Source: a virus
Taxonomy: Duplodnaviria > Caudoviricetes
IMG/VR virus record: IMGVR_UViG_3300008107_006173
Reading direction: 5' to 3' (one strand)
DNA length: 64,000 nucleotides
Part shown: positions 1-64,000 of the stretch, one piece after another
Layout: every line of letters begins with the position of its first letter
Numbering within the stretch: the stretch's first letter is position 1
The notes under the pieces: generated by a model
Databases searched by the model: none
What the model was told of the DNA's origin: nothing
Seen by the model: the letters and a program-made list of their open reading frames with translations, nothing else
Translations under genes and position numbers: made by a program

Positions 1-39
1 GTTCAACGAGGGTTCCTCTTGTTCTAATGTTAAAAAATA

Positions 40-618
40 TTAGAAGCTGTGTGTAATACCAACACCTACTTCATCAGTACGAAGGCTACCTGTAGTGCGA
101 TAATATGTTGCACCAATAGCAGTCTTTTCAGTGATGTTCCATTCAACACCTGAATGTAAACGATCTTCTTTCATTCTGTTACCGTTGAAGCTTTCACGAT
201 GGCGGTAGCCAGCCTTTAGTGTAAGAGCATCACCCAATGGATATGCAGCATTAACGCCTGCACCCCAAAACTCAAAGTTACCGCCAACTGTTGGTGATAC
301 CTTCTTGTTTAGTGACTGACCTACTTCAGCAAAAGCCGCAGAGCTTAAACCAAATACACCTGGAAGGGCTGTACCTAGCTTACCTGAAAGAAGTGTTCCA
401 ACAGGACCTTCATTTTCTGGTTGTACTGTCTGTAGCTCTAGACCATATTGAACTAGACCGTTGTATAGTGCATCGTTGTACTGAACACGATATTCGGTTG
501 AGTTGGTCTGCTTGTTTGCAACACCACCAAAGCGCACTTCACCTTCAAGGGTTCCGGCACTTGCTGGTACTGCAATTGCTGCTGATACGACTGTTAAAGC
601 CAATAATAATTTTTTCAT
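40..618 (-). CDS. Outer-membrane beta-barrel protein (porin/OMP-like), 192 aa
   Basis: N-terminal signal peptide (MKKLLLALTVVSAAIAVPASA), alternating amphipathic strands, C-terminal GVGITHSF ending in Phe (typical Bam signal); SD AAGAGG. Confidence 0.75.
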   Translation of the reverse strand: MKKLLLALTVVSAAIAVPASAGTLEGEVRFGGVANKQTNSTEYRVQYNDALYNGLVQYGLELQTVQPENEGPVGTLLSGKLGTALPGVFGLSSAAFAEVGQSLNKKVSPTVGGNFEFWGAGVNAAYPLGDALTLKAGYRHRESFNGNRMKEDRLHSGVEWNITEKTAIGATYYRTTGSLRTDEVGVGITHSF

Positions 619-775
619 TCAAATATCCTCTTTCATAGTTTTTAAAACTATTAGTTAGTTAGCTGAAAGACAAGGTCTCCCAGTACTAATAGTTATCATG
701 GAAATGTGTTTGGGAGTGTGAATCCTGATTACAGGTTATTGCAAGTGTGCAACAATATGTGATTCTACTGTGTAT

Positions 776-783
776 TATTTATA
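776..783 (-). promoter_or_regulatory. T4-type late promoter TATAAATA upstream of the OMP gene
   Basis: Exact TATAAATA on the minus strand in the intergenic region, immediately after a terminator. Confidence 0.6.
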
Positions 784-814
784 AAAAAATGCCCTGTTTT
801 TACACAGGGCATTT
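783..814 (-). terminator. Intrinsic terminator
   Basis: 10-bp stem aaatgccctg (787-796) / cagggcattt (805-814) followed by a T-run on the minus strand. Confidence 0.75.
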
Positions 815-827
815 ATAGTCAGAGATG

Positions 828-1166
828 TTATTCCTTAAATATCTTTTTTAAGATACTATTAGTTTCTTTCTCCAGATGTAGCCTTACTTTGTCCAAGTCG
901 ATAACAATTTCAACTGATTCAATGTCATCTTTGATACCTAATTGTCTTATGTACTTGTCGATATTTGTATAGCTAATATTTTTTTGATTATCGTTTACGC
1001 TATACGAATCTCCACCAACGGTATTAACTACAATTTTGTGTAAAAATTCTGTTGGTATGTCAGAAGGTTCAATTTTACTTAGAATACCCTTGACTATACC
1101 TGAATCATTTGATTTGGATTGCTTACCAAGTAGGACAATTCTAGGCGGACCTTTTGGTTTCGCCAC
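828..1166 (-). CDS. Hypothetical protein, 112 aa
   Basis: ORF with SD (AGAGGA) in the minus-strand gene train. Confidence 0.7.
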   Translation of the reverse strand: MAKPKGPPRIVLLGKQSKSNDSGIVKGILSKIEPSDIPTEFLHKIVVNTVGGDSYSVNDNQKNISYTNIDKYIRQLGIKDDIESVEIVIDLDKVRLHLEKETNSILKKIFKE

Positions 1167-1182
1167 AATATTGTCCTCTTAG

Positions 1183-1890
1183 TTATTCAGCTGCTCCGGC
1201 TTCTTCTGTTAGATCGACGGCAGTCTTCTTTGGCGGACGACCAGGACCACGACGTGGTTCTAGTTCAGGATTCAAACGATATGCCTCAGCCTTCTTAGCT
1301 TCAGCATCACGAATCAATGCTTGTGCATCCTGTTCTAATAGCTCTGCTTGAATTAGTAAGTTACGAGCAACATCATTAGTTGGTGCCGGTGCATCTCGTG
1401 TAATGTCAGCATCTGGGTTGCGATTAGCAAGTACAGGATCAGTTTCGATTGGTCTTACCAAAGGATCTGGCTGCTGGTAGCTTTCCGTTGTTACCCTCTT
1501 CTGGCTAGCAGGATCAGTCTTAGGTGGGGTGTATCCGCCTTCGAGTTTCTTAATCTCTCGATTAACATCAGCTAGGGGGAGGCTTTGATTGGGTAGCGGA
1601 GTCAGGCTTACATGACTTACTGGTACCTTCTGCAACTTCTTACTGTAGTGTAAGCCGGTTAGCATATTGCTGCCGTCAGTAAACTGACGACGGTGAAGCA
1701 CCTGACTAATGTCATTGGATTCTTGTGCTTCAGCACTAACAACAACATTCATTAGATCGTCGTGCTGTCTGCTATCTAATGTATCGGTTTGAACAATGAG
1801 GCAGTAATCTGCTTCACCCGGCAATTCACGGAAAACAACCAAGCATGGCTTCTCTCCGTATTTGCCTACATGTTTAGTTAACTGTGGCAT
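1183..1890 (-). CDS. Hypothetical protein, 235 aa, C-terminal coiled coil and RRGPGRPPK AT-hook-like motif
   Basis: Long ORF, tightly coupled to neighbours. Confidence 0.75.
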   Translation of the reverse strand: MPQLTKHVGKYGEKPCLVVFRELPGEADYCLIVQTDTLDSRQHDDLMNVVVSAEAQESNDISQVLHRRQFTDGSNMLTGLHYSKKLQKVPVSHVSLTPLPNQSLPLADVNREIKKLEGGYTPPKTDPASQKRVTTESYQQPDPLVRPIETDPVLANRNPDADITRDAPAPTNDVARNLLIQAELLEQDAQALIRDAEAKKAEAYRLNPELEPRRGPGRPPKKTAVDLTEEAGAAE

Positions 1891-1893
1891 AAA

Positions 1894-2157
1894 TTATTCC
1901 TTGGTAGCTTCTTCTTCTGTTGCTTCATCGCGAGCCTTTTGCTGTTCAGCAATAAAGGTTAGGAAAGCATTTAGTTTGTCAAAGATTGCGCCAACCTGTG
2001 TGAGTTCTGCACCGCGGAAAGCACCGCGCTGACTTGCTAGATCGACAATCTGTAATAGAACTTGAAGATCATTTAAGCTAATTGAATCAGGTACGGCCTT
2101 TTCTGTCTGCTCTAGTACAGGGGCATCTACTTCTTCAACTGTCTTGTTCTTTGCCAT
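1894..2157 (-). CDS. Hypothetical protein, 87 aa
   Basis: Strong SD AAGGAG; TTAAATA late-like motif at 2188-2194. Confidence 0.75.
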   Translation of the reverse strand: MAKNKTVEEVDAPVLEQTEKAVPDSISLNDLQVLLQIVDLASQRGAFRGAELTQVGAIFDKLNAFLTFIAEQQKARDEATEEEATKE

Positions 2158-2210
2158 ATAACATCTCCTTTTATGGTTTCGTAATTTTATTTAACAGATG
2201 CTATAACTAA

Positions 2211-2480
2211 TTACGGCATATTTTGGTTAAGAAATGAAAGAATATTTTCTTTATCTATAGGACTTTCAAAATAGATAATCACATGATGTTCGCCGTCCTT
2301 GCGTACATGAAATTGCTCGCTTGCGTGACAATCTAAGTAGTCTAATATGCTATTGTACAGCTCATTGTCAATATCAATAAACTTAGCACGGTTGCGTATC
2401 ATACGAACGGCACCCTCGGTGCCGCTCAACATATTAAACTCTAAACTGTCTAGTTTTTTTGTTTCAATTCTGTATGCCAT
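2211..2480 (-). CDS. Hypothetical protein, 89 aa
   Basis: ORF abutting upstream gene. Confidence 0.65.
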   Translation of the reverse strand: MAYRIETKKLDSLEFNMLSGTEGAVRMIRNRAKFIDIDNELYNSILDYLDCHASEQFHVRKDGEHHVIIYFESPIDKENILSFLNQNMP

Positions 2481-2684
2481 TTAACGGCCCTTCCATCTCA
2501 TAGTAAACCATGCTGCATCCGCGCTGTTATCAAAAGTATATGTAGCAATCTCATCAGCAACATACACATCACTAGTATCTACGATAGTTACACCCCGATA
2601 ACCCACACAGTTTGAAGCAGCCCAATCGGCTGCTTCTTTAAAACTTATACCGTCACCATCATCTAAATAAACTTCTATAGACAT
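2481..2684 (-). CDS. Hypothetical protein, 67 aa (member of the FxxxxDAxxFxLxW paralogue family)
   Basis: C-terminus YTFDNSADAAWFTMRW; start overlaps upstream stop. Confidence 0.65.
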   Translation of the reverse strand: MSIEVYLDDGDGISFKEAADWAASNCVGYRGVTIVDTSDVYVADEIATYTFDNSADAAWFTMRWKGR

Positions 2685-3991
2685 TACTTTGACTTGCTAG
2701 TATACGGTACTGTGATACCAAACGGTGCTTCCGGAACCTTTTCATCGCGACCGCCGTGTACAATAAACAGCGTATCGCAATAAGTTTCGTCGCCCCATGA
2801 ACCCCACGGATAACCGTCAGTGAACATGATGAACTTCTTAGGCTCGATACCATTCTCCTTCATGTAAGCGAAGTTGATATCAAAGTCGGTACCACCACCA
2901 CCTGCAAGCTCGTAGGTAAGGAAGTCATTTGAAGTATCAGCAGTAATAGTGATTGGGTTATAAATTTGCGTATCAAAGCACCACAAGTGAATCTTGTAAT
3001 CAGTGTACTGATCCATAATGCCCTTCACTTCGCTAAGGAAGTCAGTGCCCATTTCATCAGTGATTGACCCTGACATATCAATACAAATTGCAACGTCAAT
3101 GGTAGTTTCACGATCCATGCCAGGCAAGTAAAAGCCTGCATCAAGCCCCTTACGGCTTGGACGCAGGTAAGTGTAGTTGCTCTTAATAACACTTTGGATC
3201 TGCATAGCAAGCAACTCGCGCCAATCCAACTGCGGATTCAGCAAGTCTTTGAGCAAGCGGCGCACACCTGACGGAGTGTTACCTGCTCCTGCAACCTTAG
3301 CAGCCTGAATCACAGCATTACGAAACTCTTGCTTGATCTGATCCTTCTCTGCTTTGGTGTAGCGTACAGGACCCTTAGAGCCGTCATTGCCTTCACTGCC
3401 TTCACCACCCGCGCCCTCGTCGTCGCCGTCCTCATCGCGATACAGGTGATCATCAAAGGTGTCCATGTTAATAACACGACCTTCCTTTTCTGCCTGCTTA
3501 AAGAGATCATCGTAAATCTCTTCGGAGATCTTACCGCGATATTTCCAATCGTAGCAGATTTCAACCAGCGTAATCTTCTCACCAATTTGCGCTTCAACTA
3601 GGTCGTTGTTAATAACATAGTCGTTAGCAATGTTCCAAAGTCGAGGGTCACGATTGCCCAAACGCTTCTTGTCCATGTGGTCGTAAACACAGTGGAGAAC
3701 TTCGTGGCCCATACCAAACACTAGTTCTTCGTCGTTAAGTGCATCAACGAAGTGACGGTTATAATAAAAGTATCGCCCATCGGTAGCAATAGTGGGAAGC
3801 CAGTCTGTGGCATCCTTGAAGCGCAAACGAGTAGCAAGGTTACCAAAGAACGGCGCATTAATGAGCATCTTAATTCGCGCTTTAATCAGCGCATCTTCGA
3901 TTAAAGCAGAGCTCTTAGTAGTGTCCTTAATTGGACGATTAGTCTTAACTGCCCGCTTTTTAACATCTGTATCTGAAGTCGTATTAGACAT
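2684..3991 (-). CDS. HExxH metallopeptidase-like + vWA domain protein (DUF2201-type)
   Basis: HEVLH zinc motif, NIANDYVIN, vWA MIDAS motif DMSGS, GGGGTDF, MFTDG; start moved to MSNTTS (3991), which follows a promoter and SD. Confidence 0.8.
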   Translation of the reverse strand: MSNTTSDTDVKKRAVKTNRPIKDTTKSSALIEDALIKARIKMLINAPFFGNLATRLRFKDATDWLPTIATDGRYFYYNRHFVDALNDEELVFGMGHEVLHCVYDHMDKKRLGNRDPRLWNIANDYVINNDLVEAQIGEKITLVEICYDWKYRGKISEEIYDDLFKQAEKEGRVINMDTFDDHLYRDEDGDDEGAGGEGSEGNDGSKGPVRYTKAEKDQIKQEFRNAVIQAAKVAGAGNTPSGVRRLLKDLLNPQLDWRELLAMQIQSVIKSNYTYLRPSRKGLDAGFYLPGMDRETTIDVAICIDMSGSITDEMGTDFLSEVKGIMDQYTDYKIHLWCFDTQIYNPITITADTSNDFLTYELAGGGGTDFDINFAYMKENGIEPKKFIMFTDGYPWGSWGDETYCDTLFIVHGGRDEKVPEAPFGITVPYTSKSK

Positions 3992-4023
3992 AACTTTACC
4001 CTTATTTCTTATCCTACTTATAT

Positions 4024-4051
4024 AGTATAACATCTGTAGGGATAGTGTCAA
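4024..4051 (-). promoter_or_regulatory. sigma70-like promoter TTGACA-N16-TATACT
   Basis: Read directly from the sequence, upstream of the vWA gene. Confidence 0.7.
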
Positions 4052-4070
4052 CCACTATTTTACTTATCGG

Positions 4071-4103
4071 AAAAGGCGATGCCCCGCCTTTCGACGGGGC
4101 ATC
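4071..4103 (-). terminator. Intrinsic terminator after the MoxR gene
   Basis: 9-bp stem gatgccccg/cggggcatc, short T-run downstream on the minus strand. Confidence 0.65.
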
Positions 4104-4163
4104 TTTGATGGGCTCGAGTGTAGGGAGTAACAAGGTAGGTAGGTTCTCAAGCCCTTCAACTGG

Positions 4164-5270
4164 TTAAACGATGTACTTGGTGTAACGCTCACTAAACACC
4201 TTGTACAGATCCTGATTAAGATCAGTACGGATATTAAACTTGATACCGTAGTCGGTCATAATGGTCTTAAAGAACAGCACAACCATTTCAGGTTCAAAAT
4301 TCTCGTAGGAGAACTTAACAGCATTGTTGAACATGACCTTGAAATCATCCTTAGTACCATGTTCCTGGTAGTACTGATTGATTTCGTAAGTGAGTCCAAC
4401 CACCAAACTGTACTTAGCGGAAATCTCTTGACTCAACTTATTGTCGAGCTTAGTGACCTTACCTGAAAGCACATCTTCTGGCTTAGGCAAGTGGCTAGCA
4501 ATACGACGGTGTTCAATAAACTTACCTGCCATACCCTCGCCAACAGCGCCAGCGACTTCTGCCTTCTGTTCGAAAATATCTGAAGTTTCAAATCCGTCCT
4601 GCGTGAGCATTTCGCTTACATATGACCACGACCGCGGAGTAGCAAATGCCTGCGAACTTGTCTTAGGATCAAAGTCAAACAAGTCTGCCTTGGAGTACGA
4701 AAGGTAACCAAGCACATCTGGGTGAACCCCATTCTTTAGAGCCCACTTCTGCCAGTCACCAAAGTCCACTGCCATGTTAATGTGACGGAAGCGGTTCGCC
4801 AACGGAGCAGGCATGCGGTAAGTAACGCCACGATCAGTTTCGCGGTTACCTGCTGCAACAATTACAACATTCTTTGGAAGAACATACTGACCAATTCGAC
4901 GGTTTAGTACAAGCTGATATGCTGCTGCCTGTACACTAGGCGGAGCAGAGTTAAGTTCGTCTAGGAACAGAATTACTGTATCGTACTGCGCCGCAAACTC
5001 AACTGTAGGAAGGTCCGCCGGAGGCGCCCAATCCATTGTATTCGTTTCTGGATTACGGAAGGGGTAGCCGCGCAAGTCAGTGGGTTCAAGTAGTGCAAGA
5101 CGAAGGTCTAGTACACACGAGCGTCCCATTGCGCCGCTATCTGAAATGCCCTGAACTAGTTCGGACTTACCAATGCCCGGAGGTCCCCAAATAAACAGCG
5201 GACGACGAGCTTTCATTGCACGAAGTGCGATTGACTGCACTTGCGATGCCTTAACACTAAGAGTATCCAT
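4164..5270 (-). CDS. MoxR-like AAA+ ATPase
   Basis: Walker A GPPGIGKS, Walker B ILFLDELN, VAAGN, PLANRF, ATPRSW; adjacent to the vWA gene. Confidence 0.85.
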   Translation of the reverse strand: MDTLSVKASQVQSIALRAMKARRPLFIWGPPGIGKSELVQGISDSGAMGRSCVLDLRLALLEPTDLRGYPFRNPETNTMDWAPPADLPTVEFAAQYDTVILFLDELNSAPPSVQAAAYQLVLNRRIGQYVLPKNVVIVAAGNRETDRGVTYRMPAPLANRFRHINMAVDFGDWQKWALKNGVHPDVLGYLSYSKADLFDFDPKTSSQAFATPRSWSYVSEMLTQDGFETSDIFEQKAEVAGAVGEGMAGKFIEHRRIASHLPKPEDVLSGKVTKLDNKLSQEISAKYSLVVGLTYEINQYYQEHGTKDDFKVMFNNAVKFSYENFEPEMVVLFFKTIMTDYGIKFNIRTDLNQDLYKVFSERYTKYIV

Positions 5271-5304
5271 AACTAACCTACCTTTCTAACTAACCTATGT
5301 TCTT

Positions 5305-5332
5305 ATAATAGCACCTTGTGCTATTATGTCAA
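5305..5332 (-). promoter_or_regulatory. sigma70-like promoter TTGACA-N16-TATTAT
   Basis: Read directly from the sequence. Confidence 0.7.
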
Positions 5333-5340
5333 CCGGTTTT

Positions 5341-5637
5341 TTACACCAGTTCCAACATATTTCCTGGAACCCGCCAGTTTGTGCCAAACATGCTATTACC
5401 ATTGGGCTGTTCGCGCACGATGATAAACTTCCGGTTAATCTTCTGGACGTTACCAACAACAGTACGCCCACCACGCCCGGTAAACTTAACCTGACTGCCA
5501 ACAGCGAGCTGGCGCTTGTTCTGGCTAAGGATCTGGTTGCGTCGGTAAGTAATTGCTGAACTAATTGAGCGCAACTGTTCGTCGGTGAAGTCACCAAACA
5601 TAATTGCGGTATTCACATCTTGAATTGACATAGTCAT
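5341..5637 (-). CDS. Small early protein, 98 aa, C-terminal SH3/KOW-like region
   Basis: Start moved to MTMSIQ after SD AAGGAG; VGSQVKFTGRGG..VVGNVQKIN pattern. Confidence 0.7.
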   Translation of the reverse strand: MTMSIQDVNTAIMFGDFTDEQLRSISSAITYRRNQILSQNKRQLAVGSQVKFTGRGGRTVVGNVQKINRKFIIVREQPNGNSMFGTNWRVPGNMLELV

Positions 5638-5669
5638 TTTCGACTCCTTATTTCTCAACCTACATTTAT

Positions 5670-5697
5670 ATAATAGCATCTTTAGGAATGCTGTCAA
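5670..5697 (-). promoter_or_regulatory. sigma70-like promoter TTGACA-N16-TATTAT
   Basis: Read directly from the sequence. Confidence 0.7.
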
Positions 5698-5706
5698 CCT
5701 TTTATT

Positions 5707-5844
5707 TTAATAAAATACAAAGTGAGTAGCATCTGACTTCAAAGTGTCTGACGCACGACTGCGTCGAGGACCGCGAAAATAAACACGAACACCCCGGTTC
5801 ATCTTGCGCCATTCTGCATACATACTAATCGGAAGCCTTATCAT
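5707..5844 (-). CDS. Small basic early protein, 45 aa (MIRLPISMYAEWRKMNRGVRVYFRGPRRSRASDTLKSDATHFVFY); not in the ORF track
   Basis: Translated by hand; has its own promoter and SD AAGGAG. Confidence 0.7.
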   Translation of the reverse strand: MIRLPISMYAEWRKMNRGVRVYFRGPRRSRASDTLKSDATHFVFY

Positions 5845-5876
5845 TTTCAACTCCTTATTTCTCAACCTACATTATT

Positions 5877-5904
5877 AGTATAGCAGATTTAGATATAAAG
5901 TCAA
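5877..5904 (-). promoter_or_regulatory. sigma70-like promoter TTGACT-N16-TATACT
   Basis: Read directly from the sequence. Confidence 0.7.
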
Positions 5905-5933
5905 CCTTTTTTACGCTAAAACAAGTCCTTATA

Positions 5934-5969
5934 AATCAATAACTTAGCGGTGTCTGTAAGTCATTGATT
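5934..5969. promoter_or_regulatory. Two inverted IHF-consensus sites (WATCAANNNNTTR)
   Basis: AATCAATAACTTA at 5934-5946 (+) and AATCAATGACTTA at 5957-5969 (-). Confidence 0.5.
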
Positions 5970-5977
5970 TTAAAGAC

Positions 5978-6008
5978 AAAAAAATAGGGGCATTTCTGCC
6001 CCTATTTT
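5978..6008 (-). terminator. Intrinsic terminator after the wHTH gene
   Basis: aaaataggggc/gcccctatttt inverted repeat with T-run. Confidence 0.75.
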
Positions 6009-6028
6009 CATAGCCGTTTAATGGAGAA

Positions 6029-6295
6029 TTAAACGAGGCCAGCTGCTAGAGCCTTGTAGCCAGCAGCAATAACAGCACGGCTAGGAGTACCAAGACGATA
6101 GAAAGTCTTAGTACGACCCTTTGTATCAGTGTGCTGGTTAGCATAGATTGGGAAGCCCTTCATACGAAGTGCTGAAACAGTTGAGCGAGCATTACCAACG
6201 CCAAACTGAGCCTCAATCTGAGCAGCGGTCAAACCACGATCGTTAGTGCGAAGCGCCTTAAGAACGCGATCTTCCTTTGTCATTACCTTAGTCAT
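6029..6295 (-). CDS. Small winged-HTH-like DNA-binding protein, 87 aa
   Basis: LTAAQIEAQFGVGNARSTVSALRMKGFPIY helix-turn-helix-wing pattern. Confidence 0.65.
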   Translation of the reverse strand: MTKVMTKEDRVLKALRTNDRGLTAAQIEAQFGVGNARSTVSALRMKGFPIYANQHTDTKGRTKTFYRLGTPSRAVIAAGYKALAAGLV

Positions 6296-6375
6296 ATTTC
6301 ACCTTTTCTTTAGTTAACATATTGCTAGGAAGGATATTCTTTCTAGCCTGCTAGCATTTACGCTAACATAACACT

Positions 6376-6404
6376 ATATTAGCACCGTTATAGTAACTTG
6401 TCAA
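6376..6404 (-). promoter_or_regulatory. sigma70-like promoter TTGACA-N17-TAATAT
   Basis: Read directly from the sequence. Confidence 0.7.
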
Positions 6405-6413
6405 CTGGTTTTT

Positions 6414-6842
6414 TTAACTTTTTTTGTTTAAATTTGAAATCTGGACAAGTTGTTCTAATAGAGCTTCCATATGACTAAAAAGAGTATCGTTATTATTTGA
6501 ATAATGAACTGTAGCTCTTTTTTGAATATGGTTACACATGTCCATAAATTTAAAAAGTCTATCGCTGTCTGTTGCAATAGACATGCTGTTATAGTTTACA
6601 CCAAGGTCACTTGGAAAGGTTTGGTTAAAGAATGTTTCTTTTTTTAGGGTAAATGTGTCTGATTCTTTTTTATCAAACTGACTAAAAGTCACAGTAATGT
6701 TTGGATCAAACGAATAACTGAAGGAACCAAACATACCAAAGGCAGGTTTGGTCTGCTCTTTGGCTCTTTGTTCAGTTTCTATTTTCTTGCGTCTTTCCTC
6801 AATAGGGAAAGAAACAATGTTATCATCATTATCGTTGTTCAT
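6414..6842 (-). CDS. Hypothetical protein
   Basis: Start MNNDN overlaps the HNH stop (ATGA). Confidence 0.6.
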   Translation of the reverse strand: MNNDNDDNIVSFPIEERRKKIETEQRAKEQTKPAFGMFGSFSYSFDPNITVTFSQFDKKESDTFTLKKETFFNQTFPSDLGVNYNSMSIATDSDRLFKFMDMCNHIQKRATVHYSNNNDTLFSHMEALLEQLVQISNLNKKS

Positions 6843-7345
6843 GCTAGATAATCCTTCCAACTTGGGTGCTTCATATCAAACGGTAGCTTTTTACGAATGT
6901 TAGCCAATTCGTAATAGCTAGGCTTATATGGCTCGCGCCGCGGCCTAATTAGGCTACTGCCCTTTTCAAGGTTACATGGAGGACAGGCTGCTACAATGTT
7001 TTCCCATGTTGTTTTACCTCCTAAGCTGATAGGTATAACATGGTCCATTGTAACTGTGCCAGAAGTTACCAAAACACCGCAGTATTGACACTCGAAATGA
7101 TCACGCAGAGTAACATTGTACTTGCTGAAGCGTGGATACTTCTTTGCTTTCACATAGTCCTTCACCATCATTACAGCAGGCACACGAGTCTCCCAGCTCG
7201 GGCTTCGTACAACCCAATCATCATACCATTCGAGAACATGCACACGATCAAGCCAGATGTACTTGATGGCTTCCTGCCAGCCTACCGCACTCAGCGGGAG
7301 AATACTGATTGGTGATGCATCTTTATTTAATAACAGCGTATCCAT
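6839..7345 (-). CDS. HNH endonuclease (McrA-like, Zn-binding)
   Basis: RDHFECQYCG, TMDHVIPISLGG, NIVAACPPCNLEKG. Confidence 0.9.
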   Translation of the reverse strand: MDTLLLNKDASPISILPLSAVGWQEAIKYIWLDRVHVLEWYDDWVVRSPSWETRVPAVMMVKDYVKAKKYPRFSKYNVTLRDHFECQYCGVLVTSGTVTMDHVIPISLGGKTTWENIVAACPPCNLEKGSSLIRPRREPYKPSYYELANIRKKLPFDMKHPSWKDYLA

Positions 7346-7349
7346 AACT

Positions 7350-7745
7350 TTATAACATTTCTATATAACTATTAATATCGTTTCCGTTTAGTCTGAACCA
7401 AGCAGCATCATTTTCATTGTAAAATGTTACTATACTCTTACCTAAATAATAAGGCCATTCCATGATTTTGTCAAGAGCTATGACAGCTTTATTATTAGGT
7501 AAATCAGAAACTTTGTATTTGTAATGATCGTACTTTTTTGATAGTAGAGCATTACCAAAAGAGGTTAGCCTTATACCAACAGGCTCACCACCAATTAGGC
7601 GGTAGTTTGCAAAAATAAGTCGGTGAATTTCGTCTTTGGTGAACTTGGGCTCATGTCCCAATTTTTTAGACGTATATAAGATTATATCTTTTTCAAGTTC
7701 GCTAACTAGTTTAGCGTGAATACTTTCAATCGATATCTGCCTCAT
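7350..7745 (-). CDS. Hypothetical protein, 131 aa
   Basis: ORF in the gene train; C-terminal FYNENDAAWFRL. Confidence 0.7.
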   Translation of the reverse strand: MRQISIESIHAKLVSELEKDIILYTSKKLGHEPKFTKDEIHRLIFANYRLIGGEPVGIRLTSFGNALLSKKYDHYKYKVSDLPNNKAVIALDKIMEWPYYLGKSIVTFYNENDAAWFRLNGNDINSYIEML

Positions 7746-8025
7746 TTACAACCTCGCCTTGCGTGAGTTTTACTACCCTAAACCCATCGGTGGAGAAAAT
7801 CTTATTCAGGCGTTCAGCAAGGTTAAATGCGTGACCGGGATTACTAAAGGAGACTTTCTTGTACTTTGGACCAGGATAGCTCACTAATGTATTTAGTGTG
7901 CGTAGATTTATAGGGGCATCCTTAAAGAATACACTATAGATAGCGTCGGCACTTAGTACCTGCTCTGCATGGTATGTGTTCTTATTGATTGCTTCTAGCA
8001 AAATCTCTGGTTTTGGTCTACTCAT
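7726..8025 (-). CDS. Hypothetical phage protein, ~99 aa
   Basis: Start MSRPKP after SD AGGAG and the GATAAATA motif (8048-8055). Confidence 0.7.
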   Translation of the reverse strand: MSRPKPEILLEAINKNTYHAEQVLSADAIYSVFFKDAPINLRTLNTLVSYPGPKYKKVSFSNPGHAFNLAERLNKIFSTDGFRVVKLTQGEVVNEADID

Positions 8026-8078
8026 ATGTGTGTCTCCTGTACACATATATTTATCAAAACTAGCTATAAAAACACCTT

Positions 8079-8342
8079 TTAATTTTTAAGGTCTATGCTT
8101 AGTTTAGCGTTTACTAGATCGTCATAGTCCTGAAATGTAAGGTATAGTGTCTGATCTTCGTACCAATTTTGTCTTGTATAGTCCATGCAAGCATGTGGTA
8201 TAAAATGATATCCCCAGTCTTTTGCACAAAGTTTGTCTAGTTTTTGCCAGACTATCTGGGGTAAAGCAAAAACAGAAGTACGCCACTGATAGCGATAGAT
8301 TTTGTTATATCGTTCAGGTTTACTCTTTAAATCCGCCACCAT
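8079..8342 (-). CDS. Hypothetical protein, 87 aa
   Basis: ORF in the gene train. Confidence 0.6.
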   Translation of the reverse strand: MVADLKSKPERYNKIYRYQWRTSVFALPQIVWQKLDKLCAKDWGYHFIPHACMDYTRQNWYEDQTLYLTFQDYDDLVNAKLSIDLKN

Positions 8343-8508
8343 CTACATTTACCTGCTGTCTTACTGGCTCATTCTTAGTTACAGTTACTTTTTGCGAGGG
8401 TACTGTATACAAAATACCTAACAGATAATCAATATCTAAAGTGATGCTTTTAGATCTTGATTTTTGTAGCTTCTCTAAGCGCCAAATTAATTTTTCAAGT
8501 TCTGTCAT
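8320..8508 (-). CDS. Hypothetical protein, 62 aa
   Basis: ORF overlapping both neighbours. Confidence 0.55.
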   Translation of the reverse strand: MTELEKLIWRLEKLQKSRSKSITLDIDYLLGILYTVPSQKVTVTKNEPVRQQVNVDGGGFKE

Positions 8509-9019
8509 TGTTACGCTTTTCTTTATTAAGCCTTTTTAGTTGCTGTCTCATTTCCAGCTCAGACTTATACGGGCCTTCATAGCCGTAGCGTAATAGTGTG
8601 GTTAGCTTTGGACCGTGTGACTGTTTCCAACCTTTACCAAAGTTGATACAGTAATATCCTGCTGCGTAGTATACATCGCTGCCTTCAATTTTAGTATAAA
8701 GGGGAATGTCATCTCGATAATCCGGATGACTTTCATCTACTGCGAACGGTGTTTCGTAGTCAACTTCATAGCCCTTGATATAATATGAATCGGGCTTGAT
8801 AGCAGCTGAAGTAATCTGCTTTTTAAAGAGAGTAGAATTACCAAAGTATTCCTCTACTTCGTGATCATCCTTAAAGTTTACAAGATCCTTACCGGTAATA
8901 TATGTAAATCGCTCTTGTGCATTCTTATTTAGAATGCCAAGTTTTTGATTACCCTGATGCACTAGCCATGCAACATCTGAGATCTGCTGTAGCATTGTTT
9001 TTGATGTAATGTCGTTCAT
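8495..9019 (-). CDS. Hypothetical phage protein, 174 aa
   Basis: SD AAGGA; exact TATAAATA at 9041-9048. Confidence 0.75.
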   Translation of the reverse strand: MNDITSKTMLQQISDVAWLVHQGNQKLGILNKNAQERFTYITGKDLVNFKDDHEVEEYFGNSTLFKKQITSAAIKPDSYYIKGYEVDYETPFAVDESHPDYRDDIPLYTKIEGSDVYYAAGYYCINFGKGWKQSHGPKLTTLLRYGYEGPYKSELEMRQQLKRLNKEKRNNDRT

Positions 9020-9048
9020 AGTGTGTTTCCTTGTGTAATATATTTATA

Positions 9049-9405
9049 TCAGTCAAATTTGGGAGGCAATTCGTATCCCTCAACCCTATCAGACTGATCG
9101 TCGCCTATAGTAAAGCTAAAATTGAGTACATTCTTGTAGATAAAACTGCGCCAGCCGTTTGCGTTTAAATCCCAAACACTTAAACTTTCTTCGCTGCGCT
9201 TTCTTGGCTCAGCACCTTCTGCTAAAGACTTTGGCAAGTGTTCAACCGGGATGAGCTTTTCATCTAGGGTACATAACATCTTTCTTTCTTCGCCGTTTTT
9301 CTTTAAGAAAGTAACGGTACCTGGACCTGCCCTCAGCATATCTTTAATCCAACCTCGAGCTTTTTCGCTATCAAATGGGTGTGCTTGAGTAGTTTCTGTG
9401 TTCAT
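9049..9405 (-). CDS. WYL_2/DUF2693-like SH3-fold protein
   Basis: VTFLKKNGEERKMLCTL ... VWDLNANGWRSF pattern typical of T4-like phage DUF2693 proteins. Confidence 0.65.
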   Translation of the reverse strand: MNTETTQAHPFDSEKARGWIKDMLRAGPGTVTFLKKNGEERKMLCTLDEKLIPVEHLPKSLAEGAEPRKRSEESLSVWDLNANGWRSFIYKNVLNFSFTIGDDQSDRVEGYELPPKFD

Positions 9406-9617
9406 TTTATTTCATCCAGTATAATTAAATCAGCTTGTTTACCAACAATTTTGTCAGTTACTTCTTCTCGTTCTGTATTGATCCACGGCGGTAGTTTTGA
9501 ACCTGGTGCTGCAAAAGGTCTGCGATAAACTGTTTCACCGTTACGCTCAAATATCCAAGCAAAGTCGGGTTCGCCGTTAGCTAATATCCAAAATGCTTTT
9601 TCAGCCTCAGTAAACAT
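9402..9617 (-). CDS. Hypothetical protein, 71 aa
   Basis: Coupled ORF. Confidence 0.6.
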   Translation of the reverse strand: MFTEAEKAFWILANGEPDFAWIFERNGETVYRRPFAAPGSKLPPWINTEREEVTDKIVGKQADLIILDEIK

Positions 9618-10143
9618 TATTCTCTTTTAGGATAGAGATATAATAATCCTGTCCCTTATAAATGTTGTCTTGGAAATTATCTGCTGCATTGTCATCAGCT
9701 CGATCACTAACATATTTGTAGCAGATAAATTCTACATTCGCATCACGGCAGGCCTTAGCAATGGCATAGGCTTCCATATCAACTAGGTCTGCACCTTGAG
9801 CATCAGCAGGATCTGTAACAAAGTTATCACCAGTACTCACATGAAGACCATCTGTGCTAAATGTAATTGGAGCACAGGCATCAACAGCATCTTGACCCAC
9901 AATACAACCGGACACCTTAAGGTCTCGCTGGCTAAACTTGGTACACTTGAAGATGCCACCATGGTCAACCGTGATACCGCCTGCGGTGCCAAAGTTAAAT
10001 ACACGCTTAGGCTTATAACGCTCGATTAGTGTAGCTGCAATAATAGCAGCATTGACTTTACCCACACCCGTGTAGAACACACCTGGTTTGTCAACAAGCT
10101 CAGGTGCTTCACCTTTGAGTGCAATTAGTACTAGATCATTCAT
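9607..10143 (-). CDS. mtnN: MTA/SAH nucleosidase-like (PNP_UDP_1 family)
   Basis: TGVGKVNAA, NFGTAGG, STGDNF, VDMEAYAIA, YVSD motifs. Confidence 0.75.
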   Translation of the reverse strand: MNDLVLIALKGEAPELVDKPGVFYTGVGKVNAAIIAATLIERYKPKRVFNFGTAGGITVDHGGIFKCTKFSQRDLKVSGCIVGQDAVDACAPITFSTDGLHVSTGDNFVTDPADAQGADLVDMEAYAIAKACRDANVEFICYKYVSDRADDNAADNFQDNIYKGQDYYISILKENNVY

Positions 10144-11153
10144 TATGCGTCAACCATAGTTACATTTTTAATTCCGGCGTTTAGAATATCACCAAAATCA
10201 TTTGCGCTGTCACTAAGACGCTGTAGGTCCCACTTAGCGCAAAACTTCATAAAGTAAATGCCAACATTGCTGACCTGCGGTTTATTAACTGCGTCTCGCA
10301 CAATAGTTCTACATGCATCCTTAATATCGTCGGGCTGTGCAGTAAGATCAATTAGTGTGCGATTGCGCTCATAGTCATCGCGAACACGGTGCTCTACTTC
10401 TTCGTGATCAGTCCAACGCTGTAACATGAAGTTATTGTAGTTAAATCCGCCACGCTCTCGATCCTCAAATGCTTCTGTAATGCCAGTCTTGTTCTTACTG
10501 CCCTTTAGTCGGGCACCAGGAAAGGCACTGAACACATTGTCAGTAGGGTCGCCTCGAACACACTTCTCAAACAGCACAAATTCAGGATCGCCTACATCCT
10601 TAGGCTTACCTGTTTTCTTGTCTATAACAGTCTTACCAGTCTTAGCGTTAATAACGCCATCAATTGATACGATTTCTTCTGTTGTGCCGTTGTATTGCTT
10701 TACATTGTCTGCCAGCAACTGATAAAAGTCGCTGTCTGTGCTAACAATAATATGCTCATCATTGGGATGAGTTTGTATCCAAGTAGCAATAAGGTCATCG
10801 GCTTCTGCTGTAGGGCAACGAATAACACTACAGTTTGTGCGTTCATCAAAGAACTTAATCATATTATCGTATGCTTCAAAGAAGAGTTCATCGTCTTCAA
10901 TCTCACGCGGTGTACGCTTGTTAGCAGTAACTTTGCGATTAGCCTTGTAGGGTGGATAAAAATCTTTGCGCCAACTACGACCTTCTAAACAGAATACAAC
11001 ATGACTACCATTAAAGTCTCGCCATGCTTTCTTAACGCTGTTAAACATGATATGCATCGCCATGCCTACTCGCATGTCAATGTCTTTGCCGCCGCCAACA
11101 TGCTTGGCCCGCATAAACATATTTAAACTGTCTACTAGAATGTAAGTTGCCAT
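10143..11153 (-). CDS. rnh: RNase H / 5'-3' flap exonuclease (T4 Rnh-like)
   Basis: LVDSLN, SWRKDFYPPYKANR, EADDLIA, VSTDSDFYQL, GDPTDNV. Confidence 0.9.
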   Translation of the reverse strand: MATYILVDSLNMFMRAKHVGGGKDIDMRVGMAMHIMFNSVKKAWRDFNGSHVVFCLEGRSWRKDFYPPYKANRKVTANKRTPREIEDDELFFEAYDNMIKFFDERTNCSVIRCPTAEADDLIATWIQTHPNDEHIIVSTDSDFYQLLADNVKQYNGTTEEIVSIDGVINAKTGKTVIDKKTGKPKDVGDPEFVLFEKCVRGDPTDNVFSAFPGARLKGSKNKTGITEAFEDRERGGFNYNNFMLQRWTDHEEVEHRVRDDYERNRTLIDLTAQPDDIKDACRTIVRDAVNKPQVSNVGIYFMKFCAKWDLQRLSDSANDFGDILNAGIKNVTMVDA

Positions 11154-11180
11154 ATATAGTCCTTTAGCAATTGTATACTA

Positions 11181-11209
11181 AGTATAGCTGAATAATCGCT
11201 TTTTGTCAA
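11181..11209 (-). promoter_or_regulatory. sigma70-like promoter TTGACA-N17-TATACT
   Basis: Read directly from the sequence, upstream of rnh. Confidence 0.7.
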
Positions 11210-11210
11210 G

Positions 11211-12473
11211 TTAATTTACAAATATCCAAAGATCTTCAAAGTTTCCATCGCGCTGTTTGTGTGCCTGTCTACCGCTGGATAAACCGCTCCACCTAACCTT
11301 AAGGTGCTTTTCAAATGAGAGGTGTTTTTCTACAACAGATTTCATATCTTGGCTTATATTGTTATCTACTTTGGCGAAGTTTCTGTAATTACTGATAATA
11401 AAACCAAACTTTGCCCCAGGTTTCATAACTGCCGCACACAATTTAACAGTTTCTTCCCAATATCCTGTAAGCCAATCTGCGTAGTTTGGGAAACTTATTG
11501 TACTTTGTTCCTCACCTGGATATATTTCTAAATCAAAATAAGGAGGACAAAATAATACAGCATCTACTCGATTAGAATATTTTTCTATAAAGTTGTGCCT
11601 TGCATCTAATTGCTCACTGGGACAAAGATAAAAATCAACACTTTTGTTGCTACCAAAGAACTGACTAAATGTATCCGTTTCTTTCCACCTAGTGTATGCG
11701 CTATGCAGATGATTGGCATTATCAACCACGTTAGGTATAACATCGGTAGCCACCATATGATTAAAATTACTATTATAGAAACCAAATTGGTATGCATTCC
11801 AGCCCATGCACGGACTGAATAAAACGTCACCGGTGAATTGTGTATCTAATATACTTTTAAATGTATATGGGTTAAAGATACTCGCTTTATTAGCACCGAT
11901 CCAAAAGTCTAACCAAAACTGTCCATAGTCATCTTCTGTGTTTATGATATGATCAAAGAATGCCGGAGCACATAGACTATTTCTAATATGAAAGTTTTCA
12001 TACATAACTTTGATCAAGCCAAACACATACTGACTATCGTTAGTATATAACTTTTTAGTGTTGTAAAAATCATCAAAATTTATGTTTTTACATACTCTAC
12101 CATACTTGCTGTTAGTCATGCCCATAAATGTATCATCTTGTAAGCAATTTCCTTCTGGCAAGTCAAAATAAAATTCTAATGGATTAAGTAACTCACCATA
12201 CCTTCTATAGAACTCATATAAACTAGTTTTAGCATCAGTAACCAATATTTGATACATTTTTTTGCAATAAAGTTCCAACAGTTCTTTTCTGTTATCAGAA
12301 TCTTTTTTAGTTACTCTAGCAATAAAAGTGTCAATATCACTACGCACACCAAATGTGCCGGTGGTGTCACTAATATTAAGGACACTCAATTGCTGCCTAA
12401 AGGTAGCATAGTCCACTGACTGTAGTTGGACAGTAGACAATAAATCATCAAAGGTGTGAGTAAGTTTTTTCAT
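11211..12473 (-). CDS. SAM-dependent DNA amino-methyltransferase (N4C/N6A type)
   Basis: Motif I-like LFSPCMGW, catalytic-like FCPPYFDLEIY, VMKPGAKFGFII. Confidence 0.7.
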   Translation of the reverse strand: MKKLTHTFDDLLSTVQLQSVDYATFRQQLSVLNISDTTGTFGVRSDIDTFIARVTKKDSDNRKELLELYCKKMYQILVTDAKTSLYEFYRRYGELLNPLEFYFDLPEGNCLQDDTFMGMTNSKYGRVCKNINFDDFYNTKKLYTNDSQYVFGLIKVMYENFHIRNSLCAPAFFDHIINTEDDYGQFWLDFWIGANKASIFNPYTFKSILDTQFTGDVLFSPCMGWNAYQFGFYNSNFNHMVATDVIPNVVDNANHLHSAYTRWKETDTFSQFFGSNKSVDFYLCPSEQLDARHNFIEKYSNRVDAVLFCPPYFDLEIYPGEEQSTISFPNYADWLTGYWEETVKLCAAVMKPGAKFGFIISNYRNFAKVDNNISQDMKSVVEKHLSFEKHLKVRWSGLSSGRQAHKQRDGNFEDLWIFVN

Positions 12474-12481
12474 ACACGTAT

Positions 12482-13222
12482 TTATTCAGTTTCGTAAACA
12501 ATAAACTCTTTAGGCCACTTTTTATAAATGTGAAACTGTGGACTATGATAAAGCTCACCTTCACCGGCACCCTTCATTTGTAGGCTAAAAATCTTTTCTT
12601 CATTTGGTCCCACACACCAAATGTTATAGTTATGGCCTCGTTTACTTTTGCTCATTGTCCAAACACAGTGATCAGTGATCCATTTAATATATTTGTAAAT
12701 ATCAACGATGATTATCTTATCTGTTTTTTTGTTTCGCCAAATTAAAAAATCTACTACATAATCATTATTTAGAGTTTGTAATAGTAGCTTAGGTAGAATT
12801 CCCTCTTTATTCTTTTTATTGAGCCAAGCGAGTACTTCTTCCCAGCCTGTAATATTATGAGATCCTAGTCGCTGCCGCCGGAGTTCTAGATTTTCATTTA
12901 GGGTTAAACCACTTTTCCAATCATTAAACTTTTGTATATCACAGGTACCAAACCATTTTTCAAATTTTTGAAAAATGATTTCAGGGGCATTTAAATAATT
13001 ACAAAATGCTTTGAGCGTTGTTGCATGTACTTGTGTATTGCTGCCACTGCCATTTTTAATACTAAAATAGATAGGATTTTCTGCAATACCAACAAGATCC
13101 ACTTTGGTTCCGGTACCTCCCAAAGTTTCAAACTGTTTAATAAAAAAGATTCCTTTGAGCAACTTTTGTAGGTTATCGCTACTTTCGTAATCTCTTCCTT
13201 CATAATATTCTTTACTAGCCAT
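12482..13222 (-). CDS. Putative PD-(D/E)xK restriction-type endonuclease
   Basis: GTKVD..(x10)..FSIK, SNTQVH, FSLQMKG; adjacent to the MTase; start moved to MASKE. Confidence 0.5.
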   Translation of the reverse strand: MASKEYYEGRDYESSDNLQKLLKGIFFIKQFETLGGTGTKVDLVGIAENPIYFSIKNGSGSNTQVHATTLKAFCNYLNAPEIIFQKFEKWFGTCDIQKFNDWKSGLTLNENLELRRQRLGSHNITGWEEVLAWLNKKNKEGILPKLLLQTLNNDYVVDFLIWRNKKTDKIIIVDIYKYIKWITDHCVWTMSKSKRGHNYNIWCVGPNEEKIFSLQMKGAGEGELYHSPQFHIYKKWPKEFIVYETE

Positions 13223-13249
13223 AGAGATCCTACTGTTAATTCTATACAC

Positions 13250-13277
13250 AGTATAGCAAAAATACTAGAAATGTCAA
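13250..13277 (-). promoter_or_regulatory. sigma70-like promoter TTGACA-N16-TATACT
   Basis: Read directly from the sequence. Confidence 0.7.
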
Positions 13278-13293
13278 CCAAAAATGGAGACAG

Positions 13294-13527
13294 CTAAGTT
13301 GATGAAAAGTCTTTGAGAATATCTTCTAAGCCGCTGCCGATAGGTGCAGATGCCTTTGCTTGTTCAAAGTCTCGCTCTAGATCTATCTTCAAAAACTTGC
13401 GATAGTTCTTTAGAATGAAGTCAACTTCACTAGGCTGCATCTCTGCAATCTTAGAATCAATGACAGGCTGTACAGCCTGCATTAACTGTATCAATTTACT
13501 TTTGGCTGTTATTTCGACGTTCGACAT
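13294..13527 (-). CDS. Hypothetical protein, ~77 aa
   Basis: Probable start MSNVEI. Confidence 0.55.
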   Translation of the reverse strand: MSNVEITAKSKLIQLMQAVQPVIDSKIAEMQPSEVDFILKNYRKFLKIDLERDFEQAKASAPIGSGLEDILKDFSST

Positions 13528-14011
13528 CGGGTCTTGCACTTGCTGATCTATCTGATTGCTCCAAACCATAGTCTTGGTCCGCAACTTCGTTTGCTAAAAT
13601 AGTCCTACAAACACCGTTGAACCATTTGTTAACAATATCTTCATCACTGCGACCTTCGTATCCATTTTCCTGTAGCATCTTAACAAACTCATCGTTCCAA
13701 TCAAGTTCGATATAGCCTGCCTGTGCGTTAACAGGATTGATGCCCATCTTTAGGACATTAATATATGGTTCTTTTCTAATGTCAGCAATTTTCTTATCAT
13801 ATGCTGTTTGACTTATTTCTTCACGCTTTAATTTCAAATCAAGTTTTGCAATATCTGCGTCTTCGTTTGTTTCAGCATTGATTTCAGCAAGTTTATCTTC
13901 TAAGTCGTTGCCGTCATAGTAGTACTCGGCTTCAGCAATAGCTCGTGTCTTTCCTGCAAGTCCCCAACTGGCTGGTAGCCAACTAAACGGGATTAATTTT
14001 TTCTTTTTCAT
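13496..14011 (-). CDS. Hypothetical phage protein, 171 aa
   Basis: ORF with SD AGAGAG. Confidence 0.7.
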   Translation of the reverse strand: MKKKKLIPFSWLPASWGLAGKTRAIAEAEYYYDGNDLEDKLAEINAETNEDADIAKLDLKLKREEISQTAYDKKIADIRKEPYINVLKMGINPVNAQAGYIELDWNDEFVKMLQENGYEGRSDEDIVNKWFNGVCRTILANEVADQDYGLEQSDRSASARPDVERRNNSQK

Positions 14012-14021
14012 AATATCTCTC

Positions 14022-14534
14022 TTACTTCAAAAACATCTGTAGTGTATATCTAGTATTTGTTCCTGTAACAGGATTTGTTTTGTGGGCAGCACCTTCAACT
14101 ATTGAATCAAAATATGCATAAACACCGCAATTAACTTTTTGTACAACTGCTACTTCGGCATCGTTGTCTAACCAAACAAATTCCCCACCCTCGGCATCAT
14201 CGCTTAAAAAAACAGTCAGCGAAGCCTTGCATGTATCTGTATGTAACGGAATACTGCAATCAGCAGGCATTTTTTGTACTGCAAACTGAGCAAACTTTAA
14301 CCGCTCGTCTCGACAGAATGGGAGATTTTGATTTGATGCTAGTGCTAATATTAATGCCATTCTGTCTCCGTCGGTAACAGTTTCAGAAAATGCTTCTGGT
14401 AGGGTGCAATTAGCTGTTGAAATTTCCGGCCACACTTCATAACTACTATTGTCGGTATTCTTTATCTGACAAAACCTGCTTTGAAGCATGTGCAAAATTC
14501 TATCATTGAAAACATTTTCTGTGTAGGTAAACAT
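14022..14534 (-). CDS. 2OG-Fe(II) oxygenase
   Basis: PLHTD (HxD), GGEF, AHKTNPV..RYTL (distal His and Arg). Confidence 0.75.
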   Translation of the reverse strand: MFTYTENVFNDRILHMLQSRFCQIKNTDNSSYEVWPEISTANCTLPEAFSETVTDGDRMALILALASNQNLPFCRDERLKFAQFAVQKMPADCSIPLHTDTCKASLTVFLSDDAEGGEFVWLDNDAEVAVVQKVNCGVYAYFDSIVEGAAHKTNPVTGTNTRYTLQMFLK

Positions 14535-15457
14535 TATTTTCCTATAGCATTTCCGTAAATGTGTACATGCACTCGACTTGTGTAGTTATACCCACGCTGT
14601 ATTGCTTCGTCTGCAATCATTGCTTCTGTTACTTTGAGGCCTTCCAAAGTGCCACCGACACCCATAATATAAACAGGAAAATTACAACCAGCTTGCCTAA
14701 AGCGATCAACATTTTCTTCTACTTCCTTCCAACTGGCTTCGCTGCCATTAACAACGAATTTTAGTTGTCCTCTGCTTGATAGTTTAGCATAGCTACCTAC
14801 TACATCGGGGCAAATTGCTCTCTTAGCTCTTTCTCCGGCTGTACTCCATAGCTTAGGACTGATACTCCAAAACCATTCTGTTGTACCATTTCCGTCAGGT
14901 ACAATGCCACCAAACTCGCTGCTAAACAAGAACTTTTCAGTAAGCCATTTTTCAAATTCTGCTGTTAGTGGTTGTGTACCATTAGTTTCAACTGTGACAT
15001 TGCGCGGCGCATTGCCCCTCTTAGCAAATTCGTTGATGATGGAGATCATGCCTTCCTGCGACTTTTTAAGCATAGGCTCACCACCAGTGAACACCATGTG
15101 TGTCCATTGCTTGCTTTTAGGATGTTGAAAACTACCACCCGGCAATAGTGCAGTTAAATTATCAACGGCTTCTTCAACTGTTTTGTCAGTCATTAAGTGT
15201 CTGAAACGCTTGCTCCATGTATAGCTACTGTCGCAACCCTTTTCAAACACAGGTAGATCTTCAACACGATGAATACCGCTGATATCAACTGTTTCGTAAG
15301 GCAGTTCGTAGGTCTTTGGATCGGTTGGATCCTTTTGTCCAAATCCATTACATTGGAGATTGCACATAAAGAATCGCATCCAAAGACTGGGAATACCTAC
15401 ATAAGCACCTTCGCCCTGTGCGCTATAGAATATTTCACTGTACTTGAGGTTTGACAT
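14534..15457 (-). CDS. queE: QueE-like radical SAM (7-carboxy-7-deazaguanine synthase)
   Basis: EIFYSAQGEG, MRFFMCNLQC, CDSSY, VFTGGEP, VETNGT, SISPKL, RVHVHIYG; the third Cys of CxxxCxxC is not at the canonical position. Confidence 0.8.
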   Translation of the reverse strand: MSNLKYSEIFYSAQGEGAYVGIPSLWMRFFMCNLQCNGFGQKDPTDPKTYELPYETVDISGIHRVEDLPVFEKGCDSSYTWSKRFRHLMTDKTVEEAVDNLTALLPGGSFQHPKSKQWTHMVFTGGEPMLKKSQEGMISIINEFAKRGNAPRNVTVETNGTQPLTAEFEKWLTEKFLFSSEFGGIVPDGNGTTEWFWSISPKLWSTAGERAKRAICPDVVGSYAKLSSRGQLKFVVNGSEASWKEVEENVDRFRQAGCNFPVYIMGVGGTLEGLKVTEAMIADEAIQRGYNYTSRVHVHIYGNAIGK

Positions 15458-15989
15458 ATTTCAATAACCTTTCGAGATCAAGGCTCATTTTAAAGTTTGT
15501 ATAATCAATTTCTCTACCATGTTTCTTGTGCATCTTAGTAAGGGCATTAAACACAATGGAGTGTACCTCTGAGTTTTCAAAGCCCCTCTCGCCCTTTTCT
15601 ACATCTTCGAGACAATCCACAATGATCAGTTCTAAACCATATCTAAACAAGTCGTCAATGGTTTCGCAATCATGGAGAATTGATTTAGCATAAGATATAA
15701 TTAGAAAATAGATTCTATCGGTGATAGCAGTTGCTTGAACATCTAAATCAACATCAGTTGAATTAGGGTCATCAGCAAAGTCTAATTCTAGTTTATCTTT
15801 CTTACTAGGCTTTGCCAAGTCAATAAAAGCATCTATGCACTCAAAAATTTCATCTACTGTTATAGGATATCGTTGGGTTACCCATGTAATATCCTTGTAC
15901 TCAGCAATAGCATCACAAACATCGATGATTTGTACACCCGTTCTGTCTAATACTAAAATGTTTCGAGGTCCTCGGTTTGAAATGGTCAT
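15435..15989 (-). CDS. Hypothetical protein, N-terminus DUF433-like
   Basis: RTGVQIIDVCDAI..ITWVTQRYPITVDEIFECI resembles DUF433. Confidence 0.55.
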   Translation of the reverse strand: MTISNRGPRNILVLDRTGVQIIDVCDAIAEYKDITWVTQRYPITVDEIFECIDAFIDLAKPSKKDKLELDFADDPNSTDVDLDVQATAITDRIYFLIISYAKSILHDCETIDDLFRYGLELIIVDCLEDVEKGERGFENSEVHSIVFNALTKMHKKHGREIDYTNFKMSLDLERLLKYVKPQVQ

Positions 15990-16210
15990 CGATATTTTCC
16001 TAGAAGCTTTGGCCCTGTGCTTTGAAATTCTAACCCGCTCATTGAGCCAATATAGATTTTGTATCGTTCGTTAAATTGCAGATTAACTCGTACTGTGTTC
16101 AATGCCACAGTTAGATACTTTCCTTCTACAAAAGTAATTACATCTGCCTCAACGGTATTACCATTGTCGATGCACTCAACAACCGCTGTGCGATCAAATG
16201 AGCTGTACAT
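15986..16210 (-). CDS. Hypothetical protein, 74 aa
   Basis: Coupled to folE. Confidence 0.65.
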   Translation of the reverse strand: MYSSFDRTAVVECIDNGNTVEADVITFVEGKYLTVALNTVRVNLQFNERYKIYIGSMSGLEFQSTGPKLLGKYR

Positions 16211-16891
16211 TTACTTACAGCCTTTGTTTACAATGTTCATAAACTCTGCACGAACCGCAGGGTCGCTCTTAAAGCAACCGCCCAGCTTGCTGGTAACTGT
16301 GCTAGAGCCAACATCTTCAACTCCTCTACTTTTTACGCAATAGTGTTGTGCGTCAATAACCACTGCTACATTTTCTGTTTCTAGAATGTAGCTTAGTGCA
16401 TGATAAACCTGTTCAGTTAGGCGCTCTTGAATCTGGGGACGCTTGCTGAAGTATTCAACGATACGATTGATCTTTGAAAGACCTAGTACCTTCTGTTTGG
16501 GGATATAACCTACTGTTGCAAGTCCATCGATAATAACAAAATGATGTTCGCAGTTGCTCTGTACATTAACATTGCGCTCTACAACCATCTCATCGTATTT
16601 CATTTTATTGTCAACGGTGGTACACTTGGGGAAAGCATCGTAGTCTAGCCCCCAAAAGATTTCGTTGACATACATCTTAGCAACACGCTTTGGTGTGTCC
16701 ATGAGACTGTCGTCTGATAGATCGAGACCCATGGTCTTCATAATTTCGGTAAAGTGACGCTCGATAATTTCAATCTTATCTTTGCGGTCAACACCGTTAT
16801 CTACTGTAGGGGTTTCAACACCCATCTGTACTAGGTGTTCGTGAACGCGACTGCCTAAATCAGGGTCGCACTTAGTTTTATTGAATGACAT
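16211..16891 (-). CDS. folE: GTP cyclohydrolase I
   Basis: [42 protein letters not shown]. Confidence 0.95.
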
Positions 16892-16949
16892 ATACTTCTC
16901 CTTCCTTACACGGATATAATTTAAGTTTGCTACCTTTGTGTAGCATAAT

Positions 16950-16957
16950 TATTTATC
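16950..16957 (-). promoter_or_regulatory. Late-type promoter motif GATAAATA upstream of folE
   Basis: Same octamer recurs upstream of several genes. Confidence 0.5.
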
Positions 16958-16990
16958 GAACTGCTTTTACAAGCTCTAGATTTCTTGTTT

Positions 16991-17458
16991 TTATCTTCGT
17001 TTCCACCAGTCTTCCCAGGGGAACACAAACCATTGGTCTTCTATGCTTCTAGATATTTCTCTGCCAGCATAGTCTATCTTAACCTTTGATTCAATATTCT
17101 CAATCGCCACAGCAACATAAAAGTCAACAAACTCTTGTGCTCGTATGACTTCAATCATCTCTGAAAGAGTTTTGCCCGAGTCGCAAATATCATCAACTAG
17201 GAACACAACATGCCCCCAGTATTTGTCTAAGATAGCTGTTAAAGATTGAATGTCCTTGTCCTCACCATCTCTGGTTTGCCATACTACAGGCACAAACGGA
17301 ACATCAAAATAGTTACTTAGTTTAATGCCAAAGTCAGCACCTCCTCGCATAGGCGCGATGATTACTTCGGGTACTACTCCGTCTTTGGCAACTTGACGAA
17401 TAACTTCACTATAGTAGTCATTCATTTCTTGGTGTGTTATATATTCGTATTTGGGCAT
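16991..17458 (-). CDS. Type I phosphoribosyltransferase (Gpt/XGPRT-like)
   Basis: APMRGG, PRPP loop VFLVDDICDSGKTL, C-terminal WFVFPWE. Confidence 0.85.
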   Translation of the reverse strand: MPKYEYITHQEMNDYYSEVIRQVAKDGVVPEVIIAPMRGGADFGIKLSNYFDVPFVPVVWQTRDGEDKDIQSLTAILDKYWGHVVFLVDDICDSGKTLSEMIEVIRAQEFVDFYVAVAIENIESKVKIDYAGREISRSIEDQWFVFPWEDWWKRR

Positions 17459-17493
17459 AATTTAATAATAGCTTATCTTTGGTCTAAAGTCAA

Positions 17494-18474
17494 TTACTTT
17501 TTGCGTTTCTTTTCCCATGCTACTGCATGAGCAACAATATCTTCTAAACCGTAAACTGGTTCCCAACCAAGCACTTCCTTGGCTTTTGAAATGTCAGCCC
17601 ACGTCTTTGCGGGATCACCCTGTCTTGCATTTTCTAAAAACATGCTAATAGTTTTACCGGTTTCTTTTTCTACTGCGTTGATAACTTCCTTAACTGAATA
17701 GGGCTTACCAGCGCCCAAGTTAAATGCAGCACTTTCGTTACCATCATCTAGATAGTTCATTGCATTAATATGTGCTCTAGCAATATCGTAAACATGCGTA
17801 TAATCGCGTTCTGCTGTACCATCCTTAGTTGGATAGTCGGTGCCAAATACAGGCACAGTTTCATCTGCTAACGCTCGCTGCACTACAATAGGAACTAGGT
17901 GCCCCGGAGGATCCTGTGTGTATCCGCACTGACTGTCTGGATCTGCACCTGCTGCATTAAAATATCTCAATGATACAAACTTCATATTACTGTATGCTTG
18001 CTCGTAGTCCTTGAGGATCATTTCAATCATTGTCTTACTGCGAGCATATGGGCTAATAGGCAGCATCGGATCTGTTTCTTTATTTGGATTGCCGCTAGTG
18101 CCACCATAGATTGAGCTTGAACTGCTGAAGATAAAGTTCTTTACACCTGCTGCTACAGCATGATTAAGCAGATTAATAGTATTAGCAACATTATTAGTGT
18201 AGTATCCTGCAGGGTCAATAAAACTTTCAGTTACCTGATGAGTTGCAGCAAGATGAATAATAGTGTCGGGTTTAGTTAGTTGTAGAATGCCCTTGAGTTG
18301 ATGATTGTCAATATCAAATGGATACTGATGTACCCCGGGTATTTCGCATTTCTTTCTATCAACATTAATAACATTATGCCCTGCTTGAACTAGCAGCCTA
18401 CAAGTAAGGTTACCGATAAAGCCACTGCCTCCGGTTACTAATACTGTCTTTGGTTCTCGTTCAATGTTTTTCAT
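17494..18474 (-). CDS. galE: UDP-glucose 4-epimerase
   Basis: GGSGFIG, FSSSSS, YARSK (YxxxK), LRYFNAAGA, DGTAERDYTHV. Confidence 0.85.
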   Translation of the reverse strand: MKNIEREPKTVLVTGGSGFIGNLTCRLLVQAGHNVINVDRKKCEIPGVHQYPFDIDNHQLKGILQLTKPDTIIHLAATHQVTESFIDPAGYYTNNVANTINLLNHAVAAGVKNFIFSSSSSIYGGTSGNPNKETDPMLPISPYARSKTMIEMILKDYEQAYSNMKFVSLRYFNAAGADPDSQCGYTQDPPGHLVPIVVQRALADETVPVFGTDYPTKDGTAERDYTHVYDIARAHINAMNYLDDGNESAAFNLGAGKPYSVKEVINAVEKETGKTISMFLENARQGDPAKTWADISKAKEVLGWEPVYGLEDIVAHAVAWEKKRKK

Positions 18475-19556
18475 GATATGTGTTTCCTAATTGTTTCGTA
18501 TAAAATCTTGCCGCTGAAGAAATCTTGTTGTAATATGTTTACTTGTGCTTCTATTTGTTCCAGTCTAGCATCATAAGAATCTATGTGTTGCGCGATCAGC
18601 TGACACAATTGCTGGCGATTCGCCTCATATGCAGCATATGATTCAGTCCATTCACTGGGATATTTAAATGTGTCAAGCGCCATTTCACTGTAGCTAAGAC
18701 GATCTGGTACAAGTGGTATCGCACCAACTGCTGCACCTTCATACCAACTGATACCTAATGTTTCTTGTAGATTAGCACTGAATACCATCTTAGCCTCTCC
18801 CAAAAGATCATGATATTCTTGCTTGGTTAGATTTCGCTCTTGGCAAACAACAAAATCGTATTGCGGTAGATGCTTGGCTAAGTCTTTAAAAATATCTAGT
18901 TGTTTTTCAGGAGCGATGCGATGCGGGAACAATATCAAATTACGCTTGCTTTTATTTTTGTGACCATACATCATATGCTCTAGGTATTCCATGGGCCATC
19001 CACATCGAACAATCTTACCCTCTTGACCATATCTTTGGCGAACAGTTTCTGGATCTATCCCTAGTAGGTTTAAGCTAAACAAATCAATATGAAAATCAGT
19101 GGCAAAGTAGTTATGATCGATTGCATAAAAAAGCGCCTTTTCAGTATGCCTTACCCACGGAGCATTGCCTATAAGCCGACCCAAGAAGTCTGCAGGGTCG
19201 TAACTGCCAGCATGCCACATACCACCAATTATAATCTTAATACCTAGCAATTCTGCCATGTACTTTAGTTGTAGGATTGTTGGGTTCCATGCATCAGTAT
19301 AAAGGAAATAGTCACCGTCTTTGATTTTACCAGCAGCAAACATTTGCGAAATAGTTTTTAGTTGTTCGCTTTTCCAATAGTTAGTACCACTAAAGTTTAG
19401 AAATGCTCCCGGGGTTGTATCCTGCGGAGCATCACTTGGACCTTCAATTACTTCAACAGGAAGTCCTGCCATCAGCATCTGTGACGGCAGGAACTGCTTC
19501 CATTGTTTAGTATATCTAGTCTCTACCGGTTCTAGTTCAACGATATAAACTGTCAT
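18471..19556 (-). CDS. GT-B (GT4-like) glycosyltransferase
   Basis: FPHRIAPEKQ and QETLGISWYEGAAVGAIPLV (EX7E motif). Confidence 0.75.
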   Translation of the reverse strand: MTVYIVELEPVETRYTKQWKQFLPSQMLMAGLPVEVIEGPSDAPQDTTPGAFLNFSGTNYWKSEQLKTISQMFAAGKIKDGDYFLYTDAWNPTILQLKYMAELLGIKIIIGGMWHAGSYDPADFLGRLIGNAPWVRHTEKALFYAIDHNYFATDFHIDLFSLNLLGIDPETVRQRYGQEGKIVRCGWPMEYLEHMMYGHKNKSKRNLILFPHRIAPEKQLDIFKDLAKHLPQYDFVVCQERNLTKQEYHDLLGEAKMVFSANLQETLGISWYEGAAVGAIPLVPDRLSYSEMALDTFKYPSEWTESYAAYEANRQQLCQLIAQHIDSYDARLEQIEAQVNILQQDFFSGKILYETIRKHIS

Positions 19557-19559
19557 GTG

Positions 19560-20234
19560 TTATTTTCTATTACCAAAAAGTTGTAGCAAGTTTAAGAACA
19601 GGTTAATAAAGTCTAGATAAAGAGTTAATGCACCTGTAACTTCTGCATTACCTCTGTTATCAAACATAATCATTTCTCTGATCTTTTGTGTATCATAGGC
19701 TGTCAAACCTAAGAAAATAATTACAGCAAGAGCACTGATTACCATTTGCATCAGTGTACTACCAATAAAGATATTGATAATACTTGCAATAATAATACCG
19801 ATTAGACCTACAAACATAAATGACCCAACACTGGTTAGATCCTTTTTAGTTGTATAGCCGTATAGTGTCATTGCTAGGAACAAACATGCTGCTCCTAAAA
19901 ATGCCTGTACAATACTTAGTGCAGTATATACAGCAAAGATAGTAGCAAAGCTCAGACCCATTAGTGCAGCAAAACCGTGCAGCATTAGTTGTGCAGTCTG
20001 TTTCGATGCTGTGGGCATCTTAAATGAAATAAAGAATACTGCGGCCAGCGGCGCAAAGATCACAATCCACTTGGTAATACCTGTAAAGAAGAAATTGAGT
20101 AATTCAGGACTATTACCAACAAAATAGCTTACTAGCATTGAATTAACTACAGCTAGAAACATATTTTGATAAACACGAGTCATTGCTGCGTTTACTTTAA
20201 CTGCATCAGCTCTTACTGATTCTCTATAAAACAT
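19560..20234 (-). CDS. Bax inhibitor-1/YccA family membrane protein
   Basis: About 7 TM segments, AYDTQKI, ALTLYLDFINLF. Confidence 0.9.
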   Translation of the reverse strand: MFYRESVRADAVKVNAAMTRVYQNMFLAVVNSMLVSYFVGNSPELLNFFFTGITKWIVIFAPLAAVFFISFKMPTASKQTAQLMLHGFAALMGLSFATIFAVYTALSIVQAFLGAACLFLAMTLYGYTTKKDLTSVGSFMFVGLIGIIIASIINIFIGSTLMQMVISALAVIIFLGLTAYDTQKIREMIMFDNRGNAEVTGALTLYLDFINLFLNLLQLFGNRK

Positions 20235-20243
20235 TTTAATCTC

Positions 20244-21365
20244 CTATTCCCAACTAAATGGGCCTTTCTTTTTTACACCAAAGTTCTTATAAGTTAAAAT
20301 CTTTTCTAAATCATTTCTATCCTTTAGTGATAAAAATTCATTTGCAAAGTGCAGTTCGACTTCGTTCTGTAGTGCTAAATTTAGTATCTTATTAGCAATT
20401 ATAGCATCGTCCGGTAAGGAATGCAAGCTAAAAAGTACAATAGCGTCAGGCTTTTGAAAAATATAATCTTGTAAAATGGGTAACCATGGTAAGAATTCAT
20501 TTTCAAATTGTACACCAGTGTGATTAATTTTGTGTTTAGCACAGTACGAATCAATAGTACCTCGCTGTATATACATAGGTATGTTAGAATCAAATTCTGT
20601 ATTGTTGCTGGTATATGCAACTACAACCTTACCTGTATAATCTAGCGGTGTATCCTGTGCGTAATCCCCGGGTAGTCTAAAGAAACCGCCCGGCTGTCTT
20701 CGCCAATATTCTTCACCTTCGATTAGTATATGCCAGTCAATACTCATTCTCGTATAGCCTGTTTCATTATTAACATTGCCATGAATGTGTTCTTGATGAA
20801 ACAGATGTGCTTGCCCGGGTATTATTTCTACCGGCTTAGAATATTTTACGCATTCTTCTTCAAATTTAGAAAGAGGCCATTGTTCAGCTATAACAGTTTT
20901 CGTAATGCGTTGACTATTATCAGTATCCATAATCCACATACTGTTAGTACCTTCGCACTTGGTGAGAGCCATCCAGATGGTCCGCTGGCCTCTTCCATTT
21001 GAATAGAAGATTCCCTGATGAAAGGGTAATCTTCTAGCTTTTTTTGCTTGATTAGGAAGTACTACATTTAGTGTAGCATTTCTTTTTATTAGATACTTCT
21101 TGTTACTGATTAGATTTTTTGCATATTCTTCAGCGAAAGAATCAAACCTCTGCATGAATTCTTTTCGGCCAAATGCTGCCTGAACATATGCTTGTATTTT
21201 CACAAGCTCAGGAACATCAACGACCTCATGAATTGTTTCCAAACTTTTTACATCTGGGCGGATCTCATTAATGATATCTAGCACCCATTTGTTCCATGGA
21301 TACTTCTCTAGATTGTAATCTAGGGTTTTATTTTCCCATGCAGAGGTTGTATCTAAATCAAACAT
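20244..21365 (-). CDS. StrG-like 2OG-Fe(II) oxygenase fused to a C-terminal resolvase-like/LIC12192-like domain
   Basis: LPFHQG..TIWMALT, HIHGNVNNETGYTRMSID; C-domain IQRGTIDSYC..DAIVLFSLHSLP..HFANE. Confidence 0.6.
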   Translation of the reverse strand: MFDLDTTSAWENKTLDYNLEKYPWNKWVLDIINEIRPDVKSLETIHEVVDVPELVKIQAYVQAAFGRKEFMQRFDSFAEEYAKNLISNKKYLIKRNATLNVVLPNQAKKARRLPFHQGIFYSNGRGQRTIWMALTKCEGTNSMWIMDTDNSQRITKTVIAEQWPLSKFEEECVKYSKPVEIIPGQAHLFHQEHIHGNVNNETGYTRMSIDWHILIEGEEYWRRQPGGFFRLPGDYAQDTPLDYTGKVVVAYTSNNTEFDSNIPMYIQRGTIDSYCAKHKINHTGVQFENEFLPWLPILQDYIFQKPDAIVLFSLHSLPDDAIIANKILNLALQNEVELHFANEFLSLKDRNDLEKILTYKNFGVKKKGPFSWE

Positions 21366-21367
21366 GA

Positions 21368-21547
21368 TTATAGCGAGTTCTTCTTGTCCTGAATCTCAGC
21401 ACGACGAACCTTAGTTAACTTACCTAGTTCGCCTAGCGCCTTACGAGCACGAGCAGCCGCGGCCTTTACGCCCTTAACTTCAAACGCTTCTGATTCCTTT
21501 AGGTATTCATCGAATACTGCCTTAATCTTTAGATGTGTCTCGGTCAT
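21368..21547 (-). CDS. Histone H1-like (Hc1-type) basic protein, 59 aa; not in the ORF track
   Basis: Hand translation MTETHLKIKAVFDEYLKESEAFEVKGVKAAAARARKALGELGKLTKVRRAEIQDKKNSL; SD AGGAG. Confidence 0.75.
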   Translation of the reverse strand: MTETHLKIKAVFDEYLKESEAFEVKGVKAAAARARKALGELGKLTKVRRAEIQDKKNSL

Positions 21548-21559
21548 ATGTTTCTCCTG

Positions 21560-21970
21560 TTATCTAAAATATGTTGGACCGTCTACTTGCCAATCATCTG
21601 ATGGCTTTGGAAAGTCAATTTCGCAACCGTTTTCATTATCTTCGGCTACGCTGATTTTTAGCCAACGATCAGGGAATCTACCCCTAATTGTTTTAGCTAA
21701 ATCTTCTGCGATCATTTCGCAGCTCTTGTGATTCAGTTCTAGTACACCCTGACTGTACTGACGTTCCATCCAACGCTTGAACTGAATAAATTCAATGTCT
21801 CGATCATCGTGAAATACTTCGATCCAGACTTTGAAATGGAAAATGTGCCTGTGCGGCACACCTAGAAAACTTACATCGTCCCAGCCGCCTGTGGCTAACT
21901 TAGGATCAGTATCGGCACCCGGATACATATGGATGCCTTCTTTTTGAAATGTGACCCAAATAGTTTTCAT
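21560..21970 (-). CDS. QueD-like T-fold protein with LxxxHRHxF motif (DpdL-like candidate)
   Basis: GIHMY, FLGVPHRHIFHF, DRDIEF, SCEMIAE, VAEDNENG; lacks the canonical QueD CxxxHGH. Confidence 0.7.
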   Translation of the reverse strand: MKTIWVTFQKEGIHMYPGADTDPKLATGGWDDVSFLGVPHRHIFHFKVWIEVFHDDRDIEFIQFKRWMERQYSQGVLELNHKSCEMIAEDLAKTIRGRFPDRWLKISVAEDNENGCEIDFPKPSDDWQVDGPTYFR

Positions 21971-22170
21971 TCTTTGTCCTTAGTCTCTTTTTCTCTTGCA
22001 CGCCTTAACAGTTCTTCGTGGATTTCGTAATCGTAGTATTTGCCTGTTTCTTTTCTTAGACGATTGCGTTCAGAAATGTATTTGTTTGATTCAATGATAA
22101 ACCAAGTTAGAATAGAAAAGAAAATAAATGCGGCTGTGCCTACCATTATATTAATAATAAGTTCAATCAT
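21967..22170 (-). CDS. Small membrane-anchored protein, 67 aa
   Basis: N-terminal hydrophobic helix. Confidence 0.6.
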   Translation of the reverse strand: MIELIINIMVGTAAFIFFSILTWFIIESNKYISERNRLRKETGKYYDYEIHEELLRRAREKETKDKE

Positions 22171-22349
22171 TTCTTATACTCCTTTTCTATCTGTTCTAAT
22201 TCTTCTGGAAACTTAGCGCCGCACTTTCTAACAAATTTGATAAATTTGAGAAATACTTCTTGCAGATCCTGCTCAGTTTCTAGACTTTCAACTTCTATAG
22301 TTGTACTAACAATAACTCCATCATCATCACATTCTAATTTTATATTCAT
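22167..22349 (-). CDS. Hypothetical protein, 60 aa
   Basis: Follows the promoter at 22357-22384. Confidence 0.55.
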   Translation of the reverse strand: MNIKLECDDDGVIVSTTIEVESLETEQDLQEVFLKFIKFVRKCGAKFPEELEQIEKEYKK

Positions 22350-22356
22350 ATATTTT

Positions 22357-22384
22357 ATAGTATTGCACTTTGGATAAAGGTCAA
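22357..22384 (-). promoter_or_regulatory. sigma70-like promoter TTGACC-N16-TACTAT
   Basis: Read directly from the sequence. Confidence 0.5.
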
Positions 22385-22899
22385 GTAATTACTTCATCCT
22401 TAGTGTATTTAGACCAATCCGTAAATTGTTCTCTGTTTTGTAGGCTGTGTAAGCTGTGACACCAAACACCCGGATTAGATTCTTTAAATCCTTTGTCGTC
22501 AATCTTAACTGTAGCATTATAATTGTATAATCTAATATAGGGTAGCTTAACACTAATCATGGGGATAAAGTTATCATATTCATTCCAACCATTATCGTGG
22601 AACCACGGATGATTAGCATATTTGCTGTCAAAATCTAATGTAACCCAAATACCATCTTTTAGTAATCCGGTAACTAACTTATCCCAATTCTCCCATTCTT
22701 TCTCATTGGGCGCAAAACTTTGATTAGCACCTAGATAGATATGTGGACATTTATTGTTTAATGCACGAGCTAAAATTTCTTCCTTGGGCTGTAGTCCTAC
22801 AACAAACAGAGTTCTCTGTCCATATGCAGGTGTATGCTCTACTTCAGTTCCAATAAAGAACTTTGTGCTATCGTCATGACCGTCTCTATTCTTCACCAA
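22381..22899 (-). CDS. Hypothetical protein coupled to the TGT-like gene, 172 aa
   Basis: 14-nt overlap with the TGT-like gene; FIGTEVEHT, HIYLGAN. Confidence 0.75.
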   Translation of the reverse strand: MVKNRDGHDDSTKFFIGTEVEHTPAYGQRTLFVVGLQPKEEILARALNNKCPHIYLGANQSFAPNEKEWENWDKLVTGLLKDGIWVTLDFDSKYANHPWFHDNGWNEYDNFIPMISVKLPYIRLYNYNATVKIDDKGFKESNPGVWCHSLHSLQNREQFTDWSKYTKDEVIT

Positions 22900-24442
22900 A
22901 GCCTCCCATCATTGCAGGATCAAGCATTTCTTCTTCTCTGCTAACAGTCTCGTCGTGTACTGCGGTTGACGCTTCTTCAAAGAAACTTGTATCGAGATGT
23001 GTTTCAGTAGCATAGCTACCAAAGCTAATTTCTTCTAGGAACTTGCTGTACTTGTCAATAAGTTCGTATGGGTTAGGACATGCTGGATCTAGCACTTCTT
23101 GTACGAAACTATCAAAGTATACCACACTATATGGAATATATGGGCTAAACTCGTTTGTTCCTTTATTGGTCTTGTCATTGATCCAATCACTGTAATGTAC
23201 ATTAGCGCGATACTTTTCCATATCAGCTAAACGATTAGCTTCCTGAACCGCAGTGATATGATTGTACACGCTATGCGCCATATAGTAAAGGTAGCTCTGT
23301 GTATCCCAGCTTGTGCTTTCTTTAGTTTTTGCTTTATCGTTACGATCTAAATCACCCTCTTCCATGCAGCAGATATCACCTGCAACAAGGCGTTCCATAA
23401 TCGGACCATTGAACGGCATAGGCAATGTACTGCCCTTGAGCTTCTGATTATCAAATGCTCGGTTCATAAAGTAACCAAAACGCTTGGGCGAGAAGTAGTT
23501 GTAGCTGTAGCACTGACCGTATGCAGTATTCACAAACGGACTAGCTGCGTCAAAACTAATTGTAATATTAGGACTATCATGCTTACGAAGCATACGCTGA
23601 ATGCTGGTAAGGTAGCAAGCCCAATTCAATTTACCTGTACCAAGGAAGTGAATCCAACCCTTACCTTCTAAGAGACCATCTTCTCGTAACTTAAGAATAC
23701 GCTTAAGGGCAATGGGCATATTACGCATGTTAATACCTGCGAAAGCATAGCCTTCTAGTGTGCGATCAGCATCACCATAATTGGCAGCAACAAACTTTGG
23801 ATCACTAAAATGTTTTACACTTTCATACCAATCATCTGCACTTTTTTGATCGGTACCTGAAAGAACATTAAGAAACTTAGTTTTTCCTGGTACACGATTG
23901 CGTACAAAATAATCTAAATTCAACATACTAATATCAATGGTATCTTGAATCTTTGTAAGACCGGTTTTCTTATTGTATGGTGGAACGGCAGCAAAGCCTG
24001 GAATATCCAATGTCATTGCCCAGTCTGCTGTGTGTTCAAGCCAGCGTAGAATCTTTTCGCAAAGTTCTAAGCGACTTGGATCATTAGGATCTTTAGCGTT
24101 AGACCAATCAAGTTTTAGCACACCACTAGCAACCTGAAATCCACCGGAGTCGCCTAAGATAGTTGTTACATTTCGATCGCGCAATTGAACCATTGGCTCT
24201 TCGGTATCGCTGCGAGCAGGATCTAAGTGTGCGTGACCTGCCGAGTATAGTCCGTATGGATAATGGTAATAGGACTGATCCTTTTTAAGGAAATCAAGTC
24301 CTGCATTACCTAATTCAAACCCAGCTGGTGTACGCCAGTCACTAGGATTAGCTAGTGTCTTTTGTAGTTGCTTGGTATAGAAACTGCTGATAGCAGGCAA
24401 ATATACCGCATAATCACTCTGACGCTTACCTAAATCTTTCAT
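22886..24442 (-). CDS. TGT/DpdA-like guanine transglycosylase-fold protein, 518 aa
   Basis: ILGDSGGFQ, AMTLDIP, IHFLGTG, ISFDAASP, late HSV; canonical CxCxxC zinc site not evident; located in the folE/queE/queD-like cluster. Confidence 0.8.
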   Translation of the reverse strand: MKDLGKRQSDYAVYLPAISSFYTKQLQKTLANPSDWRTPAGFELGNAGLDFLKKDQSYYHYPYGLYSAGHAHLDPARSDTEEPMVQLRDRNVTTILGDSGGFQVASGVLKLDWSNAKDPNDPSRLELCEKILRWLEHTADWAMTLDIPGFAAVPPYNKKTGLTKIQDTIDISMLNLDYFVRNRVPGKTKFLNVLSGTDQKSADDWYESVKHFSDPKFVAANYGDADRTLEGYAFAGINMRNMPIALKRILKLREDGLLEGKGWIHFLGTGKLNWACYLTSIQRMLRKHDSPNITISFDAASPFVNTAYGQCYSYNYFSPKRFGYFMNRAFDNQKLKGSTLPMPFNGPIMERLVAGDICCMEEGDLDRNDKAKTKESTSWDTQSYLYYMAHSVYNHITAVQEANRLADMEKYRANVHYSDWINDKTNKGTNEFSPYIPYSVVYFDSFVQEVLDPACPNPYELIDKYSKFLEEISFGSYATETHLDTSFFEEASTAVHDETVSREEEMLDPAMMGGFGEE

Positions 24443-24443
24443 A

Positions 24444-25202
24444 TTAACCCTTTGCTGGTAGTAGGTATGTATACTCGCCTAGTCCGCTCAATACCTTAAT
24501 CTGTAGCAAACCTTTGTTGTTGATGCTTAGTACGATGTTTGCACTATCACCCAGGCGCAGGATCTTTAGCACGATGTCTAAAGGCCAGCGAAACTCGTGT
24601 GTGATATCGCCATCAACACCCTCTGCAATAAGAATCTTTGTACGGTCACTTACACCATCACCAATGTGAAAGTACAGTTTGCCATCCTTGGTCTTTGGAG
24701 CAAAGTTAGCCTCATATGCACCAAGTACGCTGTTGAAGTAACCGAGATCCTTTAGGTTCTTTGCTGTTGGAATGATGTTAACATCAAACTCTGCACCCTT
24801 AAACTTGATTTCCTTTAACTGCTGATTAACAACATCAGCGAGCATAAAGCGATAGTGTGCGTCAGTGCCGTCAGCAGCAACAAACTCAACTTCAACTGGA
24901 ACATCTTCACCGTTACGATTCTGCGTTGTTACCTGAACAGTTGCACCTTCATCGTCAAACCCAGGATATTGCAAGTAGCCCTGCAACACGCCCATACGGC
25001 TTAGGCCGATAGTAGCGTCAACAAAGTCTGGTACAGGGTTTACAGTCTTACCCTTAAAGATAACAGTCTTATCTCCGTCAACAGTTTCAACAGACGTTTC
25101 TTCCATTGTACCTGAGATTTTTACCATTTCAAAAATACCCAAACTATGGGTATGCTTTAGCACATCCTTAAGGGTGTCTTTAATATAATTATTCTTAGCC
25201 AT
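24444..25202 (-). CDS. Putative sliding clamp (gp45-like), 252 aa
   Basis: Size, two-domain beta-rich pattern and position next to polB; no diagnostic motif. Confidence 0.55.
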   Translation of the reverse strand: MAKNNYIKDTLKDVLKHTHSLGIFEMVKISGTMEETSVETVDGDKTVIFKGKTVNPVPDFVDATIGLSRMGVLQGYLQYPGFDDEGATVQVTTQNRNGEDVPVEVEFVAADGTDAHYRFMLADVVNQQLKEIKFKGAEFDVNIIPTAKNLKDLGYFNSVLGAYEANFAPKTKDGKLYFHIGDGVSDRTKILIAEGVDGDITHEFRWPLDIVLKILRLGDSANIVLSINNKGLLQIKVLSGLGEYTYLLPAKG

Positions 25203-25204
25203 GT

Positions 25205-25405
25205 TTATTCGCGCTCCATTGCTGCTGCTTCTTTGATTAGTTCTACAAGTTCTTCAATTGAATTACAGGTAATTTTTGCTGTAGCCCAATCATCCTTTTT
25301 ATTCTGTCCGCCAATTTCAAGCATGAAGCCATTGTCGTACATGTTAACACTAAAGTTGTCATTTACTTTTGCAAGTTTGTCTGCAATCTTAGTTACTTTT
25401 GCCAT
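25205..25405 (-). CDS. Hypothetical protein, 66 aa
   Basis: SD AGGAGA, follows a promoter. Confidence 0.7.
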   Translation of the reverse strand: MAKVTKIADKLAKVNDNFSVNMYDNGFMLEIGGQNKKDDWATAKITCNSIEELVELIKEAAAMERE

Positions 25406-25428
25406 AATGATTCTCCTAGATTTTGTTT

Positions 25429-25456
25429 AGTATACATTAATATTTAGATCTGTCAA
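25429..25456 (-). promoter_or_regulatory. sigma70-like promoter TTGACA-N16-TATACT
   Basis: Read directly from the sequence. Confidence 0.7.
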
Positions 25457-25480
25457 GTGAAATCATACACTTTTCTTTGA

Positions 25481-28168
25481 CTAAAATTCAAAAAACTCAC
25501 CAAATGCCTCACTCTCTTTGGTTCTATCCAAATCCCATCCCATTTGTCCTAGCACATTTTGTATCTTTTTGTCTAGTACAGCGGTCTCCATTTCTACTTC
25601 ATCAAACGGTAGTTCTTTAAACCATTGAGGAAGATTGGTCTCATCAGTGGGATATGCAATACTCTTATATCCCATTGGATTGCTTTTTAGTCTGCAAACA
25701 ATTACTTTAGCACCATCCATAATAGTTGTACTGTATGCGTCACTGTGTGCTTGTTTTAGCTGATTCCAATTGATACTTGCTCTAACATGACCTGGTATAG
25801 TACCATCTTCAATTTCTTCTGCAATTTCTCTTAGCCGCTGTAGACGAATGTTCTTTTCGTTTGCTTGTTTCTTTTCAATCTTCTTAGTATACTGCGTGAG
25901 GTTATTCACACGCTTGGGCATACCCTTCTTCCAAGGCTCAATACTTTGGAAATCCTTTTTGAACTGTTTGATATATTCAATAACTTCTTTTTCGCCCTTG
26001 CCACTAAGGGCATCAAACAATATCTTTTCTAGAAAGTCCTGTACAAATTCAGGTGTATCACTGCGCTTGATTTCCATGCCCATAACCTTGAGCTTGCCAC
26101 CATCAGGTTGATAACCTTCGATGTCCCAACAGTTGATTGCATAACGCTTTTTAGTAATGAACAATCCGGCTCGCCCAACTACTTCTCGGCCAGCTTTTAA
26201 TACTTCGCCGGCTATCAACGGAACATTAAAATCTTGTTTTAGAAATTCTGGAAATGTGTCGCTTACTGTGTCGCTAACATGGTCATATAGTTTTACTGCA
26301 CTTTCTAGATCTAATTCTGTATCTTTTGGTAGTGCAGGAGTAGCGGTAAAGTATACCGAGTCAGTGTCACCATAAATAATGCATGGCCCTAAGTGATCGT
26401 ACTCGCCTGTGAGCAGCTCGTTGGTTTTAGCAGCCATGTGTCGCGTAATACGTCGACCAGTTAGTGTCGTACTTTGACCAATACGCTTGTCAAAGAAGCG
26501 GCATCCTGGATTCAAAATAGCGCCATACAAGCTGTTCAAGTTAATCTTTTTAACTAGCTGACGCTTATCCCAGTAAGCCTTTTCCTCTGATGTAGTTGCT
26601 TCTTTCTTTTTCTTTTGTAGATCTTTACGCTCACTGTACCAACGCTCTAGTAATCCGGGAACAATACCCTGTACATCTGTTTTAAAGATAGTGCCGTTGG
26701 CACTGATGTTCCATGGCTGGCCACTTTTAAATACTAGATTGTAGATATCTGCACCGGTACATTCCAGTCGCTCACCACCCTCAAGTTCTAGTACTAGCGG
26801 ATGATTGATGTCTTTGTCAATTACATATTCAAATTCATTTGTACCAAATTTACCTGACCATGCATCAGCAAAACTCATCTTTTGCAAACGCATTTTACTT
26901 TGGATTTCTTCATCAGTGTATACGGGTTTAATTTGTCCTACAATAGTTTCAGGCGCCATGTTCAGCGCACGGAATACTGATGGATACAGTGAATTGATAT
27001 CCATACTGCCTACCCACTCGTGATATCCTTTCTTTGGAAAGGCTACATATGCACCTGCTGCTTGTGTGTCAGCATTATCACTGCTACGAATTCTATCAGG
27101 TACGACGAAGCCTCGTCGATGTGCTTCGTTAATGATGGCTTGTTCTGTGGTTGCTACGGCACCCATTGTTGTGGGCAGCAACACAGTATTATCGTGTGCA
27201 ATTGTGTTTGCTAAGTCAATGAACTGTAGCTTCTTATCTAACTTATTAAGTAGCATAGTATCTTGAATGTTATAATCTAAAAACTTTTTAAAGTCGTGAT
27301 TATATAAGCGATCTAAGCTGCCTTCATATGCAACCTTGCGTTCACCAATCTCCATCTCACCGATGTAGTCTAGTCGATAACTGTGCCGCTCTTCGTAATT
27401 GTATTTGCGATATAGTTGCATATAGTCTAAATGCACACGACCAATTAGATCATAGGTTTGGCGTTCACTACCAAACGCTTCATACATTCTTTCTTTTGGC
27501 AATTGGTCCCAAAGACATAAGCGCCTTGTATCGTTTCGACTCAATACCTTAACAATTCTATTAGTTGTGTAAGGAATATCGTAGCCTTCACTGTTCCAAC
27601 CGCTTAGGATGTCTGCATCTTCAATCAACGATAAAAATACTTCGAGCATTTCTTTTTCTGTTTGAAAAAGCATTACCTCAGGTATATCTTTAGCAATATT
27701 CTGTGCCTGATCCCAACTAAGTGTTTTAGGAGGAACTGCTAAACAGATCATTGCGTTGAGCCATTGTAGGTACACACCAATAGCAGTAATTGGCATGAAT
27801 GCGTCATCAGGGCTTGCATAACCCCTCAGAGGATCAAAGTCTACCTCAATGTCGAAAAATGCTGTTTGAAGTTTAGGCGGTTCAACACCATTGTAGTGTT
27901 TTGCGATTGTCTTATTAAGAGGTTTGATGTCGCTTTCAAATGTTCTGTTTGAACTATTGATTGCAACATTCTTACGAAAGTCCTTAAATGACTTGCACCT
28001 TAGTTCGGTAACGGGCTCGCCGTAAATACTACGGCGACTGCCTTTTGGATCTGCAACATAAAAATTATATTCGGGACGGTGTTCTACTAGAATTCGTTTA
28101 CCGTTAACACGTTCTGCAACATGCACTGAATCTTTATTCTTATCGTAGAAGGCGTCTACGTAACTCAT
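25481..28168 (-). CDS. Family B DNA polymerase (gp43-like)
   Basis: Exo motifs FFDIEVD, GWNSEGYDIPY, YNIQD; pol motifs DINSLYPS, KINLNSLYG, YGDTDS, KKRY. Confidence 0.97.
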   Translation of the reverse strand: MSYVDAFYDKNKDSVHVAERVNGKRILVEHRPEYNFYVADPKGSRRSIYGEPVTELRCKSFKDFRKNVAINSSNRTFESDIKPLNKTIAKHYNGVEPPKLQTAFFDIEVDFDPLRGYASPDDAFMPITAIGVYLQWLNAMICLAVPPKTLSWDQAQNIAKDIPEVMLFQTEKEMLEVFLSLIEDADILSGWNSEGYDIPYTTNRIVKVLSRNDTRRLCLWDQLPKERMYEAFGSERQTYDLIGRVHLDYMQLYRKYNYEERHSYRLDYIGEMEIGERKVAYEGSLDRLYNHDFKKFLDYNIQDTMLLNKLDKKLQFIDLANTIAHDNTVLLPTTMGAVATTEQAIINEAHRRGFVVPDRIRSSDNADTQAAGAYVAFPKKGYHEWVGSMDINSLYPSVFRALNMAPETIVGQIKPVYTDEEIQSKMRLQKMSFADAWSGKFGTNEFEYVIDKDINHPLVLELEGGERLECTGADIYNLVFKSGQPWNISANGTIFKTDVQGIVPGLLERWYSERKDLQKKKKEATTSEEKAYWDKRQLVKKINLNSLYGAILNPGCRFFDKRIGQSTTLTGRRITRHMAAKTNELLTGEYDHLGPCIIYGDTDSVYFTATPALPKDTELDLESAVKLYDHVSDTVSDTFPEFLKQDFNVPLIAGEVLKAGREVVGRAGLFITKKRYAINCWDIEGYQPDGGKLKVMGMEIKRSDTPEFVQDFLEKILFDALSGKGEKEVIEYIKQFKKDFQSIEPWKKGMPKRVNNLTQYTKKIEKKQANEKNIRLQRLREIAEEIEDGTIPGHVRASINWNQLKQAHSDAYSTTIMDGAKVIVCRLKSNPMGYKSIAYPTDETNLPQWFKELPFDEVEMETAVLDKKIQNVLGQMGWDLDRTKESEAFGEFFEF

Positions 28169-28194
28169 GTATGAATCCTATCTAATGATTTTAC

Positions 28195-28223
28195 ATTATA
28201 CATAAGAATGCCAGTATTGTCAA
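28195..28223 (-). promoter_or_regulatory. sigma70-like promoter TTGACA-N17-TATAAT
   Basis: Perfect consensus upstream of polB. Confidence 0.8.
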
Positions 28224-28231
28224 CTGAATCT

Positions 28232-28909
28232 TTATGTTATTTCTTTATCTATGTAGCTGATGGCCCGCTCGGCCCAACTAACGCTTTGACTAATAGTTAG
28301 ATGACAACTTCTATCTGCAACAGGAATCTGTCGTTCTATTATACCATCGTGGAGCGCATCAAATTTTGATTTAGGAAGGAAATCTTTTTCCTCCATTGCT
28401 GATGCTGGCCCATCAACAATATACTTTAACCTATGAACATAATTGGTATTACGCCAAATTGGAAATATATTATTGAATATAATAAAAGGCTTGTTTACTG
28501 ACTTGCATAGATTAATAATGTGTTCTATATATACTTCATTCTTTTTTAAATTAATAGGTATGCTACTTAAAAAAGGTAACATATCATTGGTGATGTACTT
28601 TTTTCTATATAACGCTGTAAGAGTATTACTTTCTATGCTTTCACGCATTAGATTATATGTAGCAGGCACTAACTCACTATTATCTCTATGATCTATTTCT
28701 AAGCGGTCTATAGTAGTTAAACATACAACTAGTAATTTGTAATCCAACTGACTAACAGCATGTTCAACTTGACACATAATATCAAAATTACTTACTGCGT
28801 CTTTGCCTAAACTAACATAAGAATCCTTGTATTTTTTTGAAACTTGATGCATCCAGTTCCAAGGATAATCGTCAGGTTGGCAGAAACTATCTCCACAAAA
28901 AACAATCAT
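28232..28909 (-). CDS. SGNH/GDSL-like hydrolase-fold protein
   Basis: N-terminal VFCGDSF, G..SN, C-terminal DRSCHL. Confidence 0.55.
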   Translation of the reverse strand: MIVFCGDSFCQPDDYPWNWMHQVSKKYKDSYVSLGKDAVSNFDIMCQVEHAVSQLDYKLLVVCLTTIDRLEIDHRDNSELVPATYNLMRESIESNTLTALYRKKYITNDMLPFLSSIPINLKKNEVYIEHIINLCKSVNKPFIIFNNIFPIWRNTNYVHRLKYIVDGPASAMEEKDFLPKSKFDALHDGIIERQIPVADRSCHLTISQSVSWAERAISYIDKEIT

Positions 28910-29460
28910 TGGTATGCCGGACCAAGAATCAGAGTAACTAAACTTTCGCGCTGACCAGCTGTGATGTTTGTTACTTCGTGGTGTACAATACTTGGAAAAA
29001 TTATAACGTCACCTAAATTTAATTTAAATGCTTCTCTTGGTGTTATTGAATCTAAGTTCAACTGGTTAACATCATTGGTATAATGAAAAACAATATCTCC
29101 ACCCTGATAAGAGTTTGAGTCATTAAGGCCTACCACAACTGTTAATTTTCTAGCAGGACTTTTAAACAAATTAGTTGTGCAAACGTCGTTATGTAAAACT
29201 GCACCATGGCCGCTATGATAAATCCCATAGGTAAACGACTCAAACACTATCGGGTCAAAGATTTCTAAATTAAAATGATTTTTTGATTCTTTTATAATTT
29301 TAGATAATTTTTTAATAATGAACCCTGGTATAGTGCTAACATTAGCATGTTTACGAACAAAAGTATCGTCATGCTGGTCAACAGCAGAACCAACACTCTT
29401 TTTAACTAGCAGTATCTCATCAGCTGAAAATACCGAATCAAATTTCGCTACCAGGGACAT
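28906..29460 (-). CDS. 2OG-Fe(II) oxygenase (P4H/PKHD-like)
   Basis: LHND, RKLTVVVGLN, YQGGD, FPSIVHHEVT..GQRESLV. Confidence 0.8.
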   Translation of the reverse strand: MSLVAKFDSVFSADEILLVKKSVGSAVDQHDDTFVRKHANVSTIPGFIIKKLSKIIKESKNHFNLEIFDPIVFESFTYGIYHSGHGAVLHNDVCTTNLFKSPARKLTVVVGLNDSNSYQGGDIVFHYTNDVNQLNLDSITPREAFKLNLGDVIIFPSIVHHEVTNITAGQRESLVTLILGPAYQ

Positions 29461-29468
29461 TTTTAATC

Positions 29469-29732
29469 TTAGAGTGTCTTACCAACAGCTTCTAGGATAG
29501 TTTCAAGTTCATCAAACTTGTCACGCTCATCACCTAGTGATGCTTTGTGTGCTACCTTAATTGCCTTAGTTAGTGTAGCAGGCTTAAGATCCATTTCTTC
29601 TGCGATTGCTTTGACTGTGTCGCGAAGACCATCTTTTAGTGTTTCAATTTCGTAAGTAACCTGCATACCTTCTTCAATTAGTCTCTTAAGGCGTGCCTTT
29701 TCTTCTTCATTGAAAGTTCTGTTAAAAGCCAT
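29469..29732 (-). CDS. T4 DsbA/GapR-like dsDNA-binding protein, 87 aa
   Basis: Coiled coil followed by KAIAEEMDLKPATLTKAIKVAHK. Confidence 0.65.
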   Translation of the reverse strand: MAFNRTFNEEEKARLKRLIEEGMQVTYEIETLKDGLRDTVKAIAEEMDLKPATLTKAIKVAHKASLGDERDKFDELETILEAVGKTL

Positions 29733-29735
29733 TTG

Positions 29736-30437
29736 TTACCTCTTCTGTGTTGTAGTGTTAGTATATATTTCTAGCTGATCATTCCCGCTAGGAATAGTGG
29801 CGTTGCTAAAATTAACCATTTCTTGATAATCTTTGAATTTGGTATATCCAAAGCAATTAAAATCTTCACCTGCAATCTCGTTTACAAAATTTATTATTGT
29901 GTCATCGTAGTATTTCAAAACTGACTTAATTGTCTCTTGTTCTGATACTACAGATGTGTATCTAGTACCTAGACCAGTTCTATCTATTCTAGAAAAACTT
30001 TTCAAGTCAACTCTGTAAACTGCTTTAACGTCTTCGACTAAATTTTCAAATTTAATTATGTGAAGTCCCCCAGTGATGCCATCAATCCAATTTGTGCATG
30101 GAGAGGTTATCCATGTTGGTCGAAGTTGAATGTTTAACATGAATTTTTTAAATTGTGGAATTGTAAATGCTTCAGGACTTTTATTTTCTTGGGCAGAACA
30201 AAATTGATAAAACAGTGACACATATCGTGTGTACGGACATCTCACACTTACCGCACACTCAGTATCCATCGGAAGATTATGAGATTCAAATGTTTGATGT
30301 AATTTTGTAATATCTAATAAAAGATCTTCAAGTTTTAAATCTTTTAATGTAATGATTTTACTTAGTACCAGCGCATTAAAAATAGACGATCCGCCAGTTT
30401 TAGGTGGATGTAGAAAAAGGGGTCCGTTAAAATGCAT
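29736..30437 (-). CDS. Sulfotransferase family protein
   Basis: PAPS-binding FLHPPKTGGSS, VRCPYTRYVSLF, IKFENL. Confidence 0.8.
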   Translation of the reverse strand: MHFNGPLFLHPPKTGGSSIFNALVLSKIITLKDLKLEDLLLDITKLHQTFESHNLPMDTECAVSVRCPYTRYVSLFYQFCSAQENKSPEAFTIPQFKKFMLNIQLRPTWITSPCTNWIDGITGGLHIIKFENLVEDVKAVYRVDLKSFSRIDRTGLGTRYTSVVSEQETIKSVLKYYDDTIINFVNEIAGEDFNCFGYTKFKDYQEMVNFSNATIPSGNDQLEIYTNTTTQKR

Positions 30438-30462
30438 TCTTATCCAATGAGACAGTAATATC

Positions 30463-31023
30463 TCAATATGCCCAGCTTACTAAACTATGACGCACACCTC
30501 GAGTAACCACCCCAACTTTATGGCGATAGGTACTTGGAAAAATAATACAAGTACCGGGACTAGGTCTATCAAACACTTTGTTTTCAAAACATAGTTGGCC
30601 GCCTTCGTAGTTGTTATCTAACAGTATAGACATGGATAATTGACGAACATAGTCGATGCTGCTATAGCTGACAGCATCGATGTGCCAATCGAAGTGTCCT
30701 AAATCCTGTTCTGTATAACGCATGATACTAACAGTGGTTCTATCCCTAGAGTATTCTTTATTGAATAACTGTTTAGCCTCATCGAATAATGTATGAACTT
30801 GTTCAAACACATCTGAATGCTCATTCACAGACAGCCGCGCTTCTCGACATCTACGGGTGTTTGATATCGTAACAGTACCCTTGTCGTCAACTACAACTTC
30901 AGCTTTTTTAAAATGTATGTCGCTATTAAGGAGAAGTTCGATCATAGAAGAATCGAGAGCATTCTCTTTAACAAAGACATGCATGCCTTGCGGTAGACAT
31001 GCTTTTTCTTCATTGACAATCAT
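30463..31023 (-). CDS. 2OG-Fe(II) oxygenase (PKHD-like)
   Basis: FDWHID, RQLSMSILL, YEGG, FPSTYRHKV..GVRHSLVSW. Confidence 0.85.
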   Translation of the reverse strand: MIVNEEKACLPQGMHVFVKENALDSSMIELLLNSDIHFKKAEVVVDDKGTVTISNTRRCREARLSVNEHSDVFEQVHTLFDEAKQLFNKEYSRDRTTVSIMRYTEQDLGHFDWHIDAVSYSSIDYVRQLSMSILLDNNYEGGQLCFENKVFDRPSPGTCIIFPSTYRHKVGVVTRGVRHSLVSWAY

Positions 31024-31026
31024 TTC

Positions 31027-31236
31027 TTACTTCTTCTGTGTAGTAATGTTAGTATATATGTTGAGCTGCTCAGGTTCTTCGGGAATATTGGCGTTCACAT
31101 CTAAATAATAAGAAGTTTTGAAACCTGGAAATGGGTGAAAAGAAATTTGTTCTAAAATTGATCTATTAGTAATTCGTTGTCCATCGGGACCAAACGCAAT
31201 AAAACTGTCGCCGGTAAAATGAACTTCAACTCTCAT
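31027..31236 (-). CDS. Hypothetical protein, 69 aa
   Basis: Coupled ORF. Confidence 0.6.
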   Translation of the reverse strand: MRVEVHFTGDSFIAFGPDGQRITNRSILEQISFHPFPGFKTSYYLDVNANIPEEPEQLNIYTNITTQKK

Positions 31237-32844
31237 TTAGTAAATTTCACGCCACTGGACTGTTGCGCCCACTTGCGTACTTTGGCTATTACTTAAATTT
31301 GTAATTACAACGGCATAGATTTCACTGTCGGTGCTGTCGTAGTTTTGTACAATATAATTCTTCTTGGCATTGCTGGGCGTATCAATCGGAGTAGTGCTAC
31401 CACTACCATTGGATGTGCCGGCAGGTGCATAACCAGATATTAAAATGTCGCCCCCAGAAAATGCTGTTGCTGTGGCATTGTACTGCACACCACTATCGGT
31501 GTCAAGGTCTACCCAAGTATTACCTGTTAATGCTGCCTGATTTGGTAGCTTAACAACTTTGAAATAAATGTTTTCAGATGTGGTAAACACACTTAGATTT
31601 TGTAATCTTGCAATGATTCGGTTATGGTCATAACCTCTAAAAGTATTCTTGAGTCTTATAGCGAACACAGGGACAGTAGCATTAGAGGCTATAGTTCTTA
31701 GTGTACCATTGTTACCCATGGCCCAATCGATACCGGATTCATTATAACCACCTTCTGACATCACAGTTGTACAGATTTGGTCAAAGTAGCTACCTGTGGT
31801 TGTGCCAACGTTCTGTATTTCACATCGTACTGGAAGATTTGGATTGCTCATGTAAACAGTTGCTAAGTTATCGCTGTGGCGGAAAGTATGACATAAGATA
31901 TATTCACTATCGTGGACGAAACCACAACGAACTTGACCTACTCCCAACCATTGGAAGTCACACCACCAAAGTTGTGTTTTGGTAATGTCTAAATCCCATC
32001 CGCTTGGACCACTACCATCAACTGGATCACCATTCCAACCAGTATCGCCTGGACCATACACACCACCTTCTTGGCTGATGCGTACATCAACAGGACTGCC
32101 AGTTACATAACTACGCACCACCAAAGCCAGTGTACCATCGCCTGCTTGTTCGAGGAAAATACCATTACGGTCATCAAAATAACCTGTGCGTTTAGTAACA
32201 TTGGATACAGCATTATAAAAATTAAATGATGCTAGTATCATCTGACTCTTACCGGGCATATAGTGATGATAGAATTTGGTTTGGTGTACTGCTCTACTTG
32301 AACTATTAGAAGTAGTGGATAGTCTTGCACAAGCCTGATTGTTTTGGAATGCAATATTGCCACCATTGACCATATAGTCAATGAAGTTAGGATCTAGGCC
32401 GTATAAGTGTTTATAGTCACCCAGTGTATAAGGTTCGCTAACACGCAATCTACCAAATGCATCATTGCCACCAAGTAGAGGTTGTGTTACAACATTTCCT
32501 GATACCACCCACGGACTTGTTGTTTGGCTAACATTAATGTTACCACCAGTAACAGTTGCGTTTACATTACCAGTAACGCCAACATTACCGTCTACTGTAA
32601 TACTATTGCCGCCATCTGTTATAATAACAGTACCGGTAACATTTGCATTAATACTACCGCTGTTAACTGTTACATTTACGGGATTGGTAGTTGGGTTATC
32701 AACGGTAACATTACTAACAATAACATCGCCTTCTAAGCTGATGCCGTCAACGTGAGTGCGTATAACGGGCTCACCGCTAGCATTGTATTTCATTGAGTTG
32801 TGTAAATCACGCAACTCTTTATCTAATGGATGGTTATAAGACAT
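31237..32844 (-). CDS. Probable virion-associated protein, 535 aa (V/N/T-rich N-terminal repeats, beta-rich C-terminal domain)
   Basis: Composition; GATAAATA late motif at 32873-32880. Confidence 0.6.
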   Translation of the reverse strand: MSYNHPLDKELRDLHNSMKYNASGEPVIRTHVDGISLEGDVIVSNVTVDNPTTNPVNVTVNSGSINANVTGTVIITDGGNSITVDGNVGVTGNVNATVTGGNINVSQTTSPWVVSGNVVTQPLLGGNDAFGRLRVSEPYTLGDYKHLYGLDPNFIDYMVNGGNIAFQNNQACARLSTTSNSSSRAVHQTKFYHHYMPGKSQMILASFNFYNAVSNVTKRTGYFDDRNGIFLEQAGDGTLALVVRSYVTGSPVDVRISQEGGVYGPGDTGWNGDPVDGSGPSGWDLDITKTQLWWCDFQWLGVGQVRCGFVHDSEYILCHTFRHSDNLATVYMSNPNLPVRCEIQNVGTTTGSYFDQICTTVMSEGGYNESGIDWAMGNNGTLRTIASNATVPVFAIRLKNTFRGYDHNRIIARLQNLSVFTTSENIYFKVVKLPNQAALTGNTWVDLDTDSGVQYNATATAFSGGDILISGYAPAGTSNGSGSTTPIDTPSNAKKNYIVQNYDSTDSEIYAVVITNLSNSQSTQVGATVQWREIY

Positions 32845-32880
32845 AATAGTAGTACCTCTCCCTGGGTACTACTATTTATC
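32845..32880 (-). promoter_or_regulatory. Late promoter overlapping a 12-bp RBS-sequestering hairpin
   Basis: aatagtagtacc (32845-32856) / ggtactactatt (32865-32876), SD in loop and 3' arm, GATAAATA at 32873-32880. Confidence 0.7.
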
Positions 32881-32896
32881 TAAATTTAGAACTAAT

Positions 32897-33565
32897 TTAA
32901 GTGGCAATTTTTACGCGGTTAACCATTGTTTCCTTACCACCACTGTACTTACTAATTCCTTGGCTTTTTACATAGGCAGTAATATTAAGCTCGTCACCTA
33001 TCTCTGCAATCCTTGTAGTGTTAAAGAATTTAACAATATTCTTGTTTGATTCAGAACAGGTATACATGAAACTCATTGTGGATGGAATTTCTCGCACATG
33101 CTCAATCTTCAGATTAAACTCGCTGCGCTTGTTTAGTGTACCTACATAATCGCTGTTTTCAGACAGGGCTGCTTCTCGTTCAGTCCATTTATCTGCTTCT
33201 AGTTTACGACTATAGACATTTGGCAAACTAGCAGCAATACCTAACTTATCTTTGCCCACACGCTCAGCACCCACAAACTTTAGAACATTGGCTTCAAAGT
33301 CTGTCAACGCTCGTTCAAACGCTTTAAAGCTCAGCCCCCGCAGATAATCAATGATAGTTTCTGCAAGAACATAGTCCTTTTCATTTAGCTCAACCTTTTC
33401 ATCGTTGAGAAAGTGATTGTACAAAATAGAGCTGTTAGGCGACTTAGGCTTTTCACCTTCAGCTAAGTTTTGATAAGAATCTCGTTTGATAAAGCCCTGT
33501 GCATCAAAAATTGCACAAGCAACGGCAACTACTTCCTTAGTAGGAAAATCAATTTCTGCACTCAT
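32897..33565 (-). CDS. Hypothetical protein with probable C-terminal OB-fold, 222 aa
   Basis: C-terminal beta pattern ITAYVKSQ..KETMVNRVKI. Confidence 0.7.
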   Translation of the reverse strand: MSAEIDFPTKEVVAVACAIFDAQGFIKRDSYQNLAEGEKPKSPNSSILYNHFLNDEKVELNEKDYVLAETIIDYLRGLSFKAFERALTDFEANVLKFVGAERVGKDKLGIAASLPNVYSRKLEADKWTEREAALSENSDYVGTLNKRSEFNLKIEHVREIPSTMSFMYTCSESNKNIVKFFNTTRIAEIGDELNITAYVKSQGISKYSGGKETMVNRVKIAT

Positions 33566-33577
33566 ATTAGTTCTCTC

Positions 33578-34171
33578 TTACTTAGTGATGATGTTATAAA
33601 TTTCTTCCCAAGTCTTTACTACAGTAGCAGGACCCTTATAATCTAAATTATGTCCATGCTCAACCAGTAAAGTCTTGAAGCCACACCGGATACCGGCATC
33701 AGCATTTTCGGGCTTGTCTTCGATCCAATAGTTACCCTTGTATACACGACCCAGCCGATCTAGTTCTTCGTCCTTGTCTGCACCTGTATCTAAACAAATC
33801 ACATCAATAAAGATGTCACCAAACAGCTTCTTGAGATTTCGTATACGCAATTCTCGTGCGTACACATCCTTGCTCAAAGAAGTAACTGCTAGGAATTTGT
33901 ATTTGTGTTTTTCTGCTAGTAGCCTTACATACTGTTGTGCATCTCGTACCGGAGGAAGGAAACCAATAGCAGCACTTTCGTTGAATAGTCGTACTAACTT
34001 ATGTCCTTCATCCTTAGTAATACCATAACGGTCACCGATGCTGTACAGCAGCTTATAACCATCAACAGGCTTATATCCGTGATGCTCCATCCACACCGAG
34101 AAGCCCTCTTCCCAGTCCAGCATAACTCCGTCAATGTCTGTAAGGATAACCTTTTTCTTAAAGAATAACAA
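33578..34171 (-). CDS. HAD-family 5'(3')-deoxyribonucleotidase-like
   Basis: LTDIDGVMLDW (DxD), VTS, WIEDKPEN; TTG start. Confidence 0.8.
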   Translation of the reverse strand: MLFFKKKVILTDIDGVMLDWEEGFSVWMEHHGYKPVDGYKLLYSIGDRYGITKDEGHKLVRLFNESAAIGFLPPVRDAQQYVRLLAEKHKYKFLAVTSLSKDVYARELRIRNLKKLFGDIFIDVICLDTGADKDEELDRLGRVYKGNYWIEDKPENADAGIRCGFKTLLVEHGHNLDYKGPATVVKTWEEIYNIITK

Positions 34172-34196
34172 ACCAAACTCCCTAACTTATATTAGT

Positions 34197-34224
34197 ATTT
34201 TAGCATCATTAGCTACAATGTCAA
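34197..34224 (-). promoter_or_regulatory. sigma70-like promoter TTGACA-N16-TAAAAT
   Basis: Read directly from the sequence. Confidence 0.7.
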
Positions 34225-34230
34225 GTATAT

Positions 34231-34542
34231 TCAGGTATGTTCTATAATTTCAATGCCAGCAGATTCGATGGCACTCATACATACTGGACAGGGTTTGGCC
34301 AATGCAGGCCGACCTTTTTTGTCCCACCTAGATACAAAGATTTTATGCGCTCTGCTAAGATCCTTGCATTTTACAATAGCATGAATCTCAGCATGAAGAA
34401 ACTGTTTGTCAGGCATACCTGCTTTTGCAGCATGTAGTGCCTGTAACGGGTGCGTCTTAATATAACTGTTTTGTCCAACAGATATAACTTTACCACGCTT
34501 GTCATATATGACGGCAGTAAGAGCCTGTTTAGTAGTGGACAT
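34231..34542 (-). CDS. Cytidine/deoxycytidylate deaminase-like zinc protein, 103 aa
   Basis: HAE and PCPVC zinc motifs. Confidence 0.8.
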   Translation of the reverse strand: MSTTKQALTAVIYDKRGKVISVGQNSYIKTHPLQALHAAKAGMPDKQFLHAEIHAIVKCKDLSRAHKIFVSRWDKKGRPALAKPCPVCMSAIESAGIEIIEHT

Positions 34543-34574
34543 CAGATATGTTCTTCCCTAACACCTACTAGTAT

Positions 34575-34602
34575 ATAATAACATCTTTAGGACGTTTGTC
34601 AA
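34575..34602 (-). promoter_or_regulatory. sigma70-like promoter TTGACA-N16-TATTAT
   Basis: Read directly from the sequence. Confidence 0.7.
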
Positions 34603-34651
34603 CCATTCCGTGAACTTTAGAAAAGTACTAGAAAAAGGGTTAAATAACTGT

Positions 34652-35239
34652 ATGAAAATGACCTCTAGTCTTCTTAGTTATCCCGTTTTTCCTGATTGGG
34701 TATTTGAGGGGGAATTACAAATAGATGATAATGTAGCTGATGCAATATTAAAAGAAGTTCAAGCCAGCAGAACATCACAGTATTTTCACAACGCAAACTT
34801 TGGTTGGATCACTAATAAAAATATTACCTTAGGAAAAAACATCGCCAAGTTAAATTCTCTAATTGGTAATATGTTTGTGGAAAATGCTGCTTCTCATTTT
34901 AGAATTAAAAAAGAAGATTGGACAGATATTGAAATTTGCGAGACTTGGACCATGGGTATTAAACCAGGACATAATTTCCCGCAATCAGTACATAGACATC
35001 GCTGGTACCATTCTGTGCTTTTTCTAAAAGCAGAAGAAAACAGTACTAGTTTGTATCTCGATCAATACGGGCCTAAACTATATGCTTGCCCGCCCCGAAT
35101 TCAAAGCAGTGAACATTTTGTTGCAGCAAAGACAAATAAGATTGTTTATTTTCCTGCCCACATACCTTGGGGTATAACATCAAACTCATCCGACCAAGAC
35201 TGCATTATTTGTTGCAATAGTTTTGTGATAAAACAATAA
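34652..35239 (+). CDS. Putative 2OG-Fe(II) oxygenase (TIGR02466-like)
   Basis: ETW..IKPGHNFPQSVH, SVLFL, VYFPAHIPW; the distal His position appears to be Trp; start uncertain (34610 or 34652). Confidence 0.55.
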   Translation: MKMTSSLLSYPVFPDWVFEGELQIDDNVADAILKEVQASRTSQYFHNANFGWITNKNITLGKNIAKLNSLIGNMFVENAASHFRIKKEDWTDIEICETWTMGIKPGHNFPQSVHRHRWYHSVLFLKAEENSTSLYLDQYGPKLYACPPRIQSSEHFVAAKTNKIVYFPAHIPWGITSNSSDQDCIICCNSFVIKQ

Positions 35240-35267
35240 AAAGAAAGGGGCCTTTTGACCCCTTTCT
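35237..35267 (-). terminator. Intrinsic terminator between convergent genes
   Basis: agaaagggg/cccctttct stem with T-run on the minus strand. Confidence 0.7.
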
Positions 35268-35289
35268 AAACTCCCCATCCCGAGAAGTG

Positions 35290-38200
35290 TTATACTACGT
35301 ACTTGTAGTGTACAGTTGCTACTAAGCTACCGCCTGTTACAACAGAAGCTGTTGTACCATCGCTTTGCTTGAACTGTACTACAACACCTGCATTCTTTGT
35401 AAGTGTTGTATCACCATCTAGTTCAATAATATATGTACCTGCTGTACCTGCATCAGCATCGTCAGCTGCAACTAGTGTTGTACCGCTACCACCATTTTCC
35501 TTAACTAGGATATGGTTGAAGCTACCACCACTGAATGCTGTACCTACCTTGATTACAACCTTGTCAACATAGTATGTACGGTTGCTTACATTTGGTACTG
35601 TACCAACTGTGAAGCTGCTTGCGCTGCTGTTAGCAGTGAATGTACCACGAAGTAGTAAACCATCACCGCCGTTGTTAGTAACATAATCAACTACCGCTGC
35701 TGAAGTTGGAATTGTTGTATCATTGTCGTTGTTAGCAATGCCATCAGCTTCGTTAACAAACTTGGTAATTGAAATGCTGTTGCCAGTATCTGTTAGTGTA
35801 CCAAATGCAACATCACCTGTTACAGCAAGGTTACCGCTGATTGAACCACTGGCTGCTGTTAGATCACCTAGTGTTAAGTCTTCTGTACCCAGGCTCCATG
35901 TATTAGAAGGTGTATAAACAATCTGCTTCATGCTGCCACCAACGTTGGCTTCAAAGCCTACGTTAGCACCAGTTGTACCGTTGCTGTTTACACGGAAGAT
36001 TGCATCAGCAGTCTGAACAGTTGTTGAATCAACAATTGTTTGTGTACCTTGAACGGTTAAGTTACCAGTAATAATTGCATCACCATTAACATTAACTGTA
36101 GCGGCTGTAATATCATTTGACAGCAATGAGCCTGTGATAGCTAAGTTGTTTGTAACAGTTAGGTTGTTACCAATTGTAACGTTAGCTGGTAAGCCAACGG
36201 TTATTGTTTGACCACTTACGCTGGTTTCAACTTCATTAGCTGTACCAGCAACGGTTAATGTTTGACTGTCTAGGTCAACACTAGCTGTACCGGTGTCACC
36301 AGCAATGTCTAAGTTAGTTGCGCCTAGTTGTGCATCAACATAACTCTTAACTGCGGCTGTTGTTGCGACTGAGGTGTTGTTTGGTGTAGCAAATGCACCG
36401 TCTGTTGACCAATCTGTGATTGTCACAGCACCGTCGTTTAAGCCACCAAATGCAACGTTACCGCTGAAGTTACCATTAACTGCGCCAGTTAGCGACCCAC
36501 CTGATAATGTAGCTGTGCCATCTTTTAGCGCACCTGCTTGTACATTACCACTGAATGTGCCATGAACTGCACTTGTGATATTGCCATCAGTAATTGTTAG
36601 TACACCGTCAGTGAATGAATCAGCTGTCATTGAACCGTTGATTGAAACATTAGGTGTTAGCGCAAATGTAACGCTGTTGTTTGCAATGGTTGTTTGAATT
36701 TGGTTTGTAGTACCAGCAAAGTCTAGTACCTCGCCTACATTAACTGTATCGTTAGCACCAACGTCACCACTGATATCAAAGCTGGTTGAAATTGTTACAT
36801 TACTTGCGGCTGTTAGTCGACCTTGTGCATCAACAGTAATTTGTGGAATTTGTGTTGCACTACCAAATACACCGGCAGTTACCGTTGTGTTATCTAGATC
36901 AACTGTTACGCTGTTATTAGCAATGGTTGTTGTTAAACCAACACCACCAGCAACAGTTAGTGTTTCACCACCGTTAACGGTATCTGTACCACCAACATCG
37001 CCCGCAATATTGAAGTTTGTTGCTACAGCAATGTTACTAGCAGCAGTAATACGACCCTGTGCATCTACAGTAAACTGTGGAATATCTGTTGAACTACCAT
37101 ATACACCTGCTGTTACAGCGGTATTATCTAAGTTAACTGTTACAGTATTAGCTGTTACTGCTGATGTTAGACCAACACCACCTGCAACAGTTAGTGTTTC
37201 AGTTAGCAAGTTAATGCCATCTGTACCACTATCACCTGCAATGTTTAATGTTGTTGCAATATTAGCATTACTTGCGGCAGTTAAACGACCTTGTGCATCA
37301 ACTGTGATGATTGGAATCTGTGATGTACTACCGTAAACACCTGCTGTTACCGCAGTATTGTCTAGATCAACTGTTACTGCATTGGCTGTAATTGTTGATG
37401 TTAAACCAACACCACCTAGTACGCTTAATGTTTCACCACCATCAATTCTTGTTGCACTACCTGTATCACCTGCTAGATCAAAGAATGTTGAAATTGCAAT
37501 GTTGCTGGCTGCTGTAACACGGCCTTTTGAGTCAACTGTGAATTGTGGAATATGAGTTGCATCACCATATACACCAGCAGTTACCGCAGTATTAGCTAGT
37601 GTTAGGGATAGGTCAACGTTGGCGTTACCTTGGTAAGCTACTGCACTAGCAGTTGCATCGCCTGATGCGCTAAAATAAGTTGTTGTGCTTAGGAATGCAG
37701 CACCACCTGAGACATTACCAAAGATTGTATCTACTTCAACGTTAGCTAGAGTAAATGTAGCATTGGCTGTATCAATGTATACACATGCATCTGGTTCTGG
37801 AACATACTTGTGGAAGAACTTAAAGCGGCCGTCACTTGCATCGCGGAACAAACCAGCGTGAGCATATGTGCCATCATTATAGTTACCAACAAAGCCTAGA
37901 TCTGGGTTAGCAACATTACTGTTAGCATTCAAGTAGATCATGTTATCATCTACTTCAAGTGTTGTTACATTAAGTGTTACAACATTACCGCCAACGGTTA
38001 AGTTACCATCAATTTGTAAATCACCATCAGCAGTGATACTACCATTAGCATGTAGGTTACCGCTGATGATCGGATTGTTTACTAGGCCAACTGTAACTGT
38101 ATTATTTGTTACAGCGGTTTCAATTTCGTTTGCTGTACCGCTAACAGTTAATGTTTCACCAACATTAAATGTGTCTGTACCGGTATCACCTGCAATATCA

Positions 38201-39411
38201 AAGCTAGTTGAAATGCTTACATTGCTTGCGCTTGTAACACGACCTTGTGCATCAACAGTAATTTGTGGAATCTGTGAAGTGCTACCATATACACCTGCTG
38301 TTACAGCGGTATTATCTAAGTCAACTGTGATACTGTTGTTAGCAATGGTTGTTGTTAAACCAACACCACCGGAAACGGTAAGTGTTTCACCGCCATTAAC
38401 TGTATCGTTAGTACCAACATCACCTGCAATACCAAAACTTGTTGAAATAGTAATGTTACTTGCTGCTGTAATACGACCTTGTGCATCAACAGTAAATTGT
38501 GGAATTTCTGATGTACTGCCATATACGCCTGCTGTTACCGCAGTATTGTCTAGGTTAACAGTTACAGTATTAGCTGTTACTGCTGATGTTAAACCTACAC
38601 CACCAAGTACATTTAATGTATCAGTTAGTAGATCAATTCCATCTGTACCACTGTCACCTGCAACATTTAATGTTGTTGCAATTGAAATGTTACTTGCTGC
38701 TGTAATGCGACCCTTTGAGTCAACTGTAAACTGTGGAATATTTGTTGCGCTGCCATATGTACCTGCTGTAACTGCTGTATTAGCTAGTGTTAGCGATAGG
38801 TCAACGTTGGCATTGCCTTGATATGCAACTGCTGATGCACTAGCATCGCCTGAAGCACTGAAATAAGTTGTTGTGGTTAGGAATGCAGCACCACCGGTGA
38901 TGTTACCAATAAATCCTGAAGTTGCTTCAATCCAAGTACCTGTAACATTAGCTGCGCTAGATGCGCCAATAACTGTACCGTTAATTGCGCCGCCTGTGAT
39001 TGCAACATTGTTGGCTGCTTGAGTAGCAAGGTTACCAAGTCCTAGGTTAATTCGTGCATTAGCTGCATCGCCTGCACCAGTACCACCGTTAGTAAGTGGG
39101 AGAATACCACTAACGAAACTGGTATTAGCTAGGTCAATATTGCCAACGGATGCAACGCCACCGGTCCATTTTTGGACGCCTGTTGAGCTGCTAAAGTCCT
39201 GTCCAGTACCACCATAAGCAGCACCAATAATACTACCGTTCCAAGTACCAGAAGTAAGAGTACCAACTCTTAAATCTTCTAGTGTTGTACCGTCGGATTG
39301 TGTTAGATCAAACCTACCGTTCGCGCTGTCGTATTTTAAGCGTCCACCGCTCTTGCCCATTTGGACATCTGCTGCCAAACCCTTGATACCAAAATTCTTA
39401 ATATCAGCCAT
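35290..39411 (-). CDS. Long repeat-rich virion fibre/tail-associated protein, 1373 aa
   Basis: Seven copies of a TAG(V/T)(Y/F)G..IP..TVD..GR(I/V/L)T module; G/T/N/A-rich; GATAAATA at 39457-39464. Confidence 0.75.
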   Translation of the reverse strand: MADIKNFGIKGLAADVQMGKSGGRLKYDSANGRFDLTQSDGTTLEDLRVGTLTSGTWNGSIIGAAYGGTGQDFSSSTGVQKWTGGVASVGNIDLANTSFVSGILPLTNGGTGAGDAANARINLGLGNLATQAANNVAITGGAINGTVIGASSAANVTGTWIEATSGFIGNITGGAAFLTTTTYFSASGDASASAVAYQGNANVDLSLTLANTAVTAGTYGSATNIPQFTVDSKGRITAASNISIATTLNVAGDSGTDGIDLLTDTLNVLGGVGLTSAVTANTVTVNLDNTAVTAGVYGSTSEIPQFTVDAQGRITAASNITISTSFGIAGDVGTNDTVNGGETLTVSGGVGLTTTIANNSITVDLDNTAVTAGVYGSTSQIPQITVDAQGRVTSASNVSISTSFDIAGDTGTDTFNVGETLTVSGTANEIETAVTNNTVTVGLVNNPIISGNLHANGSITADGDLQIDGNLTVGGNVVTLNVTTLEVDDNMIYLNANSNVANPDLGFVGNYNDGTYAHAGLFRDASDGRFKFFHKYVPEPDACVYIDTANATFTLANVEVDTIFGNVSGGAAFLSTTTYFSASGDATASAVAYQGNANVDLSLTLANTAVTAGVYGDATHIPQFTVDSKGRVTAASNIAISTFFDLAGDTGSATRIDGGETLSVLGGVGLTSTITANAVTVDLDNTAVTAGVYGSTSQIPIITVDAQGRLTAASNANIATTLNIAGDSGTDGINLLTETLTVAGGVGLTSAVTANTVTVNLDNTAVTAGVYGSSTDIPQFTVDAQGRITAASNIAVATNFNIAGDVGGTDTVNGGETLTVAGGVGLTTTIANNSVTVDLDNTTVTAGVFGSATQIPQITVDAQGRLTAASNVTISTSFDISGDVGANDTVNVGEVLDFAGTTNQIQTTIANNSVTFALTPNVSINGSMTADSFTDGVLTITDGNITSAVHGTFSGNVQAGALKDGTATLSGGSLTGAVNGNFSGNVAFGGLNDGAVTITDWSTDGAFATPNNTSVATTAAVKSYVDAQLGATNLDIAGDTGTASVDLDSQTLTVAGTANEVETSVSGQTITVGLPANVTIGNNLTVTNNLAITGSLLSNDITAATVNVNGDAIITGNLTVQGTQTIVDSTTVQTADAIFRVNSNGTTGANVGFEANVGGSMKQIVYTPSNTWSLGTEDLTLGDLTAASGSISGNLAVTGDVAFGTLTDTGNSISITKFVNEADGIANNDNDTTIPTSAAVVDYVTNNGGDGLLLRGTFTANSSASSFTVGTVPNVSNRTYYVDKVVIKVGTAFSGGSFNHILVKENGGSGTTLVAADDADAGTAGTYIIELDGDTTLTKNAGVVVQFKQSDGTTASVVTGGSLVATVHYKYVV
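37094..38321. repeat. 40-bp exact direct repeat within the fibre gene (37094-37133, 38282-38321)
   Basis: ctaccatatacacctgctgttacagcggtattatctaagt occurs twice. Confidence 0.85.
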
Positions 39412-39456
39412 TTTCAGACTCTCCCAGACTTGTTATTGAATAGCTATTGCTTTGTT

Positions 39457-39464
39457 TATTTATC
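39457..39464 (-). promoter_or_regulatory. Late promoter motif GATAAATA
   Basis: Intergenic, upstream of the 1373-aa gene. Confidence 0.6.
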
Positions 39465-39469
39465 AATCT

Positions 39470-41500
39470 TTAGACATAGGTTAGCTTTACGGTCACGTTG
39501 CCTGCTGATGCTTGATAGTGATTGCAACGCACTCTAATTTGTAAATCTTGGCTGTTTGAAGCGGGGTAAACATATTCTGGATTTGAATAAAATTCGGTAG
39601 TTTCTGTCAAATCGTTTGCGTCTGAAGCTACAAATAGCGCAGGTTGACCTAGTACGCCAACTTCGATGTTAGGTATAATGTTGCCTGAATAACCGCTAAA
39701 TGCTGTATGAACTTCGAAACTTACGCTGGTAATTTTACGTCCTGGACTAATATTACCCAATGTATTTGTAGTACTATTACCAAAACCCACTGCTGGCATA
39801 GTAAATGTTGTGGTCATTGTTTTAGCATCAGTGGTAGCACTATCTGCGTTAGCTACCTGTACCCAAGCACTACCGTTATAAACATATAAGCCCCATTCAC
39901 CTGTGCCTGCATTTAGAACATATGCTTGATCACCTGTTTGTGGGGTCAACGCATCTCTAGCAGCAATATTTGCTACCACAGTAGTTCCGGCACTTCTTAG
40001 GCCACGCTCAATGTTCATAGCCAACGGATACATTCCGTTGTGACCACTGGCTACACCTGTGCCTACACGGAAAAATTCTGTGCCTTCGTAGATTAAAATT
40101 TCGCCGCCATCGGATCTAGCCAGCACTAATTTTCTTGCACCTGTTGCGCTAGTTGAAGCAGGTAGTCCTGAAACATTACCAGCACCAACAAAACCATAGC
40201 CGTTAGTATCTGCATTACCGTTAGTGATAGTAATCGCATTACCGTTTGCTTCAGACAATGTTAAAATTGTTGATGTTGATGTAGCGGTCAAATTTGCTAT
40301 ATTGGCTGCATTAATATCAGCGGCCATATCAACTGGAATGCCCACTGACAATCCATAAGCAGCTTGGCCTCCTGTATCAGTGGTAAAGTTAATTAGAGTA
40401 TTTCCGCTACCACTGCTTATGTACGCACTAAAGGGAACAAATCCACCAACTAGGCCATAGATTGTATTGCCCGCATCACTGGAAATAACAGTTGGTGTTG
40501 GTACACTGGAAGCAGTTACATAATGATTACTGGTGTTTGAGTTTATGGTTGATACCATTTGATTAAGATTAGCATTAGCACCGCCGGTGCCTGCAAATGT
40601 AACAATGGTTCCGTTCAATGCAATTTGATGACCATCAGGGACTGTTGGATTATTAACTGTGCCTACTATTTCTGTAGCAATAGCATCTTGTATCTTTAAG
40701 AAAACAATTTTACCTGTAGTGTCACTGGCAGTTAGATCACCATCGGTATCTAAATAAATGTAATCACCTTGCGTACCTGGAATGCTAGGCTCAAAGTCAA
40801 TGATACGATTGTTAGGCGATATCATAAAGAAGTTTGGTCCTGGACCTGTTTCAATAACAGTACCAATCATCTTATCCATAGTAATAGTATTAGCTACAGA
40901 AAAACCATTTGCTGTTACAGCAATAACATCACCTTTGCTGAACCCGTGACTGTCTTGTTCAAGTACATAGTTTAGCAGAGGATTTAAATATTGAAACCTA
41001 CTCATTACAGTAGGATAAAAGTCTGTACTTACTGTACCTGGTAATGGATCAAGTAATGGCAATCCATTTTCATTTAGACTAAAAACTACTGCTGAGCCTG
41101 TGTTAAAAATACCGTTACCAGTAGCACTCTTAAAAGTATTATAGCGCAACCAATCTTCAACAACACAAGTAACTGTGTTTGCAGTCTTTGATGTAATGCT
41201 TACAATTTTAAGACACTGGCCGCTGGTTGCGCCTGCGATCCAGTCACCTACAACAATATCTAAACCATTGTAAGTAAAATCATCTCGAGTTAAGTGGCTA
41301 CCATGTGTTTGTGCTGTTACGCTAAAAGTAACAGTCCATCGGTAATATTTTTTTGTACCTACGCCCGAATACCATAGGTCGCCTGCGCCATTTGCATAAT
41401 CCCAATAGCTTTCGCCTGCAAGACTGGATACAGAGACAGGCAGAACTTTGTTAGGAATGTTTAATCTAATCTGGCTAGATTTGTAATTAATTAACGCCAT
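39470..41500 (-). CDS. Probable virion structural protein, 676 aa
   Basis: In the late block, G/T/S-rich. Confidence 0.65.
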   Translation of the reverse strand: MALINYKSSQIRLNIPNKVLPVSVSSLAGESYWDYANGAGDLWYSGVGTKKYYRWTVTFSVTAQTHGSHLTRDDFTYNGLDIVVGDWIAGATSGQCLKIVSITSKTANTVTCVVEDWLRYNTFKSATGNGIFNTGSAVVFSLNENGLPLLDPLPGTVSTDFYPTVMSRFQYLNPLLNYVLEQDSHGFSKGDVIAVTANGFSVANTITMDKMIGTVIETGPGPNFFMISPNNRIIDFEPSIPGTQGDYIYLDTDGDLTASDTTGKIVFLKIQDAIATEIVGTVNNPTVPDGHQIALNGTIVTFAGTGGANANLNQMVSTINSNTSNHYVTASSVPTPTVISSDAGNTIYGLVGGFVPFSAYISSGSGNTLINFTTDTGGQAAYGLSVGIPVDMAADINAANIANLTATSTSTILTLSEANGNAITITNGNADTNGYGFVGAGNVSGLPASTSATGARKLVLARSDGGEILIYEGTEFFRVGTGVASGHNGMYPLAMNIERGLRSAGTTVVANIAARDALTPQTGDQAYVLNAGTGEWGLYVYNGSAWVQVANADSATTDAKTMTTTFTMPAVGFGNSTTNTLGNISPGRKITSVSFEVHTAFSGYSGNIIPNIEVGVLGQPALFVASDANDLTETTEFYSNPEYVYPASNSQDLQIRVRCNHYQASAGNVTVKLTYV

Positions 41501-41508
41501 GTTAATCC

Positions 41509-44500
41509 TTAATCATACATCACAAACTGGATCCATGCATGGGTAGTAGTACCAAATGCACGACTGGCTCCTGTTTCAGCTTCTCTAAGTTTTAGTTTTA
41601 CAACGGTATTGCTGGTCGCACCATCAAACGCTGTGGGAGATCCTGCCGAACCACCACCTGGAATTTCTCTTTGACCCATTGTAGTTTCTAAATGCGATAT
41701 TAGATATTTGTTATTGGTTCTGTCGTAACCATAAAGCATAATTGAACCGGGTGGGTAATAGTAGCCTGTGAAGTTAATAGTACATTCACCACCGCTGGCG
41801 CTGTCAATTGTAACGGAACTTATACCAGATGATAAGTTGTCAGTATTAGCTAGTGTACCAGTTGTGCTATAATTTAACTTAAATCGTTGGATGGTAGCAC
41901 CACCCCCGCCGCCGCCACCGCTTACCGAAACGTTGCTGACACTGGTTACACGACCATAGGTGTCAACAGTAATTTGTGGAATTAATGTTGCACTACCATA
42001 AGTCTTAGCGCCGGTGCTAACAACACCGCTGGTTAACGCTATGTTATCTGCGTTTACAGTAATACCTGCACCCGCACCAACATTGAGTGTAACTGTACCG
42101 CTAGCACCGCCATCAATTAAACCGTTGCCTGCTGTTACGCCTTCAATATCTCCGGCACCACCTGCGCTAATTGTAATATTGCTTACGCCGGTGATTCTAC
42201 CATAAGTGTCAACAGTAAACTGTGGCATTGTGGTAGCATTACCATAAGTGCCTGCTGTTACACCACTTGTACCTAAACTTAATGTGACAGCACCGCTGGC
42301 ACCACCGCCGCTCAATCCTGTGCCTGCTGTAACACCAGTAATATCACCGGTACCATCAGCACCACGAACATTACCTGCATCAATTGTTGCAGCATTGCTT
42401 AGTGTAATTATTAAATTACCGCTACCGTTAACTGTGGCAGTTGAAATATCCACACCGTTAATACCAGCATTACCCTGCGGACCTCGAATGTTACCAACGT
42501 CTTGGGTTGATGTATTACTGTAGTTAAGAACTAGGTTACTGCTTACTAGACTTACACTGGTAATGCCTACTCCGGCGTTACCTTGATCACCTTGCGGACC
42601 TTTAACATTACCAGCATTAATATATGTGCCGTTTACAAGTCCAATAATTAGATTGTTATTGCCTGCTACAGTAGCATTAGCAATACCAGCATTACCGTCA
42701 CCTGCTAGACCTTGTATACCTTGTGGACCACGAACATTACCAGCATCAATAGTTGATGTGTTACTTAGAGTAATGATTAAATTATTTGTTGAGATAGATG
42801 CATTGCTTACAAACACACCATCAGTGCCACGAACATTGCCTACATCAACTGTTGCGGCATTGCTTAGAGTTAGAATTAAATTACCGTTAGCAACTACAGA
42901 ACCTGATGATACACTTACGCCAGTATTACCTTGAATACCTTGTTGACCGATTACATTTGATAAGTTAACATTTGAACCGTCATATAACAAGTATGTATTT
43001 GAAGCCAGGCTCATTGACGGTCTATTCGCTAGACTTGAGTGGTTACCTGTAAATGCCACAGTGGCCAATGTTGAGTTGCTGTTGTTTAGAGCGTTAGCAA
43101 TTTCAGCTAATGTATCAAGTGCTGATGGTGCACCAGCAGTAAGGTTATTAATTTGTGTGGTTACATATGATTGTGTTGCATAGTTATTAACAGTTAGATA
43201 CGACGCAACATTTGAGTTACCATAGTTACCTGCTGCATTTGCTAGACCTGCATCAACATAAGCCTTCATGTTTGTGTTGGCCGTGTTGACATAGGTCTGG
43301 GTGGCGTAACTGTTTGCTGTTAGATATGCTGCAACATTTGAGTCGCTGTAATTGCCAGCAACATTACCTAATGCAGATGTTAGGTTAACTGAACTGTTAC
43401 TGCCACTAATTGTGATAATATTGCCGTTTAGACTCAATGTTTGAGCATCGGTATCTGAATCTTTTAGTACGCTTAGGTTAACTGAATTGCCGCTGCTGAT
43501 TGAAAGCACATAGGTTGAAGCATTCCAACTTAGGCTTTGTGTAACTGCTGAAATGTTAGCAGGTGTGAATGAAAACACACCAGTTGTATTGTTATATGTT
43601 AGAGCACCGTTACCACTTGGTGCAGCAGTAGACACGCTGAAGTCAGTTAAACTTAGGTTACTGTTACCTGCACCACCTCCAGCGGCCATGTTACCTGCTT
43701 CAAACTTGCTGGTACTGCTGTTCCAAATTAGTACTTGACCGTTTGTGATACCTGAGGCATCAACATCGTTTAGATCAGCTAGATTAATAGTTCCTGTGTC
43801 TGAAGAGAAAGTAATAGTATCAGCATTTGCTGTTGTAGTAATTGTAATACCAGAACCAGCAACAAGAGTCAGTGTGTCTTCGGCACGGTCAGCACTAACT
43901 GTGGTTTGGCCAGCTACAAGGATGTTTGCAAAACCTAGGGATGATCCATTGCCTCCTGCGCCTGCACCAGATACTGCCACAGTATCGACGTTTTGAATTC
44001 TACCATAAGTGTCAACTGTAATTCTTGGAATAAGTGTAGCATTACCGTATGTGCCTGATGTTACACCAGTAGCAACAAGATTTAGTGTTGCATTTGAGTT
44101 ATTGCCTGTGCCACCTGTAACACTAATTTGACCTGCTGTGCCGTTAACATTACCAACAAATGAATTGGTAATTGTTGTAGCTTGGGTTGCTGTTACTAGT
44201 GTTGGTGTTACACTTGTGATTTGGCCTTTGCTGTTTACAGTGATGACAGGAATATAACTGGTATTGCCCCATGTACCCGATACATTGGCGATATCAGTAA
44301 TGTATACACCGTTTGTGTTTGATGTTAAGCCGCCACTTGCACCAGCAACTACATTAAGTGTTAGCGCACTTTTGCTAATACCATTGCCTGCGCTGTAAAC
44401 GTCAACTGTACCCGGGCGCCATTTACCTGCTGCTGAACTATAAATTAATGCTTGTCCACCACTGGGCAAGTAAGCACCACTGGTTTGAACATCATTTAAA

Positions 44501-44622
44501 TCATCAAGTTCTGCTGAAGCAAAGGAAATTCCAGTTTCGTTAGCATTAACGCGAAGAAATGTTAACGCCTTGCCGGAATAATCAGAGGGGGTATCGTTTA
44601 ACTCAATTAATGTATTAGCCAT
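41509..44622 (-). CDS. Tail-fibre-like protein with short collagen-like triplets, 1037 aa
   Basis: GPQGIQG, GPQGDQG, GPQGNAG; four YG/WG..IP.ITVD..GR-type modules. Confidence 0.7.
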   Translation of the reverse strand: MANTLIELNDTPSDYSGKALTFLRVNANETGISFASAELDDLNDVQTSGAYLPSGGQALIYSSAAGKWRPGTVDVYSAGNGISKSALTLNVVAGASGGLTSNTNGVYITDIANVSGTWGNTSYIPVITVNSKGQITSVTPTLVTATQATTITNSFVGNVNGTAGQISVTGGTGNNSNATLNLVATGVTSGTYGNATLIPRITVDTYGRIQNVDTVAVSGAGAGGNGSSLGFANILVAGQTTVSADRAEDTLTLVAGSGITITTTANADTITFSSDTGTINLADLNDVDASGITNGQVLIWNSSTSKFEAGNMAAGGGAGNSNLSLTDFSVSTAAPSGNGALTYNNTTGVFSFTPANISAVTQSLSWNASTYVLSISSGNSVNLSVLKDSDTDAQTLSLNGNIITISGSNSSVNLTSALGNVAGNYSDSNVAAYLTANSYATQTYVNTANTNMKAYVDAGLANAAGNYGNSNVASYLTVNNYATQSYVTTQINNLTAGAPSALDTLAEIANALNNSNSTLATVAFTGNHSSLANRPSMSLASNTYLLYDGSNVNLSNVIGQQGIQGNTGVSVSSGSVVANGNLILTLSNAATVDVGNVRGTDGVFVSNASISTNNLIITLSNTSTIDAGNVRGPQGIQGLAGDGNAGIANATVAGNNNLIIGLVNGTYINAGNVKGPQGDQGNAGVGITSVSLVSSNLVLNYSNTSTQDVGNIRGPQGNAGINGVDISTATVNGSGNLIITLSNAATIDAGNVRGADGTGDITGVTAGTGLSGGGASGAVTLSLGTSGVTAGTYGNATTMPQFTVDTYGRITGVSNITISAGGAGDIEGVTAGNGLIDGGASGTVTLNVGAGAGITVNADNIALTSGVVSTGAKTYGSATLIPQITVDTYGRVTSVSNVSVSGGGGGGGATIQRFKLNYSTTGTLANTDNLSSGISSVTIDSASGGECTINFTGYYYPPGSIMLYGYDRTNNKYLISHLETTMGQREIPGGGSAGSPTAFDGATSNTVVKLKLREAETGASRAFGTTTHAWIQFVMYD

Positions 44623-44665
44623 CGTTGTTCCTACCAGCAGTGATATCTAAGCTGTTATTAACAAC

Positions 44666-44673
44666 TATTTATC
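44666..44673 (-). promoter_or_regulatory. Late promoter motif GATAAATA
   Basis: Intergenic, upstream of the 1037-aa gene. Confidence 0.6.
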
Positions 44674-44676
44674 ACT

Positions 44677-45090
44677 TTAGCTTGATAGGATAACTCTGCT
44701 AATTTGTCCGTAGGAAGGATCGTATGTGGTGCCGTCACCCACATGTTCACGGTCCATATACACTCTAATAAATGTAAAGTTTCCGCTAAAACTATAGGCT
44801 TCACTGCCTGCTGCGGGATCGTTTGCGTTGAACTGAACGAATCCGGCTTCATTAAAAGAAGTGCCTAGTGTGTTCGATGGTACAACATCAAACCAATCAC
44901 TTGCTGTTGGATCTAGCGACAGGGTAGCCTGAAGTCTTAAACGGCCTACAAATTGATTGTAGATAACTTGAATAGTATGAAAACCATCGGTATAGCCGTA
45001 ATAACTATCACCTTTTACTACGGTGGAGTATTTGTTCATTTCGGTGCCTGTGGCACTCAAAATAGTTACACTTCGACGGTTGATGCTCAT
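44677..45090 (-). CDS. Probable small virion protein, 137 aa
   Basis: GATAAATA at 45115-45122 and SD upstream. Confidence 0.65.
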   Translation of the reverse strand: MSINRRSVTILSATGTEMNKYSTVVKGDSYYGYTDGFHTIQVIYNQFVGRLRLQATLSLDPTASDWFDVVPSNTLGTSFNEAGFVQFNANDPAAGSEAYSFSGNFTFIRVYMDREHVGDGTTYDPSYGQISRVILSS

Positions 45091-45120
45091 TTAAAATCCC
45101 CTAGTCCTTTTAAGTATTTA

Positions 45121-45810
45121 TCATTTTTGATAAAGTATACATTTGGTGATACGAAAGGTCCAGTTGTTGTGCATCATTTTTAGAAATGGATAGTATTGAT
45201 TAAATTCATCCAATTTAGTATAAAACTCTACGCTGCTAGATCCTGTGGGAAATTGGTTGTAAATTTTTAATGCGTGTTCCGGGATACTATCGCCCAGTGC
45301 TGTTAATAGTTCTGTATGTAATACGATACGCTCGTCTTTTCTTAAATTTTGTGTAGCCCTATAGGGCATAAATGCATAAACTTTTGCATCGTATTTGTTA
45401 TACCAATAAGATGATCTCGGCTCAACATGGTATTCCCTAGCCCGCAACAGTTTATGGTGCTCGTCGTTTATGGGCCCAGTTACATGTTTTACAAATTGAG
45501 GAAACTTACTCAATAGTAGTTTGTAATCTTCATATGATACCAAATAACAAAGGATTTCCAGTATGTTATTCTTTGCTGATCTAAATGAACACTTTGATTC
45601 TAAATCTGTTTTGACAACACCATACAGCTCATCTAATAGCTTGAAATAAGCATCTAGATCAGATCTATTTTCTTTGTACGGACTAGCATCAAAAACAATT
45701 TTATATGTATAGGTATTATAATATATTGTTTGGCTAGGTATTATTTTGAAAGGCTTAGACTCATCGCCTAAGACTTCAATATTAGGATGTAAATTTAAAT
45801 TCCGAATCAT
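45121..45810 (-). CDS. Hypothetical protein, ~229 aa
   Basis: Probable start MIRNL overlapping the clpA 3' end. Confidence 0.6.
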   Translation of the reverse strand: MIRNLNLHPNIEVLGDESKPFKIIPSQTIYYNTYTYKIVFDASPYKENRSDLDAYFKLLDELYGVVKTDLESKCSFRSAKNNILEILCYLVSYEDYKLLLSKFPQFVKHVTGPINDEHHKLLRAREYHVEPRSSYWYNKYDAKVYAFMPYRATQNLRKDERIVLHTELLTALGDSIPEHALKIYNQFPTGSSSVEFYTKLDEFNQYYPFLKMMHNNWTFRITKCILYQK

Positions 45811-47974
45811 AGTCAACTGTAACCGTGCCCTTGTCGATATTGTCAAACAACACCTTTTTACTCAGCGGCTTTTTAATCTTTTCTTCAAATACTCGCTTCA
45901 GCGGTCTTGCACCCATACTAGGCTCGTACCCTTCTTCGGCTAGCTGTTTAATTGCTGCTTCTGTTAGTTCAATTTTAATGTCGCGCTCATTGGATGCAAG
46001 TAGTTGATTGGTTTCTTTTATCAGACGCTCAACAATCTTGATCATTAGAGTCTTTTCAAGTTTATTAAACTGCACCACACCATCTAAACGATTGCGGAAT
46101 TCAGGAGTAAAGAACTTTTCAACAGCCTTACCAATTTCACCTGTTTTCTTCTGATCGCCAAAACCAATCTTTAGTGTTTCAGCAGCAGAAGCACCTAGGT
46201 TGCTAGTCATAATTAGCACAACATTAGTAAAGTCTACAGTTTTACCGGTACTGCCTGTTAGTCGACCGTCATCCATGACCTGTAGCAGAACCTGTAGTAC
46301 TTCTGGTGCAGCCTTTTCAACTTCGTCAAGTAGTAGTACACAGTTAGGGCTATCCTCAACTGCGGCTAGCAATTGTCCTTGTCCCATCTTGCCTTCAGCA
46401 TGACCAACATAGCCTGGAGGAGCACCGATTAGTTTAGCAACGCTGTGTCGTTCTTGATATTCACTCATGTCAAACTTAACCAGCTTTGCTTGTAATTCTG
46501 CTGCTAGGGCTCGTGCAGTTTCAGTCTTACCTGTACCGGTTGGGCCTACAAACAAGAAACTACCAATGGGCTTGTTTGGCTCTCGGAGTCCACTCTTGCT
46601 AACAAGGATTGATTCAACAATCTTATCAACTGCGTCGTTCTGTCCGTATACTTTATTTTTGATACGAACATCCAAATCTCTATAACCAGTTGTGCTTTCC
46701 GTGTCAACTACATCAACACCAATCTTACTAATTTTAGCAATTACGCTAACAATATCCTTCATGGTTACATCTGTATCTCCGCGTAGTTTTACGGTAGCGC
46801 CAGCAGCGTCAACAATGTCTAGTGCCTTGTCTGGGAAGAAACGAGTCTTTACATACCGATCAGTGAGTTCAACACTCTTGTCTAACAGGGTGTCGTCATA
46901 CTTCACATTGTGGAAATCTTCGTAGTATTCCTTTAGTCCTTTCACAATAAGTTTTGTATCTGCAACATTAGTTTCTTGAATGTCCAGTTTTGCAAATCGA
47001 CGCATCAATGCGCGATCTTTTTCAAAACTTTCTGCAAATTCATCTGGTGTGGTTGCACCAATGGTTAGCAAACGGCCTTTGCCTAGTACAGGCTTAATCA
47101 AGTTAGCAACGTCAACGCTGCTGCCGCCTGCGCTGCCTGCACCCATGATCATATGGATTTCGTCAATGAACAAAATAGTGTTAGGATTAGCTTCAAGCGT
47201 TTGCAATACGCCCTTAATGCGTTCTTCAAAGTCACCGCGATAGCGTGTACCCGCTAGTAGCTTACCAATATCTAGACTGTAAACAATCTTGTTCTTGAGA
47301 ATCTCCGGCACTTCGCCGTCTACGATCTTCTTAGCGAGTCCTTCTGCAATTGCAGTCTTACCTGTTCCGGGTTCGCCCACTAGTACACAGTTATTCTTTT
47401 TGCGGCGAGCAAGAACGTGTATTAGATCGTTAACTTCTTCATGGCGACCAATCAACGGATCAATTTTACTGTTTTCAGCTTCCTTGTTTAGATTTACAGT
47501 ATATTCTTTAAGCTGTTCTTCGTTCTCAACGCTGCGATTAATAGTATCAATATGCTCTAAGATTCTAACTCGTGACAGCCCGTTGATCTCGCAGAAGTAC
47601 TTAGCGTGACAACTTTCTTCTGCTAGAATGCTCAACAACAAATCTAACGGAATAACTTCGTTTCTACTGTTAAAGAGAACCTGTGCTAAACTGCGCTGTA
47701 AAACTCTATCTACGGTGTGGGTTTTCTTCGGCGGCCCTTTTTGCCCGTTGGGTGTTGCAAGTCCGTTGAGACCGGTATCGTTAAGATAATTAGTGATGTC
47801 TGATTTAATTTGGTCAATGTCAACCTCTAAATCAGTAGCTAGGTTTATAATATCTTTGTACTCCAGCAGACACAGCATAATATGTTCTAGGCAGACATAC
47901 TCGTGACCTAGATTATTAGCATTATTAGCTGCTGCAACAAAAATTTTCTCTACTGCTTGATTCTTCTTACTCAT
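45782..47974 (-). CDS. clpA: ClpA-like Hsp100 ATPase
   Basis: Clp-N domain, Walker A GEPGTGKT and [23 protein letters not shown]; no ClpB middle domain. Confidence 0.9.
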
Positions 47975-48791
47975 TAGTACTGTTACCTGTCTCTTCTTTA
48001 ATAATATTTAACCATTGAATGTGTTGCGGATCTGTTAGTTTGGTAATTGAAATGCTAACTAAAACATATAAGTCGCCGTACCTTTTTGTTTGCGGGTTAG
48101 GCATACCCCAGCCCTGAATTCTCAATCTAGCACCAGGTTGTACACCAGCTGGTATTTTTACTTTTATTTGTCTTTCTGAAATATGTGTGTAGTCAATTTC
48201 TGTACCCTGCATGGCATCCATGGCATCCACATTGACTCGTATAAACAAATCATCATTTTCTCTACCTAGATTGTTTGGATAAGTGATGTTGAGTCTTACA
48301 ATTAGATCACCTGGAGGAAGGTCCTTAAATCTACTGGGACCTTTACCGTGCATTCTAAATTTAGTGCCATCTCTTACACCTGCAGGTATAGATAGCGTGT
48401 CTTTTACATATCCTAAATCTAGAGTAACCTCGGCACCGGTATAAGCCTGTGCTACACTTATAGTAATATCAGTTACACCGTCGGGGTTTCGTTTAACCTG
48501 CTGCCGCCGTCCAAAAATATCCCCAAACATTTCATTGAATGGGCTACCCTGCCCAAACGGGTCATGCCCGGCCCATTCTGGCGGAGTCCAATTTTCATAC
48601 TGTGATGGATTATCGTACTGCGATTTCTTGTTGCTGTCACTGAGGGTGTCGTATGCCTGACTAATCTCTTGGAACTTTTTAATATCACCACCTCGGTCAG
48701 GGTGGTGTTCCATTGCAAGCCGTCGATAAGCCTTTTTGATTTCTTCTGGCGAAGCGTTTCTATTAACGCCTAGAACTTCATAATAATCCAT
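47967..48791 (-). CDS. DnaJ-class co-chaperone (CbpA-like, no Zn fingers)
   Basis: J-domain with HPD, C-terminal IPAGV repeats. Confidence 0.9.
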
Positions 48792-48797
48792 ATTTTA

Positions 48798-48826
48798 AGT
48801 TTAACTTCTAACCAAGTAAAAGTCAA
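48798..48826 (-). promoter_or_regulatory. sigma70-like promoter TTGACT-N17-TAAACT
   Basis: Read directly from the sequence. Confidence 0.55.
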
Positions 48827-48827
48827 C

Positions 48828-49028
48828 TTATTTCTGTGGATCTGGGGTAGATGTAGCCTCTACTGCTGTAACAGGTTCTTCTTTCTTGATAGTATTTAAA
48901 TCTTTTGGCTTACGCATTAGGATTTCTGGGGGATCTGGCATGTATGCCTGCGGTACTAGTTTGGTCTTTGTAAACATGGCACAACCACCTAGTGCTAATA
49001 CCAAAGGAATAATCAATAACTTTTTCAC
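48828..49028 (-). CDS. o-spanin-like lipoprotein
   Basis: Lipobox LGGC, Pro-rich, overlaps the upstream i-spanin stop. Confidence 0.7.
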   Translation of the reverse strand: MKKLLIIPLVLALGGCAMFTKTKLVPQAYMPDPPEILMRKPKDLNTIKKEEPVTAVEATSTPDPQK

Positions 49029-49540
49029 TTACCTTCTCCATTTTTGGCATTAGCAGCATCAACGGCTGCTTTGTTATCTCTGATCCATTTTTGTAGGGAT
49101 TCTAGTTGTTCTGCATTTTGTTTACAGACAGCATAATTGCCCATTACCACAGCTAGTGCGCTGTTATCCATAACGCCTGATGGCGATTTATCAGATGCTA
49201 GGGCCATATCGGGATTAGCCAGCTTGGCTGCTGCATCGTGTAAATGAATCCAACCATTTGATAACTGAACGCTTGAACCAAGTGAAGCAGTTGCGTCTCT
49301 GTAGATAATTTCTTTCTCTCGGATAGTATTAGTTCTATCCACAAACTGAGTTGTTACATTATCTGAAATCTTAGAATTTTCAGTTTTTAGATCTGAAATT
49401 TGTTTTTCGGCGCTGGCTTGATAGTTAGCAAGAGCAATTTCTGCTTGGGCAGAGCCCTTCATATAGCCCCAACCCGCAGCGCCTAGTACTAGAAATATCA
49501 ATGCAAAAATTTTAACCGGTAACGGGATGAGTCCGAACAT
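49025..49540 (-). CDS. i-spanin (Rz-like)
   Basis: N-terminal TM helix, coiled coil, C-terminal NYAVC..LQKW. Confidence 0.7.
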   Translation of the reverse strand: MFGLIPLPVKIFALIFLVLGAAGWGYMKGSAQAEIALANYQASAEKQISDLKTENSKISDNVTTQFVDRTNTIREKEIIYRDATASLGSSVQLSNGWIHLHDAAAKLANPDMALASDKSPSGVMDNSALAVVMGNYAVCKQNAEQLESLQKWIRDNKAAVDAANAKNGEGK

Positions 49541-49551
49541 GTGTGTTCCTT

Positions 49552-50358
49552 TTATGTTATTTTTGTTAGCAGTACCTGGTCCTGATCAGTTGGATTATAA
49601 ATCACAATGTATTGGTCAATTGGTAATGCTTTCATTTCTCCCAACATACCTTTTAGTTTGTCAAATAGTGTACGATCAAAATCAGACTTGATAGCACTTT
49701 CTGCTATGCCGTGATTTTGTAGTATTTCCTTACCGATGCCAAAATCAACTATTTCTAAACTTAGAGTATTTCGAGCGTCCTGTATATGTAATTTACCATC
49801 ATTAATACCGGCACGCAAAAGATTTGTGGGTCGCAGGAATTCTAAAATTGACTGGCTGTTACTTTCACCTAATTGTGCTTCGGCTGTAATACGCTCTTCC
49901 TCAACTCGCTGTGCTTCTTCAGCAGCACGACTCGCTTCAAACTCTTCACGGGTAACATATTTGCTAGGATCAGTAATGATATATTGATATACTTCTTCTT
50001 CAGCAAGGGGTAAGTAATCATCGTTTAGATAAGTTCTTGCTTTCCAATTTAGCTTGCCTGCTACTCGCTCGGTTTCACTGATAAAAAACTTTATTGATTC
50101 GACAGCCTTTTCGTTACGGTCCATCTCAACGAACAGCATATAGTAACCATCTTCATTTGGATTGGGTGAAACTTCTAGGTCTCGAACTTCTTGAATGGAA
50201 CCGCTGAGAAACTTATAAAGGTCGTGACCAACTGAATCTTCAGTTACATAAAAGCCCATTACTAGAACGTCTTTGGCATCACCAGTTTTAGGTTCAAACT
50301 CGTCAATACTGATTTTGCTTAGTACAGTATCTTTAAGATCATTTTCATGTAAGCTCAT
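49552..50358 (-). CDS. Hypothetical phage protein, 268 aa
   Basis: Long ORF coupled to upstream gene. Confidence 0.75.
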   Translation of the reverse strand: MSLHENDLKDTVLSKISIDEFEPKTGDAKDVLVMGFYVTEDSVGHDLYKFLSGSIQEVRDLEVSPNPNEDGYYMLFVEMDRNEKAVESIKFFISETERVAGKLNWKARTYLNDDYLPLAEEEVYQYIITDPSKYVTREEFEASRAAEEAQRVEEERITAEAQLGESNSQSILEFLRPTNLLRAGINDGKLHIQDARNTLSLEIVDFGIGKEILQNHGIAESAIKSDFDRTLFDKLKGMLGEMKALPIDQYIVIYNPTDQDQVLLTKIT

Positions 50359-50915
50359 TAGATGCCACCTCCTGCAGGTAGTGCAGGTGTCACTGGTGCC
50401 ATTGGTGCTTGCTGTGCCTGAATCTCGTTTTCGCTGTTTAGTGATTCTAAATCAACATACGCATCTTCGTCCGCTTGGACGACGTCTGTTGAAAATTCAT
50501 CAACATATTTTCTTGGTAGCTTGATTTCAACTACCCAAATAGGATGGCTATCAGTTCTTGCTTTGTAGCGGTTACGACCGTCGGGTGTTACTTCAACTGT
50601 AATGTCGTCAAATGTGCGTACTTTGCGAGGAGTAAGCAGGGTTTCTTTAACATACTTTACAAAACCACCTCGAGCAAGAATTCTTTTGGCACCATCTGGA
50701 TCGGGCATGTCCTTGCTGCGGTACATTAGTTTTACACTGACCCAGTGACGGTCTAGTGTAGGGCCTTCTAGTATTTCACCCTTAATCCAATTCTTGTAAG
50801 CATAAAGCTCTAGGTTATCTAGTACATGCTCAAACTCTAACAGCATATCAAGCAGCGTATTTGTTTCGCTGATCTTCTTAATACTGTCGTTTAGCATTTT
50901 AACTGATATAGTCAT
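50358..50915 (-). CDS. Hypothetical phage protein, 185 aa
   Basis: SD AGGAG; GATAAATA at 50935-50942. Confidence 0.75.
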   Translation of the reverse strand: MTISVKMLNDSIKKISETNTLLDMLLEFEHVLDNLELYAYKNWIKGEILEGPTLDRHWVSVKLMYRSKDMPDPDGAKRILARGGFVKYVKETLLTPRKVRTFDDITVEVTPDGRNRYKARTDSHPIWVVEIKLPRKYVDEFSTDVVQADEDAYVDLESLNSENEIQAQQAPMAPVTPALPAGGGI

Positions 50916-50945
50916 AACTTACTCCTGTTATAACTATTTATCAGT

Positions 50946-51281
50946 TTAACGCTTGCTAGTTACGGGCCAATTGAGCTTGAAAAATGATAGAGCTGCTTCG
51001 TCAGCAAAATATAGGAAAGTTCTATAGCCGTCGTGTACATTAACATACCAGGCCCACTTATCGTTGGCTAAATGTGCTTGTTCTGTGATTTTTAGCTGTT
51101 CCCAATAGTAGGTTTCTACACTGGGTCCAAATTGGTCCCAGCACCATTGCCGTAACTGCATAAAGTTAGCAGTACGGTCAAACAGTTGACGATCGTTATG
51201 GTGACGAGCAACTTCTACACGGTGTGTAAAGTGTTGGTGCCAGGTATAGCGACCGTTTAGTTTAGTTACTTTATAATGCAT
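50946..51281 (-). CDS. Hypothetical protein, 111 aa (FxxxxAxxFxLxW family)
   Basis: C-terminus FLYFADEAALSFFKLNW. Confidence 0.65.
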   Translation of the reverse strand: MHYKVTKLNGRYTWHQHFTHRVEVARHHNDRQLFDRTANFMQLRQWCWDQFGPSVETYYWEQLKITEQAHLANDKWAWYVNVHDGYRTFLYFADEAALSFFKLNWPVTSKR

Positions 51282-51724
51282 TATTTTAAATCGTATGTCC
51301 AGTCCTTATTAATGTGCGTTTTAATAGTATGGCACAAATGACATAAGGTTTGACAGTTTTCGGGTTCATTATTATCGTGGTTGCCATCAATGTGGTCAAC
51401 TGTTAGTAGTTTGTTTTGGCATCGTTTCATATCAGCTTCATTTTCAAAGTTGTTGATGTTGAACCGCTGATCATCCTCGTAGGGATTATATCCGCAATGT
51501 TCGCAACAATGCTTTTTATGATATGTATATTTTCTATCAGAAAAAGCATTACCACCATAGCCAACGCCTTGGATCTGATGTTCCCTACACTTAGTGTCGG
51601 AATCAGGACCTTTGTACAAACTTAATAGTTCAGCACAACCAGGAACGTCGCAGACTATGTTATTTTCAATAATCCTACGACGTTCATGTTTGCTCTTTGG
51701 TTCGTCGTGTAGTTGTCTTACCAC
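51281..51724 (-). CDS. HNH endonuclease-like, Zn-binding, 147 aa
   Basis: CEHCG, LTVDHIDGNHDNNEPENCQTLCHLCH. Confidence 0.85.
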   Translation of the reverse strand: MVRQLHDEPKSKHERRRIIENNIVCDVPGCAELLSLYKGPDSDTKCREHQIQGVGYGGNAFSDRKYTYHKKHCCEHCGYNPYEDDQRFNINNFENEADMKRCQNKLLTVDHIDGNHDNNEPENCQTLCHLCHTIKTHINKDWTYDLK

Positions 51725-52833
51725 AAATCTTCCTCTTTGGGGACGAAGCCATTATTTGCAAAATATGTAGGCACCTTGCGCTTCAGCGTCTTTTTAATCT
51801 GAGCATTCAGGAACGGGATACCATGCGTTGGTAGCTTTTGCATACTGGGCTCGGGCTTGTCAGCGTCCTTAAAGTCCTTATACTTTTCTTCGTGCCAGTT
51901 TTCGTATGCAATTTCAGCCTTGGCCCAAAACGGCCCGCTGGGCGAAAAGTCTGCACGCCAAAATGTTGTAGCCATGTCTGCTAGATCGAGCATGTAGTCC
52001 TCATCAAGTTTTACACCTTCTGTGCGACAAATCATGATCCAAGTAAGCATCATATAGCTTTCTTTCGGTTGAACTGCTCGCTGTTGTCTAATAGCAGTCC
52101 AATATACGCCAAACAGATGTAGATCATCAGCGGTAGCCTTTTCAATCTCAGCCAAACGCGAAACAGCACCTACTTCGTGTGCATTGTCAAACTTTTCATG
52201 TGTAGCAAATAGTTTGAATCGCTCTAGTTGCTTTTGCTTTTCGTTTGCTTCGAGCCACTTTGGATTCTGCGAGCTATCTACTCGAACGCCGTAAAGCATC
52301 TGCATCCAGATGTCAATGGGATCTAGTGGCGTTACATCATCACCGTTGAGTCCAACAAAGCCTTCGCGTATTGCGGCTTTTTCAGTAGTGGGATAGATAA
52401 CAATGGGAATATCTGCTTCATCCCAGTTTTCACCAAAAACATATGTACAGATAATATACAGCATAATAACAGTATGCTGACCGTCCCATGCAGTATATAC
52501 ATCCTCTTCTGCGGGATGCGGATTAACAGAGATAGGCCTCACTTTAGTAGACCTAAATCCGTCAACTTTATTAATGCAGCTATCAATAACCAAAAATCGC
52601 TGCATAGTCTTGTCAACCTTAATTTTTGATCCTTTTGCTTTTTGTGCAATACACAGTGGAATATCACTAAATGTTTTCCATTGCGGATTCCTGCGCTTGA
52701 ATTCACGGCATGCCATCTTAATCTCAATTAGACGAGATTCGCTAACAAACTCCTGAAATCGAGTAGGCACATCAACATACTCGCTTTCAGAGTGATTGTA
52801 TCGTGCATTAAATTGATCTGCGTATGACGACAT
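51718..52833 (-). CDS. ParB-like (DGQH-motif) protein, 371 aa
   Basis: MQR, RPISV, YTAWDGQHT, EGFVGLN. Confidence 0.6.
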   Translation of the reverse strand: MSSYADQFNARYNHSESEYVDVPTRFQEFVSESRLIEIKMACREFKRRNPQWKTFSDIPLCIAQKAKGSKIKVDKTMQRFLVIDSCINKVDGFRSTKVRPISVNPHPAEEDVYTAWDGQHTVIMLYIICTYVFGENWDEADIPIVIYPTTEKAAIREGFVGLNGDDVTPLDPIDIWMQMLYGVRVDSSQNPKWLEANEKQKQLERFKLFATHEKFDNAHEVGAVSRLAEIEKATADDLHLFGVYWTAIRQQRAVQPKESYMMLTWIMICRTEGVKLDEDYMLDLADMATTFWRADFSPSGPFWAKAEIAYENWHEEKYKDFKDADKPEPSMQKLPTHGIPFLNAQIKKTLKRKVPTYFANNGFVPKEEDLW

Positions 52834-52864
52834 TTTAGAACTCCTAAATTTTAACTATGCCTAT

Positions 52865-52893
52865 ATATTAACAGATTTTTATCTAAAAGTCAA
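52865..52893 (-). promoter_or_regulatory. sigma70-like promoter TTGACT-N17-TAATAT
   Basis: Read directly from the sequence. Confidence 0.65.
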
Positions 52894-53064
52894 CCACTTT
52901 AGCAATTAGAGCTTAAAATTAAAGCTAAGTTTATAATTATTTTATTCTAAACTAAATATTGTTGTGATGAAAGAAGATCCAGTTCTACACACAAATGCTG
53001 TTATTCAGGGTGCTAGCGGTTCGCTACGCACCTTTTTTAATGGCCTTAAATCACGGAGTCAAAT

Positions 53065-53832
53065 ATGTCACGACGAAAAAGAAAAGAAAATTACAATCGT
53101 TTTCATTCCGAGCAATTTGAAAAATTTAACAAAAAGGGAGAAGTGCATTTGAGATTAATACAAGGTGGCGCTGTAGAGCGAACAAGACACACTAAAGTAG
53201 ATATAACACCTAGAAATTTTCACCAAGACGATTTACTAGGTTACTTAGAAGATAGAAACATAGACATTGTTTTTGCAGTTGGCCCAGCCGGTACAGGTAA
53301 AACTATGATCTCAACACTAGCAGGAATAAAGGGTTTAAGAGAAGGAAAAATTGACAAATTTATCGTAACAAGACCAGCAGTGAGCGTAGATGAGCAACAT
53401 GGCTTTCTACCTGGTACATTACAAGAAAAAATGGCACCATGGACACGCCCAATCTTTGACATATTTGAGGAGTATTATAGATCAGATCAAATTGAATACA
53501 TGCTAAAGGAAAATAAAATTGAGATCGCACCATTAGCATATATGCGTGGTAGAACATTTAAAAATGCTTTCATTATTGCAGATGAAATGCAGAATGCTAC
53601 CGATAATCAAATGAAGATGTTGCTGACTCGTATTGGCGATGGCAGCAAACTAGTTGTAACAGGTGATCTTAATCAGCATGACCGAGGTTATGAAAGTAAC
53701 GGTCTAAAGATGTTTATTGATCGTCTGGTTGAAAAAGGCTCAGACAGAATCAAGTTAGTCGAATTCACAAGCCACGACATTGAAAGACATCCAGTTGTTG
53801 AAGAGGTGCTACGACTGTACGGCGAGGCTTAA
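53065..53832 (+). CDS. phoH: PhoH-like ATPase
   Basis: GPAGTGKT, TRPAV, GFLPG, PLAYMRGRTF, DEMQN, VTGD. Confidence 0.95.
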   Translation: MSRRKRKENYNRFHSEQFEKFNKKGEVHLRLIQGGAVERTRHTKVDITPRNFHQDDLLGYLEDRNIDIVFAVGPAGTGKTMISTLAGIKGLREGKIDKFIVTRPAVSVDEQHGFLPGTLQEKMAPWTRPIFDIFEEYYRSDQIEYMLKENKIEIAPLAYMRGRTFKNAFIIADEMQNATDNQMKMLLTRIGDGSKLVVTGDLNQHDRGYESNGLKMFIDRLVEKGSDRIKLVEFTSHDIERHPVVEEVLRLYGEA

Positions 53833-55292
53833 ACTAGATTTTGTTTTTTCTGGATGTAACTGCTGATTACCATGTCAGCAGTTACATTAGAATTTTCGTA
53901 TAGTTGTCTTATTTTATGTTCCCACGGATCAAATGAAGATAATCCTTTGTTCTTAATTGTGATTGCAAGGCGCTTGCTTAGTACCCTTGCCCCTTTGCTA
54001 TGCATTTGATCGTGCGTCCAATTTAAACTTATAGGATTTCCGTCTAACACAGTAATGCCGTATTTCTTTGGGTTTTTACTGAAATCACTGAAATTATATT
54101 CATTTCCTGGAATGTTGTATAGTCCTAGAGGGCTGGGTAAAATGGCTTTTAATAGCTTCTCATCGCACAACTGAGATATCGTTTCAATTATATGTTCTTT
54201 AGTTTCTAACGGTACACCGACAATATATCCACTACTTGTATGCCAGTGTGGATACTTGTCTCGAATAGTTCTCATAAAGTTCAGTGCTTGATCTTTATGA
54301 ATGCCTTTGCGGATAAGTTTACTTGCTTCCCTATGTAAGGTCTCGATGCCATAATAGTGTCCATGAAATCCAATCTCATCTAAAATTTCTAAATGTTCTG
54401 GTTTAGCCATTAAAAGATCAAATCGTTGGTAACCCACTATATATGGTTTATAATTTAATTCACTGGTTGCTGCTAAAAGATTATGTAATTTAGCTACATC
54501 TTCATTAAATGTATCATCAACACAACTAAAGTTTTTAATTCCATATCGTGTGTACGCAGAATCCATCATTGTAAATATTTTTTCTGCTTCACTATCATTT
54601 ACTTTTTTAGCATTGCGAAATTCATGCGAACAGAATGTACAGTTAAACTTGCACCCGAGCCTAGTTTCAAAATGAATAATGTCGTTATGATCTAAACAAA
54701 AGTCGTCATACAAAACAGGAACAATTGGATCCTCCACAACAACATTTGTTGGATTGTGATAAATTGAGCAATCAAATTTGTTTTTTACAAAGAAGTTGTT
54801 AACCGGTGCTTTGTCTAAAATATACTGCAAGAATAAATGTAAACTTCTTGCTTTAAATACACCATCAGGCTTCAAATCTATTAATGTTGAATCTGCAGGC
54901 GGTATTGCACCGCCAATTATTAGTGTTACATCAATATTTTTTTTAAGTAGCTTGATTGCCGTGTTTACTGGTCTTCCGTTGTGCAGCTGACTATCGTTAA
55001 ACATGATGCTAGCACAAATCATTACTCGTTTGATTGAATGTTTGGAACACCAATCAGCCATAAATTTGCATAAGACTTCAGCATCCCAAAAGTCAGCATA
55101 GTTGATTACGGTACTCGGTATGCTTCTAATATTGAACTGATGGTGGAGCCAAAACGGTGCTAATGGTTTAATAGTATTAGTGCGTCCTAACATTGTTGAA
55201 TTGTTAGTACAATCTAAAATTATTGCTCCATCAAACACTTTAGAATCCCTGTAACCAGGCTGACTTTTCCTTAATGTACTTTTTAACAACAA
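53829..55292 (-). CDS. B12-binding-type radical SAM enzyme (copy 2)
   Basis: GCKFNCTFC, DDTFN, YYGIETL, GYIVGVP; TTG start uncertain. Confidence 0.8.
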   Translation of the reverse strand: MLLKSTLRKSQPGYRDSKVFDGAIILDCTNNSTMLGRTNTIKPLAPFWLHHQFNIRSIPSTVINYADFWDAEVLCKFMADWCSKHSIKRVMICASIMFNDSQLHNGRPVNTAIKLLKKNIDVTLIIGGAIPPADSTLIDLKPDGVFKARSLHLFLQYILDKAPVNNFFVKNKFDCSIYHNPTNVVVEDPIVPVLYDDFCLDHNDIIHFETRLGCKFNCTFCSHEFRNAKKVNDSEAEKIFTMMDSAYTRYGIKNFSCVDDTFNEDVAKLHNLLAATSELNYKPYIVGYQRFDLLMAKPEHLEILDEIGFHGHYYGIETLHREASKLIRKGIHKDQALNFMRTIRDKYPHWHTSSGYIVGVPLETKEHIIETISQLCDEKLLKAILPSPLGLYNIPGNEYNFSDFSKNPKKYGITVLDGNPISLNWTHDQMHSKGARVLSKRLAITIKNKGLSSFDPWEHKIRQLYENSNVTADMVISSYIQKKQNLV

Positions 55293-56694
55293 TATCTCGT
55301 TTTCTGTTTAATAAGGGCAGCGTGTTGTTATAGTCCGGTATTGACATATTTAAGCCAAGCGCCTGCAGACCTGCAATCTCATGCGCCGTATACGCTGATG
55401 TGAGATTTTTAGCAAAGAACCTATCAACTTTAGCGGATAGTGTTGATGCAGCAGACAAATTAGTCCAGTCGTTTTTCCAAGAACTTGATGAATATCCTAG
55501 CTCTTTCCATTCTTGTGTATCGTCTAGTGGTGTGTAGCCAAACTTTTCAGGATTTAAATCAATATCGCTCATGATGTCTTTATTACTTAAATCTCTATAC
55601 AATCTTAGAGCATTGCACCCTGCACTAGTTAATAACTGCTCATCAGCAATGATATGATTGTAATGCCAAATACTTTCTTCACTATCACCAGTCAAGCCAA
55701 TAATGAAATTCGCATAGGTAAATGCTTCGGGATATTCCTGTTTTAATAATCTAAGTGTATCTAAGTTTTTCTCAGACCTACCGCCTTTGCGGATCATTTT
55801 AGTCACATTTGGATTTAAACTTTCAATACCAAAGAACATAGTATTGATGCGTGATGCCTTTAGTAATTCAATCTGATGCTGTTGTGCTGCTAATACATCT
55901 AATCTAACAAACGCCATAAATGACGGTTCAAAAGATAGATCCTTCACTACATCTGAAAGCAGTAATAATTTACTATCAACTTCGTTGATTGTATCGTCAG
56001 CAAGAATAAAATTGGTCATACCAAATTTATTATATGCTGTTTCTAAACTTTCAACAACTGCGTCCTTGGTAGCAAGCATGGGGTTTTTGTTATTGCGGAA
56101 ATCGTATCCACAGAAGCTACAATTAAACTTGCACCCTAATGCAAGTTCAATAGTAAAGAATTCACCAGACTGCCAAAAATCTGTTTCTATTGGTACAGGG
56201 CAAACTGGATTTTCTAAAATCTTAGTAGGTGGATTCTTTAGAGTTAGCGGATCTGTTGCAAATACATACTTGCTTATATCCTTACCCTGAATCCATTCTG
56301 AAAAGATATTAGTGCTTCTACCAACAAATGAAACGTCAACCCAAGAGCTATCACCAACTACTACGCGATAACCACCGAGTATAACTTTTAGATGTGGAAT
56401 GTCTTTTTTAAGCTCTAATACCAATGATTTAAAATCGTCAGTACTACTACCGTCAATGCTACCACTAAGGGCTAGCCAAATGCCATCGCTATCACCAAAC
56501 CATTTAAGGATTGATGTTTTGAGTAGTTCTAATGGCCATTCACGCCAATAGTCCATGTTAGTTGCATCTACTCCCAAACTTCTTGCAACGGCAGCAATAT
56601 GCAAACTACCTGCGGGCCTGCCGTTATTTTTTATCAGACCTACTCTAGTAGGTTTCAAACCGAGATCTGATAAAATTAGAAGTTTCTTCATCAC
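55240..56694 (-). CDS. B12-binding-type radical SAM enzyme (copy 1)
   Basis: N-terminal B12-binding-like region (AGSLHIAAVAR, VILGG), GCKFNCSFC, DDTIN, RLD, FFGIESL, NFIIGL. Confidence 0.85.
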   Translation of the reverse strand: MMKKLLILSDLGLKPTRVGLIKNNGRPAGSLHIAAVARSLGVDATNMDYWREWPLELLKTSILKWFGDSDGIWLALSGSIDGSSTDDFKSLVLELKKDIPHLKVILGGYRVVVGDSSWVDVSFVGRSTNIFSEWIQGKDISKYVFATDPLTLKNPPTKILENPVCPVPIETDFWQSGEFFTIELALGCKFNCSFCGYDFRNNKNPMLATKDAVVESLETAYNKFGMTNFILADDTINEVDSKLLLLSDVVKDLSFEPSFMAFVRLDVLAAQQHQIELLKASRINTMFFGIESLNPNVTKMIRKGGRSEKNLDTLRLLKQEYPEAFTYANFIIGLTGDSEESIWHYNHIIADEQLLTSAGCNALRLYRDLSNKDIMSDIDLNPEKFGYTPLDDTQEWKELGYSSSSWKNDWTNLSAASTLSAKVDRFFAKNLTSAYTAHEIAGLQALGLNMSIPDYNNTLPLLNRKRDIVVKKYIKEKSAWLQGF

Positions 56695-57614
56695 TGGGAA
56701 TTCAATTGTAGCTCAATTAGTGTAGCACTAAGATTAATTTCTGAATCAGCACATAGGCTGCTCTTGGCCATTCCATCACGAATAATCACAACAGCTTGGT
56801 CCTGTTGTAACTGTGTCTTGCCCCAAAGATCTAGATTGCGATACATGAAGCGATACACTTCGTCATACTCTTCCGGCCGGGCTTGCCCTACAATAAGTTC
56901 ACGAGCAGTTTTATATTCGCCACTCTTAAACAGATCAATAGCATTCAGCATCCAATCACTGGAACTCTTATCACCTGCTTGCGGCTTTTGTAATGTACCA
57001 TCAACAACATTTTGCTGTACTAGGTTAATACACTTACGCAAGTCTGGATAGGTTGCTTGTACATAAGTGTCCAGCGTTTCTAGATCAATATCAACACCTT
57101 CGGTTACACAGATTTCTGCAATCCTTGCAGTAAATTCTGTAATGTCTAACTTTTCAATGTGAAAGCCCTGACAACGACTGTGTAGTGCAGGAATAATCTT
57201 ATGAGGATAGTTACAAGTTAGGATAAATCTACAGAAGTTGCTAAATGTTTCCATAACATTACGCAATGCTGCTTGAGCGTTTGGAGACAGGTAATCCGCC
57301 TCGTCAAGTAGAATATATCGCATACCACCAAAGCCCATTGTAGTTGCAAACTTTGTGATACGATCTCTTACTTCATCAACACCATTTTGAGATGAACCAT
57401 TCATCTCTAAAATATCCATACTATCGACACCAAGCTCGTTGAGCAATACTCTTGCTAGAGTAGTTTTTCCTGTACCGGGAGCACCGCTAAACAATAGATG
57501 CGGCAATGCACCATCAGTAATCCAGCCACTCACCTGTTGTTTTTGTTTCGTGTCGCGAAACACATATTCGTTAATCGCCTTGGGGCGATATTTTTCTGTC
57601 CAAAGTTCTTTCAT
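56691..57614 (-). CDS. Clamp loader ATPase subunit (gp44/RFC-like)
   Basis: LWTEKYRP, GAPGTGKT, LLDEAD, SRC motif. Confidence 0.92.
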   Translation of the reverse strand: MKELWTEKYRPKAINEYVFRDTKQKQQVSGWITDGALPHLLFSGAPGTGKTTLARVLLNELGVDSMDILEMNGSSQNGVDEVRDRITKFATTMGFGGMRYILLDEADYLSPNAQAALRNVMETFSNFCRFILTCNYPHKIIPALHSRCQGFHIEKLDITEFTARIAEICVTEGVDIDLETLDTYVQATYPDLRKCINLVQQNVVDGTLQKPQAGDKSSSDWMLNAIDLFKSGEYKTARELIVGQARPEEYDEVYRFMYRNLDLWGKTQLQQDQAVVIIRDGMAKSSLCADSEINLSATLIELQLNSQ

Positions 57615-57623
57615 TGCGCTCTC

Positions 57624-57854
57624 TTATTGAATGGTAATATCTGGTATATCTAGCTTTTTAACTCGGTCTCGTGAATTATATATCTCCAACATAATATCGT
57701 TGAAATCACTTTCCGAAAGGATAGTTTTATAGATAGTTAATGCCTGTGCTGCTAGTACAGCAGCAATTTCTAAACCGCTATGACCGTCTGTTAATGTTTT
57801 TTCTGCAACAAATTGCATTACATCTTGGTAGAGTTGCTCAGTTAAATCTTTCAT
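57624..57854 (-). CDS. Hypothetical protein, 76 aa
   Basis: Coupled ORF. Confidence 0.6.
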   Translation of the reverse strand: MKDLTEQLYQDVMQFVAEKTLTDGHSGLEIAAVLAAQALTIYKTILSESDFNDIMLEIYNSRDRVKKLDIPDITIQ

Positions 57855-58021
57855 ACTAGTTCCTCTAGAACGCCTAGCAGCTCTGCGCCAATTAGAAGTA
57901 GGCCTGCTCCTACTAGATTGCCCTGTATCAGGAATACGCCAGCAATAATACGCAGAACGCTTTTGCTTAGGCTTACATAAAAATGACCCTTACCGGGGTC
58001 CTTGGAATTGATTTTAAACAT
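57851..58021 (-). CDS. Small membrane protein, 56 aa
   Basis: Start MFKIN after SD AGGAGA; hydrophobic C-terminal half. Confidence 0.6.
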   Translation of the reverse strand: MFKINSKDPGKGHFYVSLSKSVLRIIAGVFLIQGNLVGAGLLLIGAELLGVLEELV

Positions 58022-58046
58022 ACATGGTCTCCTATGTCCCATGTAC

Positions 58047-58075
58047 ATTATAGCAAAAAAACAGGCTTATGTCAA
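58047..58075 (-). promoter_or_regulatory. sigma70-like promoter TTGACA-N17-TATAAT
   Basis: Perfect consensus. Confidence 0.75.
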
Positions 58076-58242
58076 TTGTTTTTTGTTTTACCCATCTCGA
58101 CACCTGCGGCGCTGAGAATCAAAAGTATAGAAAGTATTAACCACCAAGCTGAAACTTGCCCCCAAATAACAGCGGCAAGTAGAATATTGCCCGAAAGGCC
58201 TAGGGAAGTTAACCCAACTTTTTCAACTGTTGATATTTTCAT
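58072..58242 (-). CDS. Small two-TM membrane protein, 56 aa; not in the ORF track
   Basis: Hand translation MKISTVEKVGLTSLGLSGNILLAAVIWGQVSAWWLILSILLILSAAGVEMGKTKNN; overlaps the groES stop. Confidence 0.55.
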   Translation of the reverse strand: MKISTVEKVGLTSLGLSGNILLAAVIWGQVSAWWLILSILLILSAAGVEMGKTKNN

Positions 58243-58610
58243 ATAAATTCTTTCTTTGCTGCACTCACAGCATTAGTATTGAAAACAATAGTATCAGATG
58301 GAGGTTCATCGCTGACTAGCAAGCATGCCTTTGGGTCGACTTTCCATACCTTCTTTTTATTTTCTGGAGTATCAAAGCGTTCATCTTCTAATTCAATCGC
58401 TTCTGTCCAACGAGCATATTCAACATAAACCCATTGCCCGGGCTGTATCCAATCGATATCTGGGCCTACTTCAAATACGCGAAACCAGCGAGGCACAATG
58501 CCTTCGCCCTTGCCAATAGTACTTTGTACAATTAGTCCGCCAGCGGTAACCTTATCACCAAAGTCGCCATCGGTACACAGTATATTATCTCTAATTGCTC
58601 GCAGTTGCAT
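58239..58610 (-). CDS. groES: GroES-like co-chaperonin
   Basis: LRAIRDNIL, TAGGLIV, VFEVGP, VQPG-like WIQPGQWV; start moved to MQLR. Confidence 0.7.
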   Translation of the reverse strand: MQLRAIRDNILCTDGDFGDKVTAGGLIVQSTIGKGEGIVPRWFRVFEVGPDIDWIQPGQWVYVEYARWTEAIELEDERFDTPENKKKVWKVDPKACLLVSDEPPSDTIVFNTNAVSAAKKEFI

Positions 58611-58611
58611 T

Positions 58612-58962
58612 TTAGCCTCCAAGTTTCTTAAAAGCGCGGCGCATCCGTATATCATGTTTTAGATCTCCCATTGGATGCTCGTCGGGGAGATCATTAATTA
58701 CTTCCAACAACAATTTTAAATCGTTAATGAGTGTGGCATCAATTTGAGCGTCTTCTTTGCCTGTCTTAATAGTTATAACACCTGCGGCAGCCGGTTGCGT
58801 AAATGCAAATCCGTTACCACTGATACCACTGATACTGTGAGGAACTGTAAATGTAGGAGCCGCTGTTGTTATTGTACCTGCTGCTGTCTTTAGCCCGTGA
58901 TGCGGACCAGAAAGAATACTATTGCCATTTTGATTAGCAAAGACTGTTTTACTATTACTCAT
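58612..58962 (-). CDS. Hypothetical protein, ~116 aa
   Basis: Probable start MSNSK. Confidence 0.55.
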   Translation of the reverse strand: MSNSKTVFANQNGNSILSGPHHGLKTAAGTITTAAPTFTVPHSISGISGNGFAFTQPAAAGVITIKTGKEDAQIDATLINDLKLLLEVINDLPDEHPMGDLKHDIRMRRAFKKLGG

Positions 58963-59371
58963 CACTCTTATACACGGGAACCATTTCGATGTCACCGTTT
59001 GGGAGTGTTACTTCTCTATAACCAATTGGTTCAACGGGAGCATCAAACTCATCGGGCTCAGCGACCGGAGCAGGCTTATTAGCCTTTGCTGTTGCTGCTG
59101 TCTTTACTTCAGCAGTTTTAGGAGCATCAGGCGTTAATTTAGCTGATGGTGTTTCACCCTTAAGGCTTGCTGATGAGGTACTGCTGCGAGGATTGCTTTT
59201 ATAATATGCTCGCACACGCTCTTCGTTCTTTTGAACAATTTCACCACCTTTACCTAGCACATCACCCTGTGCGTTGACACGCATGTTTCCAACCGCAGGC
59301 GATGCCTGTTGACTGGCTATAAGCGCATCAAAATCTACTTGCATACCTCGGTTGCTTCTGCGAACAGTCAT
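58955..59371 (-). CDS. Hypothetical protein, 138 aa
   Basis: SD GAGG. Confidence 0.7.
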   Translation of the reverse strand: MTVRRSNRGMQVDFDALIASQQASPAVGNMRVNAQGDVLGKGGEIVQKNEERVRAYYKSNPRSSTSSASLKGETPSAKLTPDAPKTAEVKTAATAKANKPAPVAEPDEFDAPVEPIGYREVTLPNGDIEMVPVYKSDE

Positions 59372-59378
59372 TTTAACC

Positions 59379-59837
59379 TCACTTTAAAAATTCTCTAATA
59401 TCTAAATTATATTTAACACTATCAATCTTGTGAACCCCGATGAGGTAGAGGCAGTAACTAGCTACACTACTGCCTCTACCCACACCCCAAACAAGATTGT
59501 GTTTACGCATCGTATCAACAATATATATCAACAATTGCAGTATTGGAAATAACTTCCTGGTGCGGAATAATTCTAGTTCCATTTCTACACGGTCTTGCCC
59601 ATCGGGCGTTAAGTTACGAGATAGATTACGCACATACTGCTCAACATCAATTTGCTTGTAGTGTTGGGGTATATTGAACTCCTTGCTATAATCAATTTTA
59701 TTTACAAGTTGCTCAATATCCAATTGTTCGCACATACTGTTGAATTTATCAACATCATCGAAAGGGATATTATATAGACTTCTACCTCTATATAATAATT
59801 CAATTCCTTGATCTTCAGTGCAGAGTATTTGTTGCAT
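59379..59837 (-). CDS. Stand-alone DnaE (Pol III alpha)-like fragment, 152 aa
   Basis: RVEMELE..LIYIVDTMRKHNLVWGVGRGSSVASYCLYLIGVHKID..YNL..REFL; stops before the catalytic DxD. Confidence 0.75.
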   Translation of the reverse strand: MQQILCTEDQGIELLYRGRSLYNIPFDDVDKFNSMCEQLDIEQLVNKIDYSKEFNIPQHYKQIDVEQYVRNLSRNLTPDGQDRVEMELELFRTRKLFPILQLLIYIVDTMRKHNLVWGVGRGSSVASYCLYLIGVHKIDSVKYNLDIREFLK

Positions 59838-59843
59838 TATTAT

Positions 59844-59872
59844 ATTATAACTTAATAACTTTTGATTGTCAA
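59844..59872 (-). promoter_or_regulatory. sigma70-like promoter TTGACA-N17-TATAAT
   Basis: Perfect consensus upstream of the DnaE fragment. Confidence 0.75.
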
Positions 59873-59874
59873 TA

Positions 59875-60633
59875 CTAAATTACTTTTGGGATCCACTTTT
59901 TGGGTTTCTTTTCGGCAAAATCAATTTCTATAACTTCTGCTTCTTCGGGGGCTTTCCCTTCTTTGGAATCTTTTGCCCGCTTGAACAGCGATCTAATTTC
60001 TTCCTCAAGTACTTCAAATGCTTGATTATGCATGTTAGCATCTTCATCTTCATCTTGCATACGCTTGCGTACAGCTTCTAGTTCCTCAGGAGATTCTGCA
60101 CAGTTATCAAATGTGCTAGCATCATTCCTATCCCACCATGGCTCTTCCCAAAAACTTAGTTCGCCCAACCATTCGGCCGTCGACGGTAATGCTGGCACTA
60201 CATCATCAAACTCATCTGAGAAGTAATCATAGTTTAATTGGAGGTCTAGGTCTCTTAGTTGTATTCTTTCAATGTTTGAGTGTGTTGCGATAGCATTCAT
60301 TTTAGAATGTAGTGCTAAAACAAGAATGTGTTCTTCGAGCGTTGGGAGTATCATTAAATTATTATCAAATGATGTAGCTATATATTTGTGCATTTCTGCC
60401 ATGATATCATTTTTAAAAACAAAACTTTCGTTAACTACATTTTCTAAGAAGTATAAAATTTTACTGAAGCTTACATTTTGATCTACTTGGGCTTGAAAAA
60501 TATCATCTACTTCTGACCCATCAGTTGATAATGTAAAGCCTAATTCGTAGGTTTTAACTTCTACTTTTTTGATGCTGTTATCAAACATCATTAATTTTAG
60601 TTTAATAGTTTTTTCAAGATTGAAGCTTCTCAC
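59875..60633 (-). CDS. Hypothetical protein, 252 aa, acidic C-terminus
   Basis: Long coupled ORF. Confidence 0.7.
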   Translation of the reverse strand: MRSFNLEKTIKLKLMMFDNSIKKVEVKTYELGFTLSTDGSEVDDIFQAQVDQNVSFSKILYFLENVVNESFVFKNDIMAEMHKYIATSFDNNLMILPTLEEHILVLALHSKMNAIATHSNIERIQLRDLDLQLNYDYFSDEFDDVVPALPSTAEWLGELSFWEEPWWDRNDASTFDNCAESPEELEAVRKRMQDEDEDANMHNQAFEVLEEEIRSLFKRAKDSKEGKAPEEAEVIEIDFAEKKPKKWIPKVI

Positions 60634-60932
60634 TTTTTCACCCCCTTGTGGTATTGTTGTACAACAGCGTTAAGTAGAACTTCCTTACTATAGTCTGGTG
60701 TAAAAGTTTCCTGGTCTACGGTACCAATTTCAATTATTTTATCTTCAACTTTTACACGCTTCTTGTAACACATTTCATCATAGGCATCGTTAGCAATGCC
60801 GATCATGTCAACTAATTGATTATAGATCGGGGATGTGGCATTAATTTTAAAAAGCTGTTTGTTTAATCTTTCAATTTCAGCCACAAGTTTATCCTCAGGC
60901 AACTCGTATACTTTTGCATAATAATCTTCCAT
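60630..60932 (-). CDS. Hypothetical protein, 100 aa
   Basis: Coupled ORF. Confidence 0.65.
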   Translation of the reverse strand: MEDYYAKVYELPEDKLVAEIERLNKQLFKINATSPIYNQLVDMIGIANDAYDEMCYKKRVKVEDKIIEIGTVDQETFTPDYSKEVLLNAVVQQYHKGVKK

Positions 60933-61246
60933 TAGTTGCCTCCGGTAATTATTTTAAAGAATGCCATGCTCTCTGCATCCTTAAATCTTATTTCATTATT
61001 TTTGAGTTGATAGTCCCATAATTCTCTGAGACCTAATTGTTTGAGTTTAGTTTTAATCTCTTCTCTATGACTGCTATTGATTCTAATGTCAAATTTAATT
61101 CTATAGCTGCGCCATTGCATCCAAAGATCAAAAAAGTATGAAGTTCGTTCAGTGACTGAAGGATTCAATTTACCAAAGGCTTGAATCATTTCGTCGTCTA
61201 TAAAGATATCCTTGTAGATACTACTGCGGGATGCACTTTTGCTCAT
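60932..61246 (-). CDS. Hypothetical protein, 104 aa
   Basis: Coupled ORF; C-terminus IRFKDAESMAFFKI. Confidence 0.6.
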   Translation of the reverse strand: MSKSASRSSIYKDIFIDDEMIQAFGKLNPSVTERTSYFFDLWMQWRSYRIKFDIRINSSHREEIKTKLKQLGLRELWDYQLKNNEIRFKDAESMAFFKIITGGN

Positions 61247-62084
61247 CGTAGTAAACCTTTAGTGTCTGTTCAGTTATGTGTAGAACTTGCTTACGCATTC
61301 TAAAAATTAAGTCAGTAACGCCAAAAGCATTATCTACAAAATTTTCAATAGTAAATTTTTCTTCGTTGCCTATAGCTAAACAGTTATAACCTATAATTTT
61401 ATGATTTAACCTTCCAAAGTTTAGCTGAGACTTATCTATTTCAAATTTTCTTAAAGGAACGTTAGTGACAGTGAAGCAGGCTGTTGTTTTAAACACATCA
61501 TTGGTATCTGCAATTACTGACGCAACCTTACCATCATTTTTGCTACGATCTAACACCACAGTAAATCTTCTATTCAAACTTACTAGTGATTGATATCTAT
61601 CGCTTTCTTTGGCTAATTTAAAACCAATAGTTTCAAAATATTCTATGACTTCACTGTCTGAATCATTAATAATAATTCCTGTAAAATTTTCTAAGCCTGT
61701 TGTGCTATATCGTTTTTTATCAATTAATGTGTATTCGTTGTTTAAAAACATTTCAGTCCAATCTTCAGGGACAAATAAAATTCTTAACGAATTACTCAAG
61801 GTAATTGAAAACGCATTGCTGTTTTCTAGAGATAGTGAATCAGCAATCAATTCTAATGTTGTTAGTGGCATATTAAAACCAATACCACTTATACGGGGCT
61901 CTAGGCCGTCTGCAATTTCTCTTAGTAAAATGATACTTTGATTTTGCGACCAAAATCCAACGGGTGCAGAGTTATGCTGACTTCTATGCACGAAACCCAT
62001 TTTATTTAATTTTGTATGTATAGTTTCCCTGTCGTTAACGGATGGATCAAAACTATATTCTAAGAAACTAAAATTTGACATCAC
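61221..62084 (-). CDS. HppD-like tandem VOC/glyoxalase-fold protein apparently lacking metal ligands
   Basis: FSFLEY..MGFVHRSQHNS.PVGFWSQNQSIILL..PRISGIGF parallels the HPPD N-domain. Confidence 0.55.
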   Translation of the reverse strand: MMSNFSFLEYSFDPSVNDRETIHTKLNKMGFVHRSQHNSAPVGFWSQNQSIILLREIADGLEPRISGIGFNMPLTTLELIADSLSLENSNAFSITLSNSLRILFVPEDWTEMFLNNEYTLIDKKRYSTTGLENFTGIIINDSDSEVIEYFETIGFKLAKESDRYQSLVSLNRRFTVVLDRSKNDGKVASVIADTNDVFKTTACFTVTNVPLRKFEIDKSQLNFGRLNHKIIGYNCLAIGNEEKFTIENFVDNAFGVTDLIFRMRKQVLHITEQTLKVYYDEQKCIPQ

Positions 62085-62437
62085 ACTTTAAAATTGACAC
62101 TCTCACCGCAACCACAAGAACTTGCTGCAAGGGGAGACCATATATCAATAACTGATCCGCTGATGTCAGTTTTCTTATCTACAACACTTCCGGTTAAGTA
62201 AAGTTCTGATGTTTTGTCCAACCAAAACATCCAACCATCATAGCTATGACCATATTCAGTCATGTCTATTTCACTTGGACTTTTTACTAGTTCCCAGTGG
62301 TAACTGAAGCCAGCACAGCCGCCGCCAGAGAGACTCAATCTCACGCCTAGAGCATTTGCGCCTTTAACAACCGCAGCAAAATGTTCCTGTGCAGTTGGGG
62401 TAAAGTTAACGATTTCTTCTTGCATTTTAGTATCCAT
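62081..62437 (-). CDS. iscA: IscA/HesB-family Fe-S carrier
   Basis: GGGCAGFSY and SSCGCGESVNF; start MDTK or MQEE. Confidence 0.9.
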   Translation of the reverse strand: MDTKMQEEIVNFTPTAQEHFAAVVKGANALGVRLSLSGGGCAGFSYHWELVKSPSEIDMTEYGHSYDGWMFWLDKTSELYLTGSVVDKKTDISGSVIDIWSPLAASSCGCGESVNFKV

Positions 62438-62441
62438 ACTT

Positions 62442-62951
62442 TTATTTAACCATTTTGCATCGTAAGTTAATAACATAACGAATACCTTCCTTAACACGCT
62501 TTACTTCGTGCTCATGTTCGTATGTATAAGCTAACATATCACCCGGTTGTAAATCCATCAGTTGGTTTTCAACAATTAGCTCACCGCCTTTATAACTTGC
62601 TGGATCAGATAATTGAATAATAATGGATAAGTCGGTTGGCTGTTGTGTTTTTTCTGCGTAACTATCTACATGTTTGGCTATGAAACCATTATAGCCATAT
62701 TTTAAAATTCTACAATAAACAAGTTCAACTTCATAAGACAATGATTCTAGAATGCTGTCTTTCACTGCCCCCCAAATGTTTTTAAATTCTTCCTTAGTAT
62801 ACTTGCTTAAAAGGAAAACACCGTTAAGACCCGACGCATGACGATCGACACGATTACCGTCAATCTCAACTACATTAGTAGTGTTTCTATATAATCCCCA
62901 TACTTCATCTATGAGTTGATAGGGTAATACATTTCTTACAACGATTTTCAC
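62442..62951 (-). CDS. 2OG-Fe(II) oxygenase
   Basis: IAKHVD, YKGGEL, HEHEVKRVKEGIRY. Confidence 0.85.
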   Translation of the reverse strand: MKIVVRNVLPYQLIDEVWGLYRNTTNVVEIDGNRVDRHASGLNGVFLLSKYTKEEFKNIWGAVKDSILESLSYEVELVYCRILKYGYNGFIAKHVDSYAEKTQQPTDLSIIIQLSDPASYKGGELIVENQLMDLQPGDMLAYTYEHEHEVKRVKEGIRYVINLRCKMVK

Positions 62952-63439
62952 ATCATAAGCCTTAAATTAGCGATCCATCGATTTCCGGATTTAACCATTT
63001 TTACTTCATGCGGATCTGAATAGTGATATAATGTAGCATCGCCTATATTCATGTTCATCATTATATTATTGACCATAAGATGGCCGCCTTTATAGCTCTG
63101 TGGATCATTGAGTTGAATTATTAGTCCGTGATTACTTTCACCATCACTTTCCATCCAACCATCACGGTGTAAACCAATTCGTGTTTTGGGAGGATAGTGT
63201 ATTAATCGAAAACTTTTTATTTCAGCATTTGGTAGAATTGCTTCAATATACTTAAAATAGCTTGAGGCCTCATCCTTGCTTATACGATAAAAGTTATATG
63301 ACCAATCTCGATTTATTTCTTTTCTTGGTAAAACTTGTCCAGAGAAAGATTCAAACATTTCAGACATGTTTGGAACCGTTGCTATGAGTTCCTCACAAAT
63401 AGCCTTTGGTAATACATCTTTGAATTGTGTTGCTGCCAT
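62948..63439 (-). CDS. 2OG-Fe(II) oxygenase (tandem paralogue)
   Basis: IGLHRD, YKGGHL, PHEVKMVKSGNRW. Confidence 0.85.
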   Translation of the reverse strand: MAATQFKDVLPKAICEELIATVPNMSEMFESFSGQVLPRKEINRDWSYNFYRISKDEASSYFKYIEAILPNAEIKSFRLIHYPPKTRIGLHRDGWMESDGESNHGLIIQLNDPQSYKGGHLMVNNIMMNMNIGDATLYHYSDPHEVKMVKSGNRWIANLRLMM

Positions 63440-63441
63440 CG

Positions 63442-64000
63442 TTATCGTTTATTAATTATTTCGTCTACAAGTCCGTAAGCAAGAGCTTCTTGTGCGCTCA
63501 TGAAAAAGTCACGCTCCATATCCTTTGAAAGCTCTTCAAAAATCTTGCCTGCGCTGTTATGCTTAACATAGATTTCAGTGAGGTTCTTCTTCATTGCGAG
63601 AATCTCCTTAACTTGAATTTCCATGTCTGTGGCTTGACCTCGAGCACCGCCACTGGGCTGGTGAATCATATGTCGTGCGCTAGGTAGCATCTTGCGCTTG
63701 CCAGGTGCGCCTGCTTGTGCTAGCAGACTACCCATAGAGCAAGCCTGCCCCATAACAATAGTGCATACATCCGGCTTGATATATTGCATAGTGTCGTACA
63801 TTGCCATCCCGGCTGTTACAACGCCACCTGGGCTGTTAATATAGAAACTAATATCAGCATCGGGGTCTTCGGCTTCTAGAAAAAGCAACTGGGCACAGAT
63901 ACTGTTACTAACTGCGTCGTGTACTTCGCCGTTAAGGAAGATAATGCGCTCCTTGAGCAAACGGCTATAGATATCGTAGCTGCGCTCTCCTGCTGAGGTC
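63442..64000 (-). CDS. clpP: ClpP protease, 5'-truncated by the window edge
   Basis: [31 protein letters not shown] (Ser), HMIHQP (His), ERD. Confidence 0.95.

Follow-up and report, generated by a model that had tools for sequence, protein, structure and literature searches.

We tentatively propose that a block of genes in a freshwater relative of the Pseudomonas jumbo phage PA5oct is a guanine-hypermodification module, in which a glycosyltransferase (GT) would glycosylate a deazapurine. The block lies in the window, that is, the whole 64,000-nucleotide stretch of viral DNA analysed, and the evidence consists of gene identities, folds, motifs and conserved linkage. It is well supported that the GT is part of the deazaguanine pathway and not a bystander. 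A sugar on the DNA base itself is plausible, and we give it slightly less than an even chance. If true, a sugar on a purine base in DNA would be unreported so far; no paper describing a sugar-bearing 7-deazaguanine in DNA was found in the literature.

The locus and its genes

All ten genes named in a preliminary description of this DNA are present on the minus strand between positions 14022 and 24442 (Table 1). That list omitted the Bax1-I gene, the conserved 184-aa ORF and small ORFs. The module is embedded in a replication gene block: polB and a putative clamp sit immediately upstream, as had been noted, and PA5oct and Phosso have the same upstream gene order, the third gene there bearing a sliding-clamp annotation.

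Table 1. Genes of the locus and its upstream context in the window, with the evidence for each.
Feature	Position	Strand	Evidence
Small 2OG-Fe(II)-oxygenase-like protein, 170 aa	14022..14534	-	PF13640, sub-threshold (22 bits, cut-off 27)
Divergent QueE-like radical-SAM enzyme (putative CDG synthase)	14534..15457	-	phrog_2076 (2.6e-48); NCBIfam QueE models only below cut-off
Conserved acidic 184-aa protein, between folE and queE	15435..15989	-	positional homologues in subclade
GTP cyclohydrolase I (FolE)	16211..16891	-	PF01227 (1.8e-62)
Gpt/HGPRT-like type I purine phosphoribosyltransferase (PRTase), 155 aa	16991..17458	-	PF00156 (7e-16), phrog_8995
UDP-glucose 4-epimerase GalE	17494..18474	-	TIGR01179 (345 bits, cut-off 262)
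GT4-type GT-B glycosyltransferase (GT361), 361 aa	18471..19556	-	AF2 and Foldseek fold, EX7E motif
Bax1-I family membrane protein	19560..20234	-	PF01027 (4.5e-55)
2OG-Fe(II) oxygenase (sporadic carbohydrate cluster type) + LIC12192-family domain fusion, 373 aa	20244..21365	-	TIGR04324 (2.1e-20) and TIGR04323 (5.6e-8), both below cut-off
DpdL, QueD-like T-fold, 136 aa	21560..21970	-	signature LGVPHRHIF
172-aa partner ORF, TTG start	22381..22899	-	conserved position after dpdA in clade
DpdA-like divergent TGT-fold DNA guanine transglycosylase, 518 aa	22886..24442	-	motifs, Foldseek, hhalign
Upstream context: polB, 66-aa ORF, clamp-like	24444..28168	-	PF00136 and PF03104 for polB
Clamp-like protein, 252 aa	24444..25202	-	same gene order as PA5oct and Phosso
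Family B DNA polymerase (polB)	25481..28168	-	PF00136, PF03104

Both oxygenases and the Bax1-I protein are strain-specific cargo outside the core. The 373-aa fusion was found only in two near-identical strains (L003 and L029) and in none of 47 dpdL loci from IMG/VR, while the 170-aa oxygenase and the Bax1-I gene are limited to close relatives; the slot after queE is variable and holds a methyltransferase, PsiE or unassigned ORFs in other genomes. The base had been suggested to be hydroxylated and then glycosylated. Since these oxygenases are strain-specific and the window contains at least eight 2OG-oxygenase-type genes, the hydroxylation step is unsupported. The 184-aa protein has no family match, and its positional homologues across the subclade share 25–41% identity.

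A QueC-less pathway and a divergent transglycosylase

The sequence LGVPHRHIF in the 136-aa protein fits the published DpdL signature LxxxHRHxF, and the protein is 57% identical to the DpdL of ACP17 and 32% identical to that of phiST. It had been labelled "QueD/DpdL-like"; the second half of the label stands and QueD is rejected; the QueD motif CxxxHGH is absent. With this protein being DpdL, the window is therefore without a CPH4 synthase, and neither the QueD motif nor a BLAST match to QueD was found in it. Pfam scans of about 60 ORFs and a search for the SGGxDS motif in every frame both gave no QueC in the window, in agreement with the preliminary description, and neither QueF nor ArcS turned up in the Pfam scans. 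QueC was likewise not found in the complete genomes of the relatives PA5oct and ACP17. As no QueC is available, the pathway would stay on the branch of 7-carboxy-7-deazaguanine (CDG), and the assignment of the locus as a QueC-less 7-deazaguanine DNA-modification system is supported. The QueE-like protein is 35% identical to the PA5oct 7-carboxy-7-deazaguanine synthase.

The 518-aa protein has no match in Pfam, PHROG, NCBIfam or PADLOC. It contains a DSGGFQ motif, and the candidate catalytic aspartates are D98 (in DSGGFQ) and D298 (in SFDAAS); the catalytic motifs do not vary among homologues from phages and bacteria. Its AF2 model is of modest quality (pLDDT 62), and the best PDB matches, with Foldseek E-values of only ~1e-2, are almost all tRNA-guanine transglycosylases, together with DpdA 7ui4 (E ~7e-3). 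Profile alignment with the DpdA group of ACP17, BUDD and BUCT-ZZ01 gives an hhalign probability of 96.7 (E 4e-10). The last 14 nt of dpdA are shared with the 172-aa ORF, which is kept downstream of dpdA throughout the clade; a homologue lies immediately 5′ of dpdA in ACP17 and elsewhere in the genome in PA5oct. No Pfam domain was found among the more than 6000 metagenomic homologues of this family.

Linkage of the glycosyltransferase to dpdL and dpdA

The AF2 model of GT361 (pLDDT 87.5) adopts the GT-B/GT4 fold, with Foldseek matches to MshA, BshA, GlgM and glycogen synthase at ~1e-8. The intact EX7E motif (E265x7E273), R213 and K218 are invariant in the family, which is acidic (pI 4.6–6.3). 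GT4-type enzymes are typically retaining.

At least six unrelated lineages of cultured phages have the GT gene beside dpdL, a DpdA-type gene or both (PA5oct, ACP17, Phosso, BUDD/X1, BCSR5 and Synechococcus phage BUCT-ZZ01), GT361 being 44%, 37% and 50% identical to the enzymes of PA5oct, ACP17 and Phosso, respectively. In a set of 50,697 phage records, 18 of the 23 GT matches come from genomes with dpdL, and in these the distance to dpdL never exceeds about 4 kb. The GT is also present in 44 of the 47 IMG/VR dpdL loci, which are not independent lineages, with a median dpdL–GT gap of 242 nt. Mobile islands of several alphaproteobacterial genomes carry GT and DpdA-like gene pairs with no dpdL, folE or queE alongside, and this is the tightest linkage seen in bacteria; the DpdA-like gene is rare there (2 of 401 genomes), and some bacterial DpdA-like genes have no neighbouring GT. 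Together, the cultured lineages, the metagenomic loci and the bacterial islands place the GT with the deazaguanine genes.

Joint conservation of GT, galE and PRTase, which the preliminary description had put forward as a check, holds for the GT and for the PRTase (41 of the 47 dpdL loci) and fails for GalE (12 of the 47). The galE and GT genes share 4 nt, where galE starts and the GT stops. Only the window's own subclade has galE directly 3′ of the GT, and the PA5oct and ACP17 loci have no GalE. The PRTase is 38% identical to an annotated xanthine-guanine PRTase adjoining queE in BUCT-ZZ01.

Proposed route, alternatives and known systems

Each chemical step of the route is our inference, and so are the atom that accepts the sugar and whether glycosylation comes before or after insertion. 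FolE and QueE would convert GTP to CDG, with QueD coming from the host or from outside the window. DpdL would process CDG, and its decarboxylation to 7-deazaguanine has been proposed in the literature. The divergent TGT-fold DpdA, probably with its overlapping 172-aa partner, would swap guanine in DNA for the deazaguanine base, and the GT may put a sugar on the deazapurine, with the free base as its substrate if it acts before insertion and DNA if it acts afterwards. In the window's subclade the sugar is probably of galactose type, supplied via the overlapping GalE, and the Gpt-like PRTase would most simply salvage the guanine freed by DpdA.

That many unrelated phages keep the GT together with deazaguanine genes suggests that the modified base may bear a sugar. 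The location of the GT gene between dpdL and dpdA in ACP17 also counts for this reading; on their own, dpdL and dpdA of ACP17 did not yield dDG in E. coli, and the authors suggested that enzymes were missing (PMC10516641). Several observations count against it, among them that 7-deazaguanine has no obvious hydroxyl acceptor, that there is no conserved oxygenase to create one, that phiST lacks the GT, that some bacterial DpdA-like genes have no GT beside them, and that the acidic pI of the GT is not typical of a DNA-binding enzyme.

Could the product be plain 2′-deoxy-7-deazaguanosine (or dCDG), with GT and GalE as mere accessory-gene neighbours that target host envelope glycans or virion proteins? 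We regard this as unlikely. The only DpdL phage with measured DNA, phiST, carries dDG with DpdL, FolE, QueD, QueE, a DpdA and no GT (PMC10516641), and plain dDG therefore suffices as the end product in some phages. Moreover, the locus gathers cargo (Bax1-I, the 373-aa p373 fusion, the variable slot after queE), GalE is confined to one subclade, and GT4 genes are common in phage glycan clusters (PMC7824862). However, the linkage of GT to dpdL/dpdA is found repeatedly in unrelated phages that differ in replication module and DpdA type, and in bacterial islands without phage context, whereas the cargo genes of the same locus show no comparable conservation.

It is improbable that the GT is required but leaves no sugar in virion DNA. 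In that case it could glycosylate the free base transiently, for activation or protection, or it could serve DpdA as a structural or accessory partner needed for insertion. The small-molecule GT4 enzymes MshA, BshA and LmbT among the nearest solved folds, the acidic pI of the family, the bacterial pairing of GT with DpdA-like genes and the inactivity of the two ACP17 enzymes alone would suit such a role, but the invariant EX7E, R and K argue for genuine sugar transfer and the coupling to GalE points to a sugar donor used stoichiometrically. In TGT-type base exchange, a transient glycosyl carrier would, to our knowledge, be without precedent.

A pre-replicative route, in which the PRTase and PRPP would yield a deazapurine nucleotide to be reduced, phosphorylated and incorporated by the adjacent polB, with a minor or repair role for DpdA, is very doubtful: the frequency of the PRTase among the dpdL loci, its place beside queE in BUCT-ZZ01, the position of the locus directly after polB and clamp, the assembly of deazapurine nucleotides by PRTases during the biosynthesis of toyocamycin and tubercidin, and the complete G replacement in DpdA3 phages speak for it, but the surroundings of the locus showed no recognisable dGTP-depleting enzyme of the MazG or dGTPase type, the DpdA catalytic motifs are strictly conserved, salvage of released guanine explains the PRTase equally well, and no PRTase match was found in the examined ACP17, BUDD and BCSR5 loci.

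The proposed glycosylating module can be compared with several known systems. The DpdL/DpdA3 dDG system of the Cellulophaga phage phiST (Cui et al. 2023, PMC10516641) also uses a QueC-less FolE/QueE pathway, and shares with the window a DpdL bearing LxxxHRHxF, a TGT-related DNA transglycosylase and a place beside replicative polymerase genes. Unlike the window, phiST has no GT, GalE or PRTase and carries its own QueD and a MazG-like NTP pyrophosphohydrolase in the cluster, and its 259-aa DpdA3 is only marginally alignable to the 518-aa protein (hhalign probability 63.5).

PA5oct (Wroclawvirus) shares the order polB, clamp-like, DpdA (EST35_0316, 50% identity), GT (44%), DpdL (60%), PRTase, QueE, p171 and RNase H. 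Different from the window, its locus has no GalE, FolE, 184-aa ORF, Bax1-I or either oxygenase, a homing endonuclease interrupts its polB, and its two PTPS/QueD genes, like the 172-aa homologue, are found elsewhere in the genome. A deazaguanine system was predicted earlier for PA5oct (PMC7824862); its DNA resists cleavage at G-containing restriction sites and is cut by modification-dependent END nucleases, the modified G being deduced from the resistance (PMC12191111).

In Acidovorax phage ACP17, Xanthomonas phage BUDD and Synechococcus phage BUCT-ZZ01, T4-like or otherwise unrelated phages, a GT361-family gene adjoins dpdL and dpdA with FolE and QueE nearby; ACP17 also shares the 172-aa homologue and BUCT-ZZ01 the PRTase. 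Unlike the window, they encode their own QueD and another DpdA type of ~420–440 aa, related at profile level only, and BUCT-ZZ01 has a second GT4-like gene.

The T4 alpha- and beta-glucosyltransferases and other phage DNA GTs are likewise GT-B, phage-encoded, tied to DNA base modification and fast-diversifying between relatives. However, the T4-type enzymes act on the hydroxyl of hmC or hmU, whereas here no hydroxymethylase is linked and the GT is paired with a purine base-exchange enzyme. GT361 comes closest in fold to GT4 small-molecule and glycogen-type enzymes, and the T4 enzymes are absent among the best 50 matches listed.

PADLOC models of known defence systems gave no match to the system. 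In the bacterial Dpd system (dpdA-K; dPreQ0/dADG restriction-modification), a TGT-fold DpdA inserts a 7-deazaguanine into DNA, as is proposed for the window, and the bacterial GT and DpdA-like pairs resemble Dpd in their location in mobile or defence-type islands. Unlike bacterial Dpd, the window has no DpdB/DpdC partners, and the partner there is a GT4 glycosyltransferase.

Gene content of the deazaguanine locus

Every gene of the locus is carried by the minus strand (see the table). Assignments from domain, family and profile searches agree with the gene list of the preliminary description, which is therefore correct, except that it omitted the Bax1-I membrane protein and the 184-aa ORF. The nearest cultured relatives are the PA5oct-group Pseudomonas jumbo phages, with identities between PA5oct and the window of 50% for DpdA, 44% for the glycosyltransferase (GT) and 60% for DpdL; the order polB, clamp-like gene, DpdA, GT, DpdL, PRTase, QueE, p171 and RNase H in PA5oct is the same as in the window. 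In the PA5oct locus (L001:8611-13837), a Hef-like homing endonuclease gene interrupts polB and leaves it in two parts; the window polB is a single 895-aa ORF. DNA of the window was found in freshwater and lake metagenomes from 18 studies, and an identical GT copy lies on a 280-kb contig. Megablast with the locus sequence retrieved no phage genome, and a promoter and terminator scan did no better than chance on promoters.

Genes of the deazaguanine locus and its upstream neighbours, in transcription order
Feature	Position	Strand	Evidence
polB	25481-28168	-	PF00136
66-aa ORF	25205-25405	-	
Clamp-like, 252 aa	24444-25202	-	position; clamp annotation in Phosso
DpdA-like, 518 aa	22886-24442	-	DSGGFQ, TGT fold (predicted)
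172-aa ORF	22381-22899	-	14-nt overlap with dpdA
Two small ORFs	21967-22349	-	
DpdL, 136 aa	21560-21970	-	LxxxHRHxF
2OG-oxygenase fusion, 373 aa	20244-21365	-	TIGR04324 + TIGR04323, sub-threshold
Bax1-I (BI-1/YccA-like) membrane protein	19560-20234	-	PF01027, 4.5e-55
GT, 361 aa	18471-19556	-	GT-B/GT4 fold (predicted)
GalE	17494-18474	-	TIGR01179, 345 bits; 4-nt overlap with GT
PRTase, 155 aa	16991-17458	-	PF00156
FolE	16211-16891	-	PF01227, 1.8e-62
74-aa ORF	15986-16210	-	
184-aa ORF	15435-15989	-	
QueE-like	14534-15457	-	phrog_2076, 2.6e-48
2OG-oxygenase-like, 170 aa	14022-14534	-	PF13640, sub-threshold

The 136-aa protein contains the sequence LGVPHRHIF, which fits the motif LxxxHRHxF that separates DpdL from QueD with its CxxxHGH (Cui et al. 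2023, PMC10516641). In an alignment with the phiST, ACP17 and PA5oct proteins, L36, H40, R41, H42 and F44 of this motif are conserved, as are H14, H54, E60, E85 and E110, and the identity is 57% to ACP17 DpdL and 32% to phiST DpdL. On these residues we assign the protein as DpdL, a putative decarboxylase of 7-carboxy-7-deazaguanine (CDG), an activity that was itself a proposal in the original study (PMC10516641). The gene had been described as QueD/DpdL-like, and its QueD half does not hold: the window has no CxxxH[GR]H motif and gave no BLAST match to the QueD of ACP17 or phiST. In PA5oct, two PTPS/QueD genes lie outside the deazaguanine locus, at a distance of about 55 kb, and ACP17 has QueD inside its cluster. 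The 184-aa ORF was considered as a QueD substitute and found no support.

The QueE-like protein, a putative CDG synthase, matches the 'QueE-like radical SAM' family phrog_2076 over its full length; its scores against all five NCBIfam QueE models are far below cut-off, and the Pfam Radical_SAM match is sub-threshold. The PRTase is Gpt/HGPRT-like, with 38% identity to the annotated xanthine-guanine PRTase of BUCT-ZZ01. That the window lacks QueC, as noted earlier, is borne out by Pfam scans of about 60 window ORFs and by the absence of the PP-loop motif SGGxDS in all six frames. QueC is also absent from complete PA5oct, complete ACP17 and a 250-kb relative. One weak QueC-like match in a relative (22.9 bits, the N-terminal third only of a 340-aa ORF) was judged to be another PP-loop enzyme.

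The DpdA-like protein has no match in Pfam (including the TGT model PF01702), NCBIfam, PHROG or PADLOC, and its profile retrieved no TGT from PDB sequences. In the AlphaFold2 (AF2) model the core (residues 110–300, pLDDT 77–96) is predicted to adopt the TIM-barrel TGT fold: 14 of the 15 top Foldseek matches in the PDB are TGT/QTRT chains and the 15th is DpdA (7ui4), with E-values of only 7e-3 to 2e-2. All homologues compared, 10 from phages and 7 from bacteria, keep D98 (in DSGGFQ) and D298 (in SFDAAS), and both motifs align with DSGGLQ and ISYDS of the ACP17-type DpdA; by motif resemblance these residues would be equivalent to TGT D102 and D280. Profile comparison with the DpdA of ACP17, BUDD and BUCT-ZZ01 gave a probability of 96.7 (E 4e-10), and hhalign with the 259-aa phiST DpdA3 a marginal 63.5 over 100 columns, the two proteins differing twofold in length; we do not assign the window protein to the DpdA3 subfamily of phiST and Campylobacter phages. 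The DpdA-like protein is a divergent clade that only its fold and motifs make recognisable. For the overlapping 172-aa protein, ESM Atlas and homologue searches gave no function; its weak TIM-barrel or glycoside-hydrolase-like features score below a reliable level.

Conserved core and variable cargo

Thirty IMG/VR loci encode a DpdA-like protein at 63–99% identity, and they keep the order DpdA, 172-aa ORF, DpdL, GT, GalE, PRTase, FolE, 184-aa ORF and QueE. Counts were made on a wider set: of 80 dpdL loci, 47 extend 7 kb or more beyond dpdL on its downstream side. In these 47 contigs, which are not independent lineages, the GT family is present in 44 (35 at ≥45% identity), as are FolE and QueE (44 each), and the PRTase in 41; the median gap from dpdL to GT is 242 nt. 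The preliminary description had suggested testing whether GT, galE and PRTase are conserved with the dpdA-like gene; in these dpdL loci the GT and the PRTase are conserved, and GalE directly follows the GT in 12/47.

Hydroxylation by the oxygenases had been put forward as a pathway step, and the counts do not support it: the 373-aa fusion occurs in none of the 47 dpdL loci and the 170-aa oxygenase in one. An oxygenase is not a regular follower of queE: in other relatives, a methyltransferase, PsiE or unknown ORFs occupy this slot. Since the two genes are rare, the slot is variable and 2OG-Fe(II)-oxygenase-type genes abound in the window (at least eight in 64 kb), both oxygenases are cargo and not conserved pathway steps. 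Genes of this type lie at 14022-14534, 20244-21365, 28906-29460, 30463-31023, 34610-35239, 62442-62951 and 62948-63439, the last two forming a tandem pair at 62.4–63.4 kb, and a sulfotransferase-like gene (29736-30437) sits between two of them. Bax1-I, located mid-locus, is present only in close relatives (2/47 dpdL loci).

Other genes were noted outside the locus. On the minus strand at 11211-13249, the p171/p96 genes and RNase H are separated by two ORFs of 420 aa (with a weak DNA-methyltransferase PHROG match) and 255 aa. Neither has an equivalent in the related loci, and the pair looks like a strain-specific insertion. At 9607-10143 (minus strand), a gene for a 178-aa PNP_UDP_1 protein (nucleoside phosphorylase superfamily) adjoins RNase H; the related loci that reach beyond RNase H showed no counterpart. 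The window also carries DnaJ, PhoH, two overlapping ORFs of about 485 aa and a ClpP protease (47967-48791, 53065-53832, 53829-56694, 63442-63960).

The glycosyltransferase and its linkage to DpdA and DpdL

The AF2 model of the GT (pLDDT 87.5, pTM 0.87) has the two Rossmann domains of a GT-B fold; over 400 of its matches in the PDB reach E ≤ 1e-3, the best being GT4 and glycogen-synthase-type GT-B enzymes (MshA, BshA, GlgM, PimB′ and glycogen synthase). An alignment of 18 sequences, the most distant at 27% identity, shows E265-x7-E273, R213 and K218 to be invariant; by analogy with GT4 enzymes at large, the EX7E motif and the Arg/Lys pair would bind the nucleotide sugar. The Pfam Glycos_transf_1 score (20.4 bits) is below the gathering score of 26.4, and the alignment profile retrieved nothing useful from PDB sequences. 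As modelled, the protein is predicted to be a GT4-type GT-B glycosyltransferase, of a family that is typically retaining. GalE exceeds the trusted cut-off of the TIGR01179 equivalog (344.9 against 262.3 bits). Acidic pI was tried as a DNA-binding test for the GT and is uninformative, because the DpdA-like protein is acidic too. There are more than 8000 metagenomic homologues of the GT. In one subclade of relatives (L014 and L017-L024; e.g. L021:14011-14991) the GT is just 27–33% identical to that of the window, and the neighbouring DpdA, DpdL and GalE stay at 50–80%; the GT evolves or is exchanged far more rapidly than the genes it accompanies, as one would expect of an arms-race determinant.

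The principal new finding is the linkage of the GT outside the clade of the window. A search of 50,697 phage records matched dpdL in 28, which we group into about 12 lineages, and the GT in 23. Both genes occur in 18 records, never more than about 4 kb apart. They are neighbours in Phosso and also together in BUDD, X1 and BCSR5, and in the PA5oct group dpdA and dpdL flank the GT. ACP17 has the order 172-aa homologue, dpdA, GT, dpdL, queE, and the T4-like cyanophage BUCT-ZZ01 the order queE, PRTase, queD, folE, second GT4-like gene, dpdA, dpdL, GT. These phages have differing replication modules and two DpdA types. The second GT4-like protein of BUCT-ZZ01 (447 aa; L039:7364-8707), which flanks dpdA, has homologues at 31–32% identity in bacterial islands (L136:12278-13513 and L137), a hint that some of these systems may attach several sugars.

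A scan of bacterial genomes revealed GT homologues (37–51% identity) as immediate neighbours of DpdA-like genes whose motifs are intact. The genomes are those of Pelagibacterium, Azospirillum, Rhizobiaceae, Thalassobius, Pseudooctadecabacter and Sulfitobacter, and most of these pairs are without dpdL, folE and queE. In Pseudooctadecabacter jejudonensis (L136:7404-14679) and Pelagibacterium sp. (L130:2290-11488) the DpdA-like neighbour of the GT keeps DSGGFQ and FDS, and no dpdL, folE or queE is present. The former island also carries a double C5-methylase, DUF3800, an unknown 585-aa ORF, an integrase, a near-threshold Vut_1 (vitamin-uptake transporter family) and a second GT4 (weak GT4-conflict match), the latter a patatin, a resolvase and an OLD-family nuclease. 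This context is mobile or defence-type, PADLOC recognised no known defence family among the island proteins, and the islands may be an undescribed DNA-modification or defence module. The DpdA-like gene is rare in this alphaproteobacterial class (2/401 genomes). Since one Azospirillum copy has no GT nearby, the pairing is frequent, not obligatory.

The phiST group, RHph_I1_18 and Ahp1 have dpdL and gave no GT match. In one rival reading the product is plain 2′-deoxy-7-deazaguanosine (dDG) and the GT is unrelated to its neighbours. Against this rival stands the linkage described here, and we consider it quite probable that the GT belongs to the deazaguanine pathway.

Candidate product and comparison with known systems

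A CDG-branch deazaguanine pathway followed by base exchange by a DpdA-type enzyme is well supported. The simplest reading of the GT, a hexose on a deazapurine in virion DNA, is tentative, and we give it a little less than an even chance. It faces a chemical difficulty: 7-deazaguanine has no hydroxyl, and no oxygenase is conserved. By analogy, the acceptor could be the exocyclic N2, huimycin and dapiramicin being N2-glycosylated preQ0 natural products; the CDG carboxylate and a different DpdL product are other candidates. In a second rival reading, the GT is required by the pathway and no sugar is left in the DNA. ACP17 dpdL and dpdA gave no dDG in E. coli, and the authors suspected missing enzymes (PMC10516641); in ACP17 those two genes are flanked by the GT and the 172-aa homologue, both obvious candidates. 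A third rival, a nucleotide route driven by the PRTase, draws on the frequency of that gene.

A broader form of the sugar reading is somewhat less likely than not: the GT4 enzyme, genetically coupled to the TGT-fold DNA transglycosylase, would define an undescribed modification class, sugar-bearing 7-deazaguanine, widespread in aquatic jumbo and T4-like phages and used for self-marking in bacterial mobile islands. If true, no glycosylated purine would have been known in DNA before it; it would be a new nucleic-acid chemistry, would give phages a new escape from restriction and CRISPR nucleases, would account for the failed dDG reconstitution from ACP17 genes and for the G modification of the therapy-relevant PA5oct, and would supply enzymes useful for DNA labelling. 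A deazaguanine system was predicted earlier for PA5oct (PMC7824862). The DNA of this phage resists restriction enzymes with GA or GG in their sites, and modification-dependent END nucleases target it, one of which hit only the G-modified phages tested; that study reports the modification without chemical identification (PMC12191111). As several cultured phages have the module, the question is directly testable.

Full-text literature searches turned up no glycosylated deazaguanine in DNA and no link between a GT and DpdA; Iyer et al. 2013 lies outside that coverage, and an earlier mention of GT and TGT there is possible. The bacterial Dpd restriction-modification system differs in having DpdB/DpdC and dpdD-K, and PADLOC gave no match for the DpdA-like protein of the window. 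To our knowledge, all natural sugar-bearing DNA bases are pyrimidines, and the deazaguanine DNA modifications we know of carry only small groups at C7. Deazaguanine DNA modification and DNA glycosylation are both known parts; their combination would be new.
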